Assembly: GCA_049800095.1 (NCBI GenBank)
Contig: JBARJD010000139.1
Location: forward strand, 1 to 49,094
DNA from: Thermoplasmata archaeon
Lineage (GTDB): Archaea; Thermoplasmatota; Thermoplasmata; Lutacidiplasmatales; UBA184
Reading direction: 5' to 3'
Length of the DNA: 49,094 nt
Shown here: one piece after another, positions 1-49,094 of the stretch
How the letters are laid out: the number at the start of each line of letters is the position of its first letter
Position numbering within the stretch: position 1 is the stretch's first letter
Position numbers and translations under genes: made by a program
Notes under the pieces: model-generated
The model's input: only the letters and a program-made list of their open reading frames with translations
Database searches by the model: none
What the model was told of the DNA's origin: nothing

Positions 1-41
1 CTCCGGAGGCCTCTGTGATGTCCAAGCTATACTACGGGCCC
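1..41 (-). tRNA. tRNA-Arg(CCG), 5' part only (continues beyond the left edge)
   Basis: The reverse complement of 1-41 reads GGGCCCG-TA-GTAT-AGCTTGGAC..-GAGGC-CTCCGGA-G. That gives a typical archaeal acceptor 5' arm, a D-loop with A14/GG, an anticodon-stem 5' arm and a 7-nt loop C-T-CCG-G-A. A TAAATA box lies about 26-31 nt upstream. D-stem pairing is imperfect and the 3' half is outside the window. Confidence 0.55.
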
Positions 42-66
42 GCGCGTCGCATTCGAAGCCGGACTG

Positions 67-72
67 TATTTA
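67..72 (-). promoter_or_regulatory. TATA-box-like element (TAAATA on minus strand) upstream of the partial tRNA-Arg
   Basis: The minus strand reads CCTAAATAC, ending about 25 nt before the first tRNA base. The same CCTAAATAC string precedes padR at 44979-44987. Confidence 0.4.
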
Positions 73-443
73 GGAACTACCTCGAAGGTTCCACACGGTG
101 AATTCCAGATTGGACATTTTGCCATATGGGTGCGGCCGGATGAATGGAGCGGAGACGACCATGCCAACTCTGCGAGCCTTGGCGGAGATGGGATTGCTGG
201 TGGGCGCCGCGGTGGTGGTCCTCGTCCTCGCCACGGTGGTGCTATGAAGCCCCCGCCACCCAAGCACGGGATTGCCGCCGTACCCTCGGAAGGAACCGAC
301 CTCGATCTCCCGATCCTCCGATCGTGGGCCGTGACCTCCGACCTTCGGAGGTTCGCGCGAGAACTACCGGATCTCCTTCGGTCCCGTCGCTTTTCCCACC
401 GGCCGTAACGCCGGCCGGGTCGTCCGAGTCCGTTGGGACCGGA

Positions 444-629
444 TCACTTTCCTTTCGGCTTTCCCTTCGGCGTCGCGGTCTTCGACTCGCTGTAGCCGCA
501 TCGGCCGCAGGAACGCCGGTTGTCATGTTCCGCTAGGAACACGCCGGCCCCGCACTTCGGGCACGACTTGTGGGTCCGGACGAGCGACTCGCCTTGGACC
601 TCGTAGAGCCCTACCCGTGCCTTGCTCAT
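444..629 (-). CDS. rps27ae: 30S ribosomal protein S27ae (eS31)
   Basis: 61 aa with the zinc ribbon CPKCG...CGRCG and a basic C-terminus. It is the last gene of the conserved archaeal rpoE-spt4-DUF359-S24e-S27ae block. Confidence 0.9.
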
Positions 630-632
630 GGA

Positions 633-1232
633 TCAGTCCTCTTTCTTGGGTTCGTGGGCCGGCTTCCCCTTGCCGTCGGGCTTGGGGCTCTTTTCGGATT
701 TCTCCGCCTTGTCGTCGTGCTCGGCCTTCTCGCCTTTGTGCCCCTCGCCCTTGTGGGCTTCCTTAGGGGTCTCGGGCTTGTGTCCTTCCGCCTTGGGGTG
801 CTCCGCCTTCGGGTGCTCGGGTTTCGCGGACTCCTTCGGAGTCTCTTCCTTCGCGGGCTCGGACTTCGACGGCACGGCCTTCGGCTCCTCCTTCGGAGAC
901 TCGGGCCCGGGCGCCTCTCCGCCGGCGGCGGGGGCCGCGGGGACGGCCATTTCGCGCAGGCCGTTCCGAATGAGGATATGCTCGCGGACCGTCACATCGA
1001 CGGCCTCCTTCGTGGCGTAGGCCATCGCCTCCCCCCGGGTCTTGGCGATCCCGAAGCGCGCGTTCATTCGCTCGATGACGAGCCGGTCCGCCGGCACCTT
1101 GACCAGCTTGGCCAACTCCTTCCGGACGTCCGCTCGAGGCGGCGTCGCGGCGCCGGCATGGTCCACCTCGAAGGTGTACTCTTTGCGATGCATGAGCGGG
1201 TTCGGCCGCTCTTCCAGGATCTTAACCTCCAA
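633..1232 (-). CDS. rps24e: 30S ribosomal protein S24e (eS24) with a C-terminal K/E/P-rich extension of about 100 aa
   Basis: The core LEVKILEERPNPLMHRKEYTFEVDH...RFGIAKTRGEAMAY is a typical S24e. The likely start is TTG at 1232, overlapping the upstream gene's stop by 11 nt. The ORF-track start at 1322 would add an unconserved leader inside the DUF359 gene. Confidence 0.8.
   Translation of the reverse strand: MEVKILEERPNPLMHRKEYTFEVDHAGAATPPRADVRKELAKLVKVPADRLVIERMNARFGIAKTRGEAMAYATKEAVDVTVREHILIRNGLREMAVPAAPAAGGEAPGPESPKEEPKAVPSKSEPAKEETPKESAKPEHPKAEHPKAEGHKPETPKEAHKGEGHKGEKAEHDDKAEKSEKSPKPDGKGKPAHEPKKED
788..817. repeat. Tandem 15-bp repeat (2 units, 1 mismatch) inside the rps24e tail
   Basis: CCGCCTTGGGGTGCT (788-802) is followed directly by CCGCCTTCGGGTGCT (803-817). 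On the minus strand these encode the repeated EHPKA-EHPKA. Confidence 0.7.
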
Positions 1233-1782
1233 GGGGCACCTTCCGGTATTCCATTTGTGCGATGAGCGCGCGTGCGTTATCCTTCGTTCGAGCGTTGACC
1301 GGAACGAAAGAGACCCCCGCACCCGGAATTCCGTATATAACGGTCGCTCCCGAGGGGAGCGCTTCCACGAGCGCGAGCGAGCCCAGGTCCTCCTCGCCGT
1401 CCACTACGATGAGTCCCCCGCCCTCGAATACGAGGTCGTGGATGGCCGTACGGAGGGCTTCGGTCAGCATCCCCGGTGGGTTGTGGACCTTCCGGACTCG
1501 GACCTGGGCGAGCGCCGAGAAGGCCGTCGGATCCACTGGCTCGTTCCGCTTGGTCTTGTAATCGACGACCGCCACCATCGGGGTCTTGCCGAGACGAAGC
1601 GCCTGGGCCGTGACCATATCGCCGCAAGCGCCGAAGACCTTCAGATCCCGGATGCGCCGGTCCGCTTCGGCCCCCGAGTAGACTGGCCCGTACTGTTCGG
1701 CCAAGCGGGGACGCAGCGCCGCGGGGACGACCCAGACCCCTTCCTCATCACTTGACACGGAGCGCGTACCGTCCGCCGGCAT
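1222..1782 (-). CDS. DUF359 family protein (archaeal GTP-dependent dephospho-CoA kinase family)
   Basis: 186 aa in the conserved position between spt4 and rps24e. It has the GD.V... and VVDGEEDL-type motifs of the DUF359 family. The start is either ATG 1782 or in-frame GTG 1758; both overlap the spt4 3' end. Confidence 0.7.
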   Translation of the reverse strand: MPADGTRSVSSDEEGVWVVPAALRPRLAEQYGPVYSGAEADRRIRDLKVFGACGDMVTAQALRLGKTPMVAVVDYKTKRNEPVDPTAFSALAQVRVRKVHNPPGMLTEALRTAIHDLVFEGGGLIVVDGEEDLGSLALVEALPSGATVIYGIPGAGVSFVPVNARTKDNARALIAQMEYRKVPLGG

Positions 1783-1933
1783 GAATGCCCATCTTGCGGG
1801 CGATCTCGGACTTCTCGGGGTCGACGACGAGCAAGTATCCTTGCCACTCGCGGCTGGTCTCGCCGCCGCACCGTGGGCACTTCGTTCCCTCGGAGATGTA
1901 GGAGCAGTTCTTGCACGCCTTGAGCTGGATCAT
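1748..1933 (-). CDS. spt4: Transcription elongation factor Spt4 (RpoE'')
   Basis: 61 aa with the zinc ribbon CKNC...CPRCG, followed by W.G...V.DPEKS.IA, as in archaeal Spt4. It lies directly downstream of rpoE. Confidence 0.9.
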   Translation of the reverse strand: MIQLKACKNCSYISEGTKCPRCGGETSREWQGYLLVVDPEKSEIARKMGIHAGGRYALRVK

Positions 1934-1936
1934 GGT

Positions 1937-2614
1937 TTACGCCTTCGGAGGAGCGACGGCCGGCGTGGCCTCCTTCTTGGCTGCCACGGCAGGGGCGGCG
2001 TCCTTCTTGATGACCGCCTTACCCGCGAGTTCCTTCTTGCCGCCCTTCTTCGGACCCTTGTCTTCGGCCTTCTTGTGGGCATCGACGACCCACTCGAGCC
2101 GCCCCAGGCCCGGCTGGCGCATGGTGAGACCGATCCGACTGTCGCGTGGGGAGATCTCCGACAACGAGAGCGAGACGATACGGGAACGCGTCTTGTACCC
2201 GACCTTGAGGTCCTTCTTGGTCTCGACTCCGACGAGCCGTTGGTTGTGCTCGTCGACGTTGACCCGGTCGTCCATAATCTGTGATACGTGGAGCAGGCCG
2301 TCGAGCGGGCCGAACCGGACGAACGCCCCAAACTTGCGAATTTCGACGACGGCACCCTCTACGACCTCTTGGATCTCAGGTTTGAACAGCAACGCTTGGT
2401 ACTCGACTTCCTGGTAGACGCCTCCGTCGCCGTGGATGATGTGGCCCTCGCCGACCGGCTTGACGTCCTTGACTATGACGGCGAGACTCTGGCCGTCCAC
2501 CAGCTTCCCCTCGAACTGCTGCTGGGCCAGCTCCGTGAGCACGGTCTCCAACTTCGGCCCCAACCGATGGGGCGGAACCCGGACGACATCGTGCCGATAA
2601 TCGAGGTAATACAT
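1937..2614 (-). CDS. rpoE: DNA-directed RNA polymerase subunit E' (Rpo7) with a K/A-rich C-terminal tail
   Basis: An N-terminal Rpo7 domain is followed by an S1 fold (VEGAVVEIRKFGAFVRFGPLDGLLHVSQI). The last 46 aa or so are a low-complexity lysine/alanine tail. Confidence 0.9.
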   Translation of the reverse strand: MYYLDYRHDVVRVPPHRLGPKLETVLTELAQQQFEGKLVDGQSLAVIVKDVKPVGEGHIIHGDGGVYQEVEYQALLFKPEIQEVVEGAVVEIRKFGAFVRFGPLDGLLHVSQIMDDRVNVDEHNQRLVGVETKKDLKVGYKTRSRIVSLSLSEISPRDSRIGLTMRQPGLGRLEWVVDAHKKAEDKGPKKGGKKELAGKAVIKKDAAPAVAAKKEATPAVAPPKA

Positions 2615-2729
2615 GCGAGGCCGCGCGAGCCGAGTAACCTATTAGATGGTTCCGCCCGCCGGCGCGGCCCGGCGAGTTTCCGCCGGGCCGGGGGTCAAGC
2701 TATTTCGGGAGTCCCGCGGTCCTCGCGGT

Positions 2730-3197
2730 ATGCATCTACGGTATTCCGGAGTGCGCGTCACCGACCTCGGACGTTCGCTGCGCTTTTACACCCGGGCCCT
2801 AGGGCTTCGGGAGGTCACCAGAGGAGACCTGAGCCAGTATGGACGGGGCACCTGGGTGCTGCTCCAGGACCCGGCCTCTCACCAACGTCTCGAACTCAAC
2901 TGGTATCCGAAAGGTTCCCAGTTCGACGTCCCGTTCGTCATCGGGGAAGGTTTGGATCACATCGGGTTCTTCCTGGGGCCGGTCCCGGCCTCCACGCTGA
3001 ACCGGATCTACCGCGGACTGCTGCGCCAGGGCGCCGCGCCGACCAATGTCACTCCGGCGACAACGGACGGCTGGGTCGGGTACGTGACCGACCCGGACGG
3101 GAACTGGATCGAGATCTTCCGGGACCGGACGCCGGCCGAAAAGCGCCGGGCAAAGGCCCGGGACGCGGCGGAAAAGCGCCGGAAACGGCGGTCGTAG
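2730..3197 (+). CDS. VOC/glyoxalase I family protein
   Basis: MHLRYSGVRVTDLGRSLRFYTRALGL...LDHIGF...DPDGNWIEIF is the classic vicinal-oxygen-chelate fold pattern. ATG 2730 is preferred over the ORF-track start at 2646. The C-terminus is a basic tail. Confidence 0.75.
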   Translation: MHLRYSGVRVTDLGRSLRFYTRALGLREVTRGDLSQYGRGTWVLLQDPASHQRLELNWYPKGSQFDVPFVIGEGLDHIGFFLGPVPASTLNRIYRGLLRQGAAPTNVTPATTDGWVGYVTDPDGNWIEIFRDRTPAEKRRAKARDAAEKRRKRRS

Positions 3198-3198
3198 G

Positions 3199-4218
3199 TC
3201 AGTTGCGCAGACCCAGCGCCATGTCGGTCACCGCGATCGACGAGGCCGCGTCGGGGGCGAGCCGGAACACCGCCCGGATCGCATCGATGTTCTCGGGTAC
3301 CACGATCGATTCCTGGTGGATCGCCTGGAAGAAGTGCAGGTCCGCGCCGTCGAGGTGTACCCCGTCCTCCCAAAGCACGTTCATCATCATATCCCCGCGG
3401 GGCGCGGCGTGGTCCCGAGCGTACTCGAGGACCTGAGGAGTGCCCTCGACGTGTTCCCAGCTCCGGAAGACCTGAAATCGAGGCGTCTCCCGGAACGCGG
3501 CGATCACGTCGGACGTGCCCGCCGGGGGCCGGCGGAGCCGGACGTGGTTCACGTGCACATGCATCAGGGTCGTGGGGACGACCACGGCGGTGGTCGAGAT
3601 GGGAAGGTCCGGGTAAATCGTTTGGGCATCCGGTGCGTGATGCGAGGGGAACTGGAACGTGGGTAGTATCGCGTTGACGGGGCCCTTCCGCGTCTCGGTC
3701 GGGTCCGCGGCGCGACGGATCAGGGTGGCGTCCCACCGCTCGACTCCGTAGCGAGCTCGAAGCACCGACGCCGCACGTACGATGCCGGTGGTGTTGCAGG
3801 AAACTACCCGAACGCGGCTCTTCCCCAAGGCCGCATCGTAGTTTGCCAATGCGTTGAACGAAACTTCCGCCACTTCGGGCTTCTCCCCCCCTTGGTAGAT
3901 GGCTTTCAGATGGGCCGCCTCGTACCTCGCGGAGTGCTCCCGGCCGATCTTGTCGGGGGTCGCGTCCACGACCACGTCCGCCAGCTGGAACATCTCGTTC
4001 GTGGTTCCTGCGATGGGCAGTCCGGCGGTCCGAAAATCTTCGACCCGGCCGCTCCCGCCCACGAACAGGGGATACGCCTTCTCGACCGCCAGCCGAGCCT
4101 CGAAACTGGGCCGAGTCTTCGCGACGCCGACGAGCACCATGTCGGGCTGCTTCGATACGGCATCGGCCACTCGCTTCCCGATCGTGCCGAATCCGTTCAC
4201 GGCCACTCGCACCGGCAT
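3199..4218 (-). CDS. gap: Glyceraldehyde-3-phosphate dehydrogenase, archaeal type II
   Basis: Contains MPVRVAVNGFGTIGKRVADAV (Rossmann fold), the catalytic VSCNTTG, and LMHVH... The 340-aa length is typical. The start is set at internal ATG 4218. Confidence 0.9.
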   Translation of the reverse strand: MPVRVAVNGFGTIGKRVADAVSKQPDMVLVGVAKTRPSFEARLAVEKAYPLFVGGSGRVEDFRTAGLPIAGTTNEMFQLADVVVDATPDKIGREHSARYEAAHLKAIYQGGEKPEVAEVSFNALANYDAALGKSRVRVVSCNTTGIVRAASVLRARYGVERWDATLIRRAADPTETRKGPVNAILPTFQFPSHHAPDAQTIYPDLPISTTAVVVPTTLMHVHVNHVRLRRPPAGTSDVIAAFRETPRFQVFRSWEHVEGTPQVLEYARDHAAPRGDMMMNVLWEDGVHLDGADLHFFQAIHQESIVVPENIDAIRAVFRLAPDAASSIAVTDMALGLRN

Positions 4219-4322
4219 GGAACGCTCGGGCGAGCGAGTCGGACTCCGAATAAAGGGTTGGGGGCCGGGCGCCCGAGACGGGAACGCTTTATCGCCGGAC
4301 CGGCGTGGCGCACCGGTTGCCA

Positions 4323-5516
4323 ATGGACTTTGCTCTCAGCGAAGAGGAAACCGCCTTCCAAGAGGCCGTCCGTAAGTTCGGAGACAAGGTACTTCGGCCC
4401 CACGAACGCGAGATCGACTCCGAGGGACGCATCCCCGACGTGGTGCTCCAAGAAATGGCACATCTCGGGCTGTTGTCCCCGTTGGTATCGCCAGAGTACG
4501 GCGGCCTCGGCGCTTCGGCGGTGCTTACCGAACTCGCCGCCGAGGAGGTCGGTCGCGGGGACTTCTCAATGGCGACCGCGGTGTTCTACCTGCTCGAGGC
4601 CGGCTGGGGCTGGACCCTCGAGACGCACGGGACTGAGGAGGCGAAACGAGAGATCCTGCCCGCCGTTACTGCGGGAAAGGCGTTCCTCGGGATCGCGACG
4701 ACCGAGCCCGGTGGGGGCAGTGACCTCGGCAACATGAAGACCGAATCGCGCCGGGACGGGGACGGCTACATCCTCCGCGGGGAGAAGGCGTTCCTCTCGG
4801 GCGTCGAAGAAGCGAAGCGACTCGGCGGGGGCCATCTGACCCTCAGCCACAACCGGAATGGTTCGGGATTCAATTTCATTTACGTTCCCACCAACTCTCC
4901 GGGGATCGCCTCCCAGAAGTTCGAGAACATGGGCCGGATGGGAATCTCCACTGGCGGGCTCACCTATGCGGATGTCCGACTGCCGACCCGGTACCGCATC
5001 GGCGAGGAAGGCAAGGGCTTCCAGTACGCGATGGAAGGCTTCCAGGTCGCTCGAACGTTCGTCTCCGCCGCCTGCGTCGGTGCCGCCGAGCGGGCGCTCG
5101 AGACCGGCATCGCTTGGATCAAGGAACGGCAGGCGTTCGGCCAGCCGCTCGGAAAGTTCGAGGGGATTCAGTTCGAAATGGCGGACCTCTTCACGCAGAT
5201 CGAGGCCGTGAAGTGGCAGTGCCGGCGGGCCGCTTGGCTGATCGACCGGTACGTGATGAAGGACGACCCATCCCACCGGTCGGAGATCGACAAGGTCGTC
5301 GCGAGCGTCAAGCTCACCGCCCCCCAGGTGGCCTTCGACACCGTCCGCCGGGTCATGATGTGGTTCGGTGCGGCCGGTTACACGAAGGACGTCGGCCTCG
5401 AGCTGGGATTCCGAGGCATCATGTCGTACATGGTGGGGGCCGAGGGCGGCCTCAACATCATGCGAATCATTCTCGGCCGCGAGCTTCTGGGCAAAGAGTT
5501 CGTGCCGTACAAGTAA
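4323..5516 (+). CDS. Acyl-CoA dehydrogenase
   Basis: MDFALSEEETAFQEAVRKF..., TEPGGGSD, and a C-terminal ...YEG-like region are typical of the ACAD family. ATG 4323 was chosen. Confidence 0.85.
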   Translation: MDFALSEEETAFQEAVRKFGDKVLRPHEREIDSEGRIPDVVLQEMAHLGLLSPLVSPEYGGLGASAVLTELAAEEVGRGDFSMATAVFYLLEAGWGWTLETHGTEEAKREILPAVTAGKAFLGIATTEPGGGSDLGNMKTESRRDGDGYILRGEKAFLSGVEEAKRLGGGHLTLSHNRNGSGFNFIYVPTNSPGIASQKFENMGRMGISTGGLTYADVRLPTRYRIGEEGKGFQYAMEGFQVARTFVSAACVGAAERALETGIAWIKERQAFGQPLGKFEGIQFEMADLFTQIEAVKWQCRRAAWLIDRYVMKDDPSHRSEIDKVVASVKLTAPQVAFDTVRRVMMWFGAAGYTKDVGLELGFRGIMSYMVGAEGGLNIMRIILGRELLGKEFVPYK

Positions 5517-5520
5517 GCGC

Positions 5521-6474
5521 ATGGCGACGACGCGGGGCCGGGGCCACCCCCTCGCCGAACGCGAGTTCCATCGGTGGGTCCGGGCACATTTGCCCGCCGG
5601 GCGGAGCGGACGGCTGCCCATCGGGGACGACGCGGCGGCGCTGGAGGTAGGTCGGAACCGGATCGTCCTCCTCTCGTCCGACGCCTTCGTCGAGAACGTG
5701 CACTTCCGGCGCACGAGCTCCCCACGACTGGTCGGCGAGGCGGTCACGGCAGTGAATCTCAGTGACATCGCCGCGAAGGGAGGCCGCCCGGCCGCCATCT
5801 TGATCGACCTGCTCGCACCCTCTGGCACACCGACCGAATGGGCGCGATCCGTTCTCCAAGGAGCTGAGAAAATGGCCGCCCGATTCGACTGCCATGTGGT
5901 GGGCGGAGATACCAAGCCGAGCGCGTCCCGAACGGTCGTCGGGGTCGCGGTCGGCTGGTCCAGTGGAACATCACTCCCGACACGTCGCGGGGCCCGACCG
6001 GGCGATGTGGTGGTCACCACCGGCGTGGTGGGCCTCGGAGGGGTCTACCGCTCCGATGCCAACGGTTCACTCCGAGTGCTCCCTCGAATCCCCGAGGGTC
6101 AGGTGCTGGCCCCGCTCGTCCATTCGATGACCGATACTTCCGACGGGATCGCGGATGCCGCCCACTTGATCGCCCAGAGCAGTTCTCGGAAGATCGTCCT
6201 AGTCGCGGGGGCCTTGCCGCTCCACCCCCGCCTCCGCCGACGCGGAATGGGGACAACCCATCAACTTCGGACCGCTTTCTACGGAGGGGACTACGAACTT
6301 TTCGCGACCATGGACGCCGCACGGGTGAGACGGGCGCGGGTGGGGCTCCGACGGCTCGGATGCCCGCTCACGGTCATCGGCCGAGTTGAAATCGGACACG
6401 GTGCATGGCTCGAACGGGGCGGCCGACAGCGTCCGTTGCCGAGCGCCGGCTGGCGCCACTTCAGCGGCGCGTAG
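5521..6474 (+). CDS. thiL: Thiamine-monophosphate kinase (AIR synthase-related family)
   Basis: PIGDDAAALE..., FVENVHF, DIAAKGG and GGDT motifs. The 317-aa length is typical of ThiL. The start is set at ATG 5521. Confidence 0.75.
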   Translation: MATTRGRGHPLAEREFHRWVRAHLPAGRSGRLPIGDDAAALEVGRNRIVLLSSDAFVENVHFRRTSSPRLVGEAVTAVNLSDIAAKGGRPAAILIDLLAPSGTPTEWARSVLQGAEKMAARFDCHVVGGDTKPSASRTVVGVAVGWSSGTSLPTRRGARPGDVVVTTGVVGLGGVYRSDANGSLRVLPRIPEGQVLAPLVHSMTDTSDGIADAAHLIAQSSSRKIVLVAGALPLHPRLRRRGMGTTHQLRTAFYGGDYELFATMDAARVRRARVGLRRLGCPLTVIGRVEIGHGAWLERGGRQRPLPSAGWRHFSGA

Positions 6475-6520
6475 CGGATTTCCGACGAGGTTATCCCTCG
6501 CCGACCTTCGAGCGCAACCC

Positions 6521-7453
6521 ATGGAGGGCCTCGTCGCGCGCTCGCTGTCGAAGACCTACCACGGTCGGCGCGGGCTCGTCCAGGCTCTCGACAGCGTCGA
6601 CATGACGATTCCGAAGGGACGACTCTTCGGATTCCTGGGACGGAACGGCGCCGGGAAGACGACGTTCATCAAGATCGCCTCGGCGTTGCTCATGCCGACC
6701 GCGGGGACGATCCAGCTGTTCGGGATCGACGTCGTCGAACACGCCCGCGAGGTGCGCGAGCAGATCGCGCTTGTCCCGCAGGAGGGCAAACCGTTCTATC
6801 ACCTGAACCCGCGAGAGCATATCGAAGAGTATCTGCGGGTACGCGGCGCGTCCGCCGAGACGGCGAAGGCGCGGGCCGACGAGGTGCTGGAGGGCATGGG
6901 CATGCTGCCCTTCCAGGACATCCCGGCGATGGTACTGTCCGGCGGTCTTCAGCAGCGGACGTTGGTGGCGATGGTCCTCGCCACGGAGGCCCCGTTCCTG
7001 TTCCTCGACGAGCCCACTCTGGGGATGGACCCGTTCGCTCGCCGACAAGTGTGGGAAGTGATCCGCCGCGCGGCCCGGAAAGGGTCGACGGTCCTCCTGA
7101 CCACGCATTATCTCGATGAGGCGGAGCAGCTTTCCGAAGAGCTCGCGGTCATCGAAGGCGGTCAGGTCCTGTACCAGGGCAGCGCGGAGGCGCTCAAGTC
7201 GAAGGTGCGGCTTGAGGTCCGGCTGCAGTTCAGCGGAGGCTTCTCGGAACACGAGCTGGCGGGCTACGGTCAGGTGCATACCGAGCGGAACGGGGTCACG
7301 CTGCTCACGACCAAGGACAAGGTGGAGGAGCTCACGCGCCGGGCCCTCGAGCGCAAGGTCGCGGTCAACGTCGGGCCGGTGACGCTCGAGGACGCGTTCC
7401 TCACGTTGGTCGGCCGGGCCATCGAGGAGGAGGACACGGAGGCGCTCGCGTGA
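6521..7453 (+). CDS. ABC transporter ATP-binding protein (ABC-2/DrrA-like)
   Basis: Walker A GRNGAGKTT, signature LSGGLQQR, Walker B FLFLDEPTLGMD. Its stop overlaps the GTG start of the permease. Confidence 0.85.
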   Translation: MEGLVARSLSKTYHGRRGLVQALDSVDMTIPKGRLFGFLGRNGAGKTTFIKIASALLMPTAGTIQLFGIDVVEHAREVREQIALVPQEGKPFYHLNPREHIEEYLRVRGASAETAKARADEVLEGMGMLPFQDIPAMVLSGGLQQRTLVAMVLATEAPFLFLDEPTLGMDPFARRQVWEVIRRAARKGSTVLLTTHYLDEAEQLSEELAVIEGGQVLYQGSAEALKSKVRLEVRLQFSGGFSEHELAGYGQVHTERNGVTLLTTKDKVEELTRRALERKVAVNVGPVTLEDAFLTLVGRAIEEEDTEALA

Positions 7454-8214
7454 CGTTCAAGACCCAGGCGAACGCGGTCTTCCGGATCTGCTACTTCCAC
7501 GGGATTCTCGGGCTGGTGCGCAGTCCGGTCTTCTTCGTAGCGATCTTCCTCACGCCGCTCAGCTTCCTGTTCTTCCTCTACGTCGTAGCCCCGCACTCGG
7601 TGCTCCCGTTCGGCGTCATCGGCGGCATCCTGTTCTCGGCGTTGTTCACGGGCAACGGCATGATGACCGACTGCGCGTATCTCCGTCTCGAGCGCCAGCT
7701 GCAGCAGGTGTTCATCACGAGCCCCCTGCGTCCGCTGTCGTGGGTGCTCGGGATGGCACTCGCCGAGCTGGCGTTCACGATCCCCGCCCTCGCGCTGTTC
7801 CTCATCGTGCTCGCGCTTCTCGTCCCGATCGGAGTGTTGACGATCCTGGCCCTTGTCGGGGTCATCCTGCTGACCTGGCTGCTCGCGAGCAGCCTCGGAT
7901 TTCTGCTCTCCACCTTTTTCCGGCAGCTTCGGGAGATCTGGCCGATCGGGATGGTCGTCTTCACCGCCCTGTCGGTGCTCCCGCCGATCTTCTATCCCAT
8001 CGCCGAGATCCCGTCAAAGTTCCGGTGGGTCGCCTATCTTTCGCCGTCGACGTTCGCGAGCCAGCTCGCCGCCAGCGCCGCGGGGTTGCCGGTACCGGAG
8101 ATCACGGTCGTTCCAGCGCTCTCGTCGGTGCCGGTGGAAGTGGCCGGACTGGTGATCCTGACGATCCTGTTCACTGTGATGGCGATGCGGCTCGCCCGCT
8201 GGCGCGAGCCGTAG
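7450..8214 (+). CDS. ABC-2 type transporter permease
   Basis: 254 aa with about 6 hydrophobic spans. It is translationally coupled to the ATPase by a GTGA overlap. Confidence 0.7.
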   Translation: MTFKTQANAVFRICYFHGILGLVRSPVFFVAIFLTPLSFLFFLYVVAPHSVLPFGVIGGILFSALFTGNGMMTDCAYLRLERQLQQVFITSPLRPLSWVLGMALAELAFTIPALALFLIVLALLVPIGVLTILALVGVILLTWLLASSLGFLLSTFFRQLREIWPIGMVVFTALSVLPPIFYPIAEIPSKFRWVAYLSPSTFASQLAASAAGLPVPEITVVPALSSVPVEVAGLVILTILFTVMAMRLARWREP

Positions 8215-8272
8215 GAGGCTCCAACGCCGCCGGCATGCGCCGGCGTGTCAGAGTCAAAGGTGCGCTCAAATA

Positions 8273-8295
8273 CACCCCGAACCTCGTTCGGGGTG
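8273..8295. promoter_or_regulatory. Perfect 10-3-10 palindrome between a TATA-like box and the gdhA start
   Basis: CACCCCGAAC-ctc-GTTCGGGGTG. The CAAATA box is at 8267-8272 and the gdhA ATG at 8309. Confidence 0.5.
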
Positions 8296-8308
8296 CAGGT
8301 GGCCAAGA

Positions 8309-9571
8309 ATGCCCCAAAGTGGCGCTAGCATCAACCCGTTCGAGACCGCCAAGCGCCAGGTCGACATCGTCGCGGACCTTCTCAAGATCGACGACGGCAC
8401 CCGCGAGGTGCTCAAGCACCCGAAGCGGGAGCTGACGGTCAACTTCCCGGTGCACATGGATGACGGCAGCTACAGGGTCTTCACGGGCTACCGGGTCCAG
8501 TACAGCATGGCCCGAGGGCCCTGCAAGGGCGGCATCCGGTATCATCCCCAAGTAACCCTGGACGAGGTCCGTGCCCTCTCCGCCTGGATGACGTGGAAGT
8601 GCGCCGTGGTCAACCTTCCGTACGGGGGGGCCAAGGGCGGCATCATCTGCGACCCGAAGCACATGAGCAAGGGGGAGCTCGAGCGAATGACCCGTCGATT
8701 CGCGAGCGAACTGATCCCGATCATCGGCCCGGAGATGGATATCCCGGCGCCCGACGTCTACACCGATTCCCAAACGATGGCGTGGATCATGGACACCTAC
8801 TCCCAGGAGAAGGGCTACTCGGTGCCCGGCGTCGTGACCGGCAAGCCGATCGCCATCGGTGGGAGCGAGGGTCGAGGCGAAGCGACCGGCCGCGGCTGTG
8901 CCTACGTCATCCGCGAAGCGGCGCCCCACCTGGGCCTCAAGCTCAAGGGGGCCTCCATCGCCGTGCAAGGATTCGGGAACGCGGGGAGCGTTGCCGCGAA
9001 CATCCTCCACGACGAGTTCGGAACGAACATCATCGCGGTCAGTGACTCCAAGGGAGGGGTCTACAAGACTGACGGACTGAACCTCCACGCGGTCGAGGAG
9101 CACAAGCAAAAGACCGGATCCGTCGTGGGATTCCCGGGCACGAAGCCCGTCTCCAACGAGGAGCTGCTCGAGCTCAAGACCGATGTACTGATCCCAGCGG
9201 CGCTCGAGAACCAGCTCACGAGCAAGAACGCCAACAAGGTGCAGGCCAAGATCATCGCCGAGGCCGCGAACGGCCCGACGGTCCCCGAGGCGGACAAAGT
9301 GTTCTTCGAAAAGAAGATCACCGTTCTGCCGGACATCCTGGCGAATGCCGGCGGCGTTACCGTGAGCTACTTCGAATGGGCCCAGAACATCCAGGGATAT
9401 TCCTGGTCGCTCTCCGAGGTCAACGAACGGCTCAACAAGGTGATGACCGAATCGTACGCCCGGGTCCATGCGGTCGCCGAAGAACGGAAGATCGATAACC
9501 GGACGGCGGCCTATGTGGTCGCGATCCAGCGCGTCGTCGACGCGCTGCGGTGGCGCGGGTTCTTCCCGTAA
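8309..9571 (+). CDS. gdhA: Glutamate dehydrogenase
   Basis: KGGIRYHP, the catalytic-lysine region LPYGGAKGG, the dinucleotide fold QGFGNAG and GGVTVSYFEW are all canonical Glu/Leu/Phe/Val dehydrogenase motifs. Confidence 0.95.
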   Translation: MPQSGASINPFETAKRQVDIVADLLKIDDGTREVLKHPKRELTVNFPVHMDDGSYRVFTGYRVQYSMARGPCKGGIRYHPQVTLDEVRALSAWMTWKCAVVNLPYGGAKGGIICDPKHMSKGELERMTRRFASELIPIIGPEMDIPAPDVYTDSQTMAWIMDTYSQEKGYSVPGVVTGKPIAIGGSEGRGEATGRGCAYVIREAAPHLGLKLKGASIAVQGFGNAGSVAANILHDEFGTNIIAVSDSKGGVYKTDGLNLHAVEEHKQKTGSVVGFPGTKPVSNEELLELKTDVLIPAALENQLTSKNANKVQAKIIAEAANGPTVPEADKVFFEKKITVLPDILANAGGVTVSYFEWAQNIQGYSWSLSEVNERLNKVMTESYARVHAVAEERKIDNRTAAYVVAIQRVVDALRWRGFFP

Positions 9572-9597
9572 GGAACCCCGGGCCTCTTCGGCGAGCC

Positions 9598-10224
9598 GTG
9601 ACCGATCTTCCGACGTGTCGGCTCGCCACGTGGGCGGACCTGGACGCGTGGACCGGCACGGTGGCCGCGAAGGTTCGGGCCGCCGGCCACAGTCCGCAGG
9701 TGATCGTCGGACTCACCCGAGGCGGCTGGGTGCCGGCCCGGCTCGTGGCCGACCACCTGGGCGTGAAGCGGCTCCTCGCGCTCCAGACAGTGCACTGGGG
9801 AGTGACGGCCACGAAGGACGGACACGCCGCCCTCACCGAACGCCTCTCCGGTTCCGTCGAGGGGATCCCGGCGCTCGTCGTGGACGACATCACCGACACG
9901 GGAGAGAGCCTGGCGCTCGCGGCGGAGCATATCCGAACGGAGGGGCGACCGTCCCGCCTCGAGACGGCCACGTGCCTCCACATCACGCACTCGAAGTTCG
10001 TTCCCACATACTTCGCGGAGGAGGTGCCCGCCGACCGGTGGGCATGGGTCGTCTTTCCCTGGACCTACTGGGAGGACCTACGCACCCTGGCGGGGAAGGC
10101 ACTCCCCGAGGGAAAGGATGCGGCCGGCGTGGCCCGAATCCTTCGAGAGACGTGCCATTTGGCGGTGCCGCCGGTCGATGTGGAACGCGCCTTGCGGCAC
10201 GTCGCGGCCCCGTCGCCGGAGTGA
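9598..10224 (+). CDS. Purine/xanthine-guanine-type phosphoribosyltransferase
   Basis: Contains VIVGLTRGGWVPARLVADHLG and the PRPP-binding VVDDITDTGESL. GTG 9598 is preferred; the ORF-track start at 9550 overlaps the gdhA end. Confidence 0.75.
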   Translation: MTDLPTCRLATWADLDAWTGTVAAKVRAAGHSPQVIVGLTRGGWVPARLVADHLGVKRLLALQTVHWGVTATKDGHAALTERLSGSVEGIPALVVDDITDTGESLALAAEHIRTEGRPSRLETATCLHITHSKFVPTYFAEEVPADRWAWVVFPWTYWEDLRTLAGKALPEGKDAAGVARILRETCHLAVPPVDVERALRHVAAPSPE

Positions 10225-10230
10225 CCGACC

Positions 10231-11316
10231 TTAGCTGTCGACGGCGGTGGCCGACGTGGCGGCCGTGCGGTTCTTGAGATACTGCGTCAGGAACCCGGCG
10301 AAGACGAGCGCTGCGAGTCCTCCGGTGATCGCGCCCAGGGTGAGGGGAAGGCTCGAGCCCGGCTGCAGTAGCTCGATGTACTCGACGAGGTAGATGACGC
10401 CGTAGGCCACGAACCCGAGCGAGACGATCGAGAGAATGGCGATCGGGTAGGACCGGGGGATGTGTCCCTTCGCGACGTAGCGCCGAATCGCCCGTCCGGT
10501 CTCCCAGATGATGCCCCCCACGAGCCACCAGACCATCGCGGCGAGGAAGAACTGGAGCAGCCGGTCCAGATTGTTCGCGGCGGTGGGCAGGTAGGCGTTG
10601 TACCCCTCGAGGAAGCCCGCCCCGATGACGCCGATGCCAAAAAGTCCGAAGCCGAAGGCGATGGCGCCCTGACGGATATCCGCCGAAGCGGAGGTGATGG
10701 AGTCGATGATCGCCTCGTCGATGTCAAAGGTCCAGAAGATGAGATAGACTCCGATCAGCAGCAGGAGCCCGATGAAGCCCCAGACCAATTGGCCGGCCGC
10801 TGCCGCCAATCCCAGCACGATGAGGACCAGAGCGAAGGGCAGGACCGTCTTGGCGCGTAGCTTCGGGTCCTTCAGTGCCCGGACGAGGGTGTAGTAGGTC
10901 GATTCGAGGCCGGGCGCTTGACGCACCACCACCCGGCGGACCCCATCGATACGGACCCGCGACGCGAGGATCGGCAGAAGATACTCGTCTTCGGCGCCGT
11001 CGGAAACGAAGTACGCCGCTTCGGCGGGATGCTCCTTGAGCACTTGATCGAGTTGTTCGGCAATCAGCCGGTCGGAGACAACCCCCACCTTCGCGGACCC
11101 AGTCAGGGCGACGACCTGGACCTCGTCATCCTCTTCCCGAAGCTCGTCGTACAATCGAAGCCCCCCGAAGAGGGCGTTCGTGTCGGTGTCTTCGGGGTCC
11201 GCTGTACCGAGCTTCGACGCCGCATCGAGGACGGCCGAGCGGCCGATGATAGGGCCGTGGATGCCGGTCTTGCGACCGATATCATCGTCCCGGTCGACGC
11301 AGACGATGAGCCGCAT
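10231..11316 (-). CDS. Archaeal integral membrane protein, DUF373-like
   Basis: The N-terminal soluble domain starts MRLIVCVDRDDDIGRKTG..PIIGR and is followed by about 7 TM helices. This matches my recollection of the DUF373 family. Confidence 0.65.
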   Translation of the reverse strand: MRLIVCVDRDDDIGRKTGIHGPIIGRSAVLDAASKLGTADPEDTDTNALFGGLRLYDELREEDDEVQVVALTGSAKVGVVSDRLIAEQLDQVLKEHPAEAAYFVSDGAEDEYLLPILASRVRIDGVRRVVVRQAPGLESTYYTLVRALKDPKLRAKTVLPFALVLIVLGLAAAAGQLVWGFIGLLLLIGVYLIFWTFDIDEAIIDSITSASADIRQGAIAFGFGLFGIGVIGAGFLEGYNAYLPTAANNLDRLLQFFLAAMVWWLVGGIIWETGRAIRRYVAKGHIPRSYPIAILSIVSLGFVAYGVIYLVEYIELLQPGSSLPLTLGAITGGLAALVFAGFLTQYLKNRTAATSATAVDS

Positions 11317-11427
11317 GGTGCCACTAAACAGGCTTCCACGGCACTATTAGTCCATTGGTTCAGTTGAACAGACCACTCCCCTAACCCGTCCCCGGAGCCC
11401 CCCGTTTCGCTCGCCGTCCGGGGCACC

Positions 11428-11434
11428 CTTATAG
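11428..11434 (+). promoter_or_regulatory. TATA-like box (CTTATAG) upstream of proS
   Basis: It starts 36 nt before ATG 11464. A similar CTTATAG box precedes the STAND gene. Confidence 0.4.
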
Positions 11435-11463
11435 GGCGGGAACCTCCCCGCGGGCACTCACCG

Positions 11464-12891
11464 ATGGCCGAGCTTCCGGACAAGGCCGAGCACTTCATCG
11501 ATTGGTACCTCGAGGCCGTCGAAGTCGCCGGGCTGACCGACAAACGGTACCCCGTGAAAGGGATGAACGTCTGGACGCCGTATGGCTTCCAGGCCCGTCG
11601 CTTCCTGGATGGGCTGATGATCCGCGGAATCGAGGCGACCGGGTCCCGGGCCGTGGAGTTTCCGACCCTGATCCCTCAGACCGAGTTCCAGAAAGAGAAG
11701 GAACATGTCAAGGGCTTCGACGCGCAGGTGTACTGGGTCACCAAGGGCGGCGCCACCGAGCTCGACATTCCCCTCGTGCTCCGGCCAACGAGCGAAACCG
11801 CGATGTACCCCATCTTCGCGCTGTGGATCCGGTCCCACAAGGACCTGCCGCTCAACGTCTACCAGATCGTGAACACGTTCCGCTACGAGACCAAGACCAC
11901 GCGCCCGTTCCTGCGAATCCGGGAGATCCACTTCTTCGAGGAACACACCTGCCAGCTCACCGACGAAGCAGCCGCCGCACGTTGCCAGTCGAATCTCACC
12001 ACGTTCCAGGGCATCGCGGATGCCCTCGCGCTACCGTTCGTTGCCAGCCGGCGGCCGGAGTGGGACAAGTTCCCGGGCGCGTACTATTCGATCGCGCTCG
12101 ACCTTCCGGTCGGCGGGGCGCATACGCTCCAAGTCGGCACCATTCATCACTATCGCGAAAACTTTTCGCGCCCCTACGAGATCCGATACGAGGATCTTTC
12201 GGGGGAGTTGAAGTTCGTCAACCAGACGACGTTCGGCCTCTCGGAACGCCTCCTCGGTGCGACGGTCGCCTTCCACGGAGACCGACACGGGGTCGTTTTC
12301 CCCTCCTCGATCGCACCCTATCAGGTCGTGATCGTTCCGATCGTGTCGCAAAACAGCGGACCGATCGCGGTGGACGCCGCTCGAACGCTGGCCGGCCGAT
12401 TGGAGTCGCGCGGTCTGCGCGTCCACGTCGACGATTCGGAGGATCGCCCCGGCGCGAAGTACTACCTTTGGGAGTCCCGTGGTGTTCCGTTACGGGTCGA
12501 GATCGGGCCCCGCGAGGCGGCGGCCGGGACCGTGACCGTGGTCAACCGGTTGGGGGAGAAGAAGAGCCTCGGGCCGGGACCGCTCGACGAGCCGATCCTC
12601 CTCGCATTAGCCGACTTCGACCGGGCCTTAGCGGCGCGGGCGCACTCTACGTTCGAAAAGTCGTTCTCAGCGGCGTACCGCCTAGAGGAACTCAAGAATT
12701 CAACCACCGTCCGAATCGTCTCCTGGTGCGGGACTGAGGAATGTGGTCACCAGATCGAACAGGCCATCGAGGGCGCCGTCTTGGGCGTGCCGGAAGGGCC
12801 GCTGCCGATCGACCCCGGCGCACCGGCCGAGTGTATCGCCTGCGGGAAGACGCAGGGGACCCGATGGGCCCTCGCCGGGCGCCCGCTCTAG
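11464..12891 (+). CDS. proS: Prolyl-tRNA synthetase (archaeal/eukaryal type)
   Basis: 475 aa with class II motifs (FRYE.K.TRPFLR.REI), the HGD.GV anticodon-domain region and a C-terminal zinc-binding domain (SWCG..EC...C..CG). Confidence 0.9.
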   Translation: MAELPDKAEHFIDWYLEAVEVAGLTDKRYPVKGMNVWTPYGFQARRFLDGLMIRGIEATGSRAVEFPTLIPQTEFQKEKEHVKGFDAQVYWVTKGGATELDIPLVLRPTSETAMYPIFALWIRSHKDLPLNVYQIVNTFRYETKTTRPFLRIREIHFFEEHTCQLTDEAAAARCQSNLTTFQGIADALALPFVASRRPEWDKFPGAYYSIALDLPVGGAHTLQVGTIHHYRENFSRPYEIRYEDLSGELKFVNQTTFGLSERLLGATVAFHGDRHGVVFPSSIAPYQVVIVPIVSQNSGPIAVDAARTLAGRLESRGLRVHVDDSEDRPGAKYYLWESRGVPLRVEIGPREAAAGTVTVVNRLGEKKSLGPGPLDEPILLALADFDRALAARAHSTFEKSFSAAYRLEELKNSTTVRIVSWCGTEECGHQIEQAIEGAVLGVPEGPLPIDPGAPAECIACGKTQGTRWALAGRPL

Positions 12892-12909
12892 ACGGGACAG
12901 GGAGCCCCC

Positions 12910-13152
12910 TCAGGCGGGGGGCGGGCTCGCGGAGGGCGGCTCGGGCCAGAAGAGCCACAGCCCGGCGACCCCGAAGAGGAGGAGCGTGATCACGACGGCG
13001 TAGACTCCGTTGTCCACCCAAACCCCGTAGGACAAGCCCCACCAGAGGTAGAACACGACGGCGAGCACGACCAAGGCGCCGAACCCCCAGAGCCCCAGCG
13101 TCTGTACCGTGATCGACTCGGAAGTGTGGGGGGTCGCAGCGGAGGCGGACAC
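12910..13152 (-). CDS. Small hypothetical membrane protein (2 TM)
   Basis: 80 aa with two clear hydrophobic, tryptophan-rich helices. No recognisable family. Confidence 0.35.
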   Translation of the reverse strand: MSASAATPHTSESITVQTLGLWGFGALVVLAVVFYLWWGLSYGVWVDNGVYAVVITLLLFGVAGLWLFWPEPPSASPPPA

Positions 13153-13254
13153 GGAAGCGGCCGTCGACCCCCGGTGCTCCCAATAAGCGTTTGGGGGCCC
13201 CGACCTGGGCGGTCCGCTCGCACACCACGCCGGTGGCCCTTGCGGGACCGACCG

Positions 13255-13260
13255 CTTATA
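13255..13260 (+). promoter_or_regulatory. TATA-like box (CTTATA) upstream of the STAND ATPase gene
   Basis: GCTTATAG starts 40 nt before ATG 13295. Confidence 0.4.
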
Positions 13261-13294
13261 GTGGGGGACCTGGATAGTCTACACGAGGACCGGA

Positions 13295-15718
13295 ATGGCG
13301 ACGCGATCGACGACTTCCGGCCGAGCCAAGCCGCTGTTCGGCCGCGCGGAAATCCGCGAGGGCATCCTCCGGCACCTGGACGCGGCCAAGGGGGGCGCCG
13401 GCAGTTGTGTGCTGCTGGTCGGGGAGGGAGGCGTCGGGAAGACGACCATGCTCCGAACCGTGATCGGGGACGCTCGCGAGCGCGGCTTCCAGGTCCTTGA
13501 GGGAGTCGCCCTCCCCGCCGATCCACCGCAGCCGTTCGCCGTCATACAAGACCTCGTCCGGTCGTTGCGGAACGCTCCCCCGACGCTCGATACCCCCGAC
13601 CCCGTTACGACCAGTTTGCCCCTGCTGCTCGCCCCGGTAAAGCAGGACCTATCGGAACCCGGCCGCCCGGTCGGCTTCTTCGACCCGCGGAATAGCGGAG
13701 AGTCCGAAGACCGCCTCCTGGCACTCCTGGCCGGACCCGTCGCGCGGGTCGACGAGAGCCGGATCGAGCTCCATGATCGGGTCTCCTCGTTCCTGAGCGA
13801 CCTGGCGACGCGAACCCCCCTTCTACTCACGGTCGACGACCTACACTTTGCCGACGATTCCAGCTTCCAGTTCCTCCGGGAGTTTGTTCGCATCCTGCCC
13901 GACCGGCGGATCGTGGTGCTCGCCACCAGTATGCCGGAGAGCGAGGCCCCCACTCGAACGGCCTCTTTCCTGAGCGCGCTCGCGGAGACCCCCGGCGTCG
14001 GTCGACTGCCGGTCCGTGCTCTCGCGGAGAACGAACTGCCGGAGTACGTCCGTTGGCTTATGGGCGGACACGAGCCGAGCCGGGACGCGGTGGTGCGTTG
14101 GTTCACGCAGACGGAGGGGAATCCCTTATTCGTCGAGCAGCTCGTACGCGGGTCGATGGGCTTCGGCCCGGCCCCTTCCACCGCTCGAGGCGACCCCGGA
14201 ATCCGCGACCTGGAAGAAGTGCTCCGGGAGCGCGTGCGGTCCCTCAGCGAGACGGACCGGCGCGTCCTAGTCTACGGCGCTGTGCTCGGGAAGGAGTTCG
14301 ACTTCCCGACCCTGCTGGCCGCCGCCGGTATCGACGAGGAACAACTCGCCGAGGCCCTCGATCGGCTCGTCCGAGGTGGGCTATTGCGCGAGAATGGGGG
14401 CGAGATCTATGAGTTCGTGCGCGAAGCGATCCGGGCCGAGGCATACGCCGGTCTCACCGAGACGCGTCGACGAATCCTCCATCGCAAGGCCGCGTTAGCC
14501 ATCGAGCAGGGCTCGCGGGACCCGGGCAGCTCGGTCTTCGAACTCGCACGCCAGTTCTACCTCGCGCACGACGAAACGAAGGCGTTGGATTACAACCGCC
14601 GAGCGGCCCAGCTCGCCACGGCGGCCTACGCCTACGACGCCGCGATCGTGCATCTGCAAAGGGCACTGGAATGCGCCCGCCGGCTCCCGCATCGGGACCC
14701 GGCCACCGAGCTCCGATTGATGATCGAGCTCGGTCGGATCCTCGACGAATTCGGCGACCTCCACCGCTCCGAGGAGGTGCTTCGGGACGCCGTGAACCGG
14801 GCGCGGACCGATCCGTCGCGGGAACCCGACCTGGGCCTCGCGCTGCTCTGGCTTGCCCGCGACCTTCAGAACCAAGGACTGAATGCCGATGCGCGCACCC
14901 TGGCCGAGGAGGCCTTCGCGATCTTTCAGCGCCGCGGGAACCAACGGGGCATTCTGGTCTCCCACCGGGTTCTCGGGGCCGCCAGCATGCGACTCGGCGA
15001 GTTCGCCGATGCCGAACGGCACAATCGGGAGGAGGTAGCGCTCGCCGAGAAGGAGGGCGACAATTGGGAGCGGGGCCACGCCCTCATCGACCTCGCGAAC
15101 ACGATGATCTCCCGAGGTCCGGAAAAGACCGACGAGGCGCTCCGATTGTACGACGCGGCCGGTCAAGTGTTCGCGGAGTCCAAGGACTACGCGGCGCTGG
15201 CCCGCGTCCACATGAACCGGTCTCTCGTCTTCCACAACGTGCAGCGGATGGACGAGGCGATCCAGGAGATCTCGCTCGCCGGCGAGGCGGCGGAGCGGTC
15301 CGGCTCCCGGATCTGGATGGGGTACTGTGCGCTCAACGAGGCGCAGCTCCGCGCCGAGGTCGGTCAGGTGGACCGGGGACGGGCCGCCATCGCCCGGGCC
15401 CGGCACCTGCTCGGACCCTTAGGGGATCAACTGGCCGAGGCGCAGACCACCATGATCGAGGGCATCATAGCCCACACGGCCCGGAAGTTCGACGAAGCGC
15501 GCGAGCGGTACGAAGCCGCGCTCCAGAAGACGTTGGAGCTCAAGCTGAAACCCGATACCGCCGAGATCCAGTTGCGACTCGCCACCCTGGCCCTGGACCG
15601 GGGCGACGCCGACGAGGCCCGGACGCTCCTCCAGGCCTCCTTGGATGGCGGGGTCGTTACGCTCCACGCCGATCTGGCGCCGATGTTGGAGAAGCTCCAG
15701 CGCTCCCTCGGACCCTGA
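13295..15718 (+). CDS. AAA_16/STAND-type ATPase with a C-terminal TPR array
   Basis: LFGRAEIREGILRHLDAAKGGAGSCVLLVGEGGVGKTT (Walker A), LLLTVDDLHFADD (Walker B) and GNPLFVEQL are as in MalT/AfsR-like AAA_16 proteins. The last 400 aa or so are helical TPR-like repeats. No HTH or enzymatic domain was recognised. Confidence 0.7.
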   Translation: MATRSTTSGRAKPLFGRAEIREGILRHLDAAKGGAGSCVLLVGEGGVGKTTMLRTVIGDARERGFQVLEGVALPADPPQPFAVIQDLVRSLRNAPPTLDTPDPVTTSLPLLLAPVKQDLSEPGRPVGFFDPRNSGESEDRLLALLAGPVARVDESRIELHDRVSSFLSDLATRTPLLLTVDDLHFADDSSFQFLREFVRILPDRRIVVLATSMPESEAPTRTASFLSALAETPGVGRLPVRALAENELPEYVRWLMGGHEPSRDAVVRWFTQTEGNPLFVEQLVRGSMGFGPAPSTARGDPGIRDLEEVLRERVRSLSETDRRVLVYGAVLGKEFDFPTLLAAAGIDEEQLAEALDRLVRGGLLRENGGEIYEFVREAIRAEAYAGLTETRRRILHRKAALAIEQGSRDPGSSVFELARQFYLAHDETKALDYNRRAAQLATAAYAYDAAIVHLQRALECARRLPHRDPATELRLMIELGRILDEFGDLHRSEEVLRDAVNRARTDPSREPDLGLALLWLARDLQNQGLNADARTLAEEAFAIFQRRGNQRGILVSHRVLGAASMRLGEFADAERHNREEVALAEKEGDNWERGHALIDLANTMISRGPEKTDEALRLYDAAGQVFAESKDYAALARVHMNRSLVFHNVQRMDEAIQEISLAGEAAERSGSRIWMGYCALNEAQLRAEVGQVDRGRAAIARARHLLGPLGDQLAEAQTTMIEGIIAHTARKFDEARERYEAALQKTLELKLKPDTAEIQLRLATLALDRGDADEARTLLQASLDGGVVTLHADLAPMLEKLQRSLGP

Positions 15719-15741
15719 CCCGCGCGTCGTGGAGCCGGACC

Positions 15742-16539
15742 GTGACCGCGAGCGAGGCGCCCGACGTCCCTGGGATCGTCGGGGAGCATCAGGCCCCCGA
15801 CGGCTCTCCGCTCCCCGACCGCACCTCGCCAACGTTCGAACGGGAGGTCCAGGCGATGTTCACCCACATCGTACGTCGGTACGACTGGTTCGATCATGCG
15901 GCGTCGATGGGCAACGACTACCTCTGGCGCCCGGTGGCCCTGTGGGACCTGTCCCGATTCCGGGCCCAGCAGCCATCGGTGCAACGCATCCTCGACGTCG
16001 GATGCGGTACCGGTGACCTTACCCGACTCGCGGCCCGGTTCTTCCGCTCCGCCCGGGTCGTGGGAGCGGACTTCACCCCGGCGATGCTGCGCATTGCCGA
16101 CGGGAGGACCCGACCCGAGTCGACGGCGCCGCGTGTGGGATACCTGCGCGCCAACGCCCGGAGATTGCCGGTGCCCTCGGGGTCGTTCGACGTGATCATG
16201 TCGGCCTTTGTGGCGCGGAATCTGGTGGACCTTCCCCGCGTTTTCCGTGAGTTCCGGAGAGTGCTTCGACCCCACGGCACCGTTCTGACCCTCGAGATTA
16301 CGGAGCCCGCTTCGCCCCTGATCGGCCGCCTCTTCCACGCGTATTTCGACCACGTCGTCCCATGGCTCGGCGCCGCCGTGCACAGCGCCGGCCCGTACCG
16401 GTACCTCCCCAACTCTCTCCGGACGCTGCCTCCGCGGGCGGAAATGATCCGCCTCATGCAGGACGCCGGGTTTCCCCGGGTCGAGGCGCATCCCCAATCG
16501 ATGGGGATAGTGACGAGCTATCTCGCAGGCGCCGAGTGA
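15742..16539 (+). CDS. ubiE: Demethylmenaquinone/ubiquinone methyltransferase (UbiE/MenG family)
   Basis: F..I..RYDWFDHAASMGNDYLWR, the SAM motif ILDVGCGTGD and the LRPHG..L.LE pattern. The start is inferred at in-frame GTG 15742, just after the preceding stop. ATG 15856 would truncate the conserved N-terminus. Confidence 0.75.
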   Translation: MTASEAPDVPGIVGEHQAPDGSPLPDRTSPTFEREVQAMFTHIVRRYDWFDHAASMGNDYLWRPVALWDLSRFRAQQPSVQRILDVGCGTGDLTRLAARFFRSARVVGADFTPAMLRIADGRTRPESTAPRVGYLRANARRLPVPSGSFDVIMSAFVARNLVDLPRVFREFRRVLRPHGTVLTLEITEPASPLIGRLFHAYFDHVVPWLGAAVHSAGPYRYLPNSLRTLPPRAEMIRLMQDAGFPRVEAHPQSMGIVTSYLAGAE

Positions 16540-16600
16540 TGCGTCGACGCGACCGCCCGGCCCACAGGGATTATGGTGACCGGGAGTTCGGGAGGATCAG

Positions 16601-17764
16601 GTGGATCCGTTGACCGACACACCGTTCGACCCTTTCCGCTACGCCCACGCGCACCGGAAAGAGGTCGCCTGGCTCAGCCAGAACACGAATCACTTGGTCC
16701 CCCCCGAGGTCGTCCAGCCCGCGCTGATCACCGCGATACGGGACCGACTGTACGAGGGGTATCCGTTGGCCTCGGGCCAGATCGGCCTCAAGGAGCTCGT
16801 CCTGGCCGACCTGGGCCTTCCGTCCACCACGGCCACCATCATCTCCGCCGGCGCCACCGAAGCGCTGTACATGAGCCTCCGAGCGCTGCTCCGGGCCGGC
16901 GACGTGGTCCTGGCATCGGACCCCAGCTATCTCATCATCCACAAGTTCATCCAGCTCGCCGGCGCCACGACGCGGGACCTCGACATCTACGCCCCCCCGT
17001 ACAAGTTGACGGCCGAGCGCCTTAGCGAAGCCGTCCTCCCCCACACGCGCATGATTCTCCTCATCGATCCACTCAACCCGCTCGGTTCCGGATACTCGAA
17101 GGAGGAGGTCCGTGCGATCGCGGAAGTGGCCCACGATCACCGGTTGCTCCTCCTGCATGACGTGACGTATCGCGACTTCGCGGACAGCCATGTGCTCGCC
17201 CAGAGCTTTTACCCGGAGCGGACCCTCACCGCCTGGTCCGTCTCCAAGAATTGCGGGCTGGCCGGCCTCCGTCTCGGCGGCATGGTCGGGCCGGACGATC
17301 TCATCAAGGAGGCCCTGCGCTACAACACCAACGACCTGGGGGTCAACGTCCTCGCCCAAGTGGCCGCCGCGGCCGGCCTGGCCACCAAATCGCAGTGGTT
17401 CCCCGCGGTCCGTTCGACGACGCGCGCCAACCAGGAGCGGATTCGGGACCTTGTGTCGGGCCTCCCGGAGGTCACGCTCCCGGTCTTCCCGTCGCAGGCG
17501 AACATGTTCGTGCTCGACATCTCGGCGACCGGCGTTTCGCCGGTGGACCTCCAACGGGAACTCCTGCTGACCCACGGGGTCTTCGTCCGCGCGGGCAACT
17601 ACCTCTCCGTGGCGCACGGCGGAAAATTTGTCCGCGTCTCCTTTTCGAACCCGCCGTCCGATATCGACCGGTTCATCCACGCCTTCCCCATCGCGCTGAA
17701 GACGTTGCGCAAGGAAGCGGAGGTGCCCCCTGCCTCCGTGCCGGCCGCCCCCGGCCCAGCCTAG
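16601..17764 (+). CDS. Class I/II pyridoxal-phosphate aminotransferase
   Basis: It has the SDPSY, NPLNPLG and PLP-lysine SVSKNCGLAGLRLG motifs, and a GTG start. Confidence 0.85.
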   Translation: MDPLTDTPFDPFRYAHAHRKEVAWLSQNTNHLVPPEVVQPALITAIRDRLYEGYPLASGQIGLKELVLADLGLPSTTATIISAGATEALYMSLRALLRAGDVVLASDPSYLIIHKFIQLAGATTRDLDIYAPPYKLTAERLSEAVLPHTRMILLIDPLNPLGSGYSKEEVRAIAEVAHDHRLLLLHDVTYRDFADSHVLAQSFYPERTLTAWSVSKNCGLAGLRLGGMVGPDDLIKEALRYNTNDLGVNVLAQVAAAAGLATKSQWFPAVRSTTRANQERIRDLVSGLPEVTLPVFPSQANMFVLDISATGVSPVDLQRELLLTHGVFVRAGNYLSVAHGGKFVRVSFSNPPSDIDRFIHAFPIALKTLRKEAEVPPASVPAAPGPA

Positions 17765-18630
17765 CCCGATCGGTAGGGTGCCGGCCGGGCGGTCAGGTCG
17801 ACGACGACGTGCACTCGGCCGGGACCGTACGACTTGACCGTCCGGGAAGCGACCGAGAGGATGGAGGCCTCCGCCTCCTCGACCGAGCGCGACACTTCTG
17901 CTTCGGCGGCGGCGAGCCCGTCGTGGCGTCCCGACAGGAGGTGCACGTGCATCGCTCCGCCGGTGGGCTTGAGCAAATGGAGCGCCCGCGGGACCCACGG
18001 CACGGAACTGGGCAGGTAACCCAGGAAGACCCGGTCGAAGACCCCGGCGGGCAGCTCCACCTCGCGGTTGTCCCCCCGAATACATTCCACCCGGTCGGCC
18101 ACTCGATTCAGTGCGACGTTTTCCTTCAGGAACTCGTAGGAGACGGCATTCTTCTCCACTGCCCACACCCGCCCCGCGTGTCCGGAGACCGCCGCTGGGA
18201 GACTGAAGTACCCAATCCCCGCAAAAAGGTCCGCGACGAACTCGCCGGTCCGCGTCTCCAGGCCCGCCCGATGTCGCTCCGTCCGGTTGCCCCGGGCGAA
18301 CAAGATACGCTGCGCATCGAGTCGGTACCGGATCCCGTACTCGACGACCTCCGTGAGGGCATCGTCCCCCGCGATCAGCTCGAAGCGGGGGATCCGGAGC
18401 TCGCCCTCGGTCTCGCCGGCATGACGCAGAACGGCCTCCACGCCGAGTTCGGTGCACCAGGCCGCCCCGATGGCACGGAAGTGTGGACGCAACGCCTCAG
18501 GCAACCGGAGCACCAGGACCCGGCCGATCCGATGGTACCCCGACGGCAGTGTCGCGGCGACCGAGGGTCCCAGGGTAGAGGCAATCCGTCGCCGGACGCG
18601 CCCCGCCGGTGACTCCTCCAAACGCCCCAT
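17761..18630 (-). CDS. tRNA methyltransferase of the Trm5/Taw2 (Met-10+) family
   Basis: It has ...YRLD...ILFARGN..ER and the SAM motif VADLFAGIGYFSLPAA. Trm5 and Taw2 cannot be told apart by eye. Confidence 0.75.
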   Translation of the reverse strand: MGRLEESPAGRVRRRIASTLGPSVAATLPSGYHRIGRVLVLRLPEALRPHFRAIGAAWCTELGVEAVLRHAGETEGELRIPRFELIAGDDALTEVVEYGIRYRLDAQRILFARGNRTERHRAGLETRTGEFVADLFAGIGYFSLPAAVSGHAGRVWAVEKNAVSYEFLKENVALNRVADRVECIRGDNREVELPAGVFDRVFLGYLPSSVPWVPRALHLLKPTGGAMHVHLLSGRHDGLAAAEAEVSRSVEEAEASILSVASRTVKSYGPGRVHVVVDLTARPAPYRSG

Positions 18631-18649
18631 CGCGGACGGCGCCGGTCAC

Positions 18650-19402
18650 CTACGGTTTGGTCTCGGAGCCCCGGTCGAGGATGATCTCCAAGAACTGCTG
18701 CAAGTGGGCGGTCAGGATCGGATTGTCGGTGAACCCCGCCGCGTCGAGGTTCGGTGCCGCCAGGAGCGCGTGTTGGTTGTCCGCGAGCACTTCGGTGGCG
18801 AGGAGATTGTTGCGGGGGATCACCCGGACCCCTTCGGGGATTTTCTGGAGCGGCGCAGTGACGAACGTCACCTCGACGCCGCGCTTGACCGCGTGCGAGA
18901 ATTTTTTCCCGAGCTCGTCCCGCAGGTCGGCGACCTGGGGCGTTGTCAGGATGAACGACTTCGTGGATTGGTCGAGCAACTCCGCGATCTTGCCGATGAC
19001 CTTCTCCCGGCCGTTGAGAAGGTACACCAGCTGCGGCTCCCCGTGCTCGGCGGCGATGTCGTGGAGCGCCTCGAGCTTCTCGAAGACCTCCTGGATCGAC
19101 CCCTTGAGTGATTCCGCCACCTCGACCGGCCGCCGGGGTTTGAAGAGGAGCGGCTTTCCACCCGCCGGCTGAGCGTAATTCTTCTGCGCGAGGGATTCGA
19201 GGACCTTATAGGCCGACGTCCGGGGGATGCCCGCCGCCTGGGCGATGGCGGCCGCGTCTCCGATGCCCCGGGCGACCAGGGCGATGTAGGCGCGAGCTTC
19301 ATAGTCCGTGAGCCCGACCTGGCCCAAGACGGAAACCGCCCGGCGGTATTCCTGGCTGAACTCCGCGCCGAGCGAGACCGCCATCTCCTCGACGGTTGCC
19401 AT
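18650..19402 (-). CDS. TrmB family transcriptional regulator
   Basis: The N-terminal winged helix is LTDYEARAYIALVARGIGDAAAIAQAAGIPRTSAYKVLESL. It is followed by a C-terminal effector-like domain of about 150 aa. Confidence 0.7.
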   Translation of the reverse strand: MATVEEMAVSLGAEFSQEYRRAVSVLGQVGLTDYEARAYIALVARGIGDAAAIAQAAGIPRTSAYKVLESLAQKNYAQPAGGKPLLFKPRRPVEVAESLKGSIQEVFEKLEALHDIAAEHGEPQLVYLLNGREKVIGKIAELLDQSTKSFILTTPQVADLRDELGKKFSHAVKRGVEVTFVTAPLQKIPEGVRVIPRNNLLATEVLADNQHALLAAPNLDAAGFTDNPILTAHLQQFLEIILDRGSETKP

Positions 19403-19451
19403 GAGAGCCTGCCACGCAAACGGGGGCTCTTTAGCCTTCGTGGGTCGACGG

Positions 19452-20873
19452 CTACTCGACCGGCTCGGCGAGCTTCGCCAGCGCCGCGGGACTGAGAAGC
19501 GCGTCGGCCTCCGCAGTCGTGGCCAGTCGATGGGCGACGAGGAGCTCCTTCATCGACTGGCCCGTCCGGGCCGATTCGTGGACCAGTTCGGCCACCTTGA
19601 GGTATCCGAACCGCGGCGTCAGGATCGTCAAGAGCGCCGATGAGGAGCTCAGGTAGCGCCGCAGGTTCTCCGGGTTCGACGTGATCCCGTCAATGCATGT
19701 TCGCGTGAACACCGGGAGATACTGTGCGAGGATGCTCGAGGAGAAGAGCACCTCGTAGGCGGCGAGCGGCATCATCACGTTGATCTCGAGCTGGCCGGCC
19801 TGCACGGCGAGCGAGGTGGCCATCTCTGAGGCGACGACGCGGAACGCCACCTGGTTCAGGCATTCTGCCGCCGACGGGTTCACCTTGCCCGGCATGATCG
19901 AGGATCCCGGTTGGATCTCCGGTACTCGGATCTCGTCGAGGCCGGTGGCCGGACCACTCGACAGCAGACGAATGTCGTTGGCAATCCGGATGAGCTCGAG
20001 CGCCAGGATCTTGAGCCAGCCCGCGGCGGCGGCAAGCGGCCAACGACTCTGCATCGTCTCGAACGGATCCCGTGCTACGCGGAGCGGGAGCGTGCACAGA
20101 GATGCGTACCGTCGGACGACCTCGCCTCGGAAATCTCGCGGCGTGTTCACGCCCGTGCCCACGGCGTTGCCGCCCAGCGGGATCTCCGCCAGAGCTCCCT
20201 CCACCGACGGCAAGGTTTCGAGGATCCGGTCCAGGGCCGTGGCGTACGCGCGGAACTCCGCTCCGAGGGTAACGGGCATCGCGTCCTTGAGGTGGGTACG
20301 GCCCGACTTGGCGCTCGCCCGGAACTCTTCTCCCTTCCGACGGAGGCCGGCGCTCAGGATCTGAACGGCGGCCCGGACCTCCGCCAGGGCAAAGAGGGTC
20401 GCCACCTGCGCGGCCGACGGGAAGGTGTCGTTGGTGGATTGCCCGAAGTTCACCTGATCGTTCGGGCTCAGCGCGGAGTACTCCCCCCGACGCTTCCCCA
20501 GCAACTCGAGGGCCCGGTTCGCGAGCACCTCGTTCACGTTCATGTGGAAGGAGGTTCCGGCGCCGGCCTGGAACACGTCCACGACGAATTGGTCGCGGAA
20601 CTTGCCGTCGGCCACTTCGCGGGCCGCCTGTTCGATAACGCGGCCACGCTCGGCATCGAGCGTCCCCAGACTGACGTTCACCTCCGCGCACGCCAGCTTG
20701 AGGAGCGCATACGCCCGGACCAGGTGGGGAGAGGCACGGAGTCCGCTGACCGGAAAGTTCTCTACGGCGCGGAGCGTTTGGATACCATAGTACGCTTCCG
20801 ACGGGACCTCGCGCCTCCCCAGCGAGTCCTCCTCGGTCCGCACCGAACTCATGCGTGCGGGGACGTAAGGCAC
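19452..20873 (-). CDS. aspA: Aspartate ammonia-lyase (fumarase/aspartase superfamily)
   Basis: The N-terminus EEDSLGRREVPSEAYYGIQTLRAVENF is aspartase-like; fumarase has WGAQTQRS here. The signature GSSIMPGKVNP is present. Confidence 0.8.
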   Translation of the reverse strand: MPYVPARMSSVRTEEDSLGRREVPSEAYYGIQTLRAVENFPVSGLRASPHLVRAYALLKLACAEVNVSLGTLDAERGRVIEQAAREVADGKFRDQFVVDVFQAGAGTSFHMNVNEVLANRALELLGKRRGEYSALSPNDQVNFGQSTNDTFPSAAQVATLFALAEVRAAVQILSAGLRRKGEEFRASAKSGRTHLKDAMPVTLGAEFRAYATALDRILETLPSVEGALAEIPLGGNAVGTGVNTPRDFRGEVVRRYASLCTLPLRVARDPFETMQSRWPLAAAAGWLKILALELIRIANDIRLLSSGPATGLDEIRVPEIQPGSSIMPGKVNPSAAECLNQVAFRVVASEMATSLAVQAGQLEINVMMPLAAYEVLFSSSILAQYLPVFTRTCIDGITSNPENLRRYLSSSSALLTILTPRFGYLKVAELVHESARTGQSMKELLVAHRLATTAEADALLSPAALAKLAEPVE

Positions 20874-20955
20874 GCAAAAAACCTTTAGCCCGGTCCCCGC
20901 CTAGTCCGGACTAACCGGTGGGCCTGCCCCGTCGGCTCTCGAAGGACGCTGGGTA

Positions 20956-22773
20956 ATGGTAGACCCCTGGGTCCTGACCAACGATGTCATCGGCAACGTT
21001 GGGGGGTTGGTCCTTACCCCTCTGCTCTGGATTGGACTCTTTGCGTGGGCCTGGAGCCGGCCGGCCGATGCGCGGGCGAGCGGCTTCGGCCGAATGGCCT
21101 TCTGGTTGCTGCTCCCGGGCGCCCTCCTGAGTTCGTTGGCCGATGTCCCCTTCCTCCCGTGGGCCGGGGACGTGCTGGCCATCAACCTCGGCGGGGCGCT
21201 CATTCCGATTGCCCTGACCCTCGTACTCCTCCGCCGCGAACTGGGGACCCCCGGTTGGAGACTCGCCGGCATCGTCCTGCTGATCGTCGCGGCGGAGACC
21301 GCGACTCAATTCGCGATCGTGCTCGTTTCGACTTCGTTCCTTTCGGGACTCCTCGTGCTGGCCGCCGCCGGTGGTACGGTGGCGAGTGCCGCCGTGGCCC
21401 TGCCCCTTTGGACGACACGCCCTGCGGCCATGCGAGCGGTGACGTTCGTCGCGCTCGTTTCGGTTGCGATTTCGTTCACCTTCTTCAGTTCGCAAGCGAT
21501 CCCCGGCGTGGGGATCGTGTCGACGTTTCCGTTCTACCTGGTGGGTCCCATCGTGGTGGGCCTCGCCGCCGCGTGGGTAGCTACGGCGGTATGGGGCGTC
21601 GCGGCCTACCGTGGCCTCGGGATTGGATACGGCACCGGTACGCTGGGCACACTGATCGGGGCGGATGTCCTTCGCCAGCCACCGCTCTACACCGGGGCCG
21701 GCGGCGAGTTACTTGCCATCGGGGGAGCCGGCGTCCAGGACCTGGTCTACTTCTCGGGGCTGCTGGCCCTCGGAACGGGTCTACTGTTCGTCTTGATCCG
21801 CTCCCGCGGAGCTCCCTCGGACTCTTCCGCCTCCGCGCCGCTCTCGCCGGAGCTCTCGCTGCGGGCGGCCGCAGAACGTTTGGCGAAGGGCGATCCCGCG
21901 GGAGCCATCCGAGATTCGGTCATCGCCAGCCAAGGCGCCACCGATCGAGTGCGGTCGATCTTCCAGTTGCCCTCGCCGGTGCAACCGGCCGCCGCTTGGG
22001 AGGGTCTCCCGGTCGCGCCCTATGTGGCGAACGACTACCGAAATTTCATCGCGTGCAAAGACGAGCCGGCCCCTACTCCACGGGAAGCAATCCGGAACCT
22101 CGCGATGGCGACCCAGTTCGTCCGTCTCGGACGAGATTTGACCCGTATTCGCTTCGCCGCCCCCGGCCGCAGGGGTTGGGCCGCCGTAGTGGACCTGGCC
22201 GTCGTGACCGCTCCCGCGCTGGTCCTGTGGAGCGTCCTCGCGTGGACGCAGCCCGGCGGACTCTACGGGATCCTCGACGGGCTCCCGTTCAATCTCGCGG
22301 TCTTCGGCTACGTCGGATACGCGGTCCTCTACTACGTCGTCTGCGACGCGCTGTTCGGCGTCACCATCGGAAAGTCCCTCTTCCATCTGACCGTGACCGA
22401 CCGAACGTATGCCCGGCCCACGCTGCTGCAATCCTTCGTCCGGGAAGCCCCCAAGGCGGTCCCCATTTTCGTGATCGGGGAATTCGGAGCGCCGGCGCTG
22501 TTGTTCCTCCTCCTGGCCAGCAGCTCGTCCCTGAGTGCGTTCGGAACCAATCTCACCTTTCTTACTGGGGCCGTGCTGGTCGGAATCGTGCTCGTGACCG
22601 TCATCGCGTCGCTCGCTATCGGGGGCGTGCAGGTGTCCCGCGATTCCGAACGACAGCGCCTGGGAGACCGATGGGCCTCTACGTGGGTCGTGGACCGACG
22701 GGCGGTCACTCCGGCATGGGGAGCGACACGGACGACGTCGGCCGTTCCGCCGGGACCGGCCCCACCAGGCTGA
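20956..22773 (+). CDS. Polytopic membrane protein: DUF1614-like N-terminal half fused to an RDD-like C-terminal domain
   Basis: The N-terminal multi-TM region contains INLGGALIP, a DUF1614-like motif from memory. The C-terminal region RRGWAAVVDLAVV...YYVVCDALFGVTIGKSLFHL resembles RDD-family domains. The 3' end overlaps albA by 68 nt in convergent orientation. Confidence 0.5.
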   Translation: MVDPWVLTNDVIGNVGGLVLTPLLWIGLFAWAWSRPADARASGFGRMAFWLLLPGALLSSLADVPFLPWAGDVLAINLGGALIPIALTLVLLRRELGTPGWRLAGIVLLIVAAETATQFAIVLVSTSFLSGLLVLAAAGGTVASAAVALPLWTTRPAAMRAVTFVALVSVAISFTFFSSQAIPGVGIVSTFPFYLVGPIVVGLAAAWVATAVWGVAAYRGLGIGYGTGTLGTLIGADVLRQPPLYTGAGGELLAIGGAGVQDLVYFSGLLALGTGLLFVLIRSRGAPSDSSASAPLSPELSLRAAAERLAKGDPAGAIRDSVIASQGATDRVRSIFQLPSPVQPAAAWEGLPVAPYVANDYRNFIACKDEPAPTPREAIRNLAMATQFVRLGRDLTRIRFAAPGRRGWAAVVDLAVVTAPALVLWSVLAWTQPGGLYGILDGLPFNLAVFGYVGYAVLYYVVCDALFGVTIGKSLFHLTVTDRTYARPTLLQSFVREAPKAVPIFVIGEFGAPALLFLLLASSSSLSAFGTNLTFLTGAVLVGIVLVTVIASLAIGGVQVSRDSERQRLGDRWASTWVVDRRAVTPAWGATRTTSAVPPGPAPPG

Positions 22774-23074
22774 GGGGGATCGAGATCGCCGAGACGTTGG
22801 CGTCTCGGCCCTCCCGGTTCGTGAGCCGTTCGGTACCCGTCTCGATCCGTCCGACCTCGACCTGTCCCTCCAGGAATCGATGGCGTACCACTTCGACCAC
22901 ATCGACCGCCTTGGCGATCGCGTTCCCCCGGGCCCGGACGACGACGGGCTCGGCGCCCGAGTTGAGCTGCGCCACGACCTGGAAAACGTAGGTCATCGTC
23001 GGCTTGAGCCCGATGTAAACGGTGGCCGGCCCAGGGACCCCGGATGCCGCCGCCGGCCGCCTGGTGGACATCAC
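22706..23074 (-). CDS. albA: Alba DNA/RNA-binding chromatin protein
   Basis: VYIGLKPTMTYVFQVVAQLNSG...VVVRARGNAIAKAVDVVEVVRHRF...VSAISIPL aligns with Sso10b-type Alba. About 15 N-terminal and 20 C-terminal residues are extra. Confidence 0.85.
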   Translation of the reverse strand: MMSTRRPAAASGVPGPATVYIGLKPTMTYVFQVVAQLNSGAEPVVVRARGNAIAKAVDVVEVVRHRFLEGQVEVGRIETGTERLTNREGRDANVSAISIPLSLVGPVPAERPTSSVSLPMPE

Positions 23075-23203
23075 TGGCGCGGAGAAGGCATCAGTAAAAG
23101 GGGTTTGCCGTTGAAGAATCTCTCTCTATGGAGGGGGGACGAGGCCCACCCTGTTTCCGGGCACAAAGGCTATGGCAGGAGAGCCGTACGCGCCGCGGAG
23201 CCC

Positions 23204-23288
23204 GCAGGGGTGGCCCAGCTTGGTCAAAGGCGCCAGGTTGAGGTCCTGGTCTCGTAGGAGTTCGTGAGTTCAAATCTCACCCCCTGCA
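23204..23288 (+). tRNA. tRNA-Leu(GAG), class II with long variable arm, no encoded CCA
   Basis: Acceptor GCAGGGG/CCCCTGC. D-arm GCCC-AGCTTGGTCAA-AGGC. Anticodon stem CCAGG/CCTGG with loop TT-GAG-GT. 14-nt variable arm. T-arm GTGAG-TTCAAAT-CTCAC. Discriminator A. Confidence 0.9.
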
Positions 23289-23309
23289 TTCCCTTCCCGA
23301 GGTGCGCCT

Positions 23310-24278
23310 GTGGTTGACGAAGAGCTCCGATGCCCCTCCTGCCACGAGGGGGTCTCGGCGGCCGACACGCGCTGTCCCTACTGCGGGGCCGCACTCGATG
23401 CGCTGCCCGAGCGTCCTCCACCCTCCGCGGTCCGCGTGGACCCCCCGGCTGGAGCTCGGACCGCCCTGACGGCGAGAGAGCCCGCCGTCGCGCCGGACCT
23501 GGCCCGACGGTTCTCGAAGCTCCAGCAGTGGGCGGAGATGGTCGATCCGTTGGGACTCACGCTCCCCGTGCTCCCCCGCTGGGCGGAGGAGGCCGCGCGT
23601 CGTACGTCCGACCACGACCGGTGGGCCGACGTGCTGACCGGCGTCGAGCGGCTCGCCCAGAACCAGATCCTGGCGGCCCTCGAGGAGTGGCAGCGGGACG
23701 TCAAGACCCGGCTGACCCGCCTCGAGGCCTACGCGGTGGACAGCCGGCTCGAGCGAGACCAGATGGACGACGCGCTCCACTTCGCCAAGACGGGAGACAT
23801 CAGCAGGGCGTTGACCGCGTACCAGCAGGTCGACCGGGTGATCACGCTCAAGGAACGCCACCTCGACACGGCGCGCGAGGATCTCGAATCGGTGGTCTCC
23901 CTCCTCCGCGACATGGCGGGCGTCGGGTTAGCGGTGCCCAGCGATCCCAACGAACTGGGCCAGGAGCTGGAACGGGAGCTGCGGAGTGGTCGGCTCGCCT
24001 CGTTAAAGCAGCAGCTCCGCGTCCTCCGCACGCAGGCCATGGAAGCGGTCCAGCGGGAGCTGCCCGGATTCGTCTCCCGGTATGGGGACTTCCTGCAGGA
24101 GCAGCGGATGCAAGGAACTCCGGTCGAGACCGAGATCGCCGAGCTCGGTCGGGGCGCTCGGCTCTTGGCACAAGGGCGCAGCGAGGAGGCGCTCCATCGA
24201 ATGCGCCGACTGCTCCAGATGCACGGCTCTTCGACGTTCCGGCCCTCGCGCACCGCCGCGGTCCGCGGAGCGCCGTAA
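23310..24278 (+). CDS. Hypothetical protein: N-terminal zinc ribbon plus long coiled-coil/helical region
   Basis: CPSC-x12-CPYCG lies at the N-terminus. The remaining 280 aa or so are heptad-like and R/E/L/Q-rich. It has a GTG start 22 nt after tRNA-Leu. No family was recognised. Confidence 0.5.
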   Translation: MVDEELRCPSCHEGVSAADTRCPYCGAALDALPERPPPSAVRVDPPAGARTALTAREPAVAPDLARRFSKLQQWAEMVDPLGLTLPVLPRWAEEAARRTSDHDRWADVLTGVERLAQNQILAALEEWQRDVKTRLTRLEAYAVDSRLERDQMDDALHFAKTGDISRALTAYQQVDRVITLKERHLDTAREDLESVVSLLRDMAGVGLAVPSDPNELGQELERELRSGRLASLKQQLRVLRTQAMEAVQRELPGFVSRYGDFLQEQRMQGTPVETEIAELGRGARLLAQGRSEEALHRMRRLLQMHGSSTFRPSRTAAVRGAP

Positions 24279-24283
24279 GCGGC

Positions 24284-24844
24284 TCAGGGCAACGTCTCGA
24301 AGAACCGGACGTCCTCGTTCCACCGGTGCCGGTGGAGCACGCCGGCCGGCGCAAAGCCGAGATGGTGAAAGAGCCCCTTCGCTTCGGTGAACCGGTCGAG
24401 GGCGTCCACCCAGACCGCGTTGGCCCGGTTCTTCCGGGCCCAGTCCACGGCCGTCAGCACCAGAGCGGTCGCGATGCCCTTCCGCCGAGCATCCACGTCG
24501 ATCGCCAGGTCCACGAGCCGACAGTTTCCTTCGGCGAAGGCGGTACCGACGATCCCCAGCAGCCGCTTCCCCTCCCGCGCCACGAAGTAGGTCACGCCCT
24601 CCATCCGGCTGGTGAACTCGAGGGGCGTGGGGACGGCCGACTTCAGAAACTCGGCCGGAACGCCTTCGTGCGGGGAGTCCCAGACCCGCTTGTAGAGCGC
24701 GCAGATCTCGGGAATGTCCTCGTGGGAGACTCGGTCGATCACCACGCCCGCGGGTGTCGGGATGGCGTGGACCTCCGCCGGCGTTTCGCCAGTACTAGGG
24801 GGTGTCACGAGCGGTGCCTCAGAACCTCCACGACGACCGGACAA
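24284..24844 (-). CDS. GNAT family N-acetyltransferase
   Basis: The acetyl-CoA-binding pattern is LAIDVDARRKGIATALV...A.....LGF. The true start may lie downstream of the ORF-track ATG. Confidence 0.7.
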   Translation of the reverse strand: MSGRRGGSEAPLVTPPSTGETPAEVHAIPTPAGVVIDRVSHEDIPEICALYKRVWDSPHEGVPAEFLKSAVPTPLEFTSRMEGVTYFVAREGKRLLGIVGTAFAEGNCRLVDLAIDVDARRKGIATALVLTAVDWARKNRANAVWVDALDRFTEAKGLFHHLGFAPAGVLHRHRWNEDVRFFETLP

Positions 24845-24886
24845 TGGGTCCCCATCTCATAGGATTAACGCCGGCGCGGGCGTTCG

Positions 24887-26218
24887 TCACGGAGTGTGGC
24901 GTGCCGGCGTCCGGGGAAATGGCGTCGTGTCGCGGATGTGTTCGCGCCGGGTGATCCATCGTAGGACGCGCTCGATACCCGTTCCGAAGCCGGCGTGCGG
25001 GATGCTCCCGTGGCGGCGGAGGTCGAGGTACCACTCGTAGTCCGACGGCTGCGCGCCCACGGCCTTGATCCGCTCGGTCAGGCGGTCGATGTCCACCTCC
25101 CGACAGCTCGCCCCGAGGATCTCGCCGTACCCTTCCGGGCCGAGCAGGTCCGCGGCTTCCACGGTCGCCGGGTCGGTCGGCGTCCGAAGCATGTAGAACG
25201 CCTTGAGCTCCACGGGAAAATGCGTTAGCCAGAGCGGCGCGCTTCGCTCGAGGGTGAGCGCCCGTTCCTCGGCAGTGCCCAAATCGCTCCCCCACTTCAC
25301 GGGGAACCCCTGAGCCTGGAGTCGCTCGATTGCGGCCTTGTAGGAAATTCGGTCGAACGGAGCGCTCAACCTCGCTAACTCCTCGGGCGCTCGGCCCAGG
25401 GCCCTCAGCTCGTTGGGGCACCGCTCGGCGAGGCGATGCAACACGGCAACGAACATTCGTTGCGTGAAATCGATCAGGCCTTCCAGGTCGCACCACGCGA
25501 GCTCCACTTCGAGGTGGGTGTACTCGGTGAGATGGCGGGGCGTCCGGGATTTCTCGGCGCGGAACGAGGGCGTGATCGCGTAGACCCGCTCGTGCGGGAA
25601 CAGCAGCGCCTCGAGGTAGAGTTGGGCAGTCTGCCCGAGGTATCCGGGCCGGCCAAAATACTCAAATTCGAAGGCCTCCGAGCCACCCTCGGCCGCATTG
25701 CCGGTGATGATCGGGGGCGTGACCTCGAGCACCTCCTCCTCGGTGAGGAACTCCCGGAAAGCGCCCAGGAGGGCGGCCTTGAGCCGGAACATTTGGACGA
25801 ACTCCTGGCTTCGGATCGCGAGATGGCGCTTGTCCAGGAGGAACTCCTCGGTCTGGTCCTTGAAGATCGGGAACGGCTCGCCGGCGTGAATGACCTCGAC
25901 CTGGTCCGCCCGAACCTCCCGGCCTCCGGGCGCCCGGGGGTCCTCGGCGACCACGCCGCTGAGAGTGATCGCGCCTTCGAGTTGGACGTGCTCGGCGGCT
26001 TGGAAGCGCTCCGGGCCCACGGCGTCCTTCCGGATCGTGACCGGCACCGTACCGGTACGGTCTCTCAGCGTGAGGAACAAGAGCCCGCCGGACGAACGCG
26101 ATCGGTGGACCCAGCCGCGCAGCCGGACCCGCTGGCCCACGGCGTCCTTCGCTCGTACCCGCTCGACCGGGTCGAACGCTACTGGTACTCCCGCCACTTG
26201 TACCCGCACTTCGTGCAT
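24887..26218 (-). CDS. asnS: Asparaginyl-tRNA synthetase
   Basis: FRAEKSRTPRHLTEYTHLEVE, ELKAFYM, DLLGPEGYGEILGASCRE and YEWYLDLRRHGSIPHAGFGTGIER are AsnRS rather than AspRS patterns. The start is ATG 26218, or GTG 26209/26197. All three overlap the tfs 3' end. Confidence 0.85.
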   Translation of the reverse strand: MHEVRVQVAGVPVAFDPVERVRAKDAVGQRVRLRGWVHRSRSSGGLLFLTLRDRTGTVPVTIRKDAVGPERFQAAEHVQLEGAITLSGVVAEDPRAPGGREVRADQVEVIHAGEPFPIFKDQTEEFLLDKRHLAIRSQEFVQMFRLKAALLGAFREFLTEEEVLEVTPPIITGNAAEGGSEAFEFEYFGRPGYLGQTAQLYLEALLFPHERVYAITPSFRAEKSRTPRHLTEYTHLEVELAWCDLEGLIDFTQRMFVAVLHRLAERCPNELRALGRAPEELARLSAPFDRISYKAAIERLQAQGFPVKWGSDLGTAEERALTLERSAPLWLTHFPVELKAFYMLRTPTDPATVEAADLLGPEGYGEILGASCREVDIDRLTERIKAVGAQPSDYEWYLDLRRHGSIPHAGFGTGIERVLRWITRREHIRDTTPFPRTPARHTP

Positions 26219-26490
26219 TCGAAGATTCGCGTCTCGGGTTCGTCGGCGCCCCGGGTCTGCCGGAGGACATAGTAGGCCTTCATGTTCCCACACTTCGGGC
26301 ACAGCTCGTCGGCCGAGGGGAGAGTCCCCGAGGTTTTTTCCTCCACAACGGCCACCGTCCGGGCCTGCGGGGCCGAGCGACCCACCTCGGCCCCCTTGCC
26401 GAGCGGGACCTTCGTCCCACAGGCGGCGCAGACCCAGAACCCCGCGGCCTTATCGGGCCGCATCAGGCGCTTACAGTTCGGGCAGAACAC
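26179..26490 (-). CDS. tfs: Transcription factor S (TFS, RpoM-like)
   Basis: N-terminal Zn ribbon CPNC...CAACG. The C-terminal TFIIS-type ribbon CPKCG...QTRGADEPET..F.C..CG has an intact acidic DE loop. Confidence 0.9.
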   Translation of the reverse strand: MFCPNCKRLMRPDKAAGFWVCAACGTKVPLGKGAEVGRSAPQARTVAVVEEKTSGTLPSADELCPKCGNMKAYYVLRQTRGADEPETRIFECTKCGYKWREYQ

Positions 26491-26579
26491 GGAAGTCGGT
26501 CGAGGCCCTCACGCTATTAGAGGGTTTACGAACCCCCGAGCGACCGATTCCTCGCCGAGCGCTCGCTCGGGGCCGGACG

Positions 26580-27998
26580 CTATTCCGTAAGTATCTGGGC
26601 GGTCGCGCCGTGACTCTCCGGGGCCGCGTCGGCCGCGGCCACGGAAAGCGGCAAGGGCGACGGTTTCGCGTTCGGGGAGAACAGTTTCCGCATGTGGTCG
26701 ACCCGAGCCGCCACATCCTCTCTGCTTCCCACGTCGTGACGGACGGAGTAGGAACCCTTGACGAAAGCCAGCGCCGACTCGACCCGCCGATGCGCCTCGT
26801 GGATCGCACTCGACTCGCCGACGAGCGCGATGCCCCGGGAAGAGGTGAGCTTCACGCGGCCCGCCCCGGCGGCCTCGACGGCCCCGAAGTATAGACGAAC
26901 CCCCAGCTCCTCGATGGACGGCTCGTCGATATCGAGAATCGCTCCGGCCTGGGGCTGGCTGCCGTACCCGACCGGGACGACGTACTTGGCCACGGTCGCC
27001 CGGAGCCGAAATTGGACGTAGTCCGGATCCACCCGACCCGTCGCCACACCGAGCATCAACTCGGCGAAGTCGCCGGGCTCGTAGAGGGAGAGCACGTTCA
27101 GGCTCTCGGGATCGCCAAAGCGAGCGTTGAACTCGATGAGTTTGGGCCCCTCCGGGGTGAGCATGAACCCGCCGTAGAGAATGCCTCGGTACGCAAGTCC
27201 CTCCGCACGCAGGGCCGCTACAGACTGCTGAAGGATCTCGATGGCCTGGTCCCGCTGACCGGTCGACAGGAAAGGGAGTAAATGGTCGCGTTGGGAATAC
27301 GACCCCATGCCCCCCGTGTTGCCTCCTTTGTTGCCCTCCAATGCGCGTTTGTAATCCTGCACCGCGGGCATCGGGTAGATCCCCGAGTCCGTGACGAAGG
27401 CCATCTGGCTGAACTCCTCCCCTTCGAGCTTCTCTTCGATCACGAGTCCGTCCCGGCCCGATGGCGAGGCGAGTAAGCGCTCGGCGTACGCGACGCCCTC
27501 TTCGGAGGTCTGGAAGTCCGAGCCCTGCACCCAGACCCCTTTTCCGGCTGTGAGGCCGGAGGGCTTGATGACAAAGGGGCCCGGAAAGCTCGCGACCGCG
27601 CCCTTGAGCTCGGACAGGTCCGTGACCGACCGGAACCTCGGATTACCCGGGACGCCTCGCTTCGCGAGCAGTTCCCGACAGAATCGCTTGGACCATTCGA
27701 TCCGGGCAGCCGCTCGATCCGGGCCGACGACGGGCACCTCCGCGGCGCGGAGCGCGTCGGCGAGGCCATTGGCCAATGGGGCTTCTGGACCAATCACGGC
27801 CACCTGGACCCGGTGCTCGAGAGCGAACTCCACAACGGGGCTGGCATCGAAGAGGTCGGTGCGCAGGATCGTGGTAGACAGCCGCTCGATGCCGGGGTTC
27901 ACGTTAGGGGCTGCGGCGACGACTTCGGCCTCGGCCCGGTGGAGTTCGAGCGCAAGCGCGTGCTCTCGGCCCCCTCCTCCGACCACCAGGGCTCGCAC
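26580..27998 (-). CDS. purD: Phosphoribosylamine-glycine ligase
   Basis: MRALVVGGGGREHALA, an ATP-grasp core (VIKPSGLTAGKGV, EEFSQM...) and LIEFNARFGDPE. The C-terminus has an unconserved tail of about 40 aa. Confidence 0.9.
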   Translation of the reverse strand: MRALVVGGGGREHALALELHRAEAEVVAAAPNVNPGIERLSTTILRTDLFDASPVVEFALEHRVQVAVIGPEAPLANGLADALRAAEVPVVGPDRAAARIEWSKRFCRELLAKRGVPGNPRFRSVTDLSELKGAVASFPGPFVIKPSGLTAGKGVWVQGSDFQTSEEGVAYAERLLASPSGRDGLVIEEKLEGEEFSQMAFVTDSGIYPMPAVQDYKRALEGNKGGNTGGMGSYSQRDHLLPFLSTGQRDQAIEILQQSVAALRAEGLAYRGILYGGFMLTPEGPKLIEFNARFGDPESLNVLSLYEPGDFAELMLGVATGRVDPDYVQFRLRATVAKYVVPVGYGSQPQAGAILDIDEPSIEELGVRLYFGAVEAAGAGRVKLTSSRGIALVGESSAIHEAHRRVESALAFVKGSYSVRHDVGSREDVAARVDHMRKLFSPNAKPSPLPLSVAAADAAPESHGATAQILTE

Positions 27999-28110
27999 TT
28001 GGAACGCCTCGGTCGGGTTGGGACCGGGTTGGGGATATACGCTTGGCTCTGGGGCCGATGGAGGGTGCGCCCGGTGCCCGTTGGCGCAGTGTCTTCGCCG
28101 CCACGCTTAT

Positions 28111-28140
28111 GAACCGGACCTCTGTGGCCGCGTCCGGTTC
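28111..28140. promoter_or_regulatory. 9-bp inverted repeat with 12-nt spacer between a TATA-like box and the rpoL start
   Basis: GAACCGGAC-N12-GTCCGGTTC. The CTTATG box is at 28106-28111 and the rpoL ATG at 28146. Confidence 0.35.
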
Positions 28141-28145
28141 GACCG

Positions 28146-28433
28146 ATGGAGATCAAGGTCGTAGAGAAGGAGCACGATACGCTCCGGATCGAGCTCCCCA
28201 AAGGTGAGGAGACGCTCCTGATCCCGCTGGTCGAGGCCCTTCAAGCGGAGGAGAAGGTCGTCGAGGCCCGGTATTTCCTGGGACACCCCATCCTCGACCG
28301 CCCCACGCTCTATCTCAAGACCAAGGGCGAGAAACCCCAGCAGATTCTCAAGCGCGTCCTCAAGGAGCTCGCCGACGGCTACGGCGATACTCTGACGACC
28401 TTCGAGAAGAAGGCCGACAAGATCAAGGCCTAA
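28146..28433 (+). CDS. rpoL: DNA-directed RNA polymerase subunit L (Rpo11)
   Basis: 95 aa. MEIKVVEKEHDTLRIELPKGEETLLIPLVEAL...V..A.Y...HP......L.LKT is the typical RpoL pattern. Confidence 0.8.
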   Translation: MEIKVVEKEHDTLRIELPKGEETLLIPLVEALQAEEKVVEARYFLGHPILDRPTLYLKTKGEKPQQILKRVLKELADGYGDTLTTFEKKADKIKA

Positions 28434-28450
28434 TCCCCTCCCGCTCATCC

Positions 28451-29101
28451 ATGCTCAAGGAGTGCGAACAGCACGGCTACTTCCGGGGCGATACTTGCCC
28501 CGTCTGTGGTCAATCCGGTCGGTTCCTGATGGACGACCGCGAACTCGACCATCTGGGCCGGGTAGTCACCGGCGTCCTTCGCCACTTCCCCGAGAAATAC
28601 GGCCTCCAGATGGATCCCCACGGATGGATCGCGCTGCCCCAGCTGGTCCGGAACATCTCCAACCAGCACCGGGGGTACCGCTGGCTCCGGGTCCACCACA
28701 TCGTCGCAATCGCGGAGACCGACGCCAAGGGGCGTTACGAAGTCAAGGACGACCGCATCCGGGCCACCTACGGGCACACCTTGGATGTCGACCTCGACCT
28801 TCCAACGGACCACATTCCGGAACAGCTGTTCTTCCCGGTCACCCCCGAGGAGGCCACCATCGTGCTCGAGGTCGGGCTGAAGCCCTCCGACCGGAAGAAG
28901 GTCCATCTTTCGAAGACGGCCGCGGACGCGCGCTCGGCCGGTGCCGTCCGCACGCCGAACCCGGTCCTCCTTGCGGTGGACACCAAGAAGGCCCAGGACA
29001 GTGGCGTTGTGATCAAACGCGCAGGAAAGACCGTCTTCCTGGTCGATTCGGTGCCGGCGGAGTTCCTCTCGCGACTGCCCGACGTGCCGGTGGCCGAGTA
29101 G
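28451..29101 (+). CDS. kptA: RNA 2'-phosphotransferase (KptA/Tpt1) with an N-terminal zinc ribbon
   Basis: LGRVVTGVLRHFPEKYGL..D..GW, RYEV....IRATYGHT and HLS motifs, preceded by C.QHGYFRGDTCPVCG. Confidence 0.85.
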   Translation: MLKECEQHGYFRGDTCPVCGQSGRFLMDDRELDHLGRVVTGVLRHFPEKYGLQMDPHGWIALPQLVRNISNQHRGYRWLRVHHIVAIAETDAKGRYEVKDDRIRATYGHTLDVDLDLPTDHIPEQLFFPVTPEEATIVLEVGLKPSDRKKVHLSKTAADARSAGAVRTPNPVLLAVDTKKAQDSGVVIKRAGKTVFLVDSVPAEFLSRLPDVPVAE

Positions 29102-29109
29102 TTTTTCTT
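29102..29109 (+). terminator. Oligo-T tract (TTTTTCTT) immediately after the kptA stop
   Basis: Archaeal termination typically occurs at T-runs. This is one of very few T5 runs in this GC-rich window and starts 1 nt after the TAG. Confidence 0.45.
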
Positions 29110-29114
29110 CGCGG

Positions 29115-29732
29115 TTATCCGAGCACGACGTTCGTCTCGTACGTCGTCGCGACGTAGATCTTCTCGGTGAGGTTCGAGCCGAGTGGGTAGGGATTCTCGA
29201 AGACGAAGTAGTACTCGTCCGTGTAGGGCGCCGCGAAGACGATGCGGGCCGAGCTCACGTTGGTGTACGGCGTCACGGCGGCTTGCGCGCTCTGGTGGGA
29301 GTAGAATGCCGCGAACTCGGTCGAGTTGTAGATGGCCACCACGACATTCGCGGCGACCGGGGTCTCGACGCTGAAGTTACCGGTGATGTAGTCCTCCCCC
29401 GTGATGTTCCCGGCGAGGAGGCCCCACCCGCCGGGCGGGACCGTCAGAGTCCAGGCGCCGGTGAGGGAATCCGCATACGTGGTGGGGCCAGCGATCTCGG
29501 CCGCGATGATCGCGTATCCAATTGCGCCGACGATGCCCACCACGACCAGGATGCGGAGCCATCGGAGCATGACCGCACGACGATGGACGGGTCGGCTGCG
29601 GGCCTCCACCGCCCGCTGGGCCGGTGTTCCATATTCCTTGCCGCATGTGGGGCAGATCTTCGCGTCCGGCGGCACGGCGTCGCCGCAGAACGTGCAGCTG
29701 CCCCACTGGGTTTCCAGTACAGAGGTCGCCAT
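29115..29732 (-). CDS. Hypothetical membrane-anchored protein: zinc ribbon, one TM helix, and an ectodomain rich in N-X-S/T sequons
   Basis: CTFCG-x9-CPTCG, then the TM helix LRILVVVGIVGAIGYAIIAAEIA. The beta-rich domain of about 150 aa carries NIT, NFS, NST, NVS and NLT. The start is set at ATG 29732. Confidence 0.5.
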   Translation of the reverse strand: MATSVLETQWGSCTFCGDAVPPDAKICPTCGKEYGTPAQRAVEARSRPVHRRAVMLRWLRILVVVGIVGAIGYAIIAAEIAGPTTYADSLTGAWTLTVPPGGWGLLAGNITGEDYITGNFSVETPVAANVVVAIYNSTEFAAFYSHQSAQAAVTPYTNVSSARIVFAAPYTDEYYFVFENPYPLGSNLTEKIYVATTYETNVVLG

Positions 29733-29838
29733 CGTGGGCCTCGCAGGACCGGGACATCCCCCTTTTTCCCCACTTCGTACGACCAGGAAGACGCCACGGA
29801 GGCCTCGTCCACATGACAACGTTTCCCGCGGAGGCCGG

Positions 29839-29847
29839 TTATAAATA
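29839..29847 (+). promoter_or_regulatory. Strong TATA box (TTATAAATA) upstream of the Ehr-like operon
   Basis: This is the best TATA match in the window and lies 117 nt before ATG 29956. A GGAG Shine-Dalgarno at 29943-29946 sits 9 nt before the ATG. Confidence 0.5.
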
Positions 29848-29955
29848 GACGGGGCACTAACGAACTGCTGGCGGAGGCGTCCGCCTGCCGGGAGTCCCCC
29901 GGTAAACTGCCCTCAGGGCCAATGACGCCTGCTTCCCCGAAAGGAGTAGGCGAGC

Positions 29956-30915
29956 ATGACCCTCGAAACACAGGCCGTAAACGGTCTACAGCTTGCCACA
30001 GTACTACTTCTGTCCCCGTTGATTGCCGGGATCGCCGCTCGCGGCAAGGCGTGGACGGAATCTCGTAGAGGCCCCTCAATCCTCCAACCCTACTTCGACC
30101 TGGCCAAGTACCTTCGAAAGGAGACGCTCGTCCCGACCGGCGCCTCGCGCATCTTCATCGTCGCGCCCTTCGTATCGTTTGGAGCCTACTTCCTGATCTC
30201 GATCGTCATACCGATACTCACCCCGTACCCGCTCCCCTTCGCCCCGACCGTCGACTTCCTGGGTGGAGGGCTACTCTTCGGTTTGGCGGGCGTCGTGACC
30301 CTCCTCGCTGCCCTGGATTCTGGAAGTAACTACAGTGCCCTTGGGGCGAGTCGGACGGTGTCGTTCGCCGCCCTCGCGGAACCGACTCTGATCGTCGTAT
30401 TCTTCGCCGTGGCCGTGATCAGCGGTACCAATAGTCCCTACGTCGCGAACAACGTCGTGAGCGCCTCGCTAGTGGCCTACCTCTCACCGACCCATCTTCT
30501 CGCGACGGCGGCCTTCTTCCTTCTGCTGCTCTTCGAGACCGGAAAATTGCCGGTCGAGAGCGCCGGCCTCATGGAGTTCGGCATGCTCGAGGAGGGCCGC
30601 ATCTACGAGCACTCGGGCCGGCTACTCGGACTGTTCCGCTGGAACGGGTGGATGAAACAGTTCCTGCTCTACGCGTTGTTCCTCAACGTGTTTGCTGTCC
30701 CCTGGGGAATGGTGGCGGCCCCGACGCTCGTCGGAGCGGTCTACAACCTTGGGCTCCTCCTCGGGAAGCTTCTCGTTCTCGTAGGGGTCCTCGTGCTCGT
30801 CGAGGCCACCCTCGCTAAGGTCCGCCTGTTCAAGATCCGGGATTTCCTTGCCCTGTCCTTCGCGTTCGCAGTGTTGTCCGTCTTTCTGTTCGCCGTCCTG
30901 GGGGGGGTGCCTTAG
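29956..30915 (+). CDS. Ehr/Hyf-like complex membrane subunit, NuoH/HyfC/HycD family
   Basis: SRRGPSILQPYFDLAKYLRKE, LDSGSNYSALGASR and LPVE....EF.MLEEGRIYEHSG align with HyfC/NuoH signatures. The 319 aa compare with 315 aa in E. coli HyfC. Confidence 0.8.
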   Translation: MTLETQAVNGLQLATVLLLSPLIAGIAARGKAWTESRRGPSILQPYFDLAKYLRKETLVPTGASRIFIVAPFVSFGAYFLISIVIPILTPYPLPFAPTVDFLGGGLLFGLAGVVTLLAALDSGSNYSALGASRTVSFAALAEPTLIVVFFAVAVISGTNSPYVANNVVSASLVAYLSPTHLLATAAFFLLLLFETGKLPVESAGLMEFGMLEEGRIYEHSGRLLGLFRWNGWMKQFLLYALFLNVFAVPWGMVAAPTLVGAVYNLGLLLGKLLVLVGVLVLVEATLAKVRLFKIRDFLALSFAFAVLSVFLFAVLGGVP

Positions 30916-31563
30916 ATGGACCCCACCACCGAGGTCGTCCCATTGCTCGGCGTGGGCATCTTGCTCACGGCGCTCTATCTCCAGTCGGAATCGTTCGTCG
31001 ACCCGCTTGTCTGGGGAGTGGCACTGCAATCCGGGTTGATTGCCCTGCTCCTGGGGTGGCTTGCCTGGGCCGATCATAACGTCGACTTCGCCATCCTCGC
31101 CGTGTTGGCCGTCGGGATCCGGGTCTTCCTAATTCCCTACGTGCTGCGCCGGCAGATCCGCGCCTTCCGTTGGCGGGCGAGAGAGCTGCGCGCTTCGCAG
31201 CGTGTTACCGGCCACGTATTGGCCGCGGTGGCGTTAGCCATCATCGCTTGGTTCGTGTTCCAACAGACCCTCGCGCCGGCGTTCCCCGAGCTCGGAGGAG
31301 CCCTGCCCTTCGTTCTCCTGATCCAGGGGCTCCTGATGCTCGCAACACGGGCGAACACGATCGTGCAGGTGGTCGGCTATCTTGAGGAGGAGAACGCCAT
31401 CGTGTTCGCCGGCGCCCTCTTCGCTCGCGGCTTCCCGCTCTTCATCGAGGTCGTGATCTTCCTAGATGTCCTGGGCGTGGTCCTTGTCGGTGTGATTCTT
31501 TCGATCCAGCGGGACGTGACCGGTACCCCCGAGGAGAAGGTGCTGGAGGAGCTCACCGGATGA
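30916..31563 (+). CDS. Ehr/Hyf-like complex membrane subunit, HyfE family
   Basis: 215 aa, against 216 aa for HyfE. The C-terminal half IVQVVGYLEEENAIVFAGAL...FIEVVIFLDVLGVV matches the HyfE pattern GY.L.EN...L.L......IG...D. Confidence 0.7.
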   Translation: MDPTTEVVPLLGVGILLTALYLQSESFVDPLVWGVALQSGLIALLLGWLAWADHNVDFAILAVLAVGIRVFLIPYVLRRQIRAFRWRARELRASQRVTGHVLAAVALAIIAWFVFQQTLAPAFPELGGALPFVLLIQGLLMLATRANTIVQVVGYLEEENAIVFAGALFARGFPLFIEVVIFLDVLGVVLVGVILSIQRDVTGTPEEKVLEELTG

Positions 31564-32996
31564 TATTCACCGACCCTCGAGTGTGGATCTTCTTCGTCCT
31601 GGCCTCTCCCATGGCCGGGGCAATCCTCGCCCTGGTTCCATATCGCTCCGTGAGCCAGGCCGCGGCCCGCACTGCGTCGGTGGCGACCTTCGTCGCCGCC
31701 ACGGCACTCCTCGTGTTGGAGGCGCGAGGGGAGTGGGGGCCGGTCTTCGGCGTAGACCCGCTGAGCGACGTGTTCCTGTTTACCGTCGCGGCGATCTATG
31801 CCACGTCGGTGTGGTACTCGAGCGGCTATCTCCGATCGGTCAACAGCGCATACCTCTCGCCCCAGATCTACTACGCGTTGATGAGCGCTTTCGCCGTCGC
31901 GATGCTGTTCAGCCTACTGGTTACCGACCTCGGCCTGATGTGGATCGGAATCGAAGCGACGACGGTCGCGAGCGCGTTGCTCATCGTGCTCGAACGGAAA
32001 CCGGCGAGCGTCGAAGCCGCCTGGCGGTACACGCTCATCGCTTCGGCGGGGTTGACGATCGCCCTCTTCGCGCTGCTTCTCCTCTACGAGGCGACCGGCA
32101 CCCTGGACGCCGTCGCCCTCGCGGCGAACCACCCCGTCGCGACCCTCCTGGTACAGATGGCCGTCGCTCTCGCACTCGTAGGGTACGGCACCAAGATCGG
32201 TCTCTTTCCGATGCATACGTGGTTGCCGGACGCGCACTCGGAGGCGCCCTCTCCCGTATCCGCTCTTTTTTCGGGGGTGCTGCTTCCCACGGCGCTGTAC
32301 GCGTTCCTACGCGTCTACCAGGTGCTCCCGAGTCCGGCCCCCGCGGACCTCTCGAATCTCGTCCTCGTGGTTGGTCTGTTGACCGCCCTCGTGGCCGCCT
32401 TCCTGCTTCAGCGACAACGGTCGTTCAAACGACTCCTCGCCTATTCGAGCATGGAGGTCATGGGCCTCGCCATTGTCGGAGTGGCGCTCGGCGGGTACGC
32501 CTTGTACGGGGCCCTCGTTCTCTTGGTGGCGCACGCCTTCGCCAAGTCGGCGGCGTTCTATTGCGCGGGGAACGTGCTGCGGGGGACCGGTACGACACGG
32601 ATCGACTCCGTGCGGGATCTTCGGTCGCGGATGCCCTGGACGAGCGCCGCCTGGGTCCTCGCCGCGCCCGCGGCGACCGGTGCCCCCCCGTTCGGGACCT
32701 TTGTCGGGGAACTTCTCATCGTAGTCGGTGCAGTGGCGGTCGGCGCCGATTGGGTCGCCATCGTTGTCGTCGTGGCAATACTGGTGGCCTTCCTCGGCGT
32801 CAACGCGCAGATTGGCGGCATGGTGTTCGGGAAAGGGGATCGGGCCCCGGGCCCCATCACGCCCGGAGCTGAATCCGGCGTATCGTTCGCGTTCCTCAAC
32901 GTCGCCATGGCACTCGCCATCGGGGTCGTCAGCCTGCCCTATCTCTCCACCGCCATCCGAGCGGCCGCGCTTCTCCTGGGAGGGAGAATACCATGA
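31560..32996 (+). CDS. Ehr/Hyf-like complex antiporter-like subunit (HyfD/HyfF, NuoM/N family)
   Basis: 478 aa and about 14 TM helices. HTWLPDAHSEAPSPVSALFSGVLL is the hallmark of Mrp/NuoLMN-type proton-conducting subunits. Joined to hyfE-like by an ATGA overlap. Confidence 0.8.
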   Translation: MIFTDPRVWIFFVLASPMAGAILALVPYRSVSQAAARTASVATFVAATALLVLEARGEWGPVFGVDPLSDVFLFTVAAIYATSVWYSSGYLRSVNSAYLSPQIYYALMSAFAVAMLFSLLVTDLGLMWIGIEATTVASALLIVLERKPASVEAAWRYTLIASAGLTIALFALLLLYEATGTLDAVALAANHPVATLLVQMAVALALVGYGTKIGLFPMHTWLPDAHSEAPSPVSALFSGVLLPTALYAFLRVYQVLPSPAPADLSNLVLVVGLLTALVAAFLLQRQRSFKRLLAYSSMEVMGLAIVGVALGGYALYGALVLLVAHAFAKSAAFYCAGNVLRGTGTTRIDSVRDLRSRMPWTSAAWVLAAPAATGAPPFGTFVGELLIVVGAVAVGADWVAIVVVVAILVAFLGVNAQIGGMVFGKGDRAPGPITPGAESGVSFAFLNVAMALAIGVVSLPYLSTAIRAAALLLGGRIP

Positions 32997-34309
32997 CGGC
33001 GCTCGCCGCCGTGGGGACTACCGGGGAAAGCGGTGCGGGAATCCGCCTCCCGGCATACGCCGCCCCGGACGGCTCGTTCGTTCTCTGGAATGACTTGACG
33101 ACCGGGCGCTCTCGCCTCGTGGGATCGGCCTCGGAGCCGTTCCCTCCCGACTTGACGGCGGCTTGGGCGGTCCCGCGGGACGGCCCGAGACGCCGCTCCG
33201 TGGCTCCGGCCGAGGAGGTGGATGGGTACGGAGTGTTCACCTTCCCGTACGGCCCCATCACGATGGGGGTCGCGGAGTCGGGTCGGTTCGACGTTCGTAC
33301 TTACGGTGAACGCATCCTAGACGTAGCTCCGGTCGCCGGGTACAAGTCTCGACGCATCCTTCCCTCCTTGATCGGCCTATCGGTGGAAGATGCGGCGCTC
33401 CGCGTGGAGCGCGTGTCGGGCAACTTTTCAGCCGCGCACACCGCGGCGTTCCTCGCGGCGGCCGAAAGTGCGATCGCTCGTCCCATTGACGTAGAAGAAG
33501 CCTGGGTTCGGGCCGTCGCCCAGGAACTGCAACGGATCTACAACCACGTGCATGTGATCGCTCGGGTCGCCGAGGCCGCTTCTCAGAACGTCGGCCTCGC
33601 CCAGGCCCACGCCTTCGCGGAGGAGGTCCTGCGGCAGATCGGAGCGACCTTCGGCCATCGATGGCTCTTCGGAGCGTTCCTCCCCGGCGGACCCCGCGCG
33701 CATCTCGACACGGACGATCGCGCGCGTCTTGCCCGAACTCTCGACCGGAAGTCCATGGAGTTCGAGCAGCTTTGGACCTTGTTCCAGGATTCTCGGACGT
33801 TCGTTGACCGGATTCAGACGACGTGTCCCGTATCTCGCGACCAAGCCGTTCACTGGGGCGGCGTGGGTCCCACCCTCCGCGCCACCGGGGTACCGTGGGA
33901 CGACCGACTCCGGGCGCCGGTCGTGCCCTACACGGACCTCTTCCTCCCGCTCGCGACGGAGTCCGAAGGCGATGCGCTCGCCCGCGTGCTCGTCCGTGCC
34001 CAGGAAGTCCGGAGCAGCTACCTCCTGCTGGAGCAGCTCCTCGAGCGTTGGCCAAAATCCCCCGTCGATCCCGTTCCGCCGGCCGCGACCGTCGGCCCGA
34101 ATCGGGGTCTCGGTCGGGTCGAGGGTCCCAGTGGGGACATCGTCTACGACGTCTCGGTCGTAGCGGGTCGCGTCACGGCCGTCGGTCTCCGTAGCGCGAG
34201 TGACGCCAATTGGCCCCTGTTCGCTATCGGGATGCGGGACCAGGTCTTCACGGATTTCCACTTCGCGTGGGAGAGCTTCGGCCTCCAATTCGCCGAAACG
34301 GATCGGTGA
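32993..34309 (+). CDS. NiFe-hydrogenase large subunit / NuoD homologue lacking all metal-ligating cysteines
   Basis: It aligns to HycE/NuoD: GP.T.G..E.G.F...Y.GE.IL, GYKSR, ERVSGNFSAAH and a C-terminal FAETDR. The four NiFe cysteine positions are Ser, Phe, Gln and Glu. ATGA overlap upstream and GTGA overlap downstream. Confidence 0.8.
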   Translation: MTALAAVGTTGESGAGIRLPAYAAPDGSFVLWNDLTTGRSRLVGSASEPFPPDLTAAWAVPRDGPRRRSVAPAEEVDGYGVFTFPYGPITMGVAESGRFDVRTYGERILDVAPVAGYKSRRILPSLIGLSVEDAALRVERVSGNFSAAHTAAFLAAAESAIARPIDVEEAWVRAVAQELQRIYNHVHVIARVAEAASQNVGLAQAHAFAEEVLRQIGATFGHRWLFGAFLPGGPRAHLDTDDRARLARTLDRKSMEFEQLWTLFQDSRTFVDRIQTTCPVSRDQAVHWGGVGPTLRATGVPWDDRLRAPVVPYTDLFLPLATESEGDALARVLVRAQEVRSSYLLLEQLLERWPKSPVDPVPPAATVGPNRGLGRVEGPSGDIVYDVSVVAGRVTAVGLRSASDANWPLFAIGMRDQVFTDFHFAWESFGLQFAETDR

Positions 34310-35061
34310 AGCACGTGCCGAGCTGGTTGGAACAGTCATGGAAACGGGGCATTCTGACCACCCGTTATCCTCGAATCGCCGCTCAGCCTGGCGAGATTCC
34401 TGACACTGCCTTGCCGCCGATCCCGAACGGCCCCGCGGTCGCACTGGCGACGTCGACTTCCAGCTGCCCGACCGGCGCGATTACGCGCAACGCCGTCGAT
34501 CAAGGAAAGTGTATCCGGTGCGCCCGCTGCCGCGCGCAGGGCTTCGCTTTCGCCGGCCCGCTGGAATCCAGCGTCGCCCGACGCCCGGATCTAGTCTGGC
34601 TCGAAGGAACACCCCATCCGACGGAGGAGGCCGGTTCGCTGGTCGCGCTCGGGCGCTCCGTGCACGTGTTCCTCGTCGACGTCGGGAGTTGCAATGCGTG
34701 TAATCTAGAGGTCCTCGCACTGGCGAACCCGTACTACGATTCGCAACGACTCGGCATCTTCTTCACCAACTCTCCACGCCATGCGGACGTCCTGCTGGTC
34801 GTCGGGGTTCCTACCGCGGAGATGGTGGAGCCGATGCAGCGCGCCTACGCCGCCTTGCCCTCTCCCAAGGCGGTGGTGGCCGTAGGGGTCTGCCCCACGA
34901 GCGGGGGGATCTTCGCGGGGAACCCCGGTCTTCGTTCGTCCCTCGACGAGCTCGTGCCGGTCGACCGGTACGTGCCCGGCTGTCCACCGCACCCCTTGGC
35001 CGTGCTCGATGCCATTCTAACGCTGATGGGACGACATCGGCCGTCCGCAGGAGGTCGCTGA
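34306..35061 (+). CDS. NuoB/HycG-type small subunit fused to an N-terminal single-cluster ferredoxin-like remnant
   Basis: The NuoB/HycG core is DVGSCNACNLE, SPRHADVLLVVG, GVCPTSGG and VPGCPPHP. About 100 aa precede it, containing CPTGAI and CIRCARC. The start is inferred at GTG 34306, overlapping the upstream stop. Confidence 0.75.
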   Translation: MKHVPSWLEQSWKRGILTTRYPRIAAQPGEIPDTALPPIPNGPAVALATSTSSCPTGAITRNAVDQGKCIRCARCRAQGFAFAGPLESSVARRPDLVWLEGTPHPTEEAGSLVALGRSVHVFLVDVGSCNACNLEVLALANPYYDSQRLGIFFTNSPRHADVLLVVGVPTAEMVEPMQRAYAALPSPKAVVAVGVCPTSGGIFAGNPGLRSSLDELVPVDRYVPGCPPHPLAVLDAILTLMGRHRPSAGGR

Positions 35062-35062
35062 G

Positions 35063-37066
35063 ATGGACCCCTTCGGCCTCGTACTCACGTTCGCGATCGC
35101 GTCGTTCTTCGCCGGAGCCGCGCTCGCGTTCCTGGGCCGGCGTGTGGCGTATGCGGCCACGATCGTGGGCGCGACGGGCCTGGTCGTGGTTGCGGTCCGC
35201 GTGATCCTGCTCGGGCCGGTACAGGGTCCGATGTGGACCGGCCCGCTCGGCGAAATGGAATCGTTCGGCCTCGACGGCCTGTCGGCATTCTTCGCGCTGG
35301 CCGCGGGACTCGTCTGGATTTCGACATCGGTCTACTCCCTCTACTACGACGACGGTCCGTCGCCGCTGCTCGCCCTCACCTACGCGGTAACGCTCGGATC
35401 GATCGCCGTGCTGGTGTCGGCGTCGAGCTTCCTACTCTTCCTGATGGGGTGGGAATCGATGACGCTGGCCTCCTTCGGAATGATACTCCAAGCGTCGGGG
35501 AAATCTCCTCGGATCTTCTCGGCCGCGTTCGTCTTCCTTGCCTTCGGCGAGGCGAGCACTCTCTTCGTATTCCTGGCCGTGGCCGGGTACCGGGTTGCGG
35601 CCGGTACCTTCACGATCATGCCCGTCGCAATGGCCGCCCCGCTCGCCACCCTTGTGTTCGTCGTGGGCCTCATCGGGTTCGGTCTCAAGATGGGCGTGGC
35701 CCCGTTCCACATGAGCGAATGGCTTCCGATCGCTCACTCATCGGCGCCTTCGAATGCATCCGCGGTGCTGAGCTCCACGCTGACGTTGGCCGGAGCCTAC
35801 GGCCTCTTCCGCCTCTTGAGCATCCTACCGACGCCGCCGGTCTGGTGGGGGGCGGTCACGCTCTCGATCGGTGCCGTCTCGGCCCTGCTCGGAGCCCTCT
35901 TCGCCTCGGTGAGCGAGCACACGAAAGGGCTCCCGGCGTACAGCACCATCGAAAACAACGGACTCATCCTGGTCGCGGTGGGCGTCGCGCTGGTGGCCCG
36001 GTCCGAGGGACTGATGACCCTCTACGTCTTCGCGCTGTTCGCGGCCTTCTATCAGGCCCTCGCGCATGCGGTGGCCAAGACCGCGCTGTTCCTCAGCGCG
36101 GGATACGTCGAACACTCGACGCACACCTTCGACCTGAACGTGGTCCAGGGACGCGCGAAGAACGCCGCTCGAGGCGCCGTGGCCGGAGCCCTCATCGCCC
36201 CGCTCAGCCTCGCGGCGGCGCCCCCCCTGGCGGGCTTTGTGAGCGAGTGGATGATCCTCGAGGCGCTCTTCCAGTCGTTCCGGTTCACTCCCCCCGCCAT
36301 GCAGTTCGTCGGCTTGCTCGCCGGTGCTGCCGTCGCGCTGGCGGCGGGCCTTGTCCTCGTGGCGATGGTGAAGTACATCGGATTCTCGACCCTGTGGCAG
36401 CCCTCCCGGCCCGGCGCGGCCGACCGACCCGCCGGATTGGGTACCGTCCTCGCGGCGATGGCCGTCGCCATCGCCGGACTGGGAGTCGGCGCGCCGTGGG
36501 TGCTCCGGTTCCTCACTCCCTCGGTGTCGGCGTTCGCCCATGTCGCCGTCACCGCTCCCGTGTCCGGGCTCCTCTCCATCCCGTTCGGCTGGTCGATCGT
36601 CTCGGGCTCGCCGTTCGGGATCCTGTCCCCACCGGCCGTTCCAATCTTCATTGGGGGGGGACTCCTCGTCGCGCTGGGGTACTACGCGCTCGGGGTCCGG
36701 ACACCGGTGCGTCGGATTGCGTCCTGGATGGCCGGGAGTCCGCCCGGCCGAGTTGAGGAGACGTACACGTCGTTCGGTTACAGCACAGGAGTCCGGATCA
36801 TGTTCCGGTCGATCCTGCGCACGCGGGAAGTGCGGGCCCACTCCGGTACATTCACTCGTGCGGCGATGGAGACGCCGGTCGCGTACAACGTCGAACTCGA
36901 GGTACTCGACCCGTTCAAGATCTTTTACGACGAACTGGTCCGGTTCGGAATGGGAGTCTCCACCGCTCTCAAGGAGGGAGTCATGCCGGGTCGCGTGGGG
37001 CGGTATCTCGCGTATCTCCTGGTCGCGACACTCGTCGTCGTCATCTACGTCGCGATCGCGGTCTGA
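35063..37066 (+). CDS. Ehr/Hyf-like complex antiporter-like subunit (HyfB/NuoL family)
   Basis: 667 aa, against 672 aa for HyfB. It is polytopic, contains PFHMSEWLPIAHSSAPSNASAVLS, and has a C-terminal extension typical of the L-type subunit. Confidence 0.8.
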   Translation: MDPFGLVLTFAIASFFAGAALAFLGRRVAYAATIVGATGLVVVAVRVILLGPVQGPMWTGPLGEMESFGLDGLSAFFALAAGLVWISTSVYSLYYDDGPSPLLALTYAVTLGSIAVLVSASSFLLFLMGWESMTLASFGMILQASGKSPRIFSAAFVFLAFGEASTLFVFLAVAGYRVAAGTFTIMPVAMAAPLATLVFVVGLIGFGLKMGVAPFHMSEWLPIAHSSAPSNASAVLSSTLTLAGAYGLFRLLSILPTPPVWWGAVTLSIGAVSALLGALFASVSEHTKGLPAYSTIENNGLILVAVGVALVARSEGLMTLYVFALFAAFYQALAHAVAKTALFLSAGYVEHSTHTFDLNVVQGRAKNAARGAVAGALIAPLSLAAAPPLAGFVSEWMILEALFQSFRFTPPAMQFVGLLAGAAVALAAGLVLVAMVKYIGFSTLWQPSRPGAADRPAGLGTVLAAMAVAIAGLGVGAPWVLRFLTPSVSAFAHVAVTAPVSGLLSIPFGWSIVSGSPFGILSPPAVPIFIGGGLLVALGYYALGVRTPVRRIASWMAGSPPGRVEETYTSFGYSTGVRIMFRSILRTREVRAHSGTFTRAAMETPVAYNVELEVLDPFKIFYDELVRFGMGVSTALKEGVMPGRVGRYLAYLLVATLVVVIYVAIAV

Positions 37067-37103
37067 GGCGAGGGTCGCCGGTCGTGCCGCCGATGAGGGT
37101 CCG

Positions 37104-37568
37104 TCAGGGGACGACCGTCACCGGCCGCCCGGACCGGTCGAGGAGGGCGGCGGAGACGGAGCCGAGGAGGGTCCTGGCCGCGCCCCGGAGTCCCCGGGTG
37201 CCGACCACAATCCAGTCCGCCTTGATCTCGTCCGCGGCCGCGAGCAGCACCGTGATAGGAGACCCCCCTCGGCTCCACGCGGTGAGGGTGACCCCCTCCC
37301 GCGTCGCTTCTTCTTGCAGGTCACGGAGGACCTCACCGATCGCGTCCACCTCGGAGGCCTGCTCCTCATCGGTACGGGGTTCCATCACCAACGCAGGAGG
37401 CTGGGCGGCGTGCACCAGCCAGATCGCGGCGCCCCCCCGACGGGCGATTCCGAGAGCGAACTGCACCGCTCGGTACGACGCGTCCGATCCGTCGTATCCC
37501 ACGAGCATCCGGAGGGCCGGTGGGGGCCTCGAATTGGCATGGATCGGAGTGCGCGAGGGGGTGTTCAT
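37104..37568 (-). CDS. Universal stress protein (UspA family)
   Basis: The sequence runs MLVGYDGSDASYRAV.FA...A......L.HA, with the C-terminal ATP-binding pattern VVGTRGLRGAARTLLGSVS. Confidence 0.8.
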   Translation of the reverse strand: MNTPSRTPIHANSRPPPALRMLVGYDGSDASYRAVQFALGIARRGGAAIWLVHAAQPPALVMEPRTDEEQASEVDAIGEVLRDLQEEATREGVTLTAWSRGGSPITVLLAAADEIKADWIVVGTRGLRGAARTLLGSVSAALLDRSGRPVTVVP

Positions 37569-38047
37569 GGCCGACCCTCGTTGGGACGTCGCGGAAGGTA
37601 GCGATCTCCGGCGTTCTCAGTGTCCGCGTCCCCACGGGGAGGGTCCCCGTGCCCGGAGGCCCGTATCATCCCTTCGAGGGCCCGGACCCGCCGAGAAAGC
37701 AACGCGTTGTCCGCGTAGTACTCGTAAGCTTGGAAATTCAGGCGCGCCCGATCCTGAGCGCAAGCAGTGAGGGACTTCGCCAGCTGCTCGAGTCGGCTCC
37801 CCGTCGATACCCCGAGGCCGGCCTCCGGGCTGGAGGCTACGCGCGGGGGTGGGGGAGGAAGGAGCGGGAGCATCGTGAGAAGCCAAACCCACAGCCCCCT
37901 CAATCCCACTTCGTCCAGGTCGAGCCAAGGTCGAATGGCGGCGCGAAGCTCCGGCGGGGGTTCGACGTAGTCGTTCCGGATCCGTTCTGCGCCGCCCGGA
38001 CGTCGGCGGTCGCTCTTCTGGGTGGCCGCTTCCAATTCCCTGGGCAT
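37565..38047 (-). CDS. Hypothetical protein (one hydrophobic segment, proline run, helical C-terminus)
   Basis: 160 aa. Its stop overlaps the usp start (ATGA on the minus strand). No family was recognised. Confidence 0.35.
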   Translation of the reverse strand: MPRELEAATQKSDRRRPGGAERIRNDYVEPPPELRAAIRPWLDLDEVGLRGLWVWLLTMLPLLPPPPPRVASSPEAGLGVSTGSRLEQLAKSLTACAQDRARLNFQAYEYYADNALLSRRVRALEGMIRASGHGDPPRGDADTENAGDRYLPRRPNEGRP

Positions 38048-38175
38048 CCCGCTTCTCCCCAGGGGTCATCGGCAGCGCGCTGCAGTTCGCGGACGCGCCC
38101 GCGTCCGTTGGCTGACCCCACAGCCCGCGGGAGAAACGACACGAGGGTATTTGTCGGGTTCGGGCTCCGAAGCCG

Positions 38176-38667
38176 CTAGCGGCGCGAGGTAGTTCGCGCA
38201 TCGCTCACGTCCGTCAGGATGCTCTGATTAACCTGCGGCGAATCCGGGGCCTTGGACGTAGGGTCGATCCAGGCGAAGTCGATCGCTTCCCGGCTGGGCC
38301 GAGGGACGCTCCCGTTGACCGCGTGCGCCAGGAAAGACACAATCACCCAGTGGACTTTAGGGCCCGTGGGGCCTCCGGTAAAGTCCTCGTACACGCCCAG
38401 AAGCCTCTCGATCTCCACGTCCAGACCGAGCTCTTCCCCGACTTCCCGGGCCGCCGCCTCTCGCAATGTTTCGCCCGGGCGAGGGTGTCCCTGCGGCACC
38501 ACCCAGGATTTGCGGTACGGCTCGTCTTCTTCGCGCATGACGAGGACCCTTCCATCCTTCCCGACCGCCGTCGCTGCGAGCAGCCGCACCGTCGTGTCCC
38601 GATTCTCTTCGAGACGGTAGGGTTGGCCGACGTCGCCTCTCGTTCGCTCTCGGTGCGCAGGGTGCAT
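38176..38667 (-). CDS. NUDIX hydrolase
   Basis: The Nudix box GHPRPGETLREAAAREVGEELGL matches GX5EX7REUXEEXGU. Confidence 0.8.
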   Translation of the reverse strand: MHPAHRERTRGDVGQPYRLEENRDTTVRLLAATAVGKDGRVLVMREEDEPYRKSWVVPQGHPRPGETLREAAAREVGEELGLDVEIERLLGVYEDFTGGPTGPKVHWVIVSFLAHAVNGSVPRPSREAIDFAWIDPTSKAPDSPQVNQSILTDVSDARTTSRR

Positions 38668-38701
38668 CCGTCCGCTCGGTCCAGAACGCGACCCGCCGGT
38701 C

Positions 38702-40180
38702 CTACTTCTTGGCCTTGCCGGTACCCAGGTTCACGATCACATTCTTGCGCCGAGTATACACCAGCGGGGCGTCCCGACCTTGCTCGAAGCCCACGCCGGA
38801 TTCCTTGTAGCCTCCGAACGGGGTTTGGGGGAAGGTCATCGGAGGTTCGTTGATCGTGATCATCCCGGCCTCGAGCTGGCGAGCGACCCCGTGGGCCGTG
38901 GCGAGGTCGCGTGTCCAGATGGAGGCAAACAGACCGTATTGTGTCCGGTTGGCCAGCCGGAGCGCCTGGTCCGCATTCTCGAACCGGTGCACCGCGAGGA
39001 CGGGGCCGAAGACCTCCTCCCGGACTATCCGGGCCTCTGGATCCACGTCCGTCACGACGGTGGGCTCGACAAAATTCCCCGCTTGGAGTTCGGGGGCGGA
39101 CGGCCGACCGCCCCCTAGGAATACCCGGGCGCCTCCGTCGCGCGCCTCGCTGACGAAGCCCAAGACCCGTTCCATTTGGTCCTTCGAGACGAGAGGTCCC
39201 ATCGTCACACCGGTCTCTACTCCGGCGCCCAGCTTGAGCCCTTGAGCCACTACCTTGAGTTTCTCCAGCAGGGCGGCCTCCACACCGGCCTCTACAACGA
39301 GCCGAGAACCGGCCCAGCACATCTGTCCCGAGTTCTGGAAGATCCCGGTGGCGATCGCCCGCGCGGCGCGTTCGAGGTCGGCGTCCGGGAACACGACCAC
39401 CGGACTCTTCCCCCCCAGCTCGAGCACCGTCGGGATCATGCGAGCCGCCGCGAGCTCGGCGATCCGCCGACCCACCTCACCGCTGCCCGTGAACGACACG
39501 GAGGCGCAACGGAAATCGGTCAGGAGGGCCTCTCCGACCTCGCGACCGTCCCCCACTACGACGTTAAGGATCCCGTCCGGGATGCCGGCCTCGTGGGCCA
39601 GCCCGGCGAATCGAAGCGCCGAGAGCGGCGTCAAGCTCGCCGGCTTCAACACCACCGCGTTGCCGGCGGCCAGCGCCGGGGCGATCGACCGGACGGCCAA
39701 CAGGAGCGGGTAGTTCCACGGCGCGATATGGACCGTGACCCCGAGGGGCTCGCGCACGGTGTAGTCGAACCGTGGACCCGGGATCGGAATCGTTTCGCCC
39801 TCGATCTTGTCGGCCAGTCCGGCCATGTACTCGAGCGTCCGGACGACGAAGTCGATGTCGCCCTTGGACTCGCGAAGGGGCTTGCCCATGTTGAGCGTCT
39901 CGAGCTCCGCGAAGGCCGCGGCCTGCTCCTCGAGGAGGTGTGCCAGACGGAAGAGCGCCTTCGTGCGCTGCGAGCCGTCTCCCCCGGCCCAACCGGATTC
40001 TCGGAACGCCCGCTCCGCGACCTCCAAGGCCTGGTGCGCGTCCGGGGCGCCGCCCACCGCCGTGACGGCCAGCGGCTTGTTCGTCGCGGGGTTGAGCAAC
40101 GTGACCCGACGGCCGTCGGTCGCGGGAATCTCCTTCCCACCGATGAACAGGCCGAACGGAGTGTCGATGACCGCCGACAT
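38702..40180 (-). CDS. NAD(P)-dependent aldehyde dehydrogenase
   Basis: FIGGKE, APWNYPL, FTGS.EVG, ELGGKSP and the catalytic Cys region GQMCWAGSR. The start is set at ATG 40180 (MSAVIDTPFGLFIGG), giving 492 aa. Confidence 0.9.
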   Translation of the reverse strand: MSAVIDTPFGLFIGGKEIPATDGRRVTLLNPATNKPLAVTAVGGAPDAHQALEVAERAFRESGWAGGDGSQRTKALFRLAHLLEEQAAAFAELETLNMGKPLRESKGDIDFVVRTLEYMAGLADKIEGETIPIPGPRFDYTVREPLGVTVHIAPWNYPLLLAVRSIAPALAAGNAVVLKPASLTPLSALRFAGLAHEAGIPDGILNVVVGDGREVGEALLTDFRCASVSFTGSGEVGRRIAELAAARMIPTVLELGGKSPVVVFPDADLERAARAIATGIFQNSGQMCWAGSRLVVEAGVEAALLEKLKVVAQGLKLGAGVETGVTMGPLVSKDQMERVLGFVSEARDGGARVFLGGGRPSAPELQAGNFVEPTVVTDVDPEARIVREEVFGPVLAVHRFENADQALRLANRTQYGLFASIWTRDLATAHGVARQLEAGMITINEPPMTFPQTPFGGYKESGVGFEQGRDAPLVYTRRKNVIVNLGTGKAKK

Positions 40181-40235
40181 GAGGAACAGCTTGTCAGAGG
40201 GCCGGCCAGCTAAACCTTTGTGGCCCACGCGCCGC

Positions 40236-41378
40236 TCAATGGCCGAGCCGGTAGGACCGGCCTTTCCATTGGACGGGACGGCCGCGGATACCCCGGCCGA
40301 GCGCGACGAGCACGAGGACGAGGTAGTACCCGACGGCCACGGGGAACAGGAGACCGTAGGCACCGGAGCCCCGGGCCGCTCGGTTGAACGCGACATGCTT
40401 TCCGAACAGCGCGACCCAGAGGAGCGCCCCTGCCACCGTCACCCAGAGAGAACCGGTCAGCCATCCAATCGGAAGGAGAGTGAGGGGCAGCCAGTACAGC
40501 GTCACAAGGGCCACGGCGAAGAGGACCTGACGGGCCGCGGAGAAACGGACGCCGGAGACCGTCTTGAGGATCCCTTCGTACATATCGTCGGGAGTCCGGT
40601 ACATCCGCGTCGTTAGGAGCTCGGGGGTCCAGGCGACCCGAAGCACCTTCCCCGCCGAACGGAATCGCTGGGCGAGCGCGACGTCCTCTAGCACGCGATC
40701 GTGGATCGCCTGGTGTCCCCCGGTCCCTTCGTACGCCGTCCGACGAACCAGCAGGAACTGGCCGTTGGCCATCGCCGTCTTCGAGTCCGCCCGGTTCACG
40801 CGCGGGGTCCGGAAATAGGTCAGCACCATCTGGATGTAGAACGGGAGCACGATTTTCTCCCAGACACCCACCATTTCGATTCGACTCGCGAAGGTCACGA
40901 GATCGGCCCGGTCGCGCTCGGCCCACTCCACCGCCGTCCAGACCGCGTCCGGACCGGGCCGGACATCCGCGTCGGTGAAGAGGAGGTACTCGCCGCCGGC
41001 CCGGTGTGCGCCGTTCCAACAGGCCCAGCTCTTTCCCACCCATCCCTCCGGCAGCGGCGGTTCTTCGAGCAGACTGACCCGGGGTCCTCGGGCCTGCGCG
41101 ACGGTCCGTGTACCGTCCGTCGAGCCTCCGTCGACGACGAGGATTTCGAGATTGGGATAGGTCTGGGAGAGGAGGCCCTCAAGGCACGCCCCGAGATCCT
41201 CTTCCTCATTCCGGGCCGGGATGATCACCGACACGAGGGGGGAGGTAGGGGGCGACGCCGCGGAACGCGGGCCGCGGGGGTGAGGCATCTGGACGGCCAG
41301 ATAGAGCGGAACGCCCTGCGCGACGAAAACCAGAATCGCGTAGGCAACGAGCAGGACCGTCCACGCGACCGAGAGCAT
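40236..41378 (-). CDS. Family 2 glycosyltransferase with flanking TM helices
   Basis: VSVIIPARNEEEDLGACLEGLLSQTYP..EILVVDGGSTDGT, the DxD-like FTDADV, and QFLLVRR. There is one N-terminal TM helix and several C-terminal ones. Confidence 0.8.
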   Translation of the reverse strand: MLSVAWTVLLVAYAILVFVAQGVPLYLAVQMPHPRGPRSAASPPTSPLVSVIIPARNEEEDLGACLEGLLSQTYPNLEILVVDGGSTDGTRTVAQARGPRVSLLEEPPLPEGWVGKSWACWNGAHRAGGEYLLFTDADVRPGPDAVWTAVEWAERDRADLVTFASRIEMVGVWEKIVLPFYIQMVLTYFRTPRVNRADSKTAMANGQFLLVRRTAYEGTGGHQAIHDRVLEDVALAQRFRSAGKVLRVAWTPELLTTRMYRTPDDMYEGILKTVSGVRFSAARQVLFAVALVTLYWLPLTLLPIGWLTGSLWVTVAGALLWVALFGKHVAFNRAARGSGAYGLLFPVAVGYYLVLVLVALGRGIRGRPVQWKGRSYRLGH

Positions 41379-41442
41379 CCCTCCGCCGAAGCGGGCCCCT
41401 AATTAACAGGCGGCCGCTCGGTCGGCACCGAGGCCCGACGCG

Positions 41443-43047
41443 ATGCCGACCGTCTCGCATCCCCGAATCCGACCCGACGTGCTGGAGGAGCGCGCGTATC
41501 AGTCCTCCATCGCCGAGGCGGCGATCAAGGCGAACACGCTCGTCGTGCTCCCGACCGGACTCGGGAAGACCGCGATCGCGCTCCGCGTCGCGGCGGAGTT
41601 CCTCCTGAGAGAACCGACCCGGTCGATCCTGTTGATGGCCCCGACCAAGCCGCTGGTCGCGCAGCACGCCCGCAGCGTCGCGCAGACCCTCTTCTGCCCT
41701 CCGCCGCTCGTGCTCACCGGAGAGATCTCGCCCGAGCGACGCCAGACCCTGCTCTCCCCACCTCAGGTCGTCGTGGCGACCCCCCAGGTGATCGCCAACG
41801 ACCTGGCCCAGGGAAACTTTCCACTCTACACGTTCTCCCTTGTAATCTTCGACGAGGCGCATCGGGCCGTAGGGGACTACCCGTACGTCGCGATCGGGCA
41901 GGCGCTCCGGGCCACCGACACCCGCGCGCTCGCCATGACGGCCTCGCCCGGCTCCCAGCGCGAACGAGTCCAAGCCGTGTGGGCGAACCTCGGGATCGAG
42001 CATTTCGAACTGCGCATCGCAACGGATCCCGATGTGGCACCGTATACTCACGGAACGCAGGTCGAAACTTTCCCGGTCCCCCTCCCAGCGGAGGTGCGCC
42101 AGCTGAGCGTGTATCTCCGAAGCGTCGTCCAGAAACAGACGGAGATCCTCCATCACACCGGATATTTTCCGAGCACGAACCCAAGTCGTCAGGAGCTGCT
42201 CGCCGTCGGTTTCACCCTGCGGCGTGAGATCGCCGCCGCCCGCAAGAGGGGTGAAAATCCGGACGGCCGCGTCTGGCAGGCGGTCACGGCGCAAGCGGTG
42301 GCGATGAAAGCCTTACACGGTCTCATCCTGGCCGAGACCCAAGGGGTCGAGGCGCTCCGCAAGTACCTGGGCGGTCGGGGGGAGAAGAAGAACGGACGGG
42401 TGCGCCCGTCCGACCGGGCCTTCCTGAGCGATCCGGACATTGTCGAACTCCAGCGCAAGCTCGACGGCCTGGACATCGAGCACCCCAAGCTCGCCGCCGC
42501 GGTGGAGATCGTCACGAAGGAGATCGCGTCCAATCCGTTGGCCCGAGTGATCCTCTTCGCGCACTACCGACAAACCGCCGATACGTTGGTCGAGCAGTTC
42601 GCGAAGCAACCCAACCGCCCGGTCCGAGCGGCTCGGTTCGTGGGTCAGGCTTCCCACGGCACCGATACCGGGCTGTCCCAGAAACAGCAGGTCGACCTGC
42701 TGGACCGATTCCGGAGCGGCGAAGTGAACTGTCTGGTGGCGACCTCGGTGGGGGAGGAAGGACTCGATATTCCTTCGACGGACCTCGTGGTGTTCTACGA
42801 ACCGGTGCCGGACGAGGTCCGGACCATCCAGCGTCGGGGAAGAACGGGCCGATACCGGGCCGGACGCGTGGTCGTCCTGATCACGACGGGCACCCGCGAT
42901 GTCGGTACCTACCTCTCGGCCGGCCGCAAGGAACAGCGCATGCACGAGATGCTGGAGAAGGTGGAGGCGCAGTCCCGCAAAGGTCCCCTCACGCCCCCTC
43001 CCAAGCCGACCGTTCAGTCGACGCTGGACGAGGTCTCCTCGTCCTGA
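41443..43047 (+). CDS. hef: Hef/FANCM-like SF2 helicase (helicase domains only)
   Basis: RAYQ, PTGLGKT (motif I), FDEAHRA (motif II), TASPG (motif III), an inserted helical domain, and QRRGRTGR (motif VI). The ORF ends about 75 aa after motif VI, with no XPF-type nuclease region. Confidence 0.75.
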   Translation: MPTVSHPRIRPDVLEERAYQSSIAEAAIKANTLVVLPTGLGKTAIALRVAAEFLLREPTRSILLMAPTKPLVAQHARSVAQTLFCPPPLVLTGEISPERRQTLLSPPQVVVATPQVIANDLAQGNFPLYTFSLVIFDEAHRAVGDYPYVAIGQALRATDTRALAMTASPGSQRERVQAVWANLGIEHFELRIATDPDVAPYTHGTQVETFPVPLPAEVRQLSVYLRSVVQKQTEILHHTGYFPSTNPSRQELLAVGFTLRREIAAARKRGENPDGRVWQAVTAQAVAMKALHGLILAETQGVEALRKYLGGRGEKKNGRVRPSDRAFLSDPDIVELQRKLDGLDIEHPKLAAAVEIVTKEIASNPLARVILFAHYRQTADTLVEQFAKQPNRPVRAARFVGQASHGTDTGLSQKQQVDLLDRFRSGEVNCLVATSVGEEGLDIPSTDLVVFYEPVPDEVRTIQRRGRTGRYRAGRVVVLITTGTRDVGTYLSAGRKEQRMHEMLEKVEAQSRKGPLTPPPKPTVQSTLDEVSSS

Positions 43048-43077
43048 CGGGAACGCAACCGGAAACGGGCAGGACGG

Positions 43078-43575
43078 TCAACGGCCCGTGCTGCCGAAGC
43101 CGCCCTTCCGGTCGGTGGTGGGTCGGACCATCCCGGCTTCGAAGCGCGTAGGATACTCCTGGGCAACGCGGACCTGTCCGATCCGGTCCCCACTCTGGAT
43201 CTGAAACTCTCCGGGAAAGAGGAACGTCAACGGGACCTTCACTTCGCCGGCGTAATCGCGGTCGATCGTCCCCGGCGCGTTGACCATGAGGACGCCCCGG
43301 CTGCTGAGACCGCTCCGCGGTCTCACCTCCAGGAAGGTCCCCGGTGGAGCGCGCAGCCGGAGGCCGGTCCGTACGAGTGTAACGGAACCGAACTTCAACA
43401 CGGCCGGCTCGGCCGCGTGCAGGTCGAAGCACGCGGATCCGAGAGTCGCCTTGGACGGCAGAGGCGGGGGCGCGACACCGGCCACGGGCTCCGCGAGAAC
43501 GGCATGAATGGGGACCCGATGCGGCGTCGCAACCTGTCGTCGGCGAGTGGTCTTCCGTTTGAGAGGCCGAGGCAT
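43078..43575 (-). CDS. dut: dUTP diphosphatase (trimeric dUTPase)
   Basis: All five dUTPase motifs are present: SACFDL, RPRSGL, GTIDRDYAGEV, GDRIGQ and KGGFGSTGR. The start is set at ATG 43575, which gives a basic N-terminal leader. Confidence 0.85.
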   Translation of the reverse strand: MPRPLKRKTTRRRQVATPHRVPIHAVLAEPVAGVAPPPLPSKATLGSACFDLHAAEPAVLKFGSVTLVRTGLRLRAPPGTFLEVRPRSGLSSRGVLMVNAPGTIDRDYAGEVKVPLTFLFPGEFQIQSGDRIGQVRVAQEYPTRFEAGMVRPTTDRKGGFGSTGR

Positions 43576-43910
43576 GCATCCGTTGAACGAGCTGGAAAGA
43601 TAACGGCGCGGGGACAGAACGCACCCCTTTCGTGCGTACCCCCGCGAGGGCCGGGAATCCCTTCCCGAGTCGTCCGCCCACGTAGGAGCCTCCGCGGGAG
43701 GGATGTGACCTAAAAGTTCAACGCCGCGAGAAAACGGCGAGGAACGAACGCGGCGGGTGGAAATTCGCTCCGCCGCCACATGGGGGTGGAGGTGGGGTGA
43801 GTTCTGCCGCAATGCCCACCGACCGGCGCGCAGAATCCTCTCGGGTCTGCTCGGCGGAGCCGTCACTTCCCCGAATAGATACGCGTCGGAAAGAGTCGGA
43901 GGTGTTCATT

Positions 43911-43940
43911 CTATTAAACTAAATCAACAGCTTTATTAAG
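43911..43940. promoter_or_regulatory. AT-rich divergent promoter region with several TATA-like boxes upstream of arsR
   Basis: CTATTAAACTAAATCAACAGCTTTATTAAG. The TAAATC box starts 42 nt before the arsR ATG and the TTTATTAA box 30 nt before it. It is the lowest-GC stretch in the window. Confidence 0.5.
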
Positions 43941-43961
43941 TGACGGCTTTATGGCCTGGCC

Positions 43962-44270
43962 ATGGACACCTTCTCTGTCCTGGCAGAACCGCGCCGGCGG
44001 AGGGTCGTGGAGATTCTTGCCCAGAGGGGCCAGCTGAGCGCGTCCCAGATCTGCGACGAGTTCGACGTGACTCCCCAGGCAATATCCCAGCACCTCAGAG
44101 TGCTGAGGGAGGCGAACGTGATCCGGATGGAGAAGAGAGCCCAGCGAAGGCTGTACGCGTTCAATCCGCAGTCCATGAACCAGATCCACGTGTGGGCCGC
44201 CGATATGGCCAAGATGTGGAACACCCGGCTCGACCGGTTGGACAAGACGCTGAAGGAGGAAGCCGTATGA
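43962..44270 (+). CDS. ArsR/SmtB family transcriptional regulator
   Basis: FSVLAEPRRRRVVEIL..G.LSASQICDEFDVTPQAISQHLRVLREANVI is the canonical ArsR winged HTH. Confidence 0.85.
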   Translation: MDTFSVLAEPRRRRVVEILAQRGQLSASQICDEFDVTPQAISQHLRVLREANVIRMEKRAQRRLYAFNPQSMNQIHVWAADMAKMWNTRLDRLDKTLKEEAV

Positions 44271-44758
44271 ATCAAAACGGGAGGAAGGAAACCACGGACG
44301 GAGAGCGTAGCGCGGTGAGGATATCGAGGGACTTCGACTTCCCGCGGGATGCCATCTTCAATATGTTCACCGACTCAAAGAAAGCGGCGAAGTTTTGGGG
44401 CCCCGAGGGCGCCGTCAAACTCGTCTTCGAGTTGGACCCCCGGCCCGGAGGTGCGATTAGAATTCATGACCGCAACGGCGAGGGGGTCACCCACAAGACG
44501 TCGGGGACCATACTGGAGATTGTCGTTCCAGAGCTTCTAGTCTTCCGGAGCGCCACGACACCCGGGGAGGGCATCGCGCCTTGGGAGGCGCTGCAAACGG
44601 TGACGTTCGAGGAGCTCAGCTCCCAGAGGACGCGAGTGACCGTCCTGGTGAAGATTCTCGAAACTGGCTCTTTCCCGGGAGGCGTCGAGTCCCTCGAAGA
44701 GGGATTCCAAGGAGGATGGGGAGAGACCCTCGATATGTTGCAGAAGGAACTGCGCTAG
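44267..44758 (+). CDS. SRPBCC/AHSA1 (Aha1-like) domain protein
   Basis: ISRDFDFPRDAIFNMFTD......WGPEG, ...G.WGE.LD.L..L. An ATGA overlap joins it to arsR, which is a common ArsR-AHSA1 pairing. Confidence 0.75.
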   Translation: MNQNGRKETTDGERSAVRISRDFDFPRDAIFNMFTDSKKAAKFWGPEGAVKLVFELDPRPGGAIRIHDRNGEGVTHKTSGTILEIVVPELLVFRSATTPGEGIAPWEALQTVTFEELSSQRTRVTVLVKILETGSFPGGVESLEEGFQGGWGETLDMLQKELR

Positions 44759-44980
44759 GTCCTTCGTATCGGTTCAGCCGAGGACGGACGTCCGCTCTCC
44801 AGACGCCCTCCTCCACTGGCGGCACAGAAATGGACGGAGGTCAAGGGGCGTAGGGACCTCGCCATCGCATTGTCCCTCCGCAACGGACGGGCAGGGCCCG
44901 TCTCCAAGCGGGGGAACCGAGCCCTGTGATCGCGGACTCGGGTCGCTCACGGCCAGACATTCCATCCAGTGCGTTACACC

Positions 44981-44986
44981 TAAATA
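44981..44986 (+). promoter_or_regulatory. TATA box (TAAATA) upstream of padR
   Basis: The context is CCTAAATAC. It starts 41 nt before ATG 45022. Confidence 0.45.
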
Positions 44987-44997
44987 CAGGACTCGAA

Positions 44998-45013
44998 ATT
45001 CCGATATCGGAAT
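44998..45013. promoter_or_regulatory. Perfect 16-bp palindrome, candidate PadR operator
   Basis: ATTCCGATATCGGAAT lies between the TATA box and the padR ATG, over the expected transcription start. Confidence 0.55.
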
Positions 45014-45021
45014 AACGAGCC

Positions 45022-45429
45022 ATGTGGGGACGAAAGAAGAGGGGCCTTCGGAACTGGGTGGTCATGATTCTGCGACGGCAGGCGCGGAATGGCGCCGAGA
45101 TCATCGATGACATGGAGGTCATGACCCACGGATGGTGGCGCCCCTCTCCCGGCTCCGTCTATCCGCTCCTGGAAGAGATGGTGAGCGACGGCACGCTGCG
45201 GAAGCGCCCCGACAGTCGCTACGAATTGGTCAGCCCCCCGGACTTCGAGCAATGGGGACACGGGTGGAGAATGGCCGGGGGTCCCCGGACCCCCCTGGAG
45301 ATTGTGCAGGAGATCTCGGGACTTACCGCGTACCTTGAAGACCTCCGACGCTCGCAGCCCAGCGCCACCCAACCGATCCAATCCGAGCTCGACGCGGTGG
45401 CCGAACGACTTCGAAAACTGAGGAACTAG
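45022..45429 (+). CDS. PadR family transcriptional regulator
   Basis: ILRRQARNGAEIIDDME......W.PSPGSVYPLLEEMVSDG.L is the PadR winged-helix signature. It lies directly upstream of an ABC exporter pair. Confidence 0.8.
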   Translation: MWGRKKRGLRNWVVMILRRQARNGAEIIDDMEVMTHGWWRPSPGSVYPLLEEMVSDGTLRKRPDSRYELVSPPDFEQWGHGWRMAGGPRTPLEIVQEISGLTAYLEDLRRSQPSATQPIQSELDAVAERLRKLRN

Positions 45430-45439
45430 GAGAACATCC

Positions 45440-46459
45440 ATGCTACCAACGCAAGCGATCAACGCCGAGAATCTGGTCAAGGTCTACAACGGCACCGTGA
45501 AGGCGGTGGATGGGGTCTCCTTCCAGGTCACTCGCGGGGAGATCTTCGGATTTCTGGGACCCAACGGGGCGGGAAAGACCACGACGGTCTCGATGCTGTC
45601 GGCCGGTCTTCGCCCGACCGCGGGGAGTGCGGTCATTGACGGCCTCGAAGTCGGCTGGGACCCGGAAGCGGTCAAGCGGCGCATTGGAGTGATCTTCCAG
45701 GAATCCACGGCCGATGGCGACCTGACCGGCCGTGAGAACATCGAAGTGGCGGCCGGGTGCTACGGCATAGCGGCCTCCGAGGGCCGCAAGCGAACCCAAG
45801 CGCTGCTCGAGCAGATGCAGATCACGGAAGCGGCCGACCGGTTGGCGAAAACGTACTCGGGCGGGATGCGACGGCGGCTGGAGTTGGCCGTCGGTCTCGT
45901 CCACAATCCAAAAATCTTGTTCCTCGACGAGCCGACGCTGGGCCTCGACCCGCAGGGTCGGAACGGGTTCTGGGGCTTCATTCAGAAACTCCGGAAGGAG
46001 CAAGGCCTCACGGTGTTCGTCACGACACACTACCTGGACGAGGCCGACACGATGTGCGACCGGCTCGCGATCATCGACCACGGCAAGATCGTCGCCACGG
46101 GTACGCCCACCGAGCTCAAGGACCGGCTCGGCGGAGACATCGTGACGGTCAAGACCGCGGTCGGCGCACCGGATGTGACGGCCCTGATCACCTCGTTACG
46201 CGGGGTCACGGGCGTGCAGAAGCAGGACGGCACGTACCGGGTCAAGGTTGCGAGCGGCGAGTCCTTCGTGCCCTTGGCGGTGGAGGCCTGCGATAAGGCG
46301 GGCGCCGGCGTGACCGGGGTCACGGTCAAGCGACCCAGTCTCGACGAGGTGTTCCTGGAGTTCACCGGACGTGAATTCCGAGAGGAGGAGGGTCCGAGCG
46401 CGACGGACCGCGCGATCATGGTCCAGCGGGTTCAGAACCGGATCGGAGGGCGGCGCTAA
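45440..46459 (+). CDS. ABC transporter ATP-binding protein (DrrA-like)
   Basis: Walker A GPNGAGKTT, signature YSGGMRRR, Walker B ILFLDEPTLGLD, and an extra C-terminal domain of about 90 aa. Confidence 0.9.
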   Translation: MLPTQAINAENLVKVYNGTVKAVDGVSFQVTRGEIFGFLGPNGAGKTTTVSMLSAGLRPTAGSAVIDGLEVGWDPEAVKRRIGVIFQESTADGDLTGRENIEVAAGCYGIAASEGRKRTQALLEQMQITEAADRLAKTYSGGMRRRLELAVGLVHNPKILFLDEPTLGLDPQGRNGFWGFIQKLRKEQGLTVFVTTHYLDEADTMCDRLAIIDHGKIVATGTPTELKDRLGGDIVTVKTAVGAPDVTALITSLRGVTGVQKQDGTYRVKVASGESFVPLAVEACDKAGAGVTGVTVKRPSLDEVFLEFTGREFREEEGPSATDRAIMVQRVQNRIGGRR

Positions 46460-47310
46460 TGCTGCGCGAACTGGCCGCGCTGACCCGCCGGGAGTTCCTC
46501 AAGCTGGCCCGGAATCCCCAGGCGATCTTCACGGCCCTGCTGCTGCCGCTGCTGTACCTGCTCCTGTTCGGTCAAGGGTTCAACATCAACCCGACGGAGT
46601 TCCTCCCGCCGGGGACCCCCCCGTCGGTGATCAAGGGCATTCTGGCCGCGTACTTCCGCGGGGCGCCGAATTATTACTCGTACTTCGCCGCCGGGATGGT
46701 CGGCTTCGTGGCCGTCACCGCGACCCTGTTCAGCGGCGCGAACGTGATCTTCGACAAGCTGTTCGGCATCTTCAAGCGGGTCCGGGGGACCCCCGCACCC
46801 TCCGCGGCCGTCTTCGGGTCCCGGCTGATCGCCGCGTCGACGCAGCCGATCCTGTTGGCGTTCTTCGTCCTCGGCCTGGCGCTGCTGTTCAAGCACGTCC
46901 CGGGCCTCACCGGGATGACGGTCACCGCGTCGGTCGGGATTGTCGGCGGCCTCGAGATCATCGTCGCGATCGTCCTGCTCTCGCTGATGTTCGCGACGCT
47001 CTTCCTCACGTTCGGGATTCTCATCGAGAACCCGCAGATGTACTTCGCCGCGGTGAACCTGCTTAACTTGCCGGTCCTGCTGACGTCGGATGCGCTGTAC
47101 CCGTGGGGAGCGATGCCCCACTGGCTGCAGAGCGTGTCGCAGTACAATCCCGTCTCCCTGGCCGTGAACGTGCTTCGAGAGACGCTCTTCGGGTCCTCGG
47201 TGTATCCGTACGCGCCGGGGATCTACCTCCTGGGGCTATTCGGCTGGGCGGCCGTACTCGGTACCATTGCGCTGCTGCTCGTCCGACGGGCGTTGCGCCC
47301 TCTCAACTAA
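46459..47310 (+). CDS. ABC-2 type transporter permease
   Basis: 283 aa with 6 predicted TM helices. Its start overlaps the ATPase stop (TAATG). Confidence 0.75.
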   Translation: MLRELAALTRREFLKLARNPQAIFTALLLPLLYLLLFGQGFNINPTEFLPPGTPPSVIKGILAAYFRGAPNYYSYFAAGMVGFVAVTATLFSGANVIFDKLFGIFKRVRGTPAPSAAVFGSRLIAASTQPILLAFFVLGLALLFKHVPGLTGMTVTASVGIVGGLEIIVAIVLLSLMFATLFLTFGILIENPQMYFAAVNLLNLPVLLTSDALYPWGAMPHWLQSVSQYNPVSLAVNVLRETLFGSSVYPYAPGIYLLGLFGWAAVLGTIALLLVRRALRPLN

Positions 47311-48055
47311 CCCGACTCGGGGATGGCCGTCCGGAGTCCACGACGGGGTCCGATTCGACCGCCCGGGGGGCCTCGCTCGTCGCGAGGAATCGGGCGACGA
47401 GCCGGCCCTCCGCCCGCCGGAGCATCTTGCTCAACGCCGGCGGGCTCTGACCCGTCAGCCGGGCGAGTCGCGTGAGCGAGAGGCGCCGGGGCACCGCGTA
47501 GTATCCCATCGCCCAGGCCCGGGAAACGATGCGGCGTTGTCGGTCGGTCAACTCCTCGGAGCCGGCGGGGCCCCCGTACGGCCGTCCCGAAGTCCGAAGG
47601 ACCTGGAACGGCATCCCTTCGCGGGTGAGTCGCGCGACGACCTTGCGGAGCGCCGCGTCTTCTCCGTAGAACGACGCGACGGTCCGCGTGGGGTCCGCAC
47701 GGAACGGGGCGATCGGGGTGATCTCGCCGCCGGCGACCGTCAGCAAGCGAGCGATCGTGGCGGGATTCCGCTGGCGCACGAGCACGATGTAGTCCCGCGT
47801 GCGTGGCCGTCGCTCCACGAGCTCGAGACTCTCGAGCCCGTACAACCGCCGTATCCGCCGGGATTCTCGCGCGAGCTCGGCCGCCGTGCGCAGTGGTCCT
47901 CTCCGTCGAACGCGGAGCAGTTGGAGCCGCCACCCCCGTTCGAGGCGGAGGGTCTCCAGGAGCTCGACTTCCTCGTAGCGGGAAAAGAACCCGTGCGGGA
48001 TCAGTCCGATCGCCTCGAGGTCTTCGGTCTTGAACTCGAACGAGATCGTCTTCAT
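47303..48055 (-). CDS. HTH_10 (Bat-like) DNA-binding protein
   Basis: The C-terminal LTDRQRRIVSRAWAMGYYAVPRRLSLTRLARLTGQSPPALSKMLRRAEGRLV matches the bacterio-opsin-activator-type HTH. The N-terminal domain of about 170 aa is uncharacterised. Confidence 0.65.
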   Translation of the reverse strand: MKTISFEFKTEDLEAIGLIPHGFFSRYEEVELLETLRLERGWRLQLLRVRRRGPLRTAAELARESRRIRRLYGLESLELVERRPRTRDYIVLVRQRNPATIARLLTVAGGEITPIAPFRADPTRTVASFYGEDAALRKVVARLTREGMPFQVLRTSGRPYGGPAGSEELTDRQRRIVSRAWAMGYYAVPRRLSLTRLARLTGQSPPALSKMLRRAEGRLVARFLATSEAPRAVESDPVVDSGRPSPSRVS

Positions 48056-48122
48056 CGGATGGGTAGGTCCAGCACAAGGTTCTCCTGTAAACCCTCTTAG
48101 TTCCGCGATTACCGACCGTCTG

Positions 48123-48130
48123 TTAAATAA
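48123..48130 (+). promoter_or_regulatory. TATA-like box (TTAAATAA) upstream of ubiD
   Basis: It starts 31 nt before ATG 48154, consistent with a leaderless or near-leaderless mRNA. Confidence 0.4.
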
Positions 48131-48153
48131 CGAGGCGGACTGAGCGAGGGCCG

Positions 48154-49094
48154 ATGGCTTTCCGCTCGCTGGGGGACTTCCTCACGGACCTCGAATCGCG
48201 AGGCGACCTCATCCGCGTGCGGGACCCGGTGAGCCGGGATCTCGAGATCACCGAGATCACGCAGCGGGTCATCCGAAAGGACGGTCCGGCGTTGCTGTTC
48301 GAGAACGTGACCGGCAGTGCCACGCCGGTCGCCATGAATGTGCTCGGCTCGCCACGCCGTATCGCTCGGGCCCTAGGGGCGGAGTCGCTGGACGCGCCCA
48401 TGGACCGGATCGCCCGGCTCGTTCGATTGCGGCCTCCCGCGGGCGTAATGGGCGCTCTCCAGGACCTGAGTGGCACGCTCCAGACCCTCGACACGCTCCG
48501 ATCCCTCGCTCCCAAGCGGGTGAGCACCGCTCCGTGCCAGGAGGTCGAATCCAACCCAGTGAATCTCGACACGCTGCCGATCTTACGGTGCTGGCCCGGG
48601 GATGGGGGCCGCACGATCACGTTCCCCGTGGTCGTGACGAAAGACCCCGAGACGGGGGAAACCCACACCGGAATCTACCGACTCCAGCAGTATGGAACCG
48701 ACACCCTGGGGATGCACTTCCAGATCCACCGTGTCGGGGCCAACAACTACCGGAAATGGTGTGCCCGCGGAGAGCGTATGCCGGTCGCTGCCGTGATCGG
48801 CGCGGACCCCGCTACACTGTTGGCGGGCCTGGCCCCGGTTCCGGAGGGCATCTCGAACTTCGTCTTCGCCGGTTTCCTCCGCGAGGAACCTTTGGAACTC
48901 GTACCCTGCCGCACCGTGCCACTCGAAGTTCCGGCCCAGGCGGAGATCGTCCTCGAGGGCTACGTGGACCCGGCCGAACGGCACCTCGAGGGGCCGTTCG
49001 GGGATCACACCGGCTACTACTCGGCCGCCGAGCCGTTCCCGGTATTCCACGTCACCCACGTCACGCAGCGCCGCCGCCCGGTCTATCTCGGCAC
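48154..49094 (+). CDS. ubiD: UbiD family (prenylated-FMN dependent) decarboxylase, 3' end outside the window
   Basis: This ORF is not in the ORF track because it has no stop within the window. My translation reads MAFRSLGDFLTDLESRGDLIRVRDPVSRDLEITEI...GPALLFENV...LPILRCWPGDGG..ITFP.V.TKDPETG..H.GIYR...EGPFGDHTGYY, which is typical of UbiD. Confidence 0.85.
   Translation, partial: MAFRSLGDFLTDLESRGDLIRVRDPVSRDLEITEITQRVIRKDGPALLFENVTGSATPVAMNVLGSPRRIARALGAESLDAPMDRIARLVRLRPPAGVMGALQDLSGTLQTLDTLRSLAPKRVSTAPCQEVESNPVNLDTLPILRCWPGDGGRTITFPVVVTKDPETGETHTGIYRLQQYGTDTLGMHFQIHRVGANNYRKWCARGERMPVAAVIGADPATLLAGLAPVPEGISNFVFAGFLREEPLELVPCRTVPLEVPAQAEIVLEGYVDPAERHLEGPFGDHTGYYSAAEPFPVFHVTHVTQRRRPVYLG

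Follow-up and report, generated by a model that had tools for sequence, protein, structure and literature searches.

Gene content of the locus

The window analyzed here comprises one complete 49-kb contig from the MAG of an uncultured, high-GC soil archaeon (Thermoplasmata). It carries six co-directional open reading frames (ORFs) of 319, 215, 478, 438, 251, and 667 aa (29956-37066, + strand), here called subunits H, E, F, D, B, and L in gene order. The features discussed below are as follows.

29841..29849, no strand assigned: TATA-like AT-rich element TTATAAATA between the operon and the divergent gene upstream of it
29956..30915, + strand: subunit H, HyfC/HycD/NuoH-like membrane anchor, 319 aa (PF00146, 5e-32)
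30916..31563, + strand: subunit E, HyfE-like membrane subunit, 215 aa (NCBIfam HyfE NF008556, 5e-10)
31560..32996, + strand: subunit F, HyfF-like antiporter-like subunit, 478 aa (PF00361, 4e-59)
32993..34309, + strand: subunit D, HycE/HyfG/NuoD-like large subunit, 438 aa (PF00346, 1e-26)
34306..34641, + strand: N-terminal domain of subunit B, truncated HyfH/NuoI-like, with one four-Cys set kept
34642..35061, + strand: C-terminal domain of subunit B, NuoB/MbhJ/HycG-like (PF01058, 2e-26)
35063..37066, + strand: subunit L, HyfB/HycC-like antiporter-like subunit, 667 aa (PF00361, 7e-31)
37104..37568, - strand: universal stress protein (Usp), 154 aa (PF00582, 3e-27)
37565..38047, - strand: conserved 160-aa protein of no named family, with a start/stop overlap with the Usp gene

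The operon coordinates, lengths, and junctions given in an earlier note on this DNA all agree with the sequence: genes 1 and 2 abut at 30915/30916 (TAG directly followed by ATG), genes 2 and 3 and genes 3 and 4 share ATGA overlaps (31560-31563 and 32993-32996, respectively), genes 4 and 5 share a GTGA overlap (34306-34309), and a 1-nt gap separates genes 5 and 6 (35061/35063). The NCBI record of the contig begins gene 5 three codons later, at a GTG at 34315 (248 aa; P0301), and because its orthologues are 244 to 253 aa long, the GTGA overlap represents one of two possible starts; the coupling of genes 4 and 5 is tight with either. Upstream, TTATAAATA, a rare AT-rich 9-mer in this 66% GC contig, is a candidate archaeal promoter, which could serve either the operon (about 107 nt upstream of its ATG) or the divergent zinc-ribbon gene that starts at 29819 on the - strand. 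A sigma-70 scan of the upstream region is not relevant for an archaeal host.

Downstream, the Usp gene is convergent with the operon and lies 38 nt from its stop codon. Of the approximately 37 related loci whose sequence continues for >3 kb past the cassette, 25 have a Usp homologue directly after it on the opposite strand, and L001 shows the same arrangement. The 160-aa protein beside it has no Pfam match even at an E value of 10; 29 related loci have a homologue of it downstream in the opposite orientation, and 32 have one at any position in the flanks (that of L001 is at 14566-15048).

A Pfam search of 46 ORFs that together span the window, combined with a reading of the remaining gaps, detected no formate dehydrogenase (FDH), HyfA, separate HyfH/NuoI, NuoC, NuoEFG/FpoF, or hyp/hycI gene and no small ferredoxin ORF. 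The absences listed previously thus hold for the 49 kb, but HyfH/NuoI is not wholly missing: a fused single-cluster version is present in subunit B. Two further genes reported earlier were recovered, namely, ubiE (15742-16539; PF01209, 5e-43) and ubiD (48154 to the contig end; PF01977, 3e-79). Since the host is an archaeon, the corresponding prenylquinone would be of the menaquinone/thermoplasmaquinone type rather than ubiquinone. The occurrence of both genes on the same contig is part of the evidence for a quinone acceptor.

Membrane and peripheral arms

The subunits matched PF00146, PF00361 (twice), PF00346, and PF01058, with E values from 1e-26 to 4e-59. Their best E. coli K-12 partners are exactly the Hyf proteins named in the earlier note, i.e., HyfC (30% identity), HyfE, HyfF (37%; 3e-66), HyfG (22.5%), HyfI (41%), and HyfB (32%). 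The proposal that subunit sizes track those of E. coli hydrogenase-4 applies well to HyfB, HyfC, HyfE, and HyfI (672, 315, 216, and 252 aa) and less well to HyfF (526 aa) and HyfG (555 aa).

Subunit H is the most conserved of the six (69 to 89% in Thermoplasmata). In a PDB sequence search, its best match was HycD (7z0s_D, 4e-32), followed by MbhM (2e-16), and no complex I NuoH reached 1e-5. Its invariant residues E142, E194, E201, and E207 align with or beside Glu138, Glu189, and the acidic TMH5-6 loop of HycD, all named in a study in which mutating the mapped HycD/HycC residues crippled formate hydrogenlyase (FHL) (PMC9474812). Judged from this alignment, subunit H keeps the acidic E-channel residues. 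Subunit E scored under the curated cut-off of NF008556 and had no match in the PDB sequence search; a profile built from 49 orthologues aligns with E. coli HyfE from one end to the other (residues 7-212; 8e-17). Its C-terminal half is weakly NuoK-like (collinear match, E value of 0.04), with GYLEEEN placed on NuoK Glu36, and E157, E159, E178, and D184 are invariant.

The two antiporter-like subunits match NCBIfam HyfF (subunit F, 1e-115) and HyfB (subunit L, 2e-107), both under cut-off. PDB matches of subunit F are MbsH, MrpD, ND4, MbhH, and NuoM, and those of subunit L, which has a C-terminal extension comprising a lateral helix plus anchor region, are HycC (7z0s_C, 2e-34), followed by MbhH and MrpA. 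Invariant residues include E132 (TM5), K212 (TM7), H219, K329 (TM11), and E384 (TM12) in 47 subunit F sequences and E131 (TM5), K209 (TM7), H335/K339 (TM11), and E395 (TM12) in 46 subunit L sequences, which also share an invariant E219 within a 2-residue insert (PFHMSEWLP). The TM5-Glu, TM7-Lys, TM11-Lys, and TM12-Glu sets are therefore kept in both subunits, whereas the TM8 Lys is replaced in both, by an invariant Pro243 in subunit F (at the position of the TM8 Lys of MrpD, ND4, and MbsH) and by an invariant Leu242 in subunit L (at the position of HycC Lys239). In complex I, this central Lys plays an important part in proton transfer, and its loss means that pumping stoichiometry or mechanism may differ.

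In the large subunit D, all four NiFe Cys ligands are absent, as previously claimed: the L1 motif is ERVSGNFSAAH in place of the hydrogenase ERxCGxCxxxH, and the C terminus is LQFAETDR in place of LCYSCxDR. The protein has only one Cys, which is not conserved; none of 45+ close homologues has the NiFe ligands, and true NiFe sequences turn up only at ~30% identity. The complex I quinone-headgroup His (beta1-beta2 loop) and Tyr are likewise missing. Subunit D matches MbhL (2e-23), NdhH, and HycE in the PDB by sequence, and its AF2 model (pLDDT of 89, pTM of 0.91) has HycE as its best fold match (7z0s_E, TMq of 0.76). More than 100 columns are invariant, including E139, R140, G143, H149, T420, D421, H423, F424, E427, and D437 in 45 sequences, and few parts of the protein are as conserved as the region of the lost active site, which argues for a working site and not for decay. 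The N terminus is a beta-sheet region of ~75 aa, and residues 1 to 95 have no Pfam match even at an E value of 10. No NuoC-like subunit was detectable in Pfam searches, whereas such a part is present in the solved homologues compared (fused in HycE and E. coli NuoCD).

Subunit B combines two domains whose eight Cys residues (four per domain) are 100% conserved in 58 orthologues from Thermoplasmata and Nitrososphaerales/ammonia-oxidizing archaea (AOA). The N-terminal extension had been described as a ferredoxin remnant; it is not decayed. In a search of a 19-protein set, a profile of the extension aligned collinearly with E. coli HyfH (1.5e-6), beginning at the N-terminal G..T..YP motif, and the extension is homologous to a separate 109-aa gene between D and B in a distant relative (locus L069; 1.7e-12), with a sub-threshold Pfam Fer4 match (8e-4). 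Relative to HyfH, it lacks the first three Cys of motif 1 and the CP pair of motif 2. This homology and the conserved Cys residues indicate that HyfH/NuoI is reduced and fused, not absent. C54 (followed by P) and C69xxC72xxC75 form a putative surface [4Fe-4S] cluster, and this single-cluster domain is the likely electron entry point. The extension is N-terminal here, whereas that of HycG/HyfI is C-terminal. In the C-terminal domain (MbhJ 6cfw_J, 4e-37; HycG, 7e-32), all four proximal [4Fe-4S] ligands are present in a hydrogenase-type arrangement (GSC129NAC132, GVC196P, and GC226PP). The AF2 model (pLDDT of 84) matches the folds of HycG, MbhJ, and PSST (rmsd of ~1.5 Å over ~129 columns).

Distribution and class of the operon

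The H-E-F-D-B-L cassette occurs with variable flanks in >50 Thermoplasmata species from soil, peat, and mine drainage, and the same cassette is found at ~40% identity in AOA. Among 64 related loci, its order is kept wherever the locus is long enough to show it. Among the flanks of these 64 loci, there was no recurrent redox partner gene, and FDH, HyfA, and hyp/hycI were not recurrent. The possibility that the missing subunits are encoded next to the operon fails, because the six genes are constant and the flanking genes differ.

The operon very probably encodes a nonhydrogenase complex of the Ehr (energy-converting hydrogenase-related) type. This reading, put forward in the earlier note, is supported by the group-4 large and small subunit homologues, the NuoH-like and antiporter-like subunits, and the lack of both CxxC NiFe motifs. 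We know of no donor or acceptor shown for any Ehr complex, and a literature search found no Ehr structure or enzymology. Recent papers describe the function of Ehr complexes as undetermined (PMC6728331, 2019; PMC10284858, 2023; PMC10432482, 2023). For Thermoplasmatales, "hydrogenase 4" clusters of the Cys-less kind were described in 2013 (PMC3750248), and reports from ammonia oxidizers followed later. The operon thus adds to an already described class, with Ehr-like clusters known in Thermoplasmatales since 2013.

Proposed function and alternatives

Taken as a whole, the data are explained best, with modest confidence, by a self-contained minimal relative of complex I and group-4 hydrogenases, of Ehr type, acting as a two-cluster, ferredoxin-fed ion translocator. 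Redox-driven ion translocation as such is somewhat favored; a reaction running specifically from ferredoxin to quinone is proposed only tentatively. The exposed single-cluster domain would be the docking site of a soluble low-potential carrier, for which ferredoxin from 2-oxoacid:ferredoxin oxidoreductases is the likeliest candidate, and electrons would cross two clusters to a pocket where subunits D, B, and H meet, the former NiFe seat. There, they would reduce an acceptor in the membrane, the most probable one being the organism's menaquinone-type quinone. With the complex I His/Tyr ligands absent, quinone would have to be bound by another residue set, for which the invariant E95, H149, and H423 are candidates. 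Charge changes at this site would drive H+ (or Na+) along the E-channel and across both antiporter-like subunits.

The membrane arm could instead be the working part, making the complex mainly an Mrp-like cation/proton transporter that keeps pH or ion levels in balance in acidic soil, with the Fe-S arm as a redox sensor, gate, or cap. We consider this rather unlikely, although the greater conservation of subunit H than of D and B would also fit such a function (57 to 63% for H versus 40 to 44% for D between Thermoplasmata and AOA), both catalytic residue sets are lost, the cassette is carried by archaea of acid soil, peat, and mine drainage and by AOA (PMC3750248, PMC10432482), and both the Usp neighbor and the acid induction of a related Cys-less complex agree with it. 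The strict retention of eight Cys across deep divergence speaks against it, as do the high conservation around the former active site of D, as would be expected if electrons are transferred there, the kept E-channel residues, which in FHL couple chemistry to transport, and the absence of the Mrp-specific small subunits MrpB/E/F/G (HyfE only). The same machine running in reverse, with the proton motive force (pmf) driving electrons uphill from quinol to ferredoxin for biosynthesis, appears improbable. Its architecture would be identical, pmf is large in acidophiles, and Ech and Rnf drive uphill ferredoxin reduction in some organisms; moreover, the cassette is carried by aerobic autotrophic ammonia oxidizers, for which we know of no obvious routes to reduced ferredoxin. 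However, heterotrophic Thermoplasmata are expected to over-produce, not lack, reduced ferredoxin, no ferredoxin-consuming enzyme is linked in the conserved neighborhood, and the sequence holds no directional sign. The complex I superfamily is reversible, as PMC9474812 describes for FHL.

Two readings suggested by database names fare worse. A canonical respiratory complex I (Nuo/Fpo) with its remaining subunits elsewhere in the genome is highly improbable: the Pfam families are common to complex I, NCBI names the small subunit "NADH:ubiquinone oxidoreductase" (P0301), and the window is one 49-kb contig with the rest of the genome unseen, but every subunit is nearer Hyf/Hyc/Mbh than Nuo. All NCBIfam Nuo equivalogs score far under cut-off (NuoD, 113 versus 360 bits; NuoH, 59.5 versus 305 bits), HyfE stands where NuoA/J/K would be expected, the quinone His/Tyr residues are missing, and the six-gene content stays fixed while the flanks vary, with contigs of as much as 799 kb among those compared. 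The chance of a functional [NiFe] hydrogenase or formate hydrogenlyase is very small despite the JGI/NCBI names "Ni,Fe-hydrogenase III large subunit" and "formate hydrogenlyase subunit 5," the HycE-like fold, and a gene content like that of E. coli hyf, given the lost NiFe ligands, the lack of hyp/hycI, FDH, and HyfA in the 49 kb and as recurrent genes of the 64 loci, and the distance to true NiFe sequences.

At pH 5, a Methylocystis Cys-less "group 4f" complex was induced with a log2 fold change of +4.2 to +4.5, and H2 was not detected (bioRxiv 10.1101/2025.08.29.672306); the M. tuberculosis Ehr operon is controlled by the hypoxia hub regulator Rv0081 (PMC6901956, PMC6728331). Such circumstantial evidence from distant relatives suggests a link to stress. 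The complex may be deployed under acid or energy stress, as suggested by its conserved Usp neighbor, the acid habitats of its carriers, and the acid induction of the related methanotroph complex.

Gene content and phylogenetic placement of the operon

Reading of the sequence recovered all six open reading frames (ORFs) of the cassette (29956-37066, plus strand; proteins H, E, F, D, B, and L in gene order), with the coordinates, lengths, and start/stop coupling that the earlier note had described. Their third-position GC content of 0.78 to 0.85, on a contig of 66% GC, indicates that they are real coding frames. NCBI's record P0301 of this contig starts the gene for the small subunit B at 34315 (248 aa), which may be the true start instead of the GTGA overlap at 34306. 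The operon contains the Pfam families PF00146 (NuoH), PF00361 (antiporter-like; two copies), PF00346 (49-kDa/NuoD), and PF01058 (20-kDa/NuoB). NCBIfam models assigned the second, third, and sixth proteins to HyfE, HyfF, and HyfB, respectively, with every score under the equivalog cut-off, and these proteins are therefore relatives rather than orthologues. The proposed Hyf identities were borne out by comparison with fetched Escherichia coli K-12 sequences, among which the best partners of the six proteins were the hydrogenase 4 (FHL-2) subunits HyfC, HyfE, HyfF, HyfG, HyfI, and HyfB. A profile of E aligned with HyfE end to end (8e-17); a PDB sequence search with this subunit gave no match, even at an E value of 10.

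Pfam scans of 46 ORFs, combined with reading of the gaps, confirmed that the contig lacks genes for formate dehydrogenase, HyfA, NuoC, NuoEFG, and FpoF, and located both ubiE and ubiD. No hidden small ferredoxin ORF was found in the 46 ORFs or in the remaining gaps of the 49-kb contig. Likewise, hyp/hycI maturation genes were absent from the contig, as previously claimed, and none recurred within ±6 kb of the cassette in related loci. A separate HyfH/NuoI gene is missing, as claimed; a truncated single-cluster HyfH-like domain is fused to B. The 49,094-bp stretch is one whole contig of a Thermoplasmata metagenome-assembled genome, and archaeal markers on it (S24e, Rpb7/RpoE, RpoL, Alba, and TrmB) are consistent with this source.

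The presence of PF01058, PF00146, and two copies of PF00361 in one tightly coupled operon, together with a large subunit D that lacks the NiFe CxxC motifs, supports the earlier interpretation of the locus as an energy-converting hydrogenase-related (Ehr) complex. This class was reportedly defined by Marreiros et al. in 2013 (BBA). We applied the definition given in PMC6349859, in which Ehr complexes are group-4-related, lack the Ni/Fe ligands, and are suspected of coupling redox reactions to charge translocation. Their presence in ammonia-oxidising archaea (AOA) has been noted (PMC10432482), and Cys-less "putative hydrogenase 4" clusters were described in acid-mine Thermoplasmatales in 2013 (PMC3750248). 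The function of Ehr complexes is given as unknown in the literature (PMC6349859, PMC6728331, PMC10284858, PMC10432482, and PMC3750248), and a literature search for their structure or enzymology found none. Papers on the MBH of Thermoprofundales (PMC9585477) and on Cupriavidus (PMC11540253) had no bearing on the complex.

The large subunit D has 178 close relatives, all metagenomic, and those with a taxonomic name are all Thermoplasmata. A survey of one genome per GTDB species yielded 63 loci, of which ~55 belong to Thermoplasmata species (49 to 72% identity) sampled at soil, peat, and mine sites and several to Nitrososphaerales (40 to 44% identity). The H-E-F-D-B-L order is kept in every sufficiently long locus among 64 related loci and also in far more distant relatives (e.g., Candidatus Sysuiplasma, at 38%). 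A 74% relative on a 325-kb contig carries the same cassette with entirely different neighbors. In a rough neighbor-joining (NJ) tree, which carries no support values and is reliable for gross grouping only, D groups with short (373 to 448 aa), NuoC-less, Cys-less proteins of Thermoplasmata, AOA, and Sysuiplasma-type archaea; this group is sister to long (466 to 567 aa), NuoC-fused, Cys-less forms, and the NiFe enzymes are more basal. The locus belongs to a short, NuoC-less, NuoI-fused archaeal subclade of Ehr, a class that has already been described.

Peripheral arm and membrane arm

D matches PF00346 at 1e-26, the hydrogenase large subunit MbhL of Pyrococcus furiosus at 2e-23, and HycE at 6e-20. 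The earlier claim that it cannot bind NiFe was checked by alignment with MbhL, HycE, E. coli HyfG, and six true NiFe representatives, and it stands: the four NiFe Cys positions (RxCGxCxxxH and DPCxxCxxR) are occupied by S142, F145, Q432, and E435. The L1 motif reads ERVSGNFSAAH, whereas hydrogenases have ERxCGxCxxxH, and the C terminus reads LQFAETDR in place of LCYSCxDR; the single Cys of the whole protein is not conserved. Both CxxC motifs are likewise absent from 45 homologues of D and, among 150 representatives clustered at 50% identity, from all of the nearest ~50 clusters, with true NiFe sequences first appearing at an E value of ~1e-41 and ~30% identity. The hydrogenase-type Glu of the β1-β2 loop is kept (E95). 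Alignment with E. coli NuoCD pairs GPNHPSAHG with GPITMGVAE of D and DRIEY with ERVSG, and D lacks both His of the β1-β2 loop and the Tyr of DRIEY, which are the quinone-binding residues of NuoCD. With the NiFe cysteines and the quinone His/Tyr absent, D is therefore not a hydrogenase, nor does it form a canonical quinone site. The former active-site region is nonetheless among the most conserved parts of D and includes a family-specific invariant motif, T420-D421-x-H423-F424.

The AlphaFold2 model of D (pLDDT, 89; pTM, 0.91) matches HycE best (fold-match score TMq, 0.76), followed by 49-kDa subunits of complex I (TMq, ~0.7). Some long Foldseek alignments of D to E. coli NuoCD span ~509 columns and would need coordinates to be interpreted. 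No NuoC (PF00329) signal was detected in D or elsewhere in the operon, and the N terminus of D had no Pfam match even at an E value of 10; PF00329 is present in the long-form, bacterial-type Ehr relative L069, a related locus in another genome. Residues 1 to 75 of D (32993-33220) are predicted to form a three-stranded β-sheet (residues 18 to 44; pLDDT, ~90) and a helix that have no counterpart in NuoD or MbhL. This region might have been left over from NuoC or added specifically in this clade.

The C-terminal domain of B is ~50% identical to MbhJ, the P. furiosus small subunit. The proximal [4Fe-4S] ligands C129, C132, C196, and C226, with CxxC spacing of the hydrogenase type, align with those of MbhJ and HycG and are 100% conserved in 58 orthologues. 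The N-terminal 110 residues had been regarded as a ferredoxin remnant. Their Cys set (C54-P and C69xxC72xxC75) is 100% conserved in the same 58 orthologues, and the domain is thus not decayed. A profile of this extension is collinear with HyfH, starting at the N-terminal G..T..YP motif, and has lost Cys1-3 from ferredoxin motif 1 and CP from motif 2. Under the usual ligation rule for 2x[4Fe-4S] ferredoxins, these losses would remove one cluster and leave the other complete. With a mini-NuoI fused to B and no NuoC signal, the peripheral arm consists of D and B, carrying two putative [4Fe-4S] clusters. A fold search with the B model recovered the NuoB domain only (rmsd to PSST of complex I, ~1.5 Å), and the N-terminal domain had no structural match of its own. 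In L069, the N-terminal module is a separate 109-aa gene, with D (fused to NuoC) on one side and B (NuoB domain only) on the other. The NuoB-like subunit of L069 (10884-11369) reads VPGSPPPP where all others read GCPP, suggesting that its fourth proximal-cluster ligand is missing or relocated, and has an extra Cys in ACGPACGGG.

The most conserved of the six subunits is H, which is of the HycD type: in a PDB sequence search it matched HycD at 4e-32, and no NuoH reached 1e-5. Its invariant E142 and E194 align with Glu138 and Glu189 of HycD, and the acidic TMH5-6 loop is retained. In HycD, mutation of E138 lowers the H2 output of cells in vivo by 98%, and joint mutation of E199, E201, and E203 reduces it by 99% (PMC9474812). 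In both antiporter-like subunits, F and L, the TM5 Glu, TM7 Lys, TM11 Lys, and TM12 Glu are invariant. The TM8 Lys of MrpD, ND4, MbsH, and HycC is replaced by Pro243 in F (32280-32290) and Leu242 in L, and these replacements are themselves invariant, AOA sequences included. L has a Lys in TM7 where HycC has Leu208 and a Leu where HycC has the TM8 Lys239; it also has two extra residues in the TM7 motif PFHMSEWLP (residues ~212 to 222; 35690-35730), and Glu219 within this insert is invariant. The loss of the TM8 Lys in F and L, together with the Glu219 insert, is an unusual pattern for the superfamily. With the E-channel and antiporter residue sets kept and the TM8 Lys replaced, the coupling machinery looks functional and wired somewhat differently from that of characterized homologues.

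Genomic neighborhood

Housekeeping genes flank the cassette on this contig: an aminoacyl-tRNA synthetase gene, purD, rpoL, tpt1, and a zinc-ribbon protein gene upstream, and genes for a NUDIX hydrolase, an aldehyde dehydrogenase, a GT2 glycosyltransferase, and a helicase downstream. Clustering of all flanking ORFs of the related loci revealed no recurrent redox partner gene. The following two genes lie immediately downstream.

37104-37568, minus strand: universal stress protein (Usp) gene, convergent to the operon
37565-38047, minus strand: gene for a 160-aa protein, convergent to the operon and overlapping the Usp gene

Both recur in the same convergent arrangement, the Usp gene in 25 and the 160-aa protein gene in ~30 of the ~37 loci with enough downstream DNA. 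The 160-aa protein had no family match. As a pair, they are found downstream in roughly two-thirds of the related Thermoplasmata loci and were not seen in the distant loci L068, L069, and L070.

Within the divergent intergenic region, only TTATAAATA (29841-29849) is strongly AT-rich. It lies ~25 nt from the start codon at 29819, which belongs to the minus-strand zinc-ribbon gene, and ~107 nt from the operon ATG; it may represent a shared or bidirectional archaeal promoter. A sigma-70 promoter and terminator scan gave counts at shuffle level, the underlying bacterial model being uninformative for an archaeon. Elsewhere on the contig, the gene directly upstream of ubiE (13295-15718, plus strand) encodes a STAND-type AAA ATPase of 807 aa that ends in TPR repeats. 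It matches AAA_16 and TPR_12, with weak nSTAND/BrxC matches, and may be a signaling or defense NTPase. A tRNA-Leu (GAG) at 23204-23288 (plus strand) is the sole RNA gene detected by ARAGORN and Rfam. The contig also encodes ABC-2 type transporters at two distinct places, each as an ATPase and a permease (6386-8214 and 45022-47310), the second pair preceded by PadR- and ArsR-type regulators, as well as a DUF373 protein (10231-11316) and a DUF1614/RDD membrane protein (20956-22773).

Relation to known systems and proposed role

Ehr complexes from Mycobacterium tuberculosis (Rv0082-Rv0087), comammox Nitrospira, AOA, Margulisbacteria, and acid mine drainage "plasmas" have in common with this locus a D without either NiFe CxxC motif, a NuoB-like small subunit, HyfC-, HyfE-, HyfF-, and HyfB-like membrane subunits, and, as far as the 49-kb contig shows, the absence of maturation genes. 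The gene set and order are those of the distant Ehr loci L068, L069, and L070; in the M. tuberculosis operon the B and L genes presumably come first, so that this order is cyclically permuted. Compared with other Ehr complexes, D of the archaeal subclade is short and lacks the NuoC fusion (438 aa versus ~470 to 570 aa), and the single-cluster mini-NuoI is fused to B rather than encoded by a separate 109-aa gene. The M. tuberculosis operon is under the hypoxia hub regulator Rv0081 (PMC6901956 and PMC6728331). A Methylocystis "group 4f" complex is induced ~20-fold at pH 5 under oxic conditions with no detectable H2 (preprint, bioRxiv 10.1101/2025.08.29.672306); its L1 motif reads AARVS, and it thus lacks the L1 cysteines.

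The E. coli formate hydrogenlyases provide a second comparison. Subunits of Hyc (hydrogenase 3, FHL-1; PDB 7Z0S/7Z0T) are the top or near-top PDB matches (HycD, HycC, and HycG), and the E-channel glutamates and small-subunit CxxC spacing of Hyf/Hyc are as found here. In contrast to Hyf/Hyc, the cassette lacks the NiFe ligands of D, HyfA/HycB, HyfD, HyfJ, FdhF, hyp genes, and the NuoC domain of the large subunit; HyfH/HycF is cut to one cluster and fused, and the small subunit is extended at its N terminus, not at its C terminus.

The P. furiosus complexes MBH and MBS have 13 to 14 subunits, including a complete Na+/H+ module of the Mrp type, and their NuoC- and NuoI-like subunits (MbhK and MbhN) are separate proteins. 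MbhL and MbhJ of MBH (PDB 6CFW) are the best PDB sequence matches for D and B (4e-37 for B), and MbsH of MBS (PDB 6U8Y) is the best for F. As ferredoxin-driven, ion-translocating complexes with a short Fe-S wire, they offer the functional analogy that we favor, although MBH has NiFe and makes H2, and the HyfE-type subunit has no counterpart detectable by sequence in either complex.

Complex I, NDH-1, and Fpo (11- to 14-subunit quinone or methanophenazine reductases) have Pfam families in common with the cassette, and NuoD has, as D does, an acidic residue in place of the last NiFe Cys (SDVDR versus FAETDR). Ferredoxin-fed NDH-1 and Fpo-like complexes are mechanistic precedents. Unlike complex I, the cassette has no NuoA, NuoC, NuoJ, or separate NuoI or NuoK, only two antiporter-like subunits, and CxxC spacing in B where NuoB has a tandem CC; it also lacks the quinone His/Tyr in D.

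The ligand set for two clusters is intact, and the pocket, E-channel, and antiporter residues are conserved. We propose a redox-driven ion pump, possibly one that works from ferredoxin to quinone. Ferredoxin would dock on the exposed single-cluster domain of B, and electrons would pass from there through the proximal cluster into the D/B/H pocket, where a membrane acceptor would take them up. The most plausible acceptor would be the menaquinone-type quinone of the organism, and ion translocation would be coupled to the transfer. The main objections are that the quinone ligands, the TM8 Lys, and NuoC are all missing. The leading rival is a transport-centered role in which the Fe-S arm would serve as a sensor; MrpA/D-like folds are present, as in Mrp antiporters, but MrpB/E/F/G genes are not, and the Fe-S peripheral arm is conserved. 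The same machine running in reverse would be a variant of the ferredoxin-to-quinone pump. A true [NiFe] hydrogenase or formate hydrogenlyase, despite the Hyf and Hyc matches, is effectively excluded by the non-Cys residues at all four NiFe positions of D. A split canonical complex I is effectively excluded as well: there are six genes, a HyfE-type subunit replaces NuoA/J/K, NuoC is missing, NuoI is truncated, and the scores fall far below the cut-offs of the NCBIfam Nuo equivalogs.

A bolder extension of the ferredoxin-to-quinone pump, to which we attach a low probability, is that, within the complex I superfamily, the archaeal short-form Ehr is the smallest ion pump driven by redox chemistry, induced by acid or energy stress, oxidizing ferredoxin, and built around a new non-metal pocket. 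Just two proteins, bearing two [4Fe-4S] clusters, would make up its peripheral arm, NuoC being absent and NuoI halved; catalysis would take place in a non-metal pocket (invariant E95/H149/H423 and the TDFHF motif) that replaces the NiFe site, and protons would follow a path without the TM8 lysine. Switched on under acid or energy stress, it would export protons and re-oxidize ferredoxin in aerobic acid-soil archaea, including ammonia oxidizers. If so, it would represent an unrecognized respiratory ferredoxin entry point in two globally abundant soil archaeal groups.

Ehr complexes are widespread (M. tuberculosis, comammox Nitrospira, AOA, acidophilic Thermoplasmata, and candidate phyla) and stand evolutionarily between hydrogenases and complex I, and no member has a known substrate. 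The question is genuine and long-standing; this locus, one of hundreds of equivalents, alone adds no tractability. The testable handles here are a strictly conserved two-cluster wire with an identifiable, mutable entry domain, a conserved pocket without either known catalytic residue set, an unusual and defined membrane-arm residue pattern, and a recurrent stress-protein neighbor. Homologues are named variously in databases as "Ni,Fe-hydrogenase III large/small subunit," "formate hydrogenlyase subunit 5/7," "NADH:ubiquinone oxidoreductase," "NuoB," or "hypothetical protein." None of these names is justified by the sequence features; the hydrogenase, formate hydrogenlyase, and NADH:ubiquinone oxidoreductase names are misleading, and metabolic reconstructions of soil Thermoplasmata would be in error if they took such names as evidence of H2 or formate metabolism.

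Follow-up and report, generated by a model that had tools for sequence, protein, structure and literature searches.

A cysteine-less, Ehr-type homologue of [NiFe]-hydrogenase large subunits in a six-gene membrane-complex operon of a Thermoplasmata archaeon

What does a homologue of hydrogenase large subunits do when all four cysteines of the NiFe site and the quinone-binding tyrosine of complex I are missing? The question is raised by an open reading frame at positions 32993–34309 of a 49,094-nt stretch of DNA from a Thermoplasmata archaeon (contig JBARJD010000139.1 of GenBank assembly GCA_049800095.1), hereafter the window, in which all features lie on the forward strand unless stated otherwise.

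The large subunit and its former metal and quinone sites

The frame encodes 438 amino acids from ATG to TGA. As the original prediction, made from the letters alone, had claimed, it is uninterrupted and its third codon positions are GC-rich like those of its neighbours (GC3 0.78 versus 0.79–0.85). The claimed translational coupling is likewise present on both sides, through an ATGA overlap with the upstream gene (32993–32996) and through a possible GTG start at 34306 that overlaps the TGA of the large-subunit gene (GTGA), the NCBI annotation placing the start of the downstream gene three codons later. The frame is more than a chance occurrence because it matches PF00346 (Complex1_49kDa) at 1e-26, above the Pfam cut-off, has at least 178 homologues, lies in an operon found at 58 genomic loci, and yields an AF2 model (pLDDT 88, pTM 0.90) whose best PDB match in Foldseek is HycE (TMq 0.79). 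[quoted passage not shown]

Pairwise, profile and multiple alignments agree that the four NiFe cysteines are all lost, their places being taken by Ser142, Phe145, Gln432 and Glu435. The remnant of the L1 motif RxCGxCxxxH reads E139-R-V-S142-G143-N-F145-S-A-A-H149 (33407–33439), and that of the L2 motif DPCxxCxxR reads G430-L-Q432-F-A-E435-T-D-R438 (34280–34306), directly 5′ of the stop codon and with no C-terminal extension. In phmmer searches against PDB sequences, ERVSGNFSAAH falls opposite ERMCGICSFSH of MbhL and DRVCGICGFAH of HycE, while the tyrosine of DRLDYMS in NDUFS2 falls opposite Gly143. The same ligand columns are recovered with a family profile built from 40 sequences, in which the C-terminal 'esfGlvfaetd' stands opposite 'gsldpCysCtd' of HycE, and with a MAFFT alignment including E. 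coli HycE, HyfG and NuoCD, in which C241, C244, C531 and C534 of HycE are opposite S142, F145, Q432 and E435. The sole cysteine of the protein, C278, lies elsewhere, within TTCPVS, as had been read by hand.

The quinone site fares no better. Tyr273 of NuoCD is opposite Gly143 in the MAFFT alignment, in agreement with phmmer, and the quinone-binding His224 is opposite Ala94, a position that is Pro in the family. The alignments thus place neither cysteines nor the NuoD Tyr/His pair at the ligand positions, and the earlier view that the pocket is neither a hydrogenase site nor a canonical quinone site is upheld. Two further readings stand as well: His149 of the L1 motif is kept, being invariant in Thermoplasmata orthologues and Tyr in those of Nitrososphaerales, and the C-terminus is NuoD-like, with '..vfaetdg' of the profile opposite the ending '..vvfgeidr' of the complex I 49-kDa subunit. 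All NCBIfam NuoD models nevertheless score far below their cut-offs for this protein (113 versus 360 bits). The segments GPITMG (87–92) and GYKSRRILP (116–124) are present as first described; the former opens the β1–β2 loop G87–F99 (GPITMGVAESGRF, 33251–33289), in which the histidines of hydrogenases and complex I are replaced by T90 and A94. The proton-relay glutamate is kept (E95, equivalent to HycE E193), and the catalytic arginine of hydrogenases (EAPRGD) corresponds to Ser380 in the MAFFT alignment. Because the NiFe ligands are all absent, the protein is not a [NiFe] hydrogenase.

At least 90% of family members have Ala at position 142, and an acid, Glu or Asp, occupies position 435; position 145 is F, V, Y or L and, like position 432, drifts among hydrophobic or small residues. 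As judged from these alignments, constraint acts at just two of the four former ligand positions, 142 and 435. The pattern is more suggestive of an old metal site that has been filled in than of a catalytic centre newly built on these very residues, and the four residues probably serve for packing, with a single conserved acid among them as in NuoD.

The N-terminal ~75 residues of the protein (32993–33217) are family-specific and are predicted by AF2 to form three β-strands and one helix. HycE and NuoCD carry a NuoC-like domain, long-form relatives carry PF00329, and other characterised relatives also have such a domain. No NuoC/30-kDa domain was detected in the N-terminus here by profile comparison with E. 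coli Hyc, Hyf and Nuo proteins or by Pfam, and a NuoC-like domain in the first 80 residues was therefore rejected, there being no profile match to HycE or NuoCD. The longer Foldseek alignments of the predicted model to HycE and NuoCD give a hint of a structural NuoC vestige.

Composition and origin of the operon

The large-subunit gene is the fourth of six translationally coupled genes that encode HyfC/NuoH-like, HyfE-like, HyfF-like, large, small and HyfB/NuoL-like subunits, in an order conserved across the 58 loci. A TATA-box-like element (TTATAAATA, 29839–29848), read from the sequence as a candidate archaeal promoter, precedes the first gene by ~105 nt. This gene (29956–30915) encodes a 319-aa membrane subunit of the HycD/HyfC/NuoH (EhrB) type with a Pfam NADHdh match of 5e-32 and phmmer matches to HycD (6e-36), HyfC (2e-32) and NuoH (3e-6), and is syntenic in at least 44 loci. 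The second membrane subunit (30916–31563, 215 aa) is HyfE-like (EhrC-type), with a phmmer match of 6e-7 to E. coli HyfE; it has no Pfam match, and a full-length NCBIfam match to 'hydrogenase 4 membrane subunit' at 5e-10 is below the curated cut-off. Two antiporter-like subunits flank the peripheral arm genes. The HyfF/NuoM/N-like one (EhrD-type, 31560–32996, 478 aa) matches Pfam Proton_antipo_M at 4e-59 and HyfF at 3e-60 (phmmer), with 100% conservation of the TM5 Glu (E132), the TM7 Lys (K212) and the TM12 Glu (E384) across 47 orthologues. The HyfB/HycC/NuoL-like one (EhrA-type, 35063–37066, 667 aa), which has a C-terminal extension, matches Pfam at 7e-31 and HyfB over its full length at 9.5e-56 (phmmer), with E131, K209, H335, K339 and E395 100% conserved in 43 orthologues. 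Both retain the charged residues on which ion translocation relies.

The small subunit (EhrS-type, 34306–35061, 251 aa from GTG, 248 aa in the NCBI annotation) matches Pfam Oxidored_q6 at 2e-26 and HycG at 1e-35 (phmmer). Its residues 1–108 are a HycF/NuoI remnant with C54-P and C69xxC72xxC75 (7.8e-10 against HycF with the N-terminal profile), its residues 109–251 are HycG/NuoB-like with C129xxC132, C196 and C226, and none of 54 orthologues lacks any of the eight cysteines. The subunit keeps two complete [4Fe-4S] ligand sets, the first in the HycF-derived domain and the second at the proximal position that corresponds to N2. The AF2 model of the subunit (pLDDT 84.6) has HycG, MbhJ and NDUFS7 as its best PDB matches, and its N-terminus carries no twin-arginine signal peptide.

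Sequence comparison points to a group-4 [NiFe] hydrogenase of the hydrogenase-4 (Hyf)/formate-hydrogenlyase type as the most likely origin of the complex. E. coli hydrogenase 4 (HyfA–J) and hydrogenase 3/FHL (HycB–G; 7Z0S) provide the best sequence matches for every subunit, namely HyfB, HyfC/HycD, HyfE, HyfF, HycE/HyfG and HycG/HyfI. Moreover, 20 family-invariant residues of the large subunit are common to HycE alone, including E95, G143, H149, P379 and D382, compared with nine common to NuoCD alone. The proton-relay Glu, the L1 Arg and His, and the proximal cluster are kept in common with these enzymes; however, the NiFe cysteines, the C-terminal extension with its HycI site, the catalytic Arg, HyfA/HycB, HyfD, the NuoC-like domain and the FdhF partner are not found here, and HycF is halved and fused to the small subunit. 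With NuoD/49-kDa/Nqo4 of complex I, and with NdhH and FpoD, the large subunit shares PF00346, the cysteine-less state and a C-terminus with a hydrophobic residue at Cys3, an acid at Cys4 and a -DR ending; a NuoB-like partner with an N2-type cluster and an antiporter-like membrane arm add to the likeness. Complex I differs in its RLDY Tyr (Gly143 here), in its quinone His (Ala/Pro94 here) and in having the NuoA, J, K, I, C and EFG subunits. Among solved structures, MbhL of the Pyrococcus furiosus MBH (6CFW) is the best sequence match to the family profile (4.6e-39). MBH and MBS/Mbx (6U8Y) are ferredoxin-driven, ion-translocating, complex-I-like modules, and MBS illustrates that the scaffold can switch substrate once the NiFe site has been modified. 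However, MBH keeps all four cysteines, MBS has another subunit set with Mrp-type modules, and neither has the fused HycF–HycG small subunit seen here.

Relationship to the Ehr class

Published descriptions present Ehr (energy-converting/Ech hydrogenase-related) complexes as group-4-like but without the metal-binding cysteines of both motifs (PMC4378227, PMC10284858, PMC6349859, PMC7304191), in papers that cite Coppi 2005 and Marreiros 2013 (also PMC6728331). The ehrABCDLS set comprises NuoL/HyfB-, NuoH-, HyfE- and NuoN/HyfF-like subunits, a large and a small subunit (PMC7894505, PMC4378227, PMC6688271); such complexes often occur in acidophiles and in stress regulons and have no assigned function (PMC4378227, PMC7894505, PMC6688271, PMC6728331). 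Since the cysteines of both motifs are absent here and the six-gene composition matches ehrABCDLS, the operon is assigned to this class from the published descriptions; the loss of cysteines is its defining property and not an isolated oddity. As reference systems we take ehrABCDLS of Geobacter sulfurreducens to be GSU0739–45 and the M. tuberculosis complex to be Rv0082–Rv0087, with Rv0087 as the large subunit, and the gene order here is presumably a cyclic permutation of the mycobacterial one. In comparison with its Ehr relatives, the complex here has a short, 438-aa large subunit in which the NuoC/30-kDa domain is not detected, and a small subunit that carries the HycF-derived one-cluster domain.

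In a survey of the 150 closest 50%-identity clusters, 98 of the 150 representatives have no ligand cysteine, the first protein with four cysteines appears at rank 35, and none has Tyr at the NuoD quinone position. In 69 of the 98 cysteine-less relatives, the protein is ~500 aa long. A rough NJ tree places the family inside a 122-leaf clade without any four-cysteine member. The predominance of cysteine-less relatives over true hydrogenases among these clusters underlines how often the complex-I/hydrogenase scaffold has been put to new uses. The operon, whose large-subunit family comes from soil and peat MAGs, occurs in Nitrososphaerales as well as in Thermoplasmata; it extends the known Ehr class to a new lineage and leaves the current understanding unchanged. 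With six subunits and two clusters, it is one of the simplest Ehr versions and is highly conserved in abundant soil archaea, making it a reasonable structural and biochemical target for the function of Ehr, a question that dates from 2005.

Proposed function and competing explanations

With a rough probability of 0.75, we propose that the protein is the EhrL-type large subunit of a six-subunit, cytoplasm-facing membrane complex that works as a redox module, fed by ferredoxin and translocating ions. Electrons from a soluble donor of low potential, for which reduced ferredoxin is the most plausible candidate, would enter at the HycF-like cluster and pass through the proximal cluster to an acceptor bound in the remodelled pocket, where the large, small and NuoH-like subunits meet. 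The conserved Glu95 together with the NuoH-like and HyfE-like subunits would transmit the resulting changes in charge and conformation to the HyfF- and HyfB-like pair, which would transport H+ or Na+ through the membrane; the complex may also operate in reverse. As a first guess, the acceptor is a membrane quinone bound non-canonically, the hosts being aerobic or facultative, quinone-containing soil archaea. The scheme is drawn by analogy from MBH, FHL and complex I, as no Ehr complex is known to have a demonstrated substrate or activity. Counted against it were the lack of a donor or acceptor gene nearby, the absent Tyr/His pair, the replacement of the catalytic Arg by Ser380, the two unconstrained former ligand positions and the undetectable NuoC-like domain.

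The loss of every catalytic ligand could also mark a decaying relic of a former hydrogenase, a reading to which one locus (L034) lends some colour: there the large-subunit match is truncated and the HyfB-like gene is split, in an assembly that, by its contig names, was apparently built from long reads. However, none of 48 orthologues from different species-level genomes contains an internal stop and all share one C-terminal end position, and the dN/dS of the large subunit is 0.12–0.29 in the closest ortholog pairs, the only informative ones because dS plateaus at GC3 ~0.8; the corresponding closest-pair values are 0.09–0.28 for the small subunit and 0.03–0.20 for the membrane subunits. The selection for function that the original prediction had argued for is thus borne out as purifying selection without frameshift or stop decay. 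In addition, 130 positions are at least 95% identical, codon usage resembles that of the neighbours, operon order is kept, and the cysteine-less state is ancient and widespread; the pseudogene reading, ruled out chiefly by the intact orthologues, the dN/dS and these 130 positions, retains a vanishingly small probability. We regard as very improbable, too, a cryptic hydrogenase or other metalloenzyme in which a metal without Cys ligation (held, e.g., by Glu435, His149, Glu95 or Asp437) activates H2 or another small molecule. Around the former site, Glu/Asp435, Asp437 and Glu95 are conserved, as is His149 within Thermoplasmata, and some related short-form clusters retain the first cysteine alone in a C-F-x-D pattern; yet His149 is Tyr in Nitrososphaerales orthologues, position 142 is Ala almost throughout, and no hydrogenase without Cys ligation is known. 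The absence of matches to hyp/hycI maturation genes in the 49-kb window weighs weakly in the same direction, and Ehr proteins are regarded as incapable of interacting with H2 (PMC7304191, PMC6728331).

A redox-inert or redox-gated transporter, i.e., an Mrp-like cation/proton antiporter serving pH or ion homeostasis in acidic soils, with a substrate-less peripheral arm whose Fe–S clusters have a structural role or sense redox state and so turn transport on under stress, is unlikely. The pH homeostasis role proposed for the ehrABCDLS of an acidophile (PMC6688271) and the soil and peat origin of the family are in line with it, as are the unrecognisable acceptor-binding residues, the drift at positions 145 and 432, the partner oxidoreductase not found nearby, and a Usp gene as the single conserved neighbour, in Nitrososphaerales too. 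However, eight Fe–S cysteines invariant across lineages ~42% identical and the retained proton-relay Glu exceed a purely structural need, and the peripheral subunits are under mutually similar purifying selection. True Mrp antiporters, moreover, work without such a peripheral arm. Rather doubtful, and slightly more so than the antiporter, is the idea that the short, NuoC-less, six-subunit Ehr complex makes up a respiratory module of its own, minimal kind in aerobic soil archaea, with new pocket chemistry. The two-cluster HycF–HycG fusion would then be the sole electron wire of a module common to soil Thermoplasmata and ammonia-oxidiser-related Nitrososphaerales, with Glu95, His/Tyr149, His222, Asp421, Glu427 and Glu/Asp435 as conserved pocket residues; its reaction could be ferredoxin-dependent quinone reduction without the Tyr/His pair, or reduction of an acceptor other than a quinone; it would be linked to ion pumping and induced together with the neighbouring Usp when cells are stressed.

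No gene for a donor or acceptor enzyme adjoins the operon in the window or in the 58 related loci, and tblastn gave no matches to hyp/hycI, NuoC, NuoE/F/G, NuoI/J/K/A or HycB in the 49-kb window. When the flanking ORFs of the 58 loci were clustered, just two recurred as genuine families, both convergent with the operon on the reverse strand: the universal stress protein gene (37104–37568; Usp Pfam match of 3e-27), which follows the operon in most loci, Nitrososphaerales included, and the 160-aa ORF that precedes it (37565–38047), which clusters across 26 loci and has no Pfam or NCBIfam match. Other recurrent flanking 'families' were rejected as antisense shadow ORFs of the high-GC operon. Mislabelled large subunits could lead gene-centric surveys to wrongly assign H2 or formate metabolism to soil Thermoplasmata and Nitrososphaerales: the family is named 'hypothetical protein' or 'NuoD-related' at NCBI, and 'Ni,Fe-hydrogenase III large subunit' or 'formate hydrogenlyase subunit 5' at JGI.

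Ligand positions of the large subunit

The large-subunit gene (32993–34309, +) comprises 438 uninterrupted codons, and in it the remnants of the two metal-binding motifs lie exactly where the original prediction had placed them: L1, read from the sequence as E139-RVSGNFSAA-H149, at 33407–33439 (+), and L2, G430-LQFAETD-R438, at 34280–34306 (+), followed by TGA. In a phmmer search of all PDB sequences, ERVSGNFSAAH pairs with ERMCGICSFSH of MbhL and DRVCGICGFAH of HycE, and the pairing with DRLDYMS of NDUFS2 sets the quinone Tyr opposite Gly143. A family profile (A1, built from 40 members), which matches MbhL (6CFW_L) at 4.6e-39 and HycE (7Z0S_E) at 1.8e-34, yields the same ligand columns and reaches the C-terminus, where "esfGlvfaetd" faces "gsldpCysCtd" of HycE and "..ldvvfgeidr" of a complex I 49-kDa subunit, bearing out the proposed NuoD-like ending. 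With HycE, HyfG, and NuoCD of E. coli MG1655 as MAFFT references, HycE C241, C244, C531, and C534 stand opposite S142, F145, Q432, and E435, and NuoCD Y273 and H224 opposite G143 and A94; S380 faces the hydrogenase Arg of EAPRGD, and the conserved E95 faces HycE E193. Since these three independent alignments agree, the observation is confirmed in full: the NiFe ligands and the canonical quinone ligands are absent from the large subunit, all four cysteines being lost, and the pocket looks, as had been predicted, like neither a hydrogenase site nor a canonical quinone site. The single cysteine of the protein is C278, in line with the earlier count.

Conservation of the gene and its former active site

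At least 178 relatives came up in a homologue search; identities in the top 120 are 57–76%, and nearly all of these proteins are 427–443 aa long, the few shorter ones being partial sequences; every one of these 120 with an NCBI organism name is a Thermoplasmata MAG protein. Scanning one genome per GTDB species gave 58 loci: 50 are from Thermoplasmata MAGs of soil, peat, and similar sources (52–72% identity), and the other eight (40–44%) belong to Nitrososphaerales/Nitrosopolaris, one "archaeon," and one "bacterium" bin. None of 48 near-full-length orthologues contains an internal stop, and in all 48 the C-terminus falls at one shared position (...F[AS][ED]xD[RGA]). Nei–Gojobori dN/dS in the closest pairs, used because at a GC3 of about 0.8 dS saturates and all-pair values are meaningless, is 0.12–0.29 for the large subunit, 0.09–0.28 for the small subunit, and 0.03–0.20 for the membrane subunits; all six operon genes are under purifying selection. 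The possibility of a pseudogene, already dismissed in the original prediction, is refuted by the intact orthologues, these ratios, and 130 family-invariant positions (identity of 95% or more in the 48 orthologues). Two further arguments made at that time also hold, namely third positions as GC-rich as in the neighbours (GC3 0.78 versus 0.79–0.85) and translational coupling on both sides, with the upstream gene ending inside the start (ATGA, 32993–32996) and a possible downstream start, GTG 34306, overlapping the stop as GTGA.

One locus, L034 (CAVRCS010000001.1, 9135–13002), has a large-subunit match starting only at residue 65 and a HyfB-like gene in two overlapping tblastn pieces; the contig name hints at long-read assembly, so assembly indel errors, not decay, are the probable cause.

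An AlphaFold2 model on the family alignment (pLDDT 88, pTM 0.90) has HycE as its best PDB match in Foldseek (TMq 0.79), followed by NuoD/NuoCD chains. Among the family-invariant residues, 32 are common to both HycE and NuoCD, 20 to HycE only (including E95, G143, H149, P379, D382, and N406), and nine to NuoCD only, so the scaffold is hydrogenase-derived. In the C-terminal half-site, the NuoD state has been either reached by convergence or retained. The remaining 69 are family-specific, among them K118, H222, W302, E427, and G430. Ala occupies position 142 in at least 90% of the family, with Ser in the window protein and Val in a few members; position 145 holds F, V, Y, or L, position 432 any of V, L, S, A, W, and Q, and position 435 Glu or, rarely, Asp. 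Thermoplasmata keep H149 and D437 without exception, and Nitrososphaerales have Tyr in place of H149. The former ligand positions themselves resemble packing residues with a single conserved acid and not a new metal site. Cys at position 142 occurs in one family member only, P0116 (motif ERMCGPFSS). In several related short-form clusters (P0124, P0126, P0127, P0134, P0139, P0146, P0148, P0163, and P0212), the first Cys alone is kept in the pattern C-[FY]-x-D, and in such lineages this lone thiol beside the proximal cluster could be functional.

Relation to Ehr complexes

The protein is, with a probability of about 0.9, a functional, non-hydrogenase large subunit of the Ehr type. In Geobacter sulfurreducens, ehrABCDLS was named "Ech-hydrogenase-related" (PMC7894505). 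The phrase "energy-converting hydrogenase-related complexes" is attributed to Marreiros et al. 2013 by papers citing that work, which cover Sulfobacillus (PMC4378227), Nitrospira (PMC10284858), Margulisbacteria and others (PMC6349859), CPR (PMC7304191), Methylacidiphilum (PMC6688271), M. tuberculosis as Rv0081-87 (PMC6728331), and a Methanomassiliicoccales genome, of the same class as the window (PMC6147122). Like the window operon, they combine a group-4-like large subunit devoid of both CxxC motifs with NuoL/HyfB-like, NuoH-like, HyfE-like, NuoN-like, and small subunits. None of these papers gives them a known function, and no activity is reported in the 12 open-access papers searched that use the term.

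Profile searching covered 1.84 billion cluster representatives exhaustively, and the best 150 clusters at 50% identity were then classified: Cys is absent from all four positions in 98, present at all four in 22 (the first at rank 35), and present at one to three in 17, while another 13 lack full coverage of the four positions; Tyr at position 143 occurs in none. A rough neighbour-joining tree places the window family in a clade of 25–32 short (<460 aa) proteins nested inside a 122-leaf clade lacking any four-Cys member. The long Cys-less relatives (~500 aa; Acidobacteria, Chloroflexi, Alphaproteobacteria, Acidimicrobiia, Thermoplasmatota) carry the NuoC/30-kDa domain PF00329, which is undetectable in the window family. 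The original observation and its reasoning were right, yet this feature already characterises a class known since 2005/2013; the window protein is a new member of that class, short and NuoC-less and paired with a small subunit that is a HycF-HycG fusion, and the form occurs in soil Thermoplasmata as well as Nitrososphaerales. It serves mainly to warn against hydrogenase misannotation, the public names of the family being "hypothetical protein," "NuoD-related protein," "Ni,Fe-hydrogenase III large subunit," and "formate hydrogenlyase subunit 5"; it is also a compact candidate for finding out what Ehr complexes do.

The Nitrososphaerales/Ca. Nitrosopolaris loci (L050–L056 and L058) hold the six-gene operon at ~40–44% identity, with the fused small subunit and the downstream universal stress protein (Usp) gene. 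These MAGs come mostly from the JOPF soil sample series, as do many of the Thermoplasmata MAGs, and one Nitrosopolaris MAG is from MFD. The occurrence, unmentioned in the papers searched, could stem from ancient sharing between archaea of acid soils or from horizontal transfer among them.

Operon, possible mechanism, and neighbourhood

The large-subunit gene is the fourth of six in a tightly coupled plus-strand operon, preceded by a TATA-like element read from the sequence (TTATAAATA, 29839–29848, +), and this gene order recurs in essentially every related locus, Nitrososphaerales included. The HycD/HyfC/NuoH-like subunit (29956–30915, +) is followed by a HyfE-like subunit (30916–31563, +; phmmer versus HyfE 6e-7), which has no Pfam match and meets the NCBIfam HyfE model at 5e-10, under its cut-off, and by a HyfF-like subunit (31560–32996, +; 3e-60); downstream lie the small subunit (34306–35061, +) and a full-length HyfB-like subunit (35063–37066, +; 9.5e-56). 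All six proteins score below the cut-off of every curated NCBIfam model. Three residues of the HyfF-like subunit (TM5 Glu, TM7 Lys, and TM12 Glu), equivalent to E144, K234, and E407 of E. coli NuoM, are invariant in 47 orthologues, as are HyfB-like E131, K209, H335, K339, and E395 in 43, so the ion-translocation machinery of the membrane arm looks intact.

Residues 109–242 of the small subunit match HycG (1e-35), HyfI, and NuoB and contain C129xxC132, C196, and C226, whose four Cys ligate the proximal (N2-equivalent) [4Fe-4S] cluster. By profile, residues 1–108 match E. coli HycF (7.8e-10) and HyfH (2e-6); this region retains K-x-G-x-x-T-x-x-Y-P at its N-terminus, C54 in the "CP" of the first ferredoxin motif, and C69, C72, and C75 in the CxxCxxC of the second. 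In 2x[4Fe-4S] ferredoxins, these four residues ligate one single cluster, so the domain is a HycF/NuoI remnant with one cluster left, joined in one protein with the HycG-like domain. None of the eight Cys is missing from any of the 54 orthologues, including the ~42%-identical Nitrososphaerales ones, and the C-terminal domain of the AF2 model (pLDDT 84.6) matches HycG, MbhJ, and NDUFS7. NCBI's version of this protein (P0409, "NADH:ubiquinone oxidoreductase") has 248 aa and therefore starts at 34315, three codons past GTG 34306.

A redox-pump mechanism, drawn by analogy with MBH, FHL, and complex I, is held with much less confidence than the Ehr-type identity. Electrons from a low-potential donor, probably ferredoxin, would enter at the HycF-like cluster and pass via the proximal cluster to an acceptor reduced where the large, small, and NuoH-like subunits meet. 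This would drive the HyfE-, HyfF-, and HyfB-like subunits to move H+/Na+, or the complex may run in the opposite direction. The two-cluster ligand set, the proton-relay Glu, and the antiporter residues are all retained. A membrane quinone bound non-canonically is a tentative first guess for the acceptor, and some other acceptor is a comparably doubtful proposition; that there is no turnover at all, the redox module being a redox-gated or purely structural arm on an antiporter, seems unlikely. A UbiD-family (prenyl-FMN) decarboxylase gene runs off the window end (48154–49092, +). Archaeal UbiD proteins serve quinone biosynthesis or the modified mevalonate pathway, and its presence therefore does not settle whether a quinone acceptor is made.

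By tblastn, no homologues of hyp/hycI, NuoC, NuoEFG, NuoI/J/K/A, or HycB were found in the 49 kb. Clustering of the flanking ORFs of all 58 loci revealed no recurrent oxidoreductase partner and just two recurrent neighbours: Usp (37104–37568, −, convergent to the operon; 29 loci) and, just upstream of it, a 160-aa ORF (37565–38047, −; 26 loci) with no Pfam or NCBIfam match. They form a two-gene unit at the same position in most of L001–L053, and Usp adjoins the operon even in Nitrososphaerales, which suggests stress-linked regulation. The remaining window genes are archaeal housekeeping genes (S24e, RpoE/Rpb7, archaeal-type GAPDH, AspRS, PurD, fumarase, GDH, ALDH, a helicase, ABC transporters, and UbiD). 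Directly upstream of the operon, a Tpt1/KptA RNA 2'-phosphotransferase gene (28451–29101, +), not conserved there in other loci, encodes an N-terminal CxxC...CxxC zinc-ribbon-like extension. Two zinc-ribbon proteins and a DUF1614-RDD domain fusion are encoded at 29115–29819 (−), 23310–24278 (+), and 20956–22773 (+); at least the product of 29115–29819 looks membrane-anchored, with a Ser/Thr/Asn-rich C-terminal part. The sole RNA gene detected by ARAGORN and Rfam is tRNA-Leu(GAG) at 23204–23288 (+).

Follow-up and report, generated by a model that had tools for sequence, protein, structure and literature searches.

This locus raises the question of why a hydrogenase-type small subunit, encoded directly after a large subunit without NiFe ligands, carries about 100 additional N-terminal residues with four additional cysteines. 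The gene is located in a 49,094-nucleotide window (the whole stretch of DNA analyzed, from contig JBARJD010000139.1) of a Thermoplasmata archaeon. Its product is probably the fused small subunit of an Ehr-type complex, in which half of a HycF subunit with one [4Fe-4S] cluster is joined to a HycG subunit with the proximal cluster, and the two clusters would probably constitute a two-cluster wire. The host is a GC-rich soil archaeon with a genome of 2.07 Mb and a GC content of 65–68%.

Six coupled genes on the plus strand form a group-4-hydrogenase-like set with antiporter-like and HycD/NuoH-like subunits, as identified using Pfam and NCBIfam profiles. The set consists of a HycD/NuoH-like membrane subunit of 319 aa (29956–30915; PF00146 and NCBIfam), a HyfE-like membrane subunit of 215 aa (30916–31563; NF008556, E 5e-10), a HyfF-like antiporter-type subunit of 478 aa (31560–32996; Pfam and NCBIfam), the large subunit of 438 aa (32993–34309; Pfam and motif inspection), the fused small subunit HycF-N::HycG (34306–35061), and a HyfB-like antiporter-type subunit of 667 aa (35063–37066; Pfam and NCBIfam). 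The six-gene operon is retained in a homologous locus, where the flanks differ. The HyfB-like gene is last in this operon, whereas it is first in six-gene sets from other Thermoplasmata; the latter arrangement we take to be the Geobacter Ehr gene order as well. No input module is present in the operon or in its conserved neighborhood.

The large subunit was inspected for the cysteine motifs of group 4 [NiFe]-hydrogenases. The sequence ERVSGNFSAAH appears at the RxCGxCxxxH site, where MbhL has ERMCGICSFSH, and the protein ends in ...ESFGLQFAETDR, with no cysteine in the C-terminal motif. Motifs L1 (RxCGxCxxxH) and L2 (DPCxxCxxR/H) are both missing, and a single cysteine is found in the entire protein. 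GPITMG replaces the GPIHPG of MbhL. In complex I, the quinone site of NuoD contains a histidine (in the β1–β2 loop) and a tyrosine, and the motif of NuoB is CCxxE. The complex I D-Y position is presumably represented by SG in this large subunit, as read from a hand alignment. With neither NiFe ligands nor the complex I His/Tyr pair, the large subunit is devoid of known catalytic or quinone-binding residues. The pocket motifs GNFSAxH and VFTDFHFAxESFG are nevertheless strongly conserved across the 33 related loci. The metal-free large subunit described in the first-pass annotation recurs beside the fusion: the NiFe cysteines are gone in all 33 of these loci, and in every one of them the fused gene follows the Cys-less large subunit. 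A separate 2x[4Fe-4S] gene (CxxCxxCxxxCP motif) was not found within 6 kb in any of the 33 loci, and HypC and HypD have no match in the host genome (93% complete).

The gene set and the Cys-less large subunit most likely identify this six-gene machine as an Ehr-type complex. The same six subunits are found in Ehr, for example in Geobacter sulfurreducens (GSU0739-45; EhrA-D, EhrL, and EhrS), and EhrS itself was reportedly described by Coppi in 2005 as a ferredoxin::small-subunit fusion. Relative to Geobacter Ehr, the small subunit here is in what is denoted the 4+4 state, with four cysteines in the N-terminal part and four in the small-subunit domain. Ehr and this complex both have a large subunit without the NiFe cysteines and are not accompanied by an input module, and what Ehr does in the cell is unknown (PMC6349859; PMC7894505). 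Literature searches on Ehr in Thermoplasmata turned up no mention of the complex, nor did the Lutacidiplasmatales and Angelarchaeales genome papers, and Ehr is unmentioned in the review of complex-I-like enzymes (PMC8165549). The operon is accessory: when 59 genomes of the family were sampled, only 18 had a close homologue, and of the 3 other genomes sampled from the genus, 1 had one. A canonical NuoB/NuoD/NuoI cluster, whose NuoB has the sequence CCAIE, is located on another contig of the host genome.

The fused gene is contained within the open reading frame 34210–35061 (+). The first-pass annotation had assumed a GTG start at 34306, which yields 251 aa, is in frame, and overlaps the stop codon of the large-subunit gene (GTGA). 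The gene callers on record choose GTG 34315 instead, giving 248 aa, and this position agrees with the M-P/A-S-W beginning of most homologues. A possible Shine-Dalgarno sequence, GGTGA at 34305–34309, was read by eye 5 nt upstream of GTG 34315. The 251-aa numbering may consequently run 3 too high; nothing else is affected. In that numbering the eight cysteines are at positions 54, 69, 72, 75, 129, 132, 196, and 226, four within the N-terminal 105 residues or so and four in the small-subunit domain, and the motifs CPTGAI, CIRCARC, GSCNAC, GVCPTSGG, and PGCPP are exactly those reported in the first-pass annotation. The N-terminal cysteines are arranged as a Cys-Pro pair, 13 residues, and a CxxCxxC motif.

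It is scarcely credible that the additional N-terminal residues were annotated in error and that translation begins downstream, near residue 100, to give a plain small subunit only. There is no in-frame ATG, GTG, or TTG from 34327 to about 34660, so that the N-terminal domain would be translated from every plausible start. The next GTG codons are approximately 10 residues before C126 (248-aa numbering, used for cysteines and sequence features from here on), within the segment matched to MbhJ and HycG, whose alignments begin at residue 109–115. Across more than 150 sequences the N-terminal part is conserved as protein and contains invariant residues, and a start that overlaps the upstream stop is expected for coupled translation.

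The C-terminal portion (34651–35043) is a HycG/MbhJ/NuoB-type small-subunit domain, as identified using Pfam, profile matches to the PDB, and Foldseek. Oxidored_q6 (PF01058) matches residues 129–239 with an E-value of 1.6e-26, and its score of 92.9 bits exceeds the curated cut-off of 27. The top PDB matches are Pyrococcus MbhJ (6cfw_J, E 3.8e-37), the best by sequence, and E. coli HycG (7z0s_G, E 7.4e-32). Foldseek returns a probability of 1.00 for this domain, with HycG as the best fold match. The proximal-cluster cysteines are C126 and C129 (34690–34701), C193 (34891–34893), and C223 (34981–34983), all of which are invariant. The ligand set is of the hydrogenase type CxxC...C...C, with CxxC rather than the CC of complex I. 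The AlphaFold model of the full-length fused protein is a confident fold (pLDDT 90.2, pTM 0.89). With the full-length model as query, every chain that Foldseek returns is a small subunit, since the larger domain governs the search.

The N-terminal domain was therefore considered alone. When this piece was scanned against Pfam and NCBIfam, only generic, subthreshold Fer4/FdxA matches were obtained. The Fer4 score of 19.2 bits falls below the cut-off of 21.1, as expected for a sequence with only half of a motif pair. Since scans with a single sequence cannot name the domain, a family profile is needed. The family profile matches E. coli HycF (7z0s_F) as its top hit in the PDB, with residues 1–93 aligned to 1–106 at an E-value of 0.0018, and hhalign pairs the profile with a Thermococcus HycF-like protein at a probability of 95.4% (E 1.7e-8). 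In a Foldseek search started from a separate AlphaFold model of this domain, 45 of the 48 matches were NuoI/TYKY/NdhI/Nqo9/HycF chains, with HycF among the top three and TM scores of 0.50–0.54 as normalized to the query. The profile and fold searches show that this part of the protein derives specifically from a HycF/NuoI-type subunit and not from a generic ferredoxin. The ferredoxin-fold similarity supposed in the first-pass annotation is thereby borne out, with Oxidored_q6 detected directly and HycF named by the family profile.

The features of this domain follow those of HycF from the first residue. A short helix, WLEQSWKR (residues 4–11, 34324–34347 in the AlphaFold secondary structure), precedes a long loop with a conserved RGILTTRYP sequence, and the two are the counterpart of the amphipathic helix and loop of HycF/NuoI in an alignment from residue 1. 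Residues 38–50 (34426–34464) are the remnant of motif I, a Cys-free and hypervariable segment that the alignments place where the distal-cluster CxxCxxC would be. The retained Cys-Pro, C51-P52 in CPTGAI (34465–34482), aligns with the motif I Cys-Pro of HycF, and C66-I-R-C69-A-R-C72 (34510–34530) aligns with the motif II CxxCxxC, followed by G-F/L where the next Cys-Pro would come. In place of the four missing ferredoxin cysteines stand A, L, S, and a gap, with G-F following CIRCARC at the second Cys-Pro site. What is left of the core of HycF/NuoI, the GPxE...RxDL segment, lies at 34543–34650 in the alignment together with a linker to the small-subunit domain that is variable and rich in Pro and Ala, and the pLDDT of the AlphaFold model is lower at residues 101–110. 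The two complete CxxCxxCxxxCP motifs that mark a HycF/HyfH/NuoI ferredoxin subunit are absent, and the domain is not a separate polypeptide but shares one open reading frame with the small subunit, here and in all homologues.

In 2x[4Fe-4S] ferredoxins, one of the clusters is held jointly by the motif I Cys-Pro and the motif II CxxCxxC. In the ligand table for Thermus Nqo9 that Sazanov and Hinchliffe are said to have given in 2006, this combination is assigned to the medial N6b cluster. The first-pass annotation had proposed the same pairing, and the alignments to HycF agree. The four N-terminal cysteines would then bind one [4Fe-4S] cluster, which is medial and of the N6b type by analogy with complex I. 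It is highly improbable that they hold another cofactor instead, whether [3Fe-4S], [2Fe-2S], or one metal ion. An unexpected single-metal Cys quartet does occur elsewhere in E. coli HycF (PMC9474812), but it sits in the C-terminal extension, which is missing from the fused protein. The Cys-Pro...CxxCxxC spacing, like the predicted fold, is that of the canonical NuoI/HycF [4Fe-4S] site, and three cysteines would suffice for [3Fe-4S].

The 4+4 arrangement is retained with the same spacing in 120 of the 120 best homologues (55–76% identical, 236–253 aa), among which the segment of the first CxxCxxC is Cys-free and hypervariable throughout. An alignment of 84 sequences has W4, G12, P19, E27, C51, P52, A55, C66, R68, C69, R71, and C72 as invariant residues, and all eight cysteines are invariant columns. 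Judged from these alignments, the cysteine pattern is far beyond chance, and the N-terminal 100 residues are under selection at the protein level.

Many HycF::HycG fusions are found in a set of 1.84 billion representative proteins, in the states 8+4, 4+4, and 4+0. A census of 150 representatives contains 23 of the 8+4 state, 40 of the 4+4 state, and 12 of the 4+0 state. These fusions and their complexes are of the same type as the one described here and differ only in the number of retained cluster sites; almost without exception, the site that survives is that of the motif I Cys-Pro and the motif II CxxCxxC. The half-ferredoxin form is thus no isolated case, since the fusion is widespread and several of its variants, this one included, are common. 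A clade of 16 representatives (50% identity) with an SH-aLRT value of 97 is entirely 4+4. Its source-named members are Ca. Sysuiplasma acidicola, Thermoplasmata and Thermoplasmatota MAGs, and a MAG labeled Methanopyri archaeon. The tree requires the 4+4 label to change at least six times on branches with good support. The 4+0 state is known from other lineages, where the proximal-cluster cysteines are replaced by Asp, Glu, or Ser and the proteins still form a conserved clade.

The 8+4 fusions are found beside Cys-less large subunits in other Thermoplasmata (Methanomassiliicoccales-like). The adjoining large subunit is without the NiFe cysteines at both motifs in two such loci (L053 and L054) and at the first motif only in a third (L050), where the product ends early. 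A further locus (L051), from the same family as the host, encodes a fused variant with a divergent motif I next to a large subunit without the NiFe cysteines. The 8+4 fusions beside Cys-less large subunits indicate that fusion and cluster loss were separate events. The proposal in the first-pass annotation that a HyfH/NuoI subunit was pared down and fused to the small subunit is accordingly supported, with the qualification that the two changes did not occur together. The Methanomassiliicoccales-like 8+4 forms were considered as direct ancestors, but no such descent is claimed: they fall in another part of the tree than the clade of this protein, and the deep branches are poorly supported.

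The fused polypeptide probably originated from adjacent hycF-like and hycG-like genes. In a Thermococcus FHL-type cluster the gene order is hycE-hycF-hycG and the HycF also contains CIRCARC, which supports an origin by fusion of neighbors. The HycF part has lost the motif I CxxCxxC and the motif II Cys-Pro, along with the extension at its C-terminus. In E. coli HycF, which has two [4Fe-4S] clusters, the helix and loop at the N-terminus are conserved and a C-terminal Cys quartet contacts HycB (PMC9474812). In E. coli FHL, HycF and HycG are separate polypeptides that together hold three clusters, whereas here there are two cluster sites in one polypeptide. [quoted passage not shown] The two domains have the same folds as NuoI (TYKY, NdhI) and NuoB (PSST, NdhK) of complex I and NDH-1. 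NuoI is a separate subunit that keeps both clusters, in contrast to the fused protein with half of the ferredoxin cysteines in one chain.

These comparisons suggest how the fused subunit could work. The first 105 residues or so constitute the HycF/NuoI core. It begins with the amphipathic helix and its long loop, both found at the membrane surface in solved relatives, and continues with the ferredoxin fold and the RxDL strand. The C-terminal 135 residues or so are a normal hydrogenase-type small subunit that would hold the proximal [4Fe-4S] cluster. By analogy with complex I the medial cluster would adjoin the small-subunit cluster, and the arrangement of medial (N6b) to terminal (N2) cluster would be shared with complex I. 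In NDH-1, electrons are taken directly from ferredoxin without NuoEFG, in the order Fd-N6a (distal)-N6b (medial)-N2 (PMC7021789). In the fused protein, electrons would have to come from a soluble donor of low potential, for instance ferredoxin, that docks straight onto the half-ferredoxin domain, and the wire would run from the medial to the proximal cluster and end at the conserved large-subunit pocket without NiFe ligands or the quinone-site His/Tyr. Electron flow along this wire might be coupled to ion translocation. A minimal redox ion pump of this kind, in which electrons pass from ferredoxin through the exposed medial cluster and the second cluster to the metal-free pocket (GNFSAxH/FTDFHFAxESFG), with chemistry foreign to hydrogenases, MBS, and complex I, is a speculative proposal that we consider rather doubtful.

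It is likewise unlikely, though deserving of attention, that the clusters are structural or regulatory relics in a redox-independent or redox-gated Mrp-like cation/proton transporter, where the half-HycF domain would clamp the peripheral subunits to the HycD-like subunit. The lack of an input module and the loss of both the NiFe cysteines and the complex I His/Tyr pair from the large subunit are consistent with such a role, as is the conservation of the helix and loop residues W4, G12, Y18, and P19 to the same degree as the cysteines. The clade of 4+0 relatives with substituted proximal cysteines points the same way; these proteins persist with a cut wire, so the retained medial cluster could be mainly structural. 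Against this, the four proximal and four medial cysteines are invariant over a deep clade, and the strong conservation of the pocket motifs in the large subunit suggests a working site. Sequence cannot tell structural from redox-active clusters.

The fused subunit with two cluster sites, probably a two-cluster wire, bears on the biology of Ehr, a widespread relative of complex I and the energy-converting hydrogenases whose function was never established. The fused small subunits occur in discrete, lineage-fixed states with three, two, or one cluster sites, and these provide a concrete handle on Ehr function, as they tell lineages with an uninterrupted path to the large-subunit pocket, such as that of the host, from those in which the path is cut. 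They also represent a natural experiment on how short a complex-I-type electron wire can get. If the complex is a minimal pump, the 8+4, 4+4, and 4+0 states would record how redox function was rewired or lost step by step in a large, uncharacterized branch of the complex I superfamily. The family of the host is a good candidate for biochemistry on an Ehr complex that may still be redox-active.

The fused small-subunit gene (34306-35061) is contained in a translationally coupled operon of six genes on the + strand, together with those for a HycD/NuoH-like protein (29956-30915), a HyfE-like protein (30916-31563), a HyfF-like antiporter-type subunit (31560-32996), the large subunit (32993-34309), and a HyfB-like antiporter-type subunit (35063-37066). 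Translation from the GTG at 34306, which shares bases with the large-subunit stop codon (GTGA), provided a product of 251 aa with eight cysteines in total (54, 69, 72, 75, 129, 132, 196, and 226), and the cysteine positions and motifs of the first-pass annotation were all recovered. The recorded gene model (P0002, 248 aa) begins at GTG 34315. This start is favored because it is used by the gene callers, the N-termini of homologues are mostly MPSW or MASW, and a GGTGA (read by eye from the sequence) is located 5 nt upstream; the residue numbers would then be lower by 3. There are no in-frame start codons between 34327 and about 34660, and therefore no plausible start omits the N-terminal domain. 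The concern that the true start lies near residue 100, leaving the N-terminal part untranslated, is removed by this result and by the invariance of N-terminal residues among homologues. The minus-strand region at 37104-38047 is convergent with the operon end and gave no Pfam match in the + frames scanned. At the equivalent position in a homologous locus (L001, 12786-13259), a Usp-family gene follows the HyfB-like gene; the Usp neighbor is kept in at least two genomes.

The C-terminal half of the protein is a standard hydrogenase-type small subunit, and its nearest solved structures are MbhJ (6cfw_J, E 3.8e-37) and HycG (7z0s_G, E 7.4e-32). The full-length AlphaFold model (pLDDT 90.2, pTM 0.89) was matched by Foldseek to HycG, MbhJ, PSST, and NuoB chains with a probability of 1.00. 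Of the two domains anticipated for an HMM scan, Oxidored_q6 was detected in the C-terminal half (E 1.6e-26), whereas single-sequence scans of the N-terminal half returned only generic Fer4 matches, all below threshold.

The N-terminal domain is the core of a HycF/NuoI subunit rather than a generic ferredoxin, as established by profile, hhalign, and Foldseek comparisons; the possibility that it would lack ferredoxin-fold similarity is thereby set aside. When 36 N-terminal domains were combined into a profile, its best PDB match was E. coli HycF (profile residues 1 to 93, E 0.0018), followed by weaker matches to NdhI, NuoI, and TYKY chains. An hhalign comparison with the HycF-like protein of a Thermococcus FHL-type cluster gave a probability of 95.4% and an E of 1.7e-8. 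A separate AlphaFold model of the N-terminal domain alone (pLDDT 79.5) gave 48 Foldseek matches, the first 45 of which are all NuoI, TYKY, NdhI, Nqo9, or HycF chains, headed by 7p63_I (E 1.3e-3) and 7z0s_F (query-normalised TM 0.54). [quoted passage not shown] Unlike HycF, the fused protein lacks the C-terminal Cys-quartet extension that contacts HycB.

HycF/NuoI-type subunits carry two CxxCxxCxxxCP motifs, I and II. The retained Cys-Pro aligns with that of motif I and CIRCARC with the CxxCxxC of motif II, as the first-pass annotation had proposed. In the window, A, L, and S stand at the three cysteine positions of the first CxxCxxC, and G-F replaces the motif II Cys-Pro after CIRCARC. In 2x[4Fe-4S] ferredoxins, each cluster held by the CxxCxxC of one motif takes its fourth ligand from the Cys-Pro of the other; by this established topology, the four surviving cysteines are one complete [4Fe-4S] ligand set, in agreement with the first-pass annotation. 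This is presumably the set that binds N6b, as in the ligand table of Thermus Nqo9. In the cluster chain, N6b occupies the medial position, N6a being distal and N2 terminal (PMC7021789). Four cysteines in each half (the 4+4 pattern) at fixed spacing were found in 120/120 of the best homologues (55-76% identity, 236-253 aa), among which the motif I remnant is hypervariable and free of cysteine. In an alignment of 84 sequences, the four small-subunit cysteines are invariant, as are W4, G12, P19, E27, C51, P52, A55, C66, R68, C69, R71, and C72, which shows that the N-terminal part is under purifying selection at the protein level.

Scanning one genome per GTDB species gave 34 loci, of which 33 include the upstream gene. 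All 34 are from MAGs named Thermoplasmata archaeon, with isolate labels (e.g. SMAG, MFD) that point to soil surveys. Co-occurrence with a large subunit devoid of NiFe cysteines was observed in 33/33 loci; the first motif is R[LIM]AGNFSAxH in most of them and the ending is ...ESFGxxFAETD in all. For these 33 loci, no frame contains a CxxCxxCxxxCP motif within about 6 kb. The closest solved relative of the large subunit is MbhL (E 2.1e-23); in their alignment, the window's protein has Ser and Phe in place of two cysteines of the first motif, and Thr in place of His in the beta1-beta2 loop. The six-gene set also appears on a 617-kb contig between unrelated flanking genes. The genome that contains the window (2.07 Mb, 93% complete) yielded neither HypC nor HypD. 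Another contig of this genome carries a separate canonical cluster with complex-I-type NuoB (CCAIE), NuoD, and NuoI. The NuoI homologue (L005, contig C7, about 5300-6300) adjoins the CCAIE-type NuoB and has four complete CxxCxxCxxxCP motifs; its open frame encodes 24 cysteines, 16 of them ligands. It resembles a ferredoxin subunit that has been doubled to accommodate four [4Fe-4S] clusters, and may provide a complex lacking NuoEFG with an extended input arm for ferredoxin.

A family-profile search of 1.84 billion representative proteins was used to score the cluster-ligand columns in the best 150. These include 40 fused 4+4 representatives, 23 fused 8+4 representatives, 12 fused 4+0 representatives in which the proximal-cluster cysteines are Asp, Glu, or Ser, and 68 unfused small subunits in which none of the four proximal cysteines is missing. 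Some fused proteins carry the JGI pipeline name 'Ni,Fe-hydrogenase III small subunit/ferredoxin', and Coppi reportedly described EhrS in 2005 as a ferredoxin::small-subunit fusion. The Thermococcus FHL-type cluster, whose HycF also contains CIRCARC, has the order hycE-hycF-hycG, and the fused gene of the window lies directly 3' of the large-subunit gene; the joining of adjacent hycF-like and hycG-like genes is the simplest origin. Other families of the class have the same six genes with an 8+4 fusion (loci L050, L053, and L054), one of whose small subunits is near-identical to an NCBI protein labelled Methanomassiliicoccales. The large subunits beside these 8+4 fusions have ERISGDNAVAH and no NiFe cysteines; fusion and NiFe-site loss therefore both came before the distal cluster disappeared, or occurred independently of its disappearance. 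In L050 (G131:C1, 8168-9487), the large-subunit ORF is short (439 aa, ...GRIAAQCGNHRQ*, versus 489-510 aa in relatives) and is separated from the small-subunit gene by a 149-nt gap; it may be frameshifted or truncated. The 4+4 form of yet another family (L052) is short, at 209 aa. In clusters P0130 and P0134, the gene models deposited for one and the same short 4+4 protein disagree in length (197 versus 210 aa and 197 versus 286 aa). Automatic start calls often cut off the N-terminal HycF-like helix, so that database lengths understate the frequency of the fusion.

In a quick maximum-likelihood tree, whose deep branches are poorly resolved and from which no direct ancestry is concluded, the window's family falls within a well-supported clade (SH-aLRT 97) of 16 representatives, 16/16 of which are 4+4. 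Ca. Sysuiplasma acidicola belongs to this clade, as do MAGs labelled Thermoplasmatota and Methanopyri archaeon. Even when only well-supported branches are counted, the 4+4 label changes at least six times, so the distal cluster was lost repeatedly. The main rival explanation is a redox-independent transporter whose clusters are structural. It is supported by the 4+0 relatives and the lack of any recognisable catalytic residue; the strict conservation of all eight cysteines and of the pocket motifs in the window's clade argues against it.

The operon is accessory. The close family (E < 1e-80) was detected in 18/59 sampled genomes of the window's own family and in none of those sampled from other families, and it is absent from two nearly complete genomes of the window's genus. 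One homologue of the fused gene in an own-family genome (G266:C13:4611-5345) is interrupted within the matched region by an in-frame TAA and could reflect either a pseudogene or an error of assembly; it fits this patchy distribution. Same-family genomes also contain a second, divergent fused small subunit of 324 aa (L051, G023:C11, 8918-9892, minus strand), located after a 615-aa large subunit without NiFe cysteines. Its motif I is CEGSGECVRVCP (Cx5CxxxCP), with three cysteines instead of four, and its distal site may be an intermediate or [3Fe-4S]-type state.

An electron-transfer role is preferred. The fused polypeptide carries two complete, conserved [4Fe-4S] ligand sets; by sequence, the complex has no other Fe-S subunit, and the large-subunit pocket lacks metal ligands yet is conserved. 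The medial-type and proximal clusters would lie close enough for electron transfer, like N6b and N2. With neither a distal cluster nor HycB-type partners, the half-ferredoxin domain itself would have to serve as the docking site for a soluble donor, such as ferredoxin. Arrival of electrons at the pocket would be coupled to ion movement via the HycD-like and antiporter-like subunits.

Ehr complexes are relatives of group-4 hydrogenases without NiFe ligands, and their role is unknown (PMC6349859, PMC4758237). That of Geobacter (EhrA-D, EhrL, EhrS) is expressed and its role is uninvestigated (PMC7894505). No paper was found on this complex in Thermoplasmata or on the 8+4/4+4/4+0 series. The original observation is confirmed, and its interpretation as a one-cluster HycF/NuoI remnant fused to the small subunit is supported by alignments, conservation, and context. 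The fused gene is a lineage-fixed 4+4 variant of a widespread fused Ehr small subunit, and its chief value is as a way in to the unsolved function of Ehr complexes.
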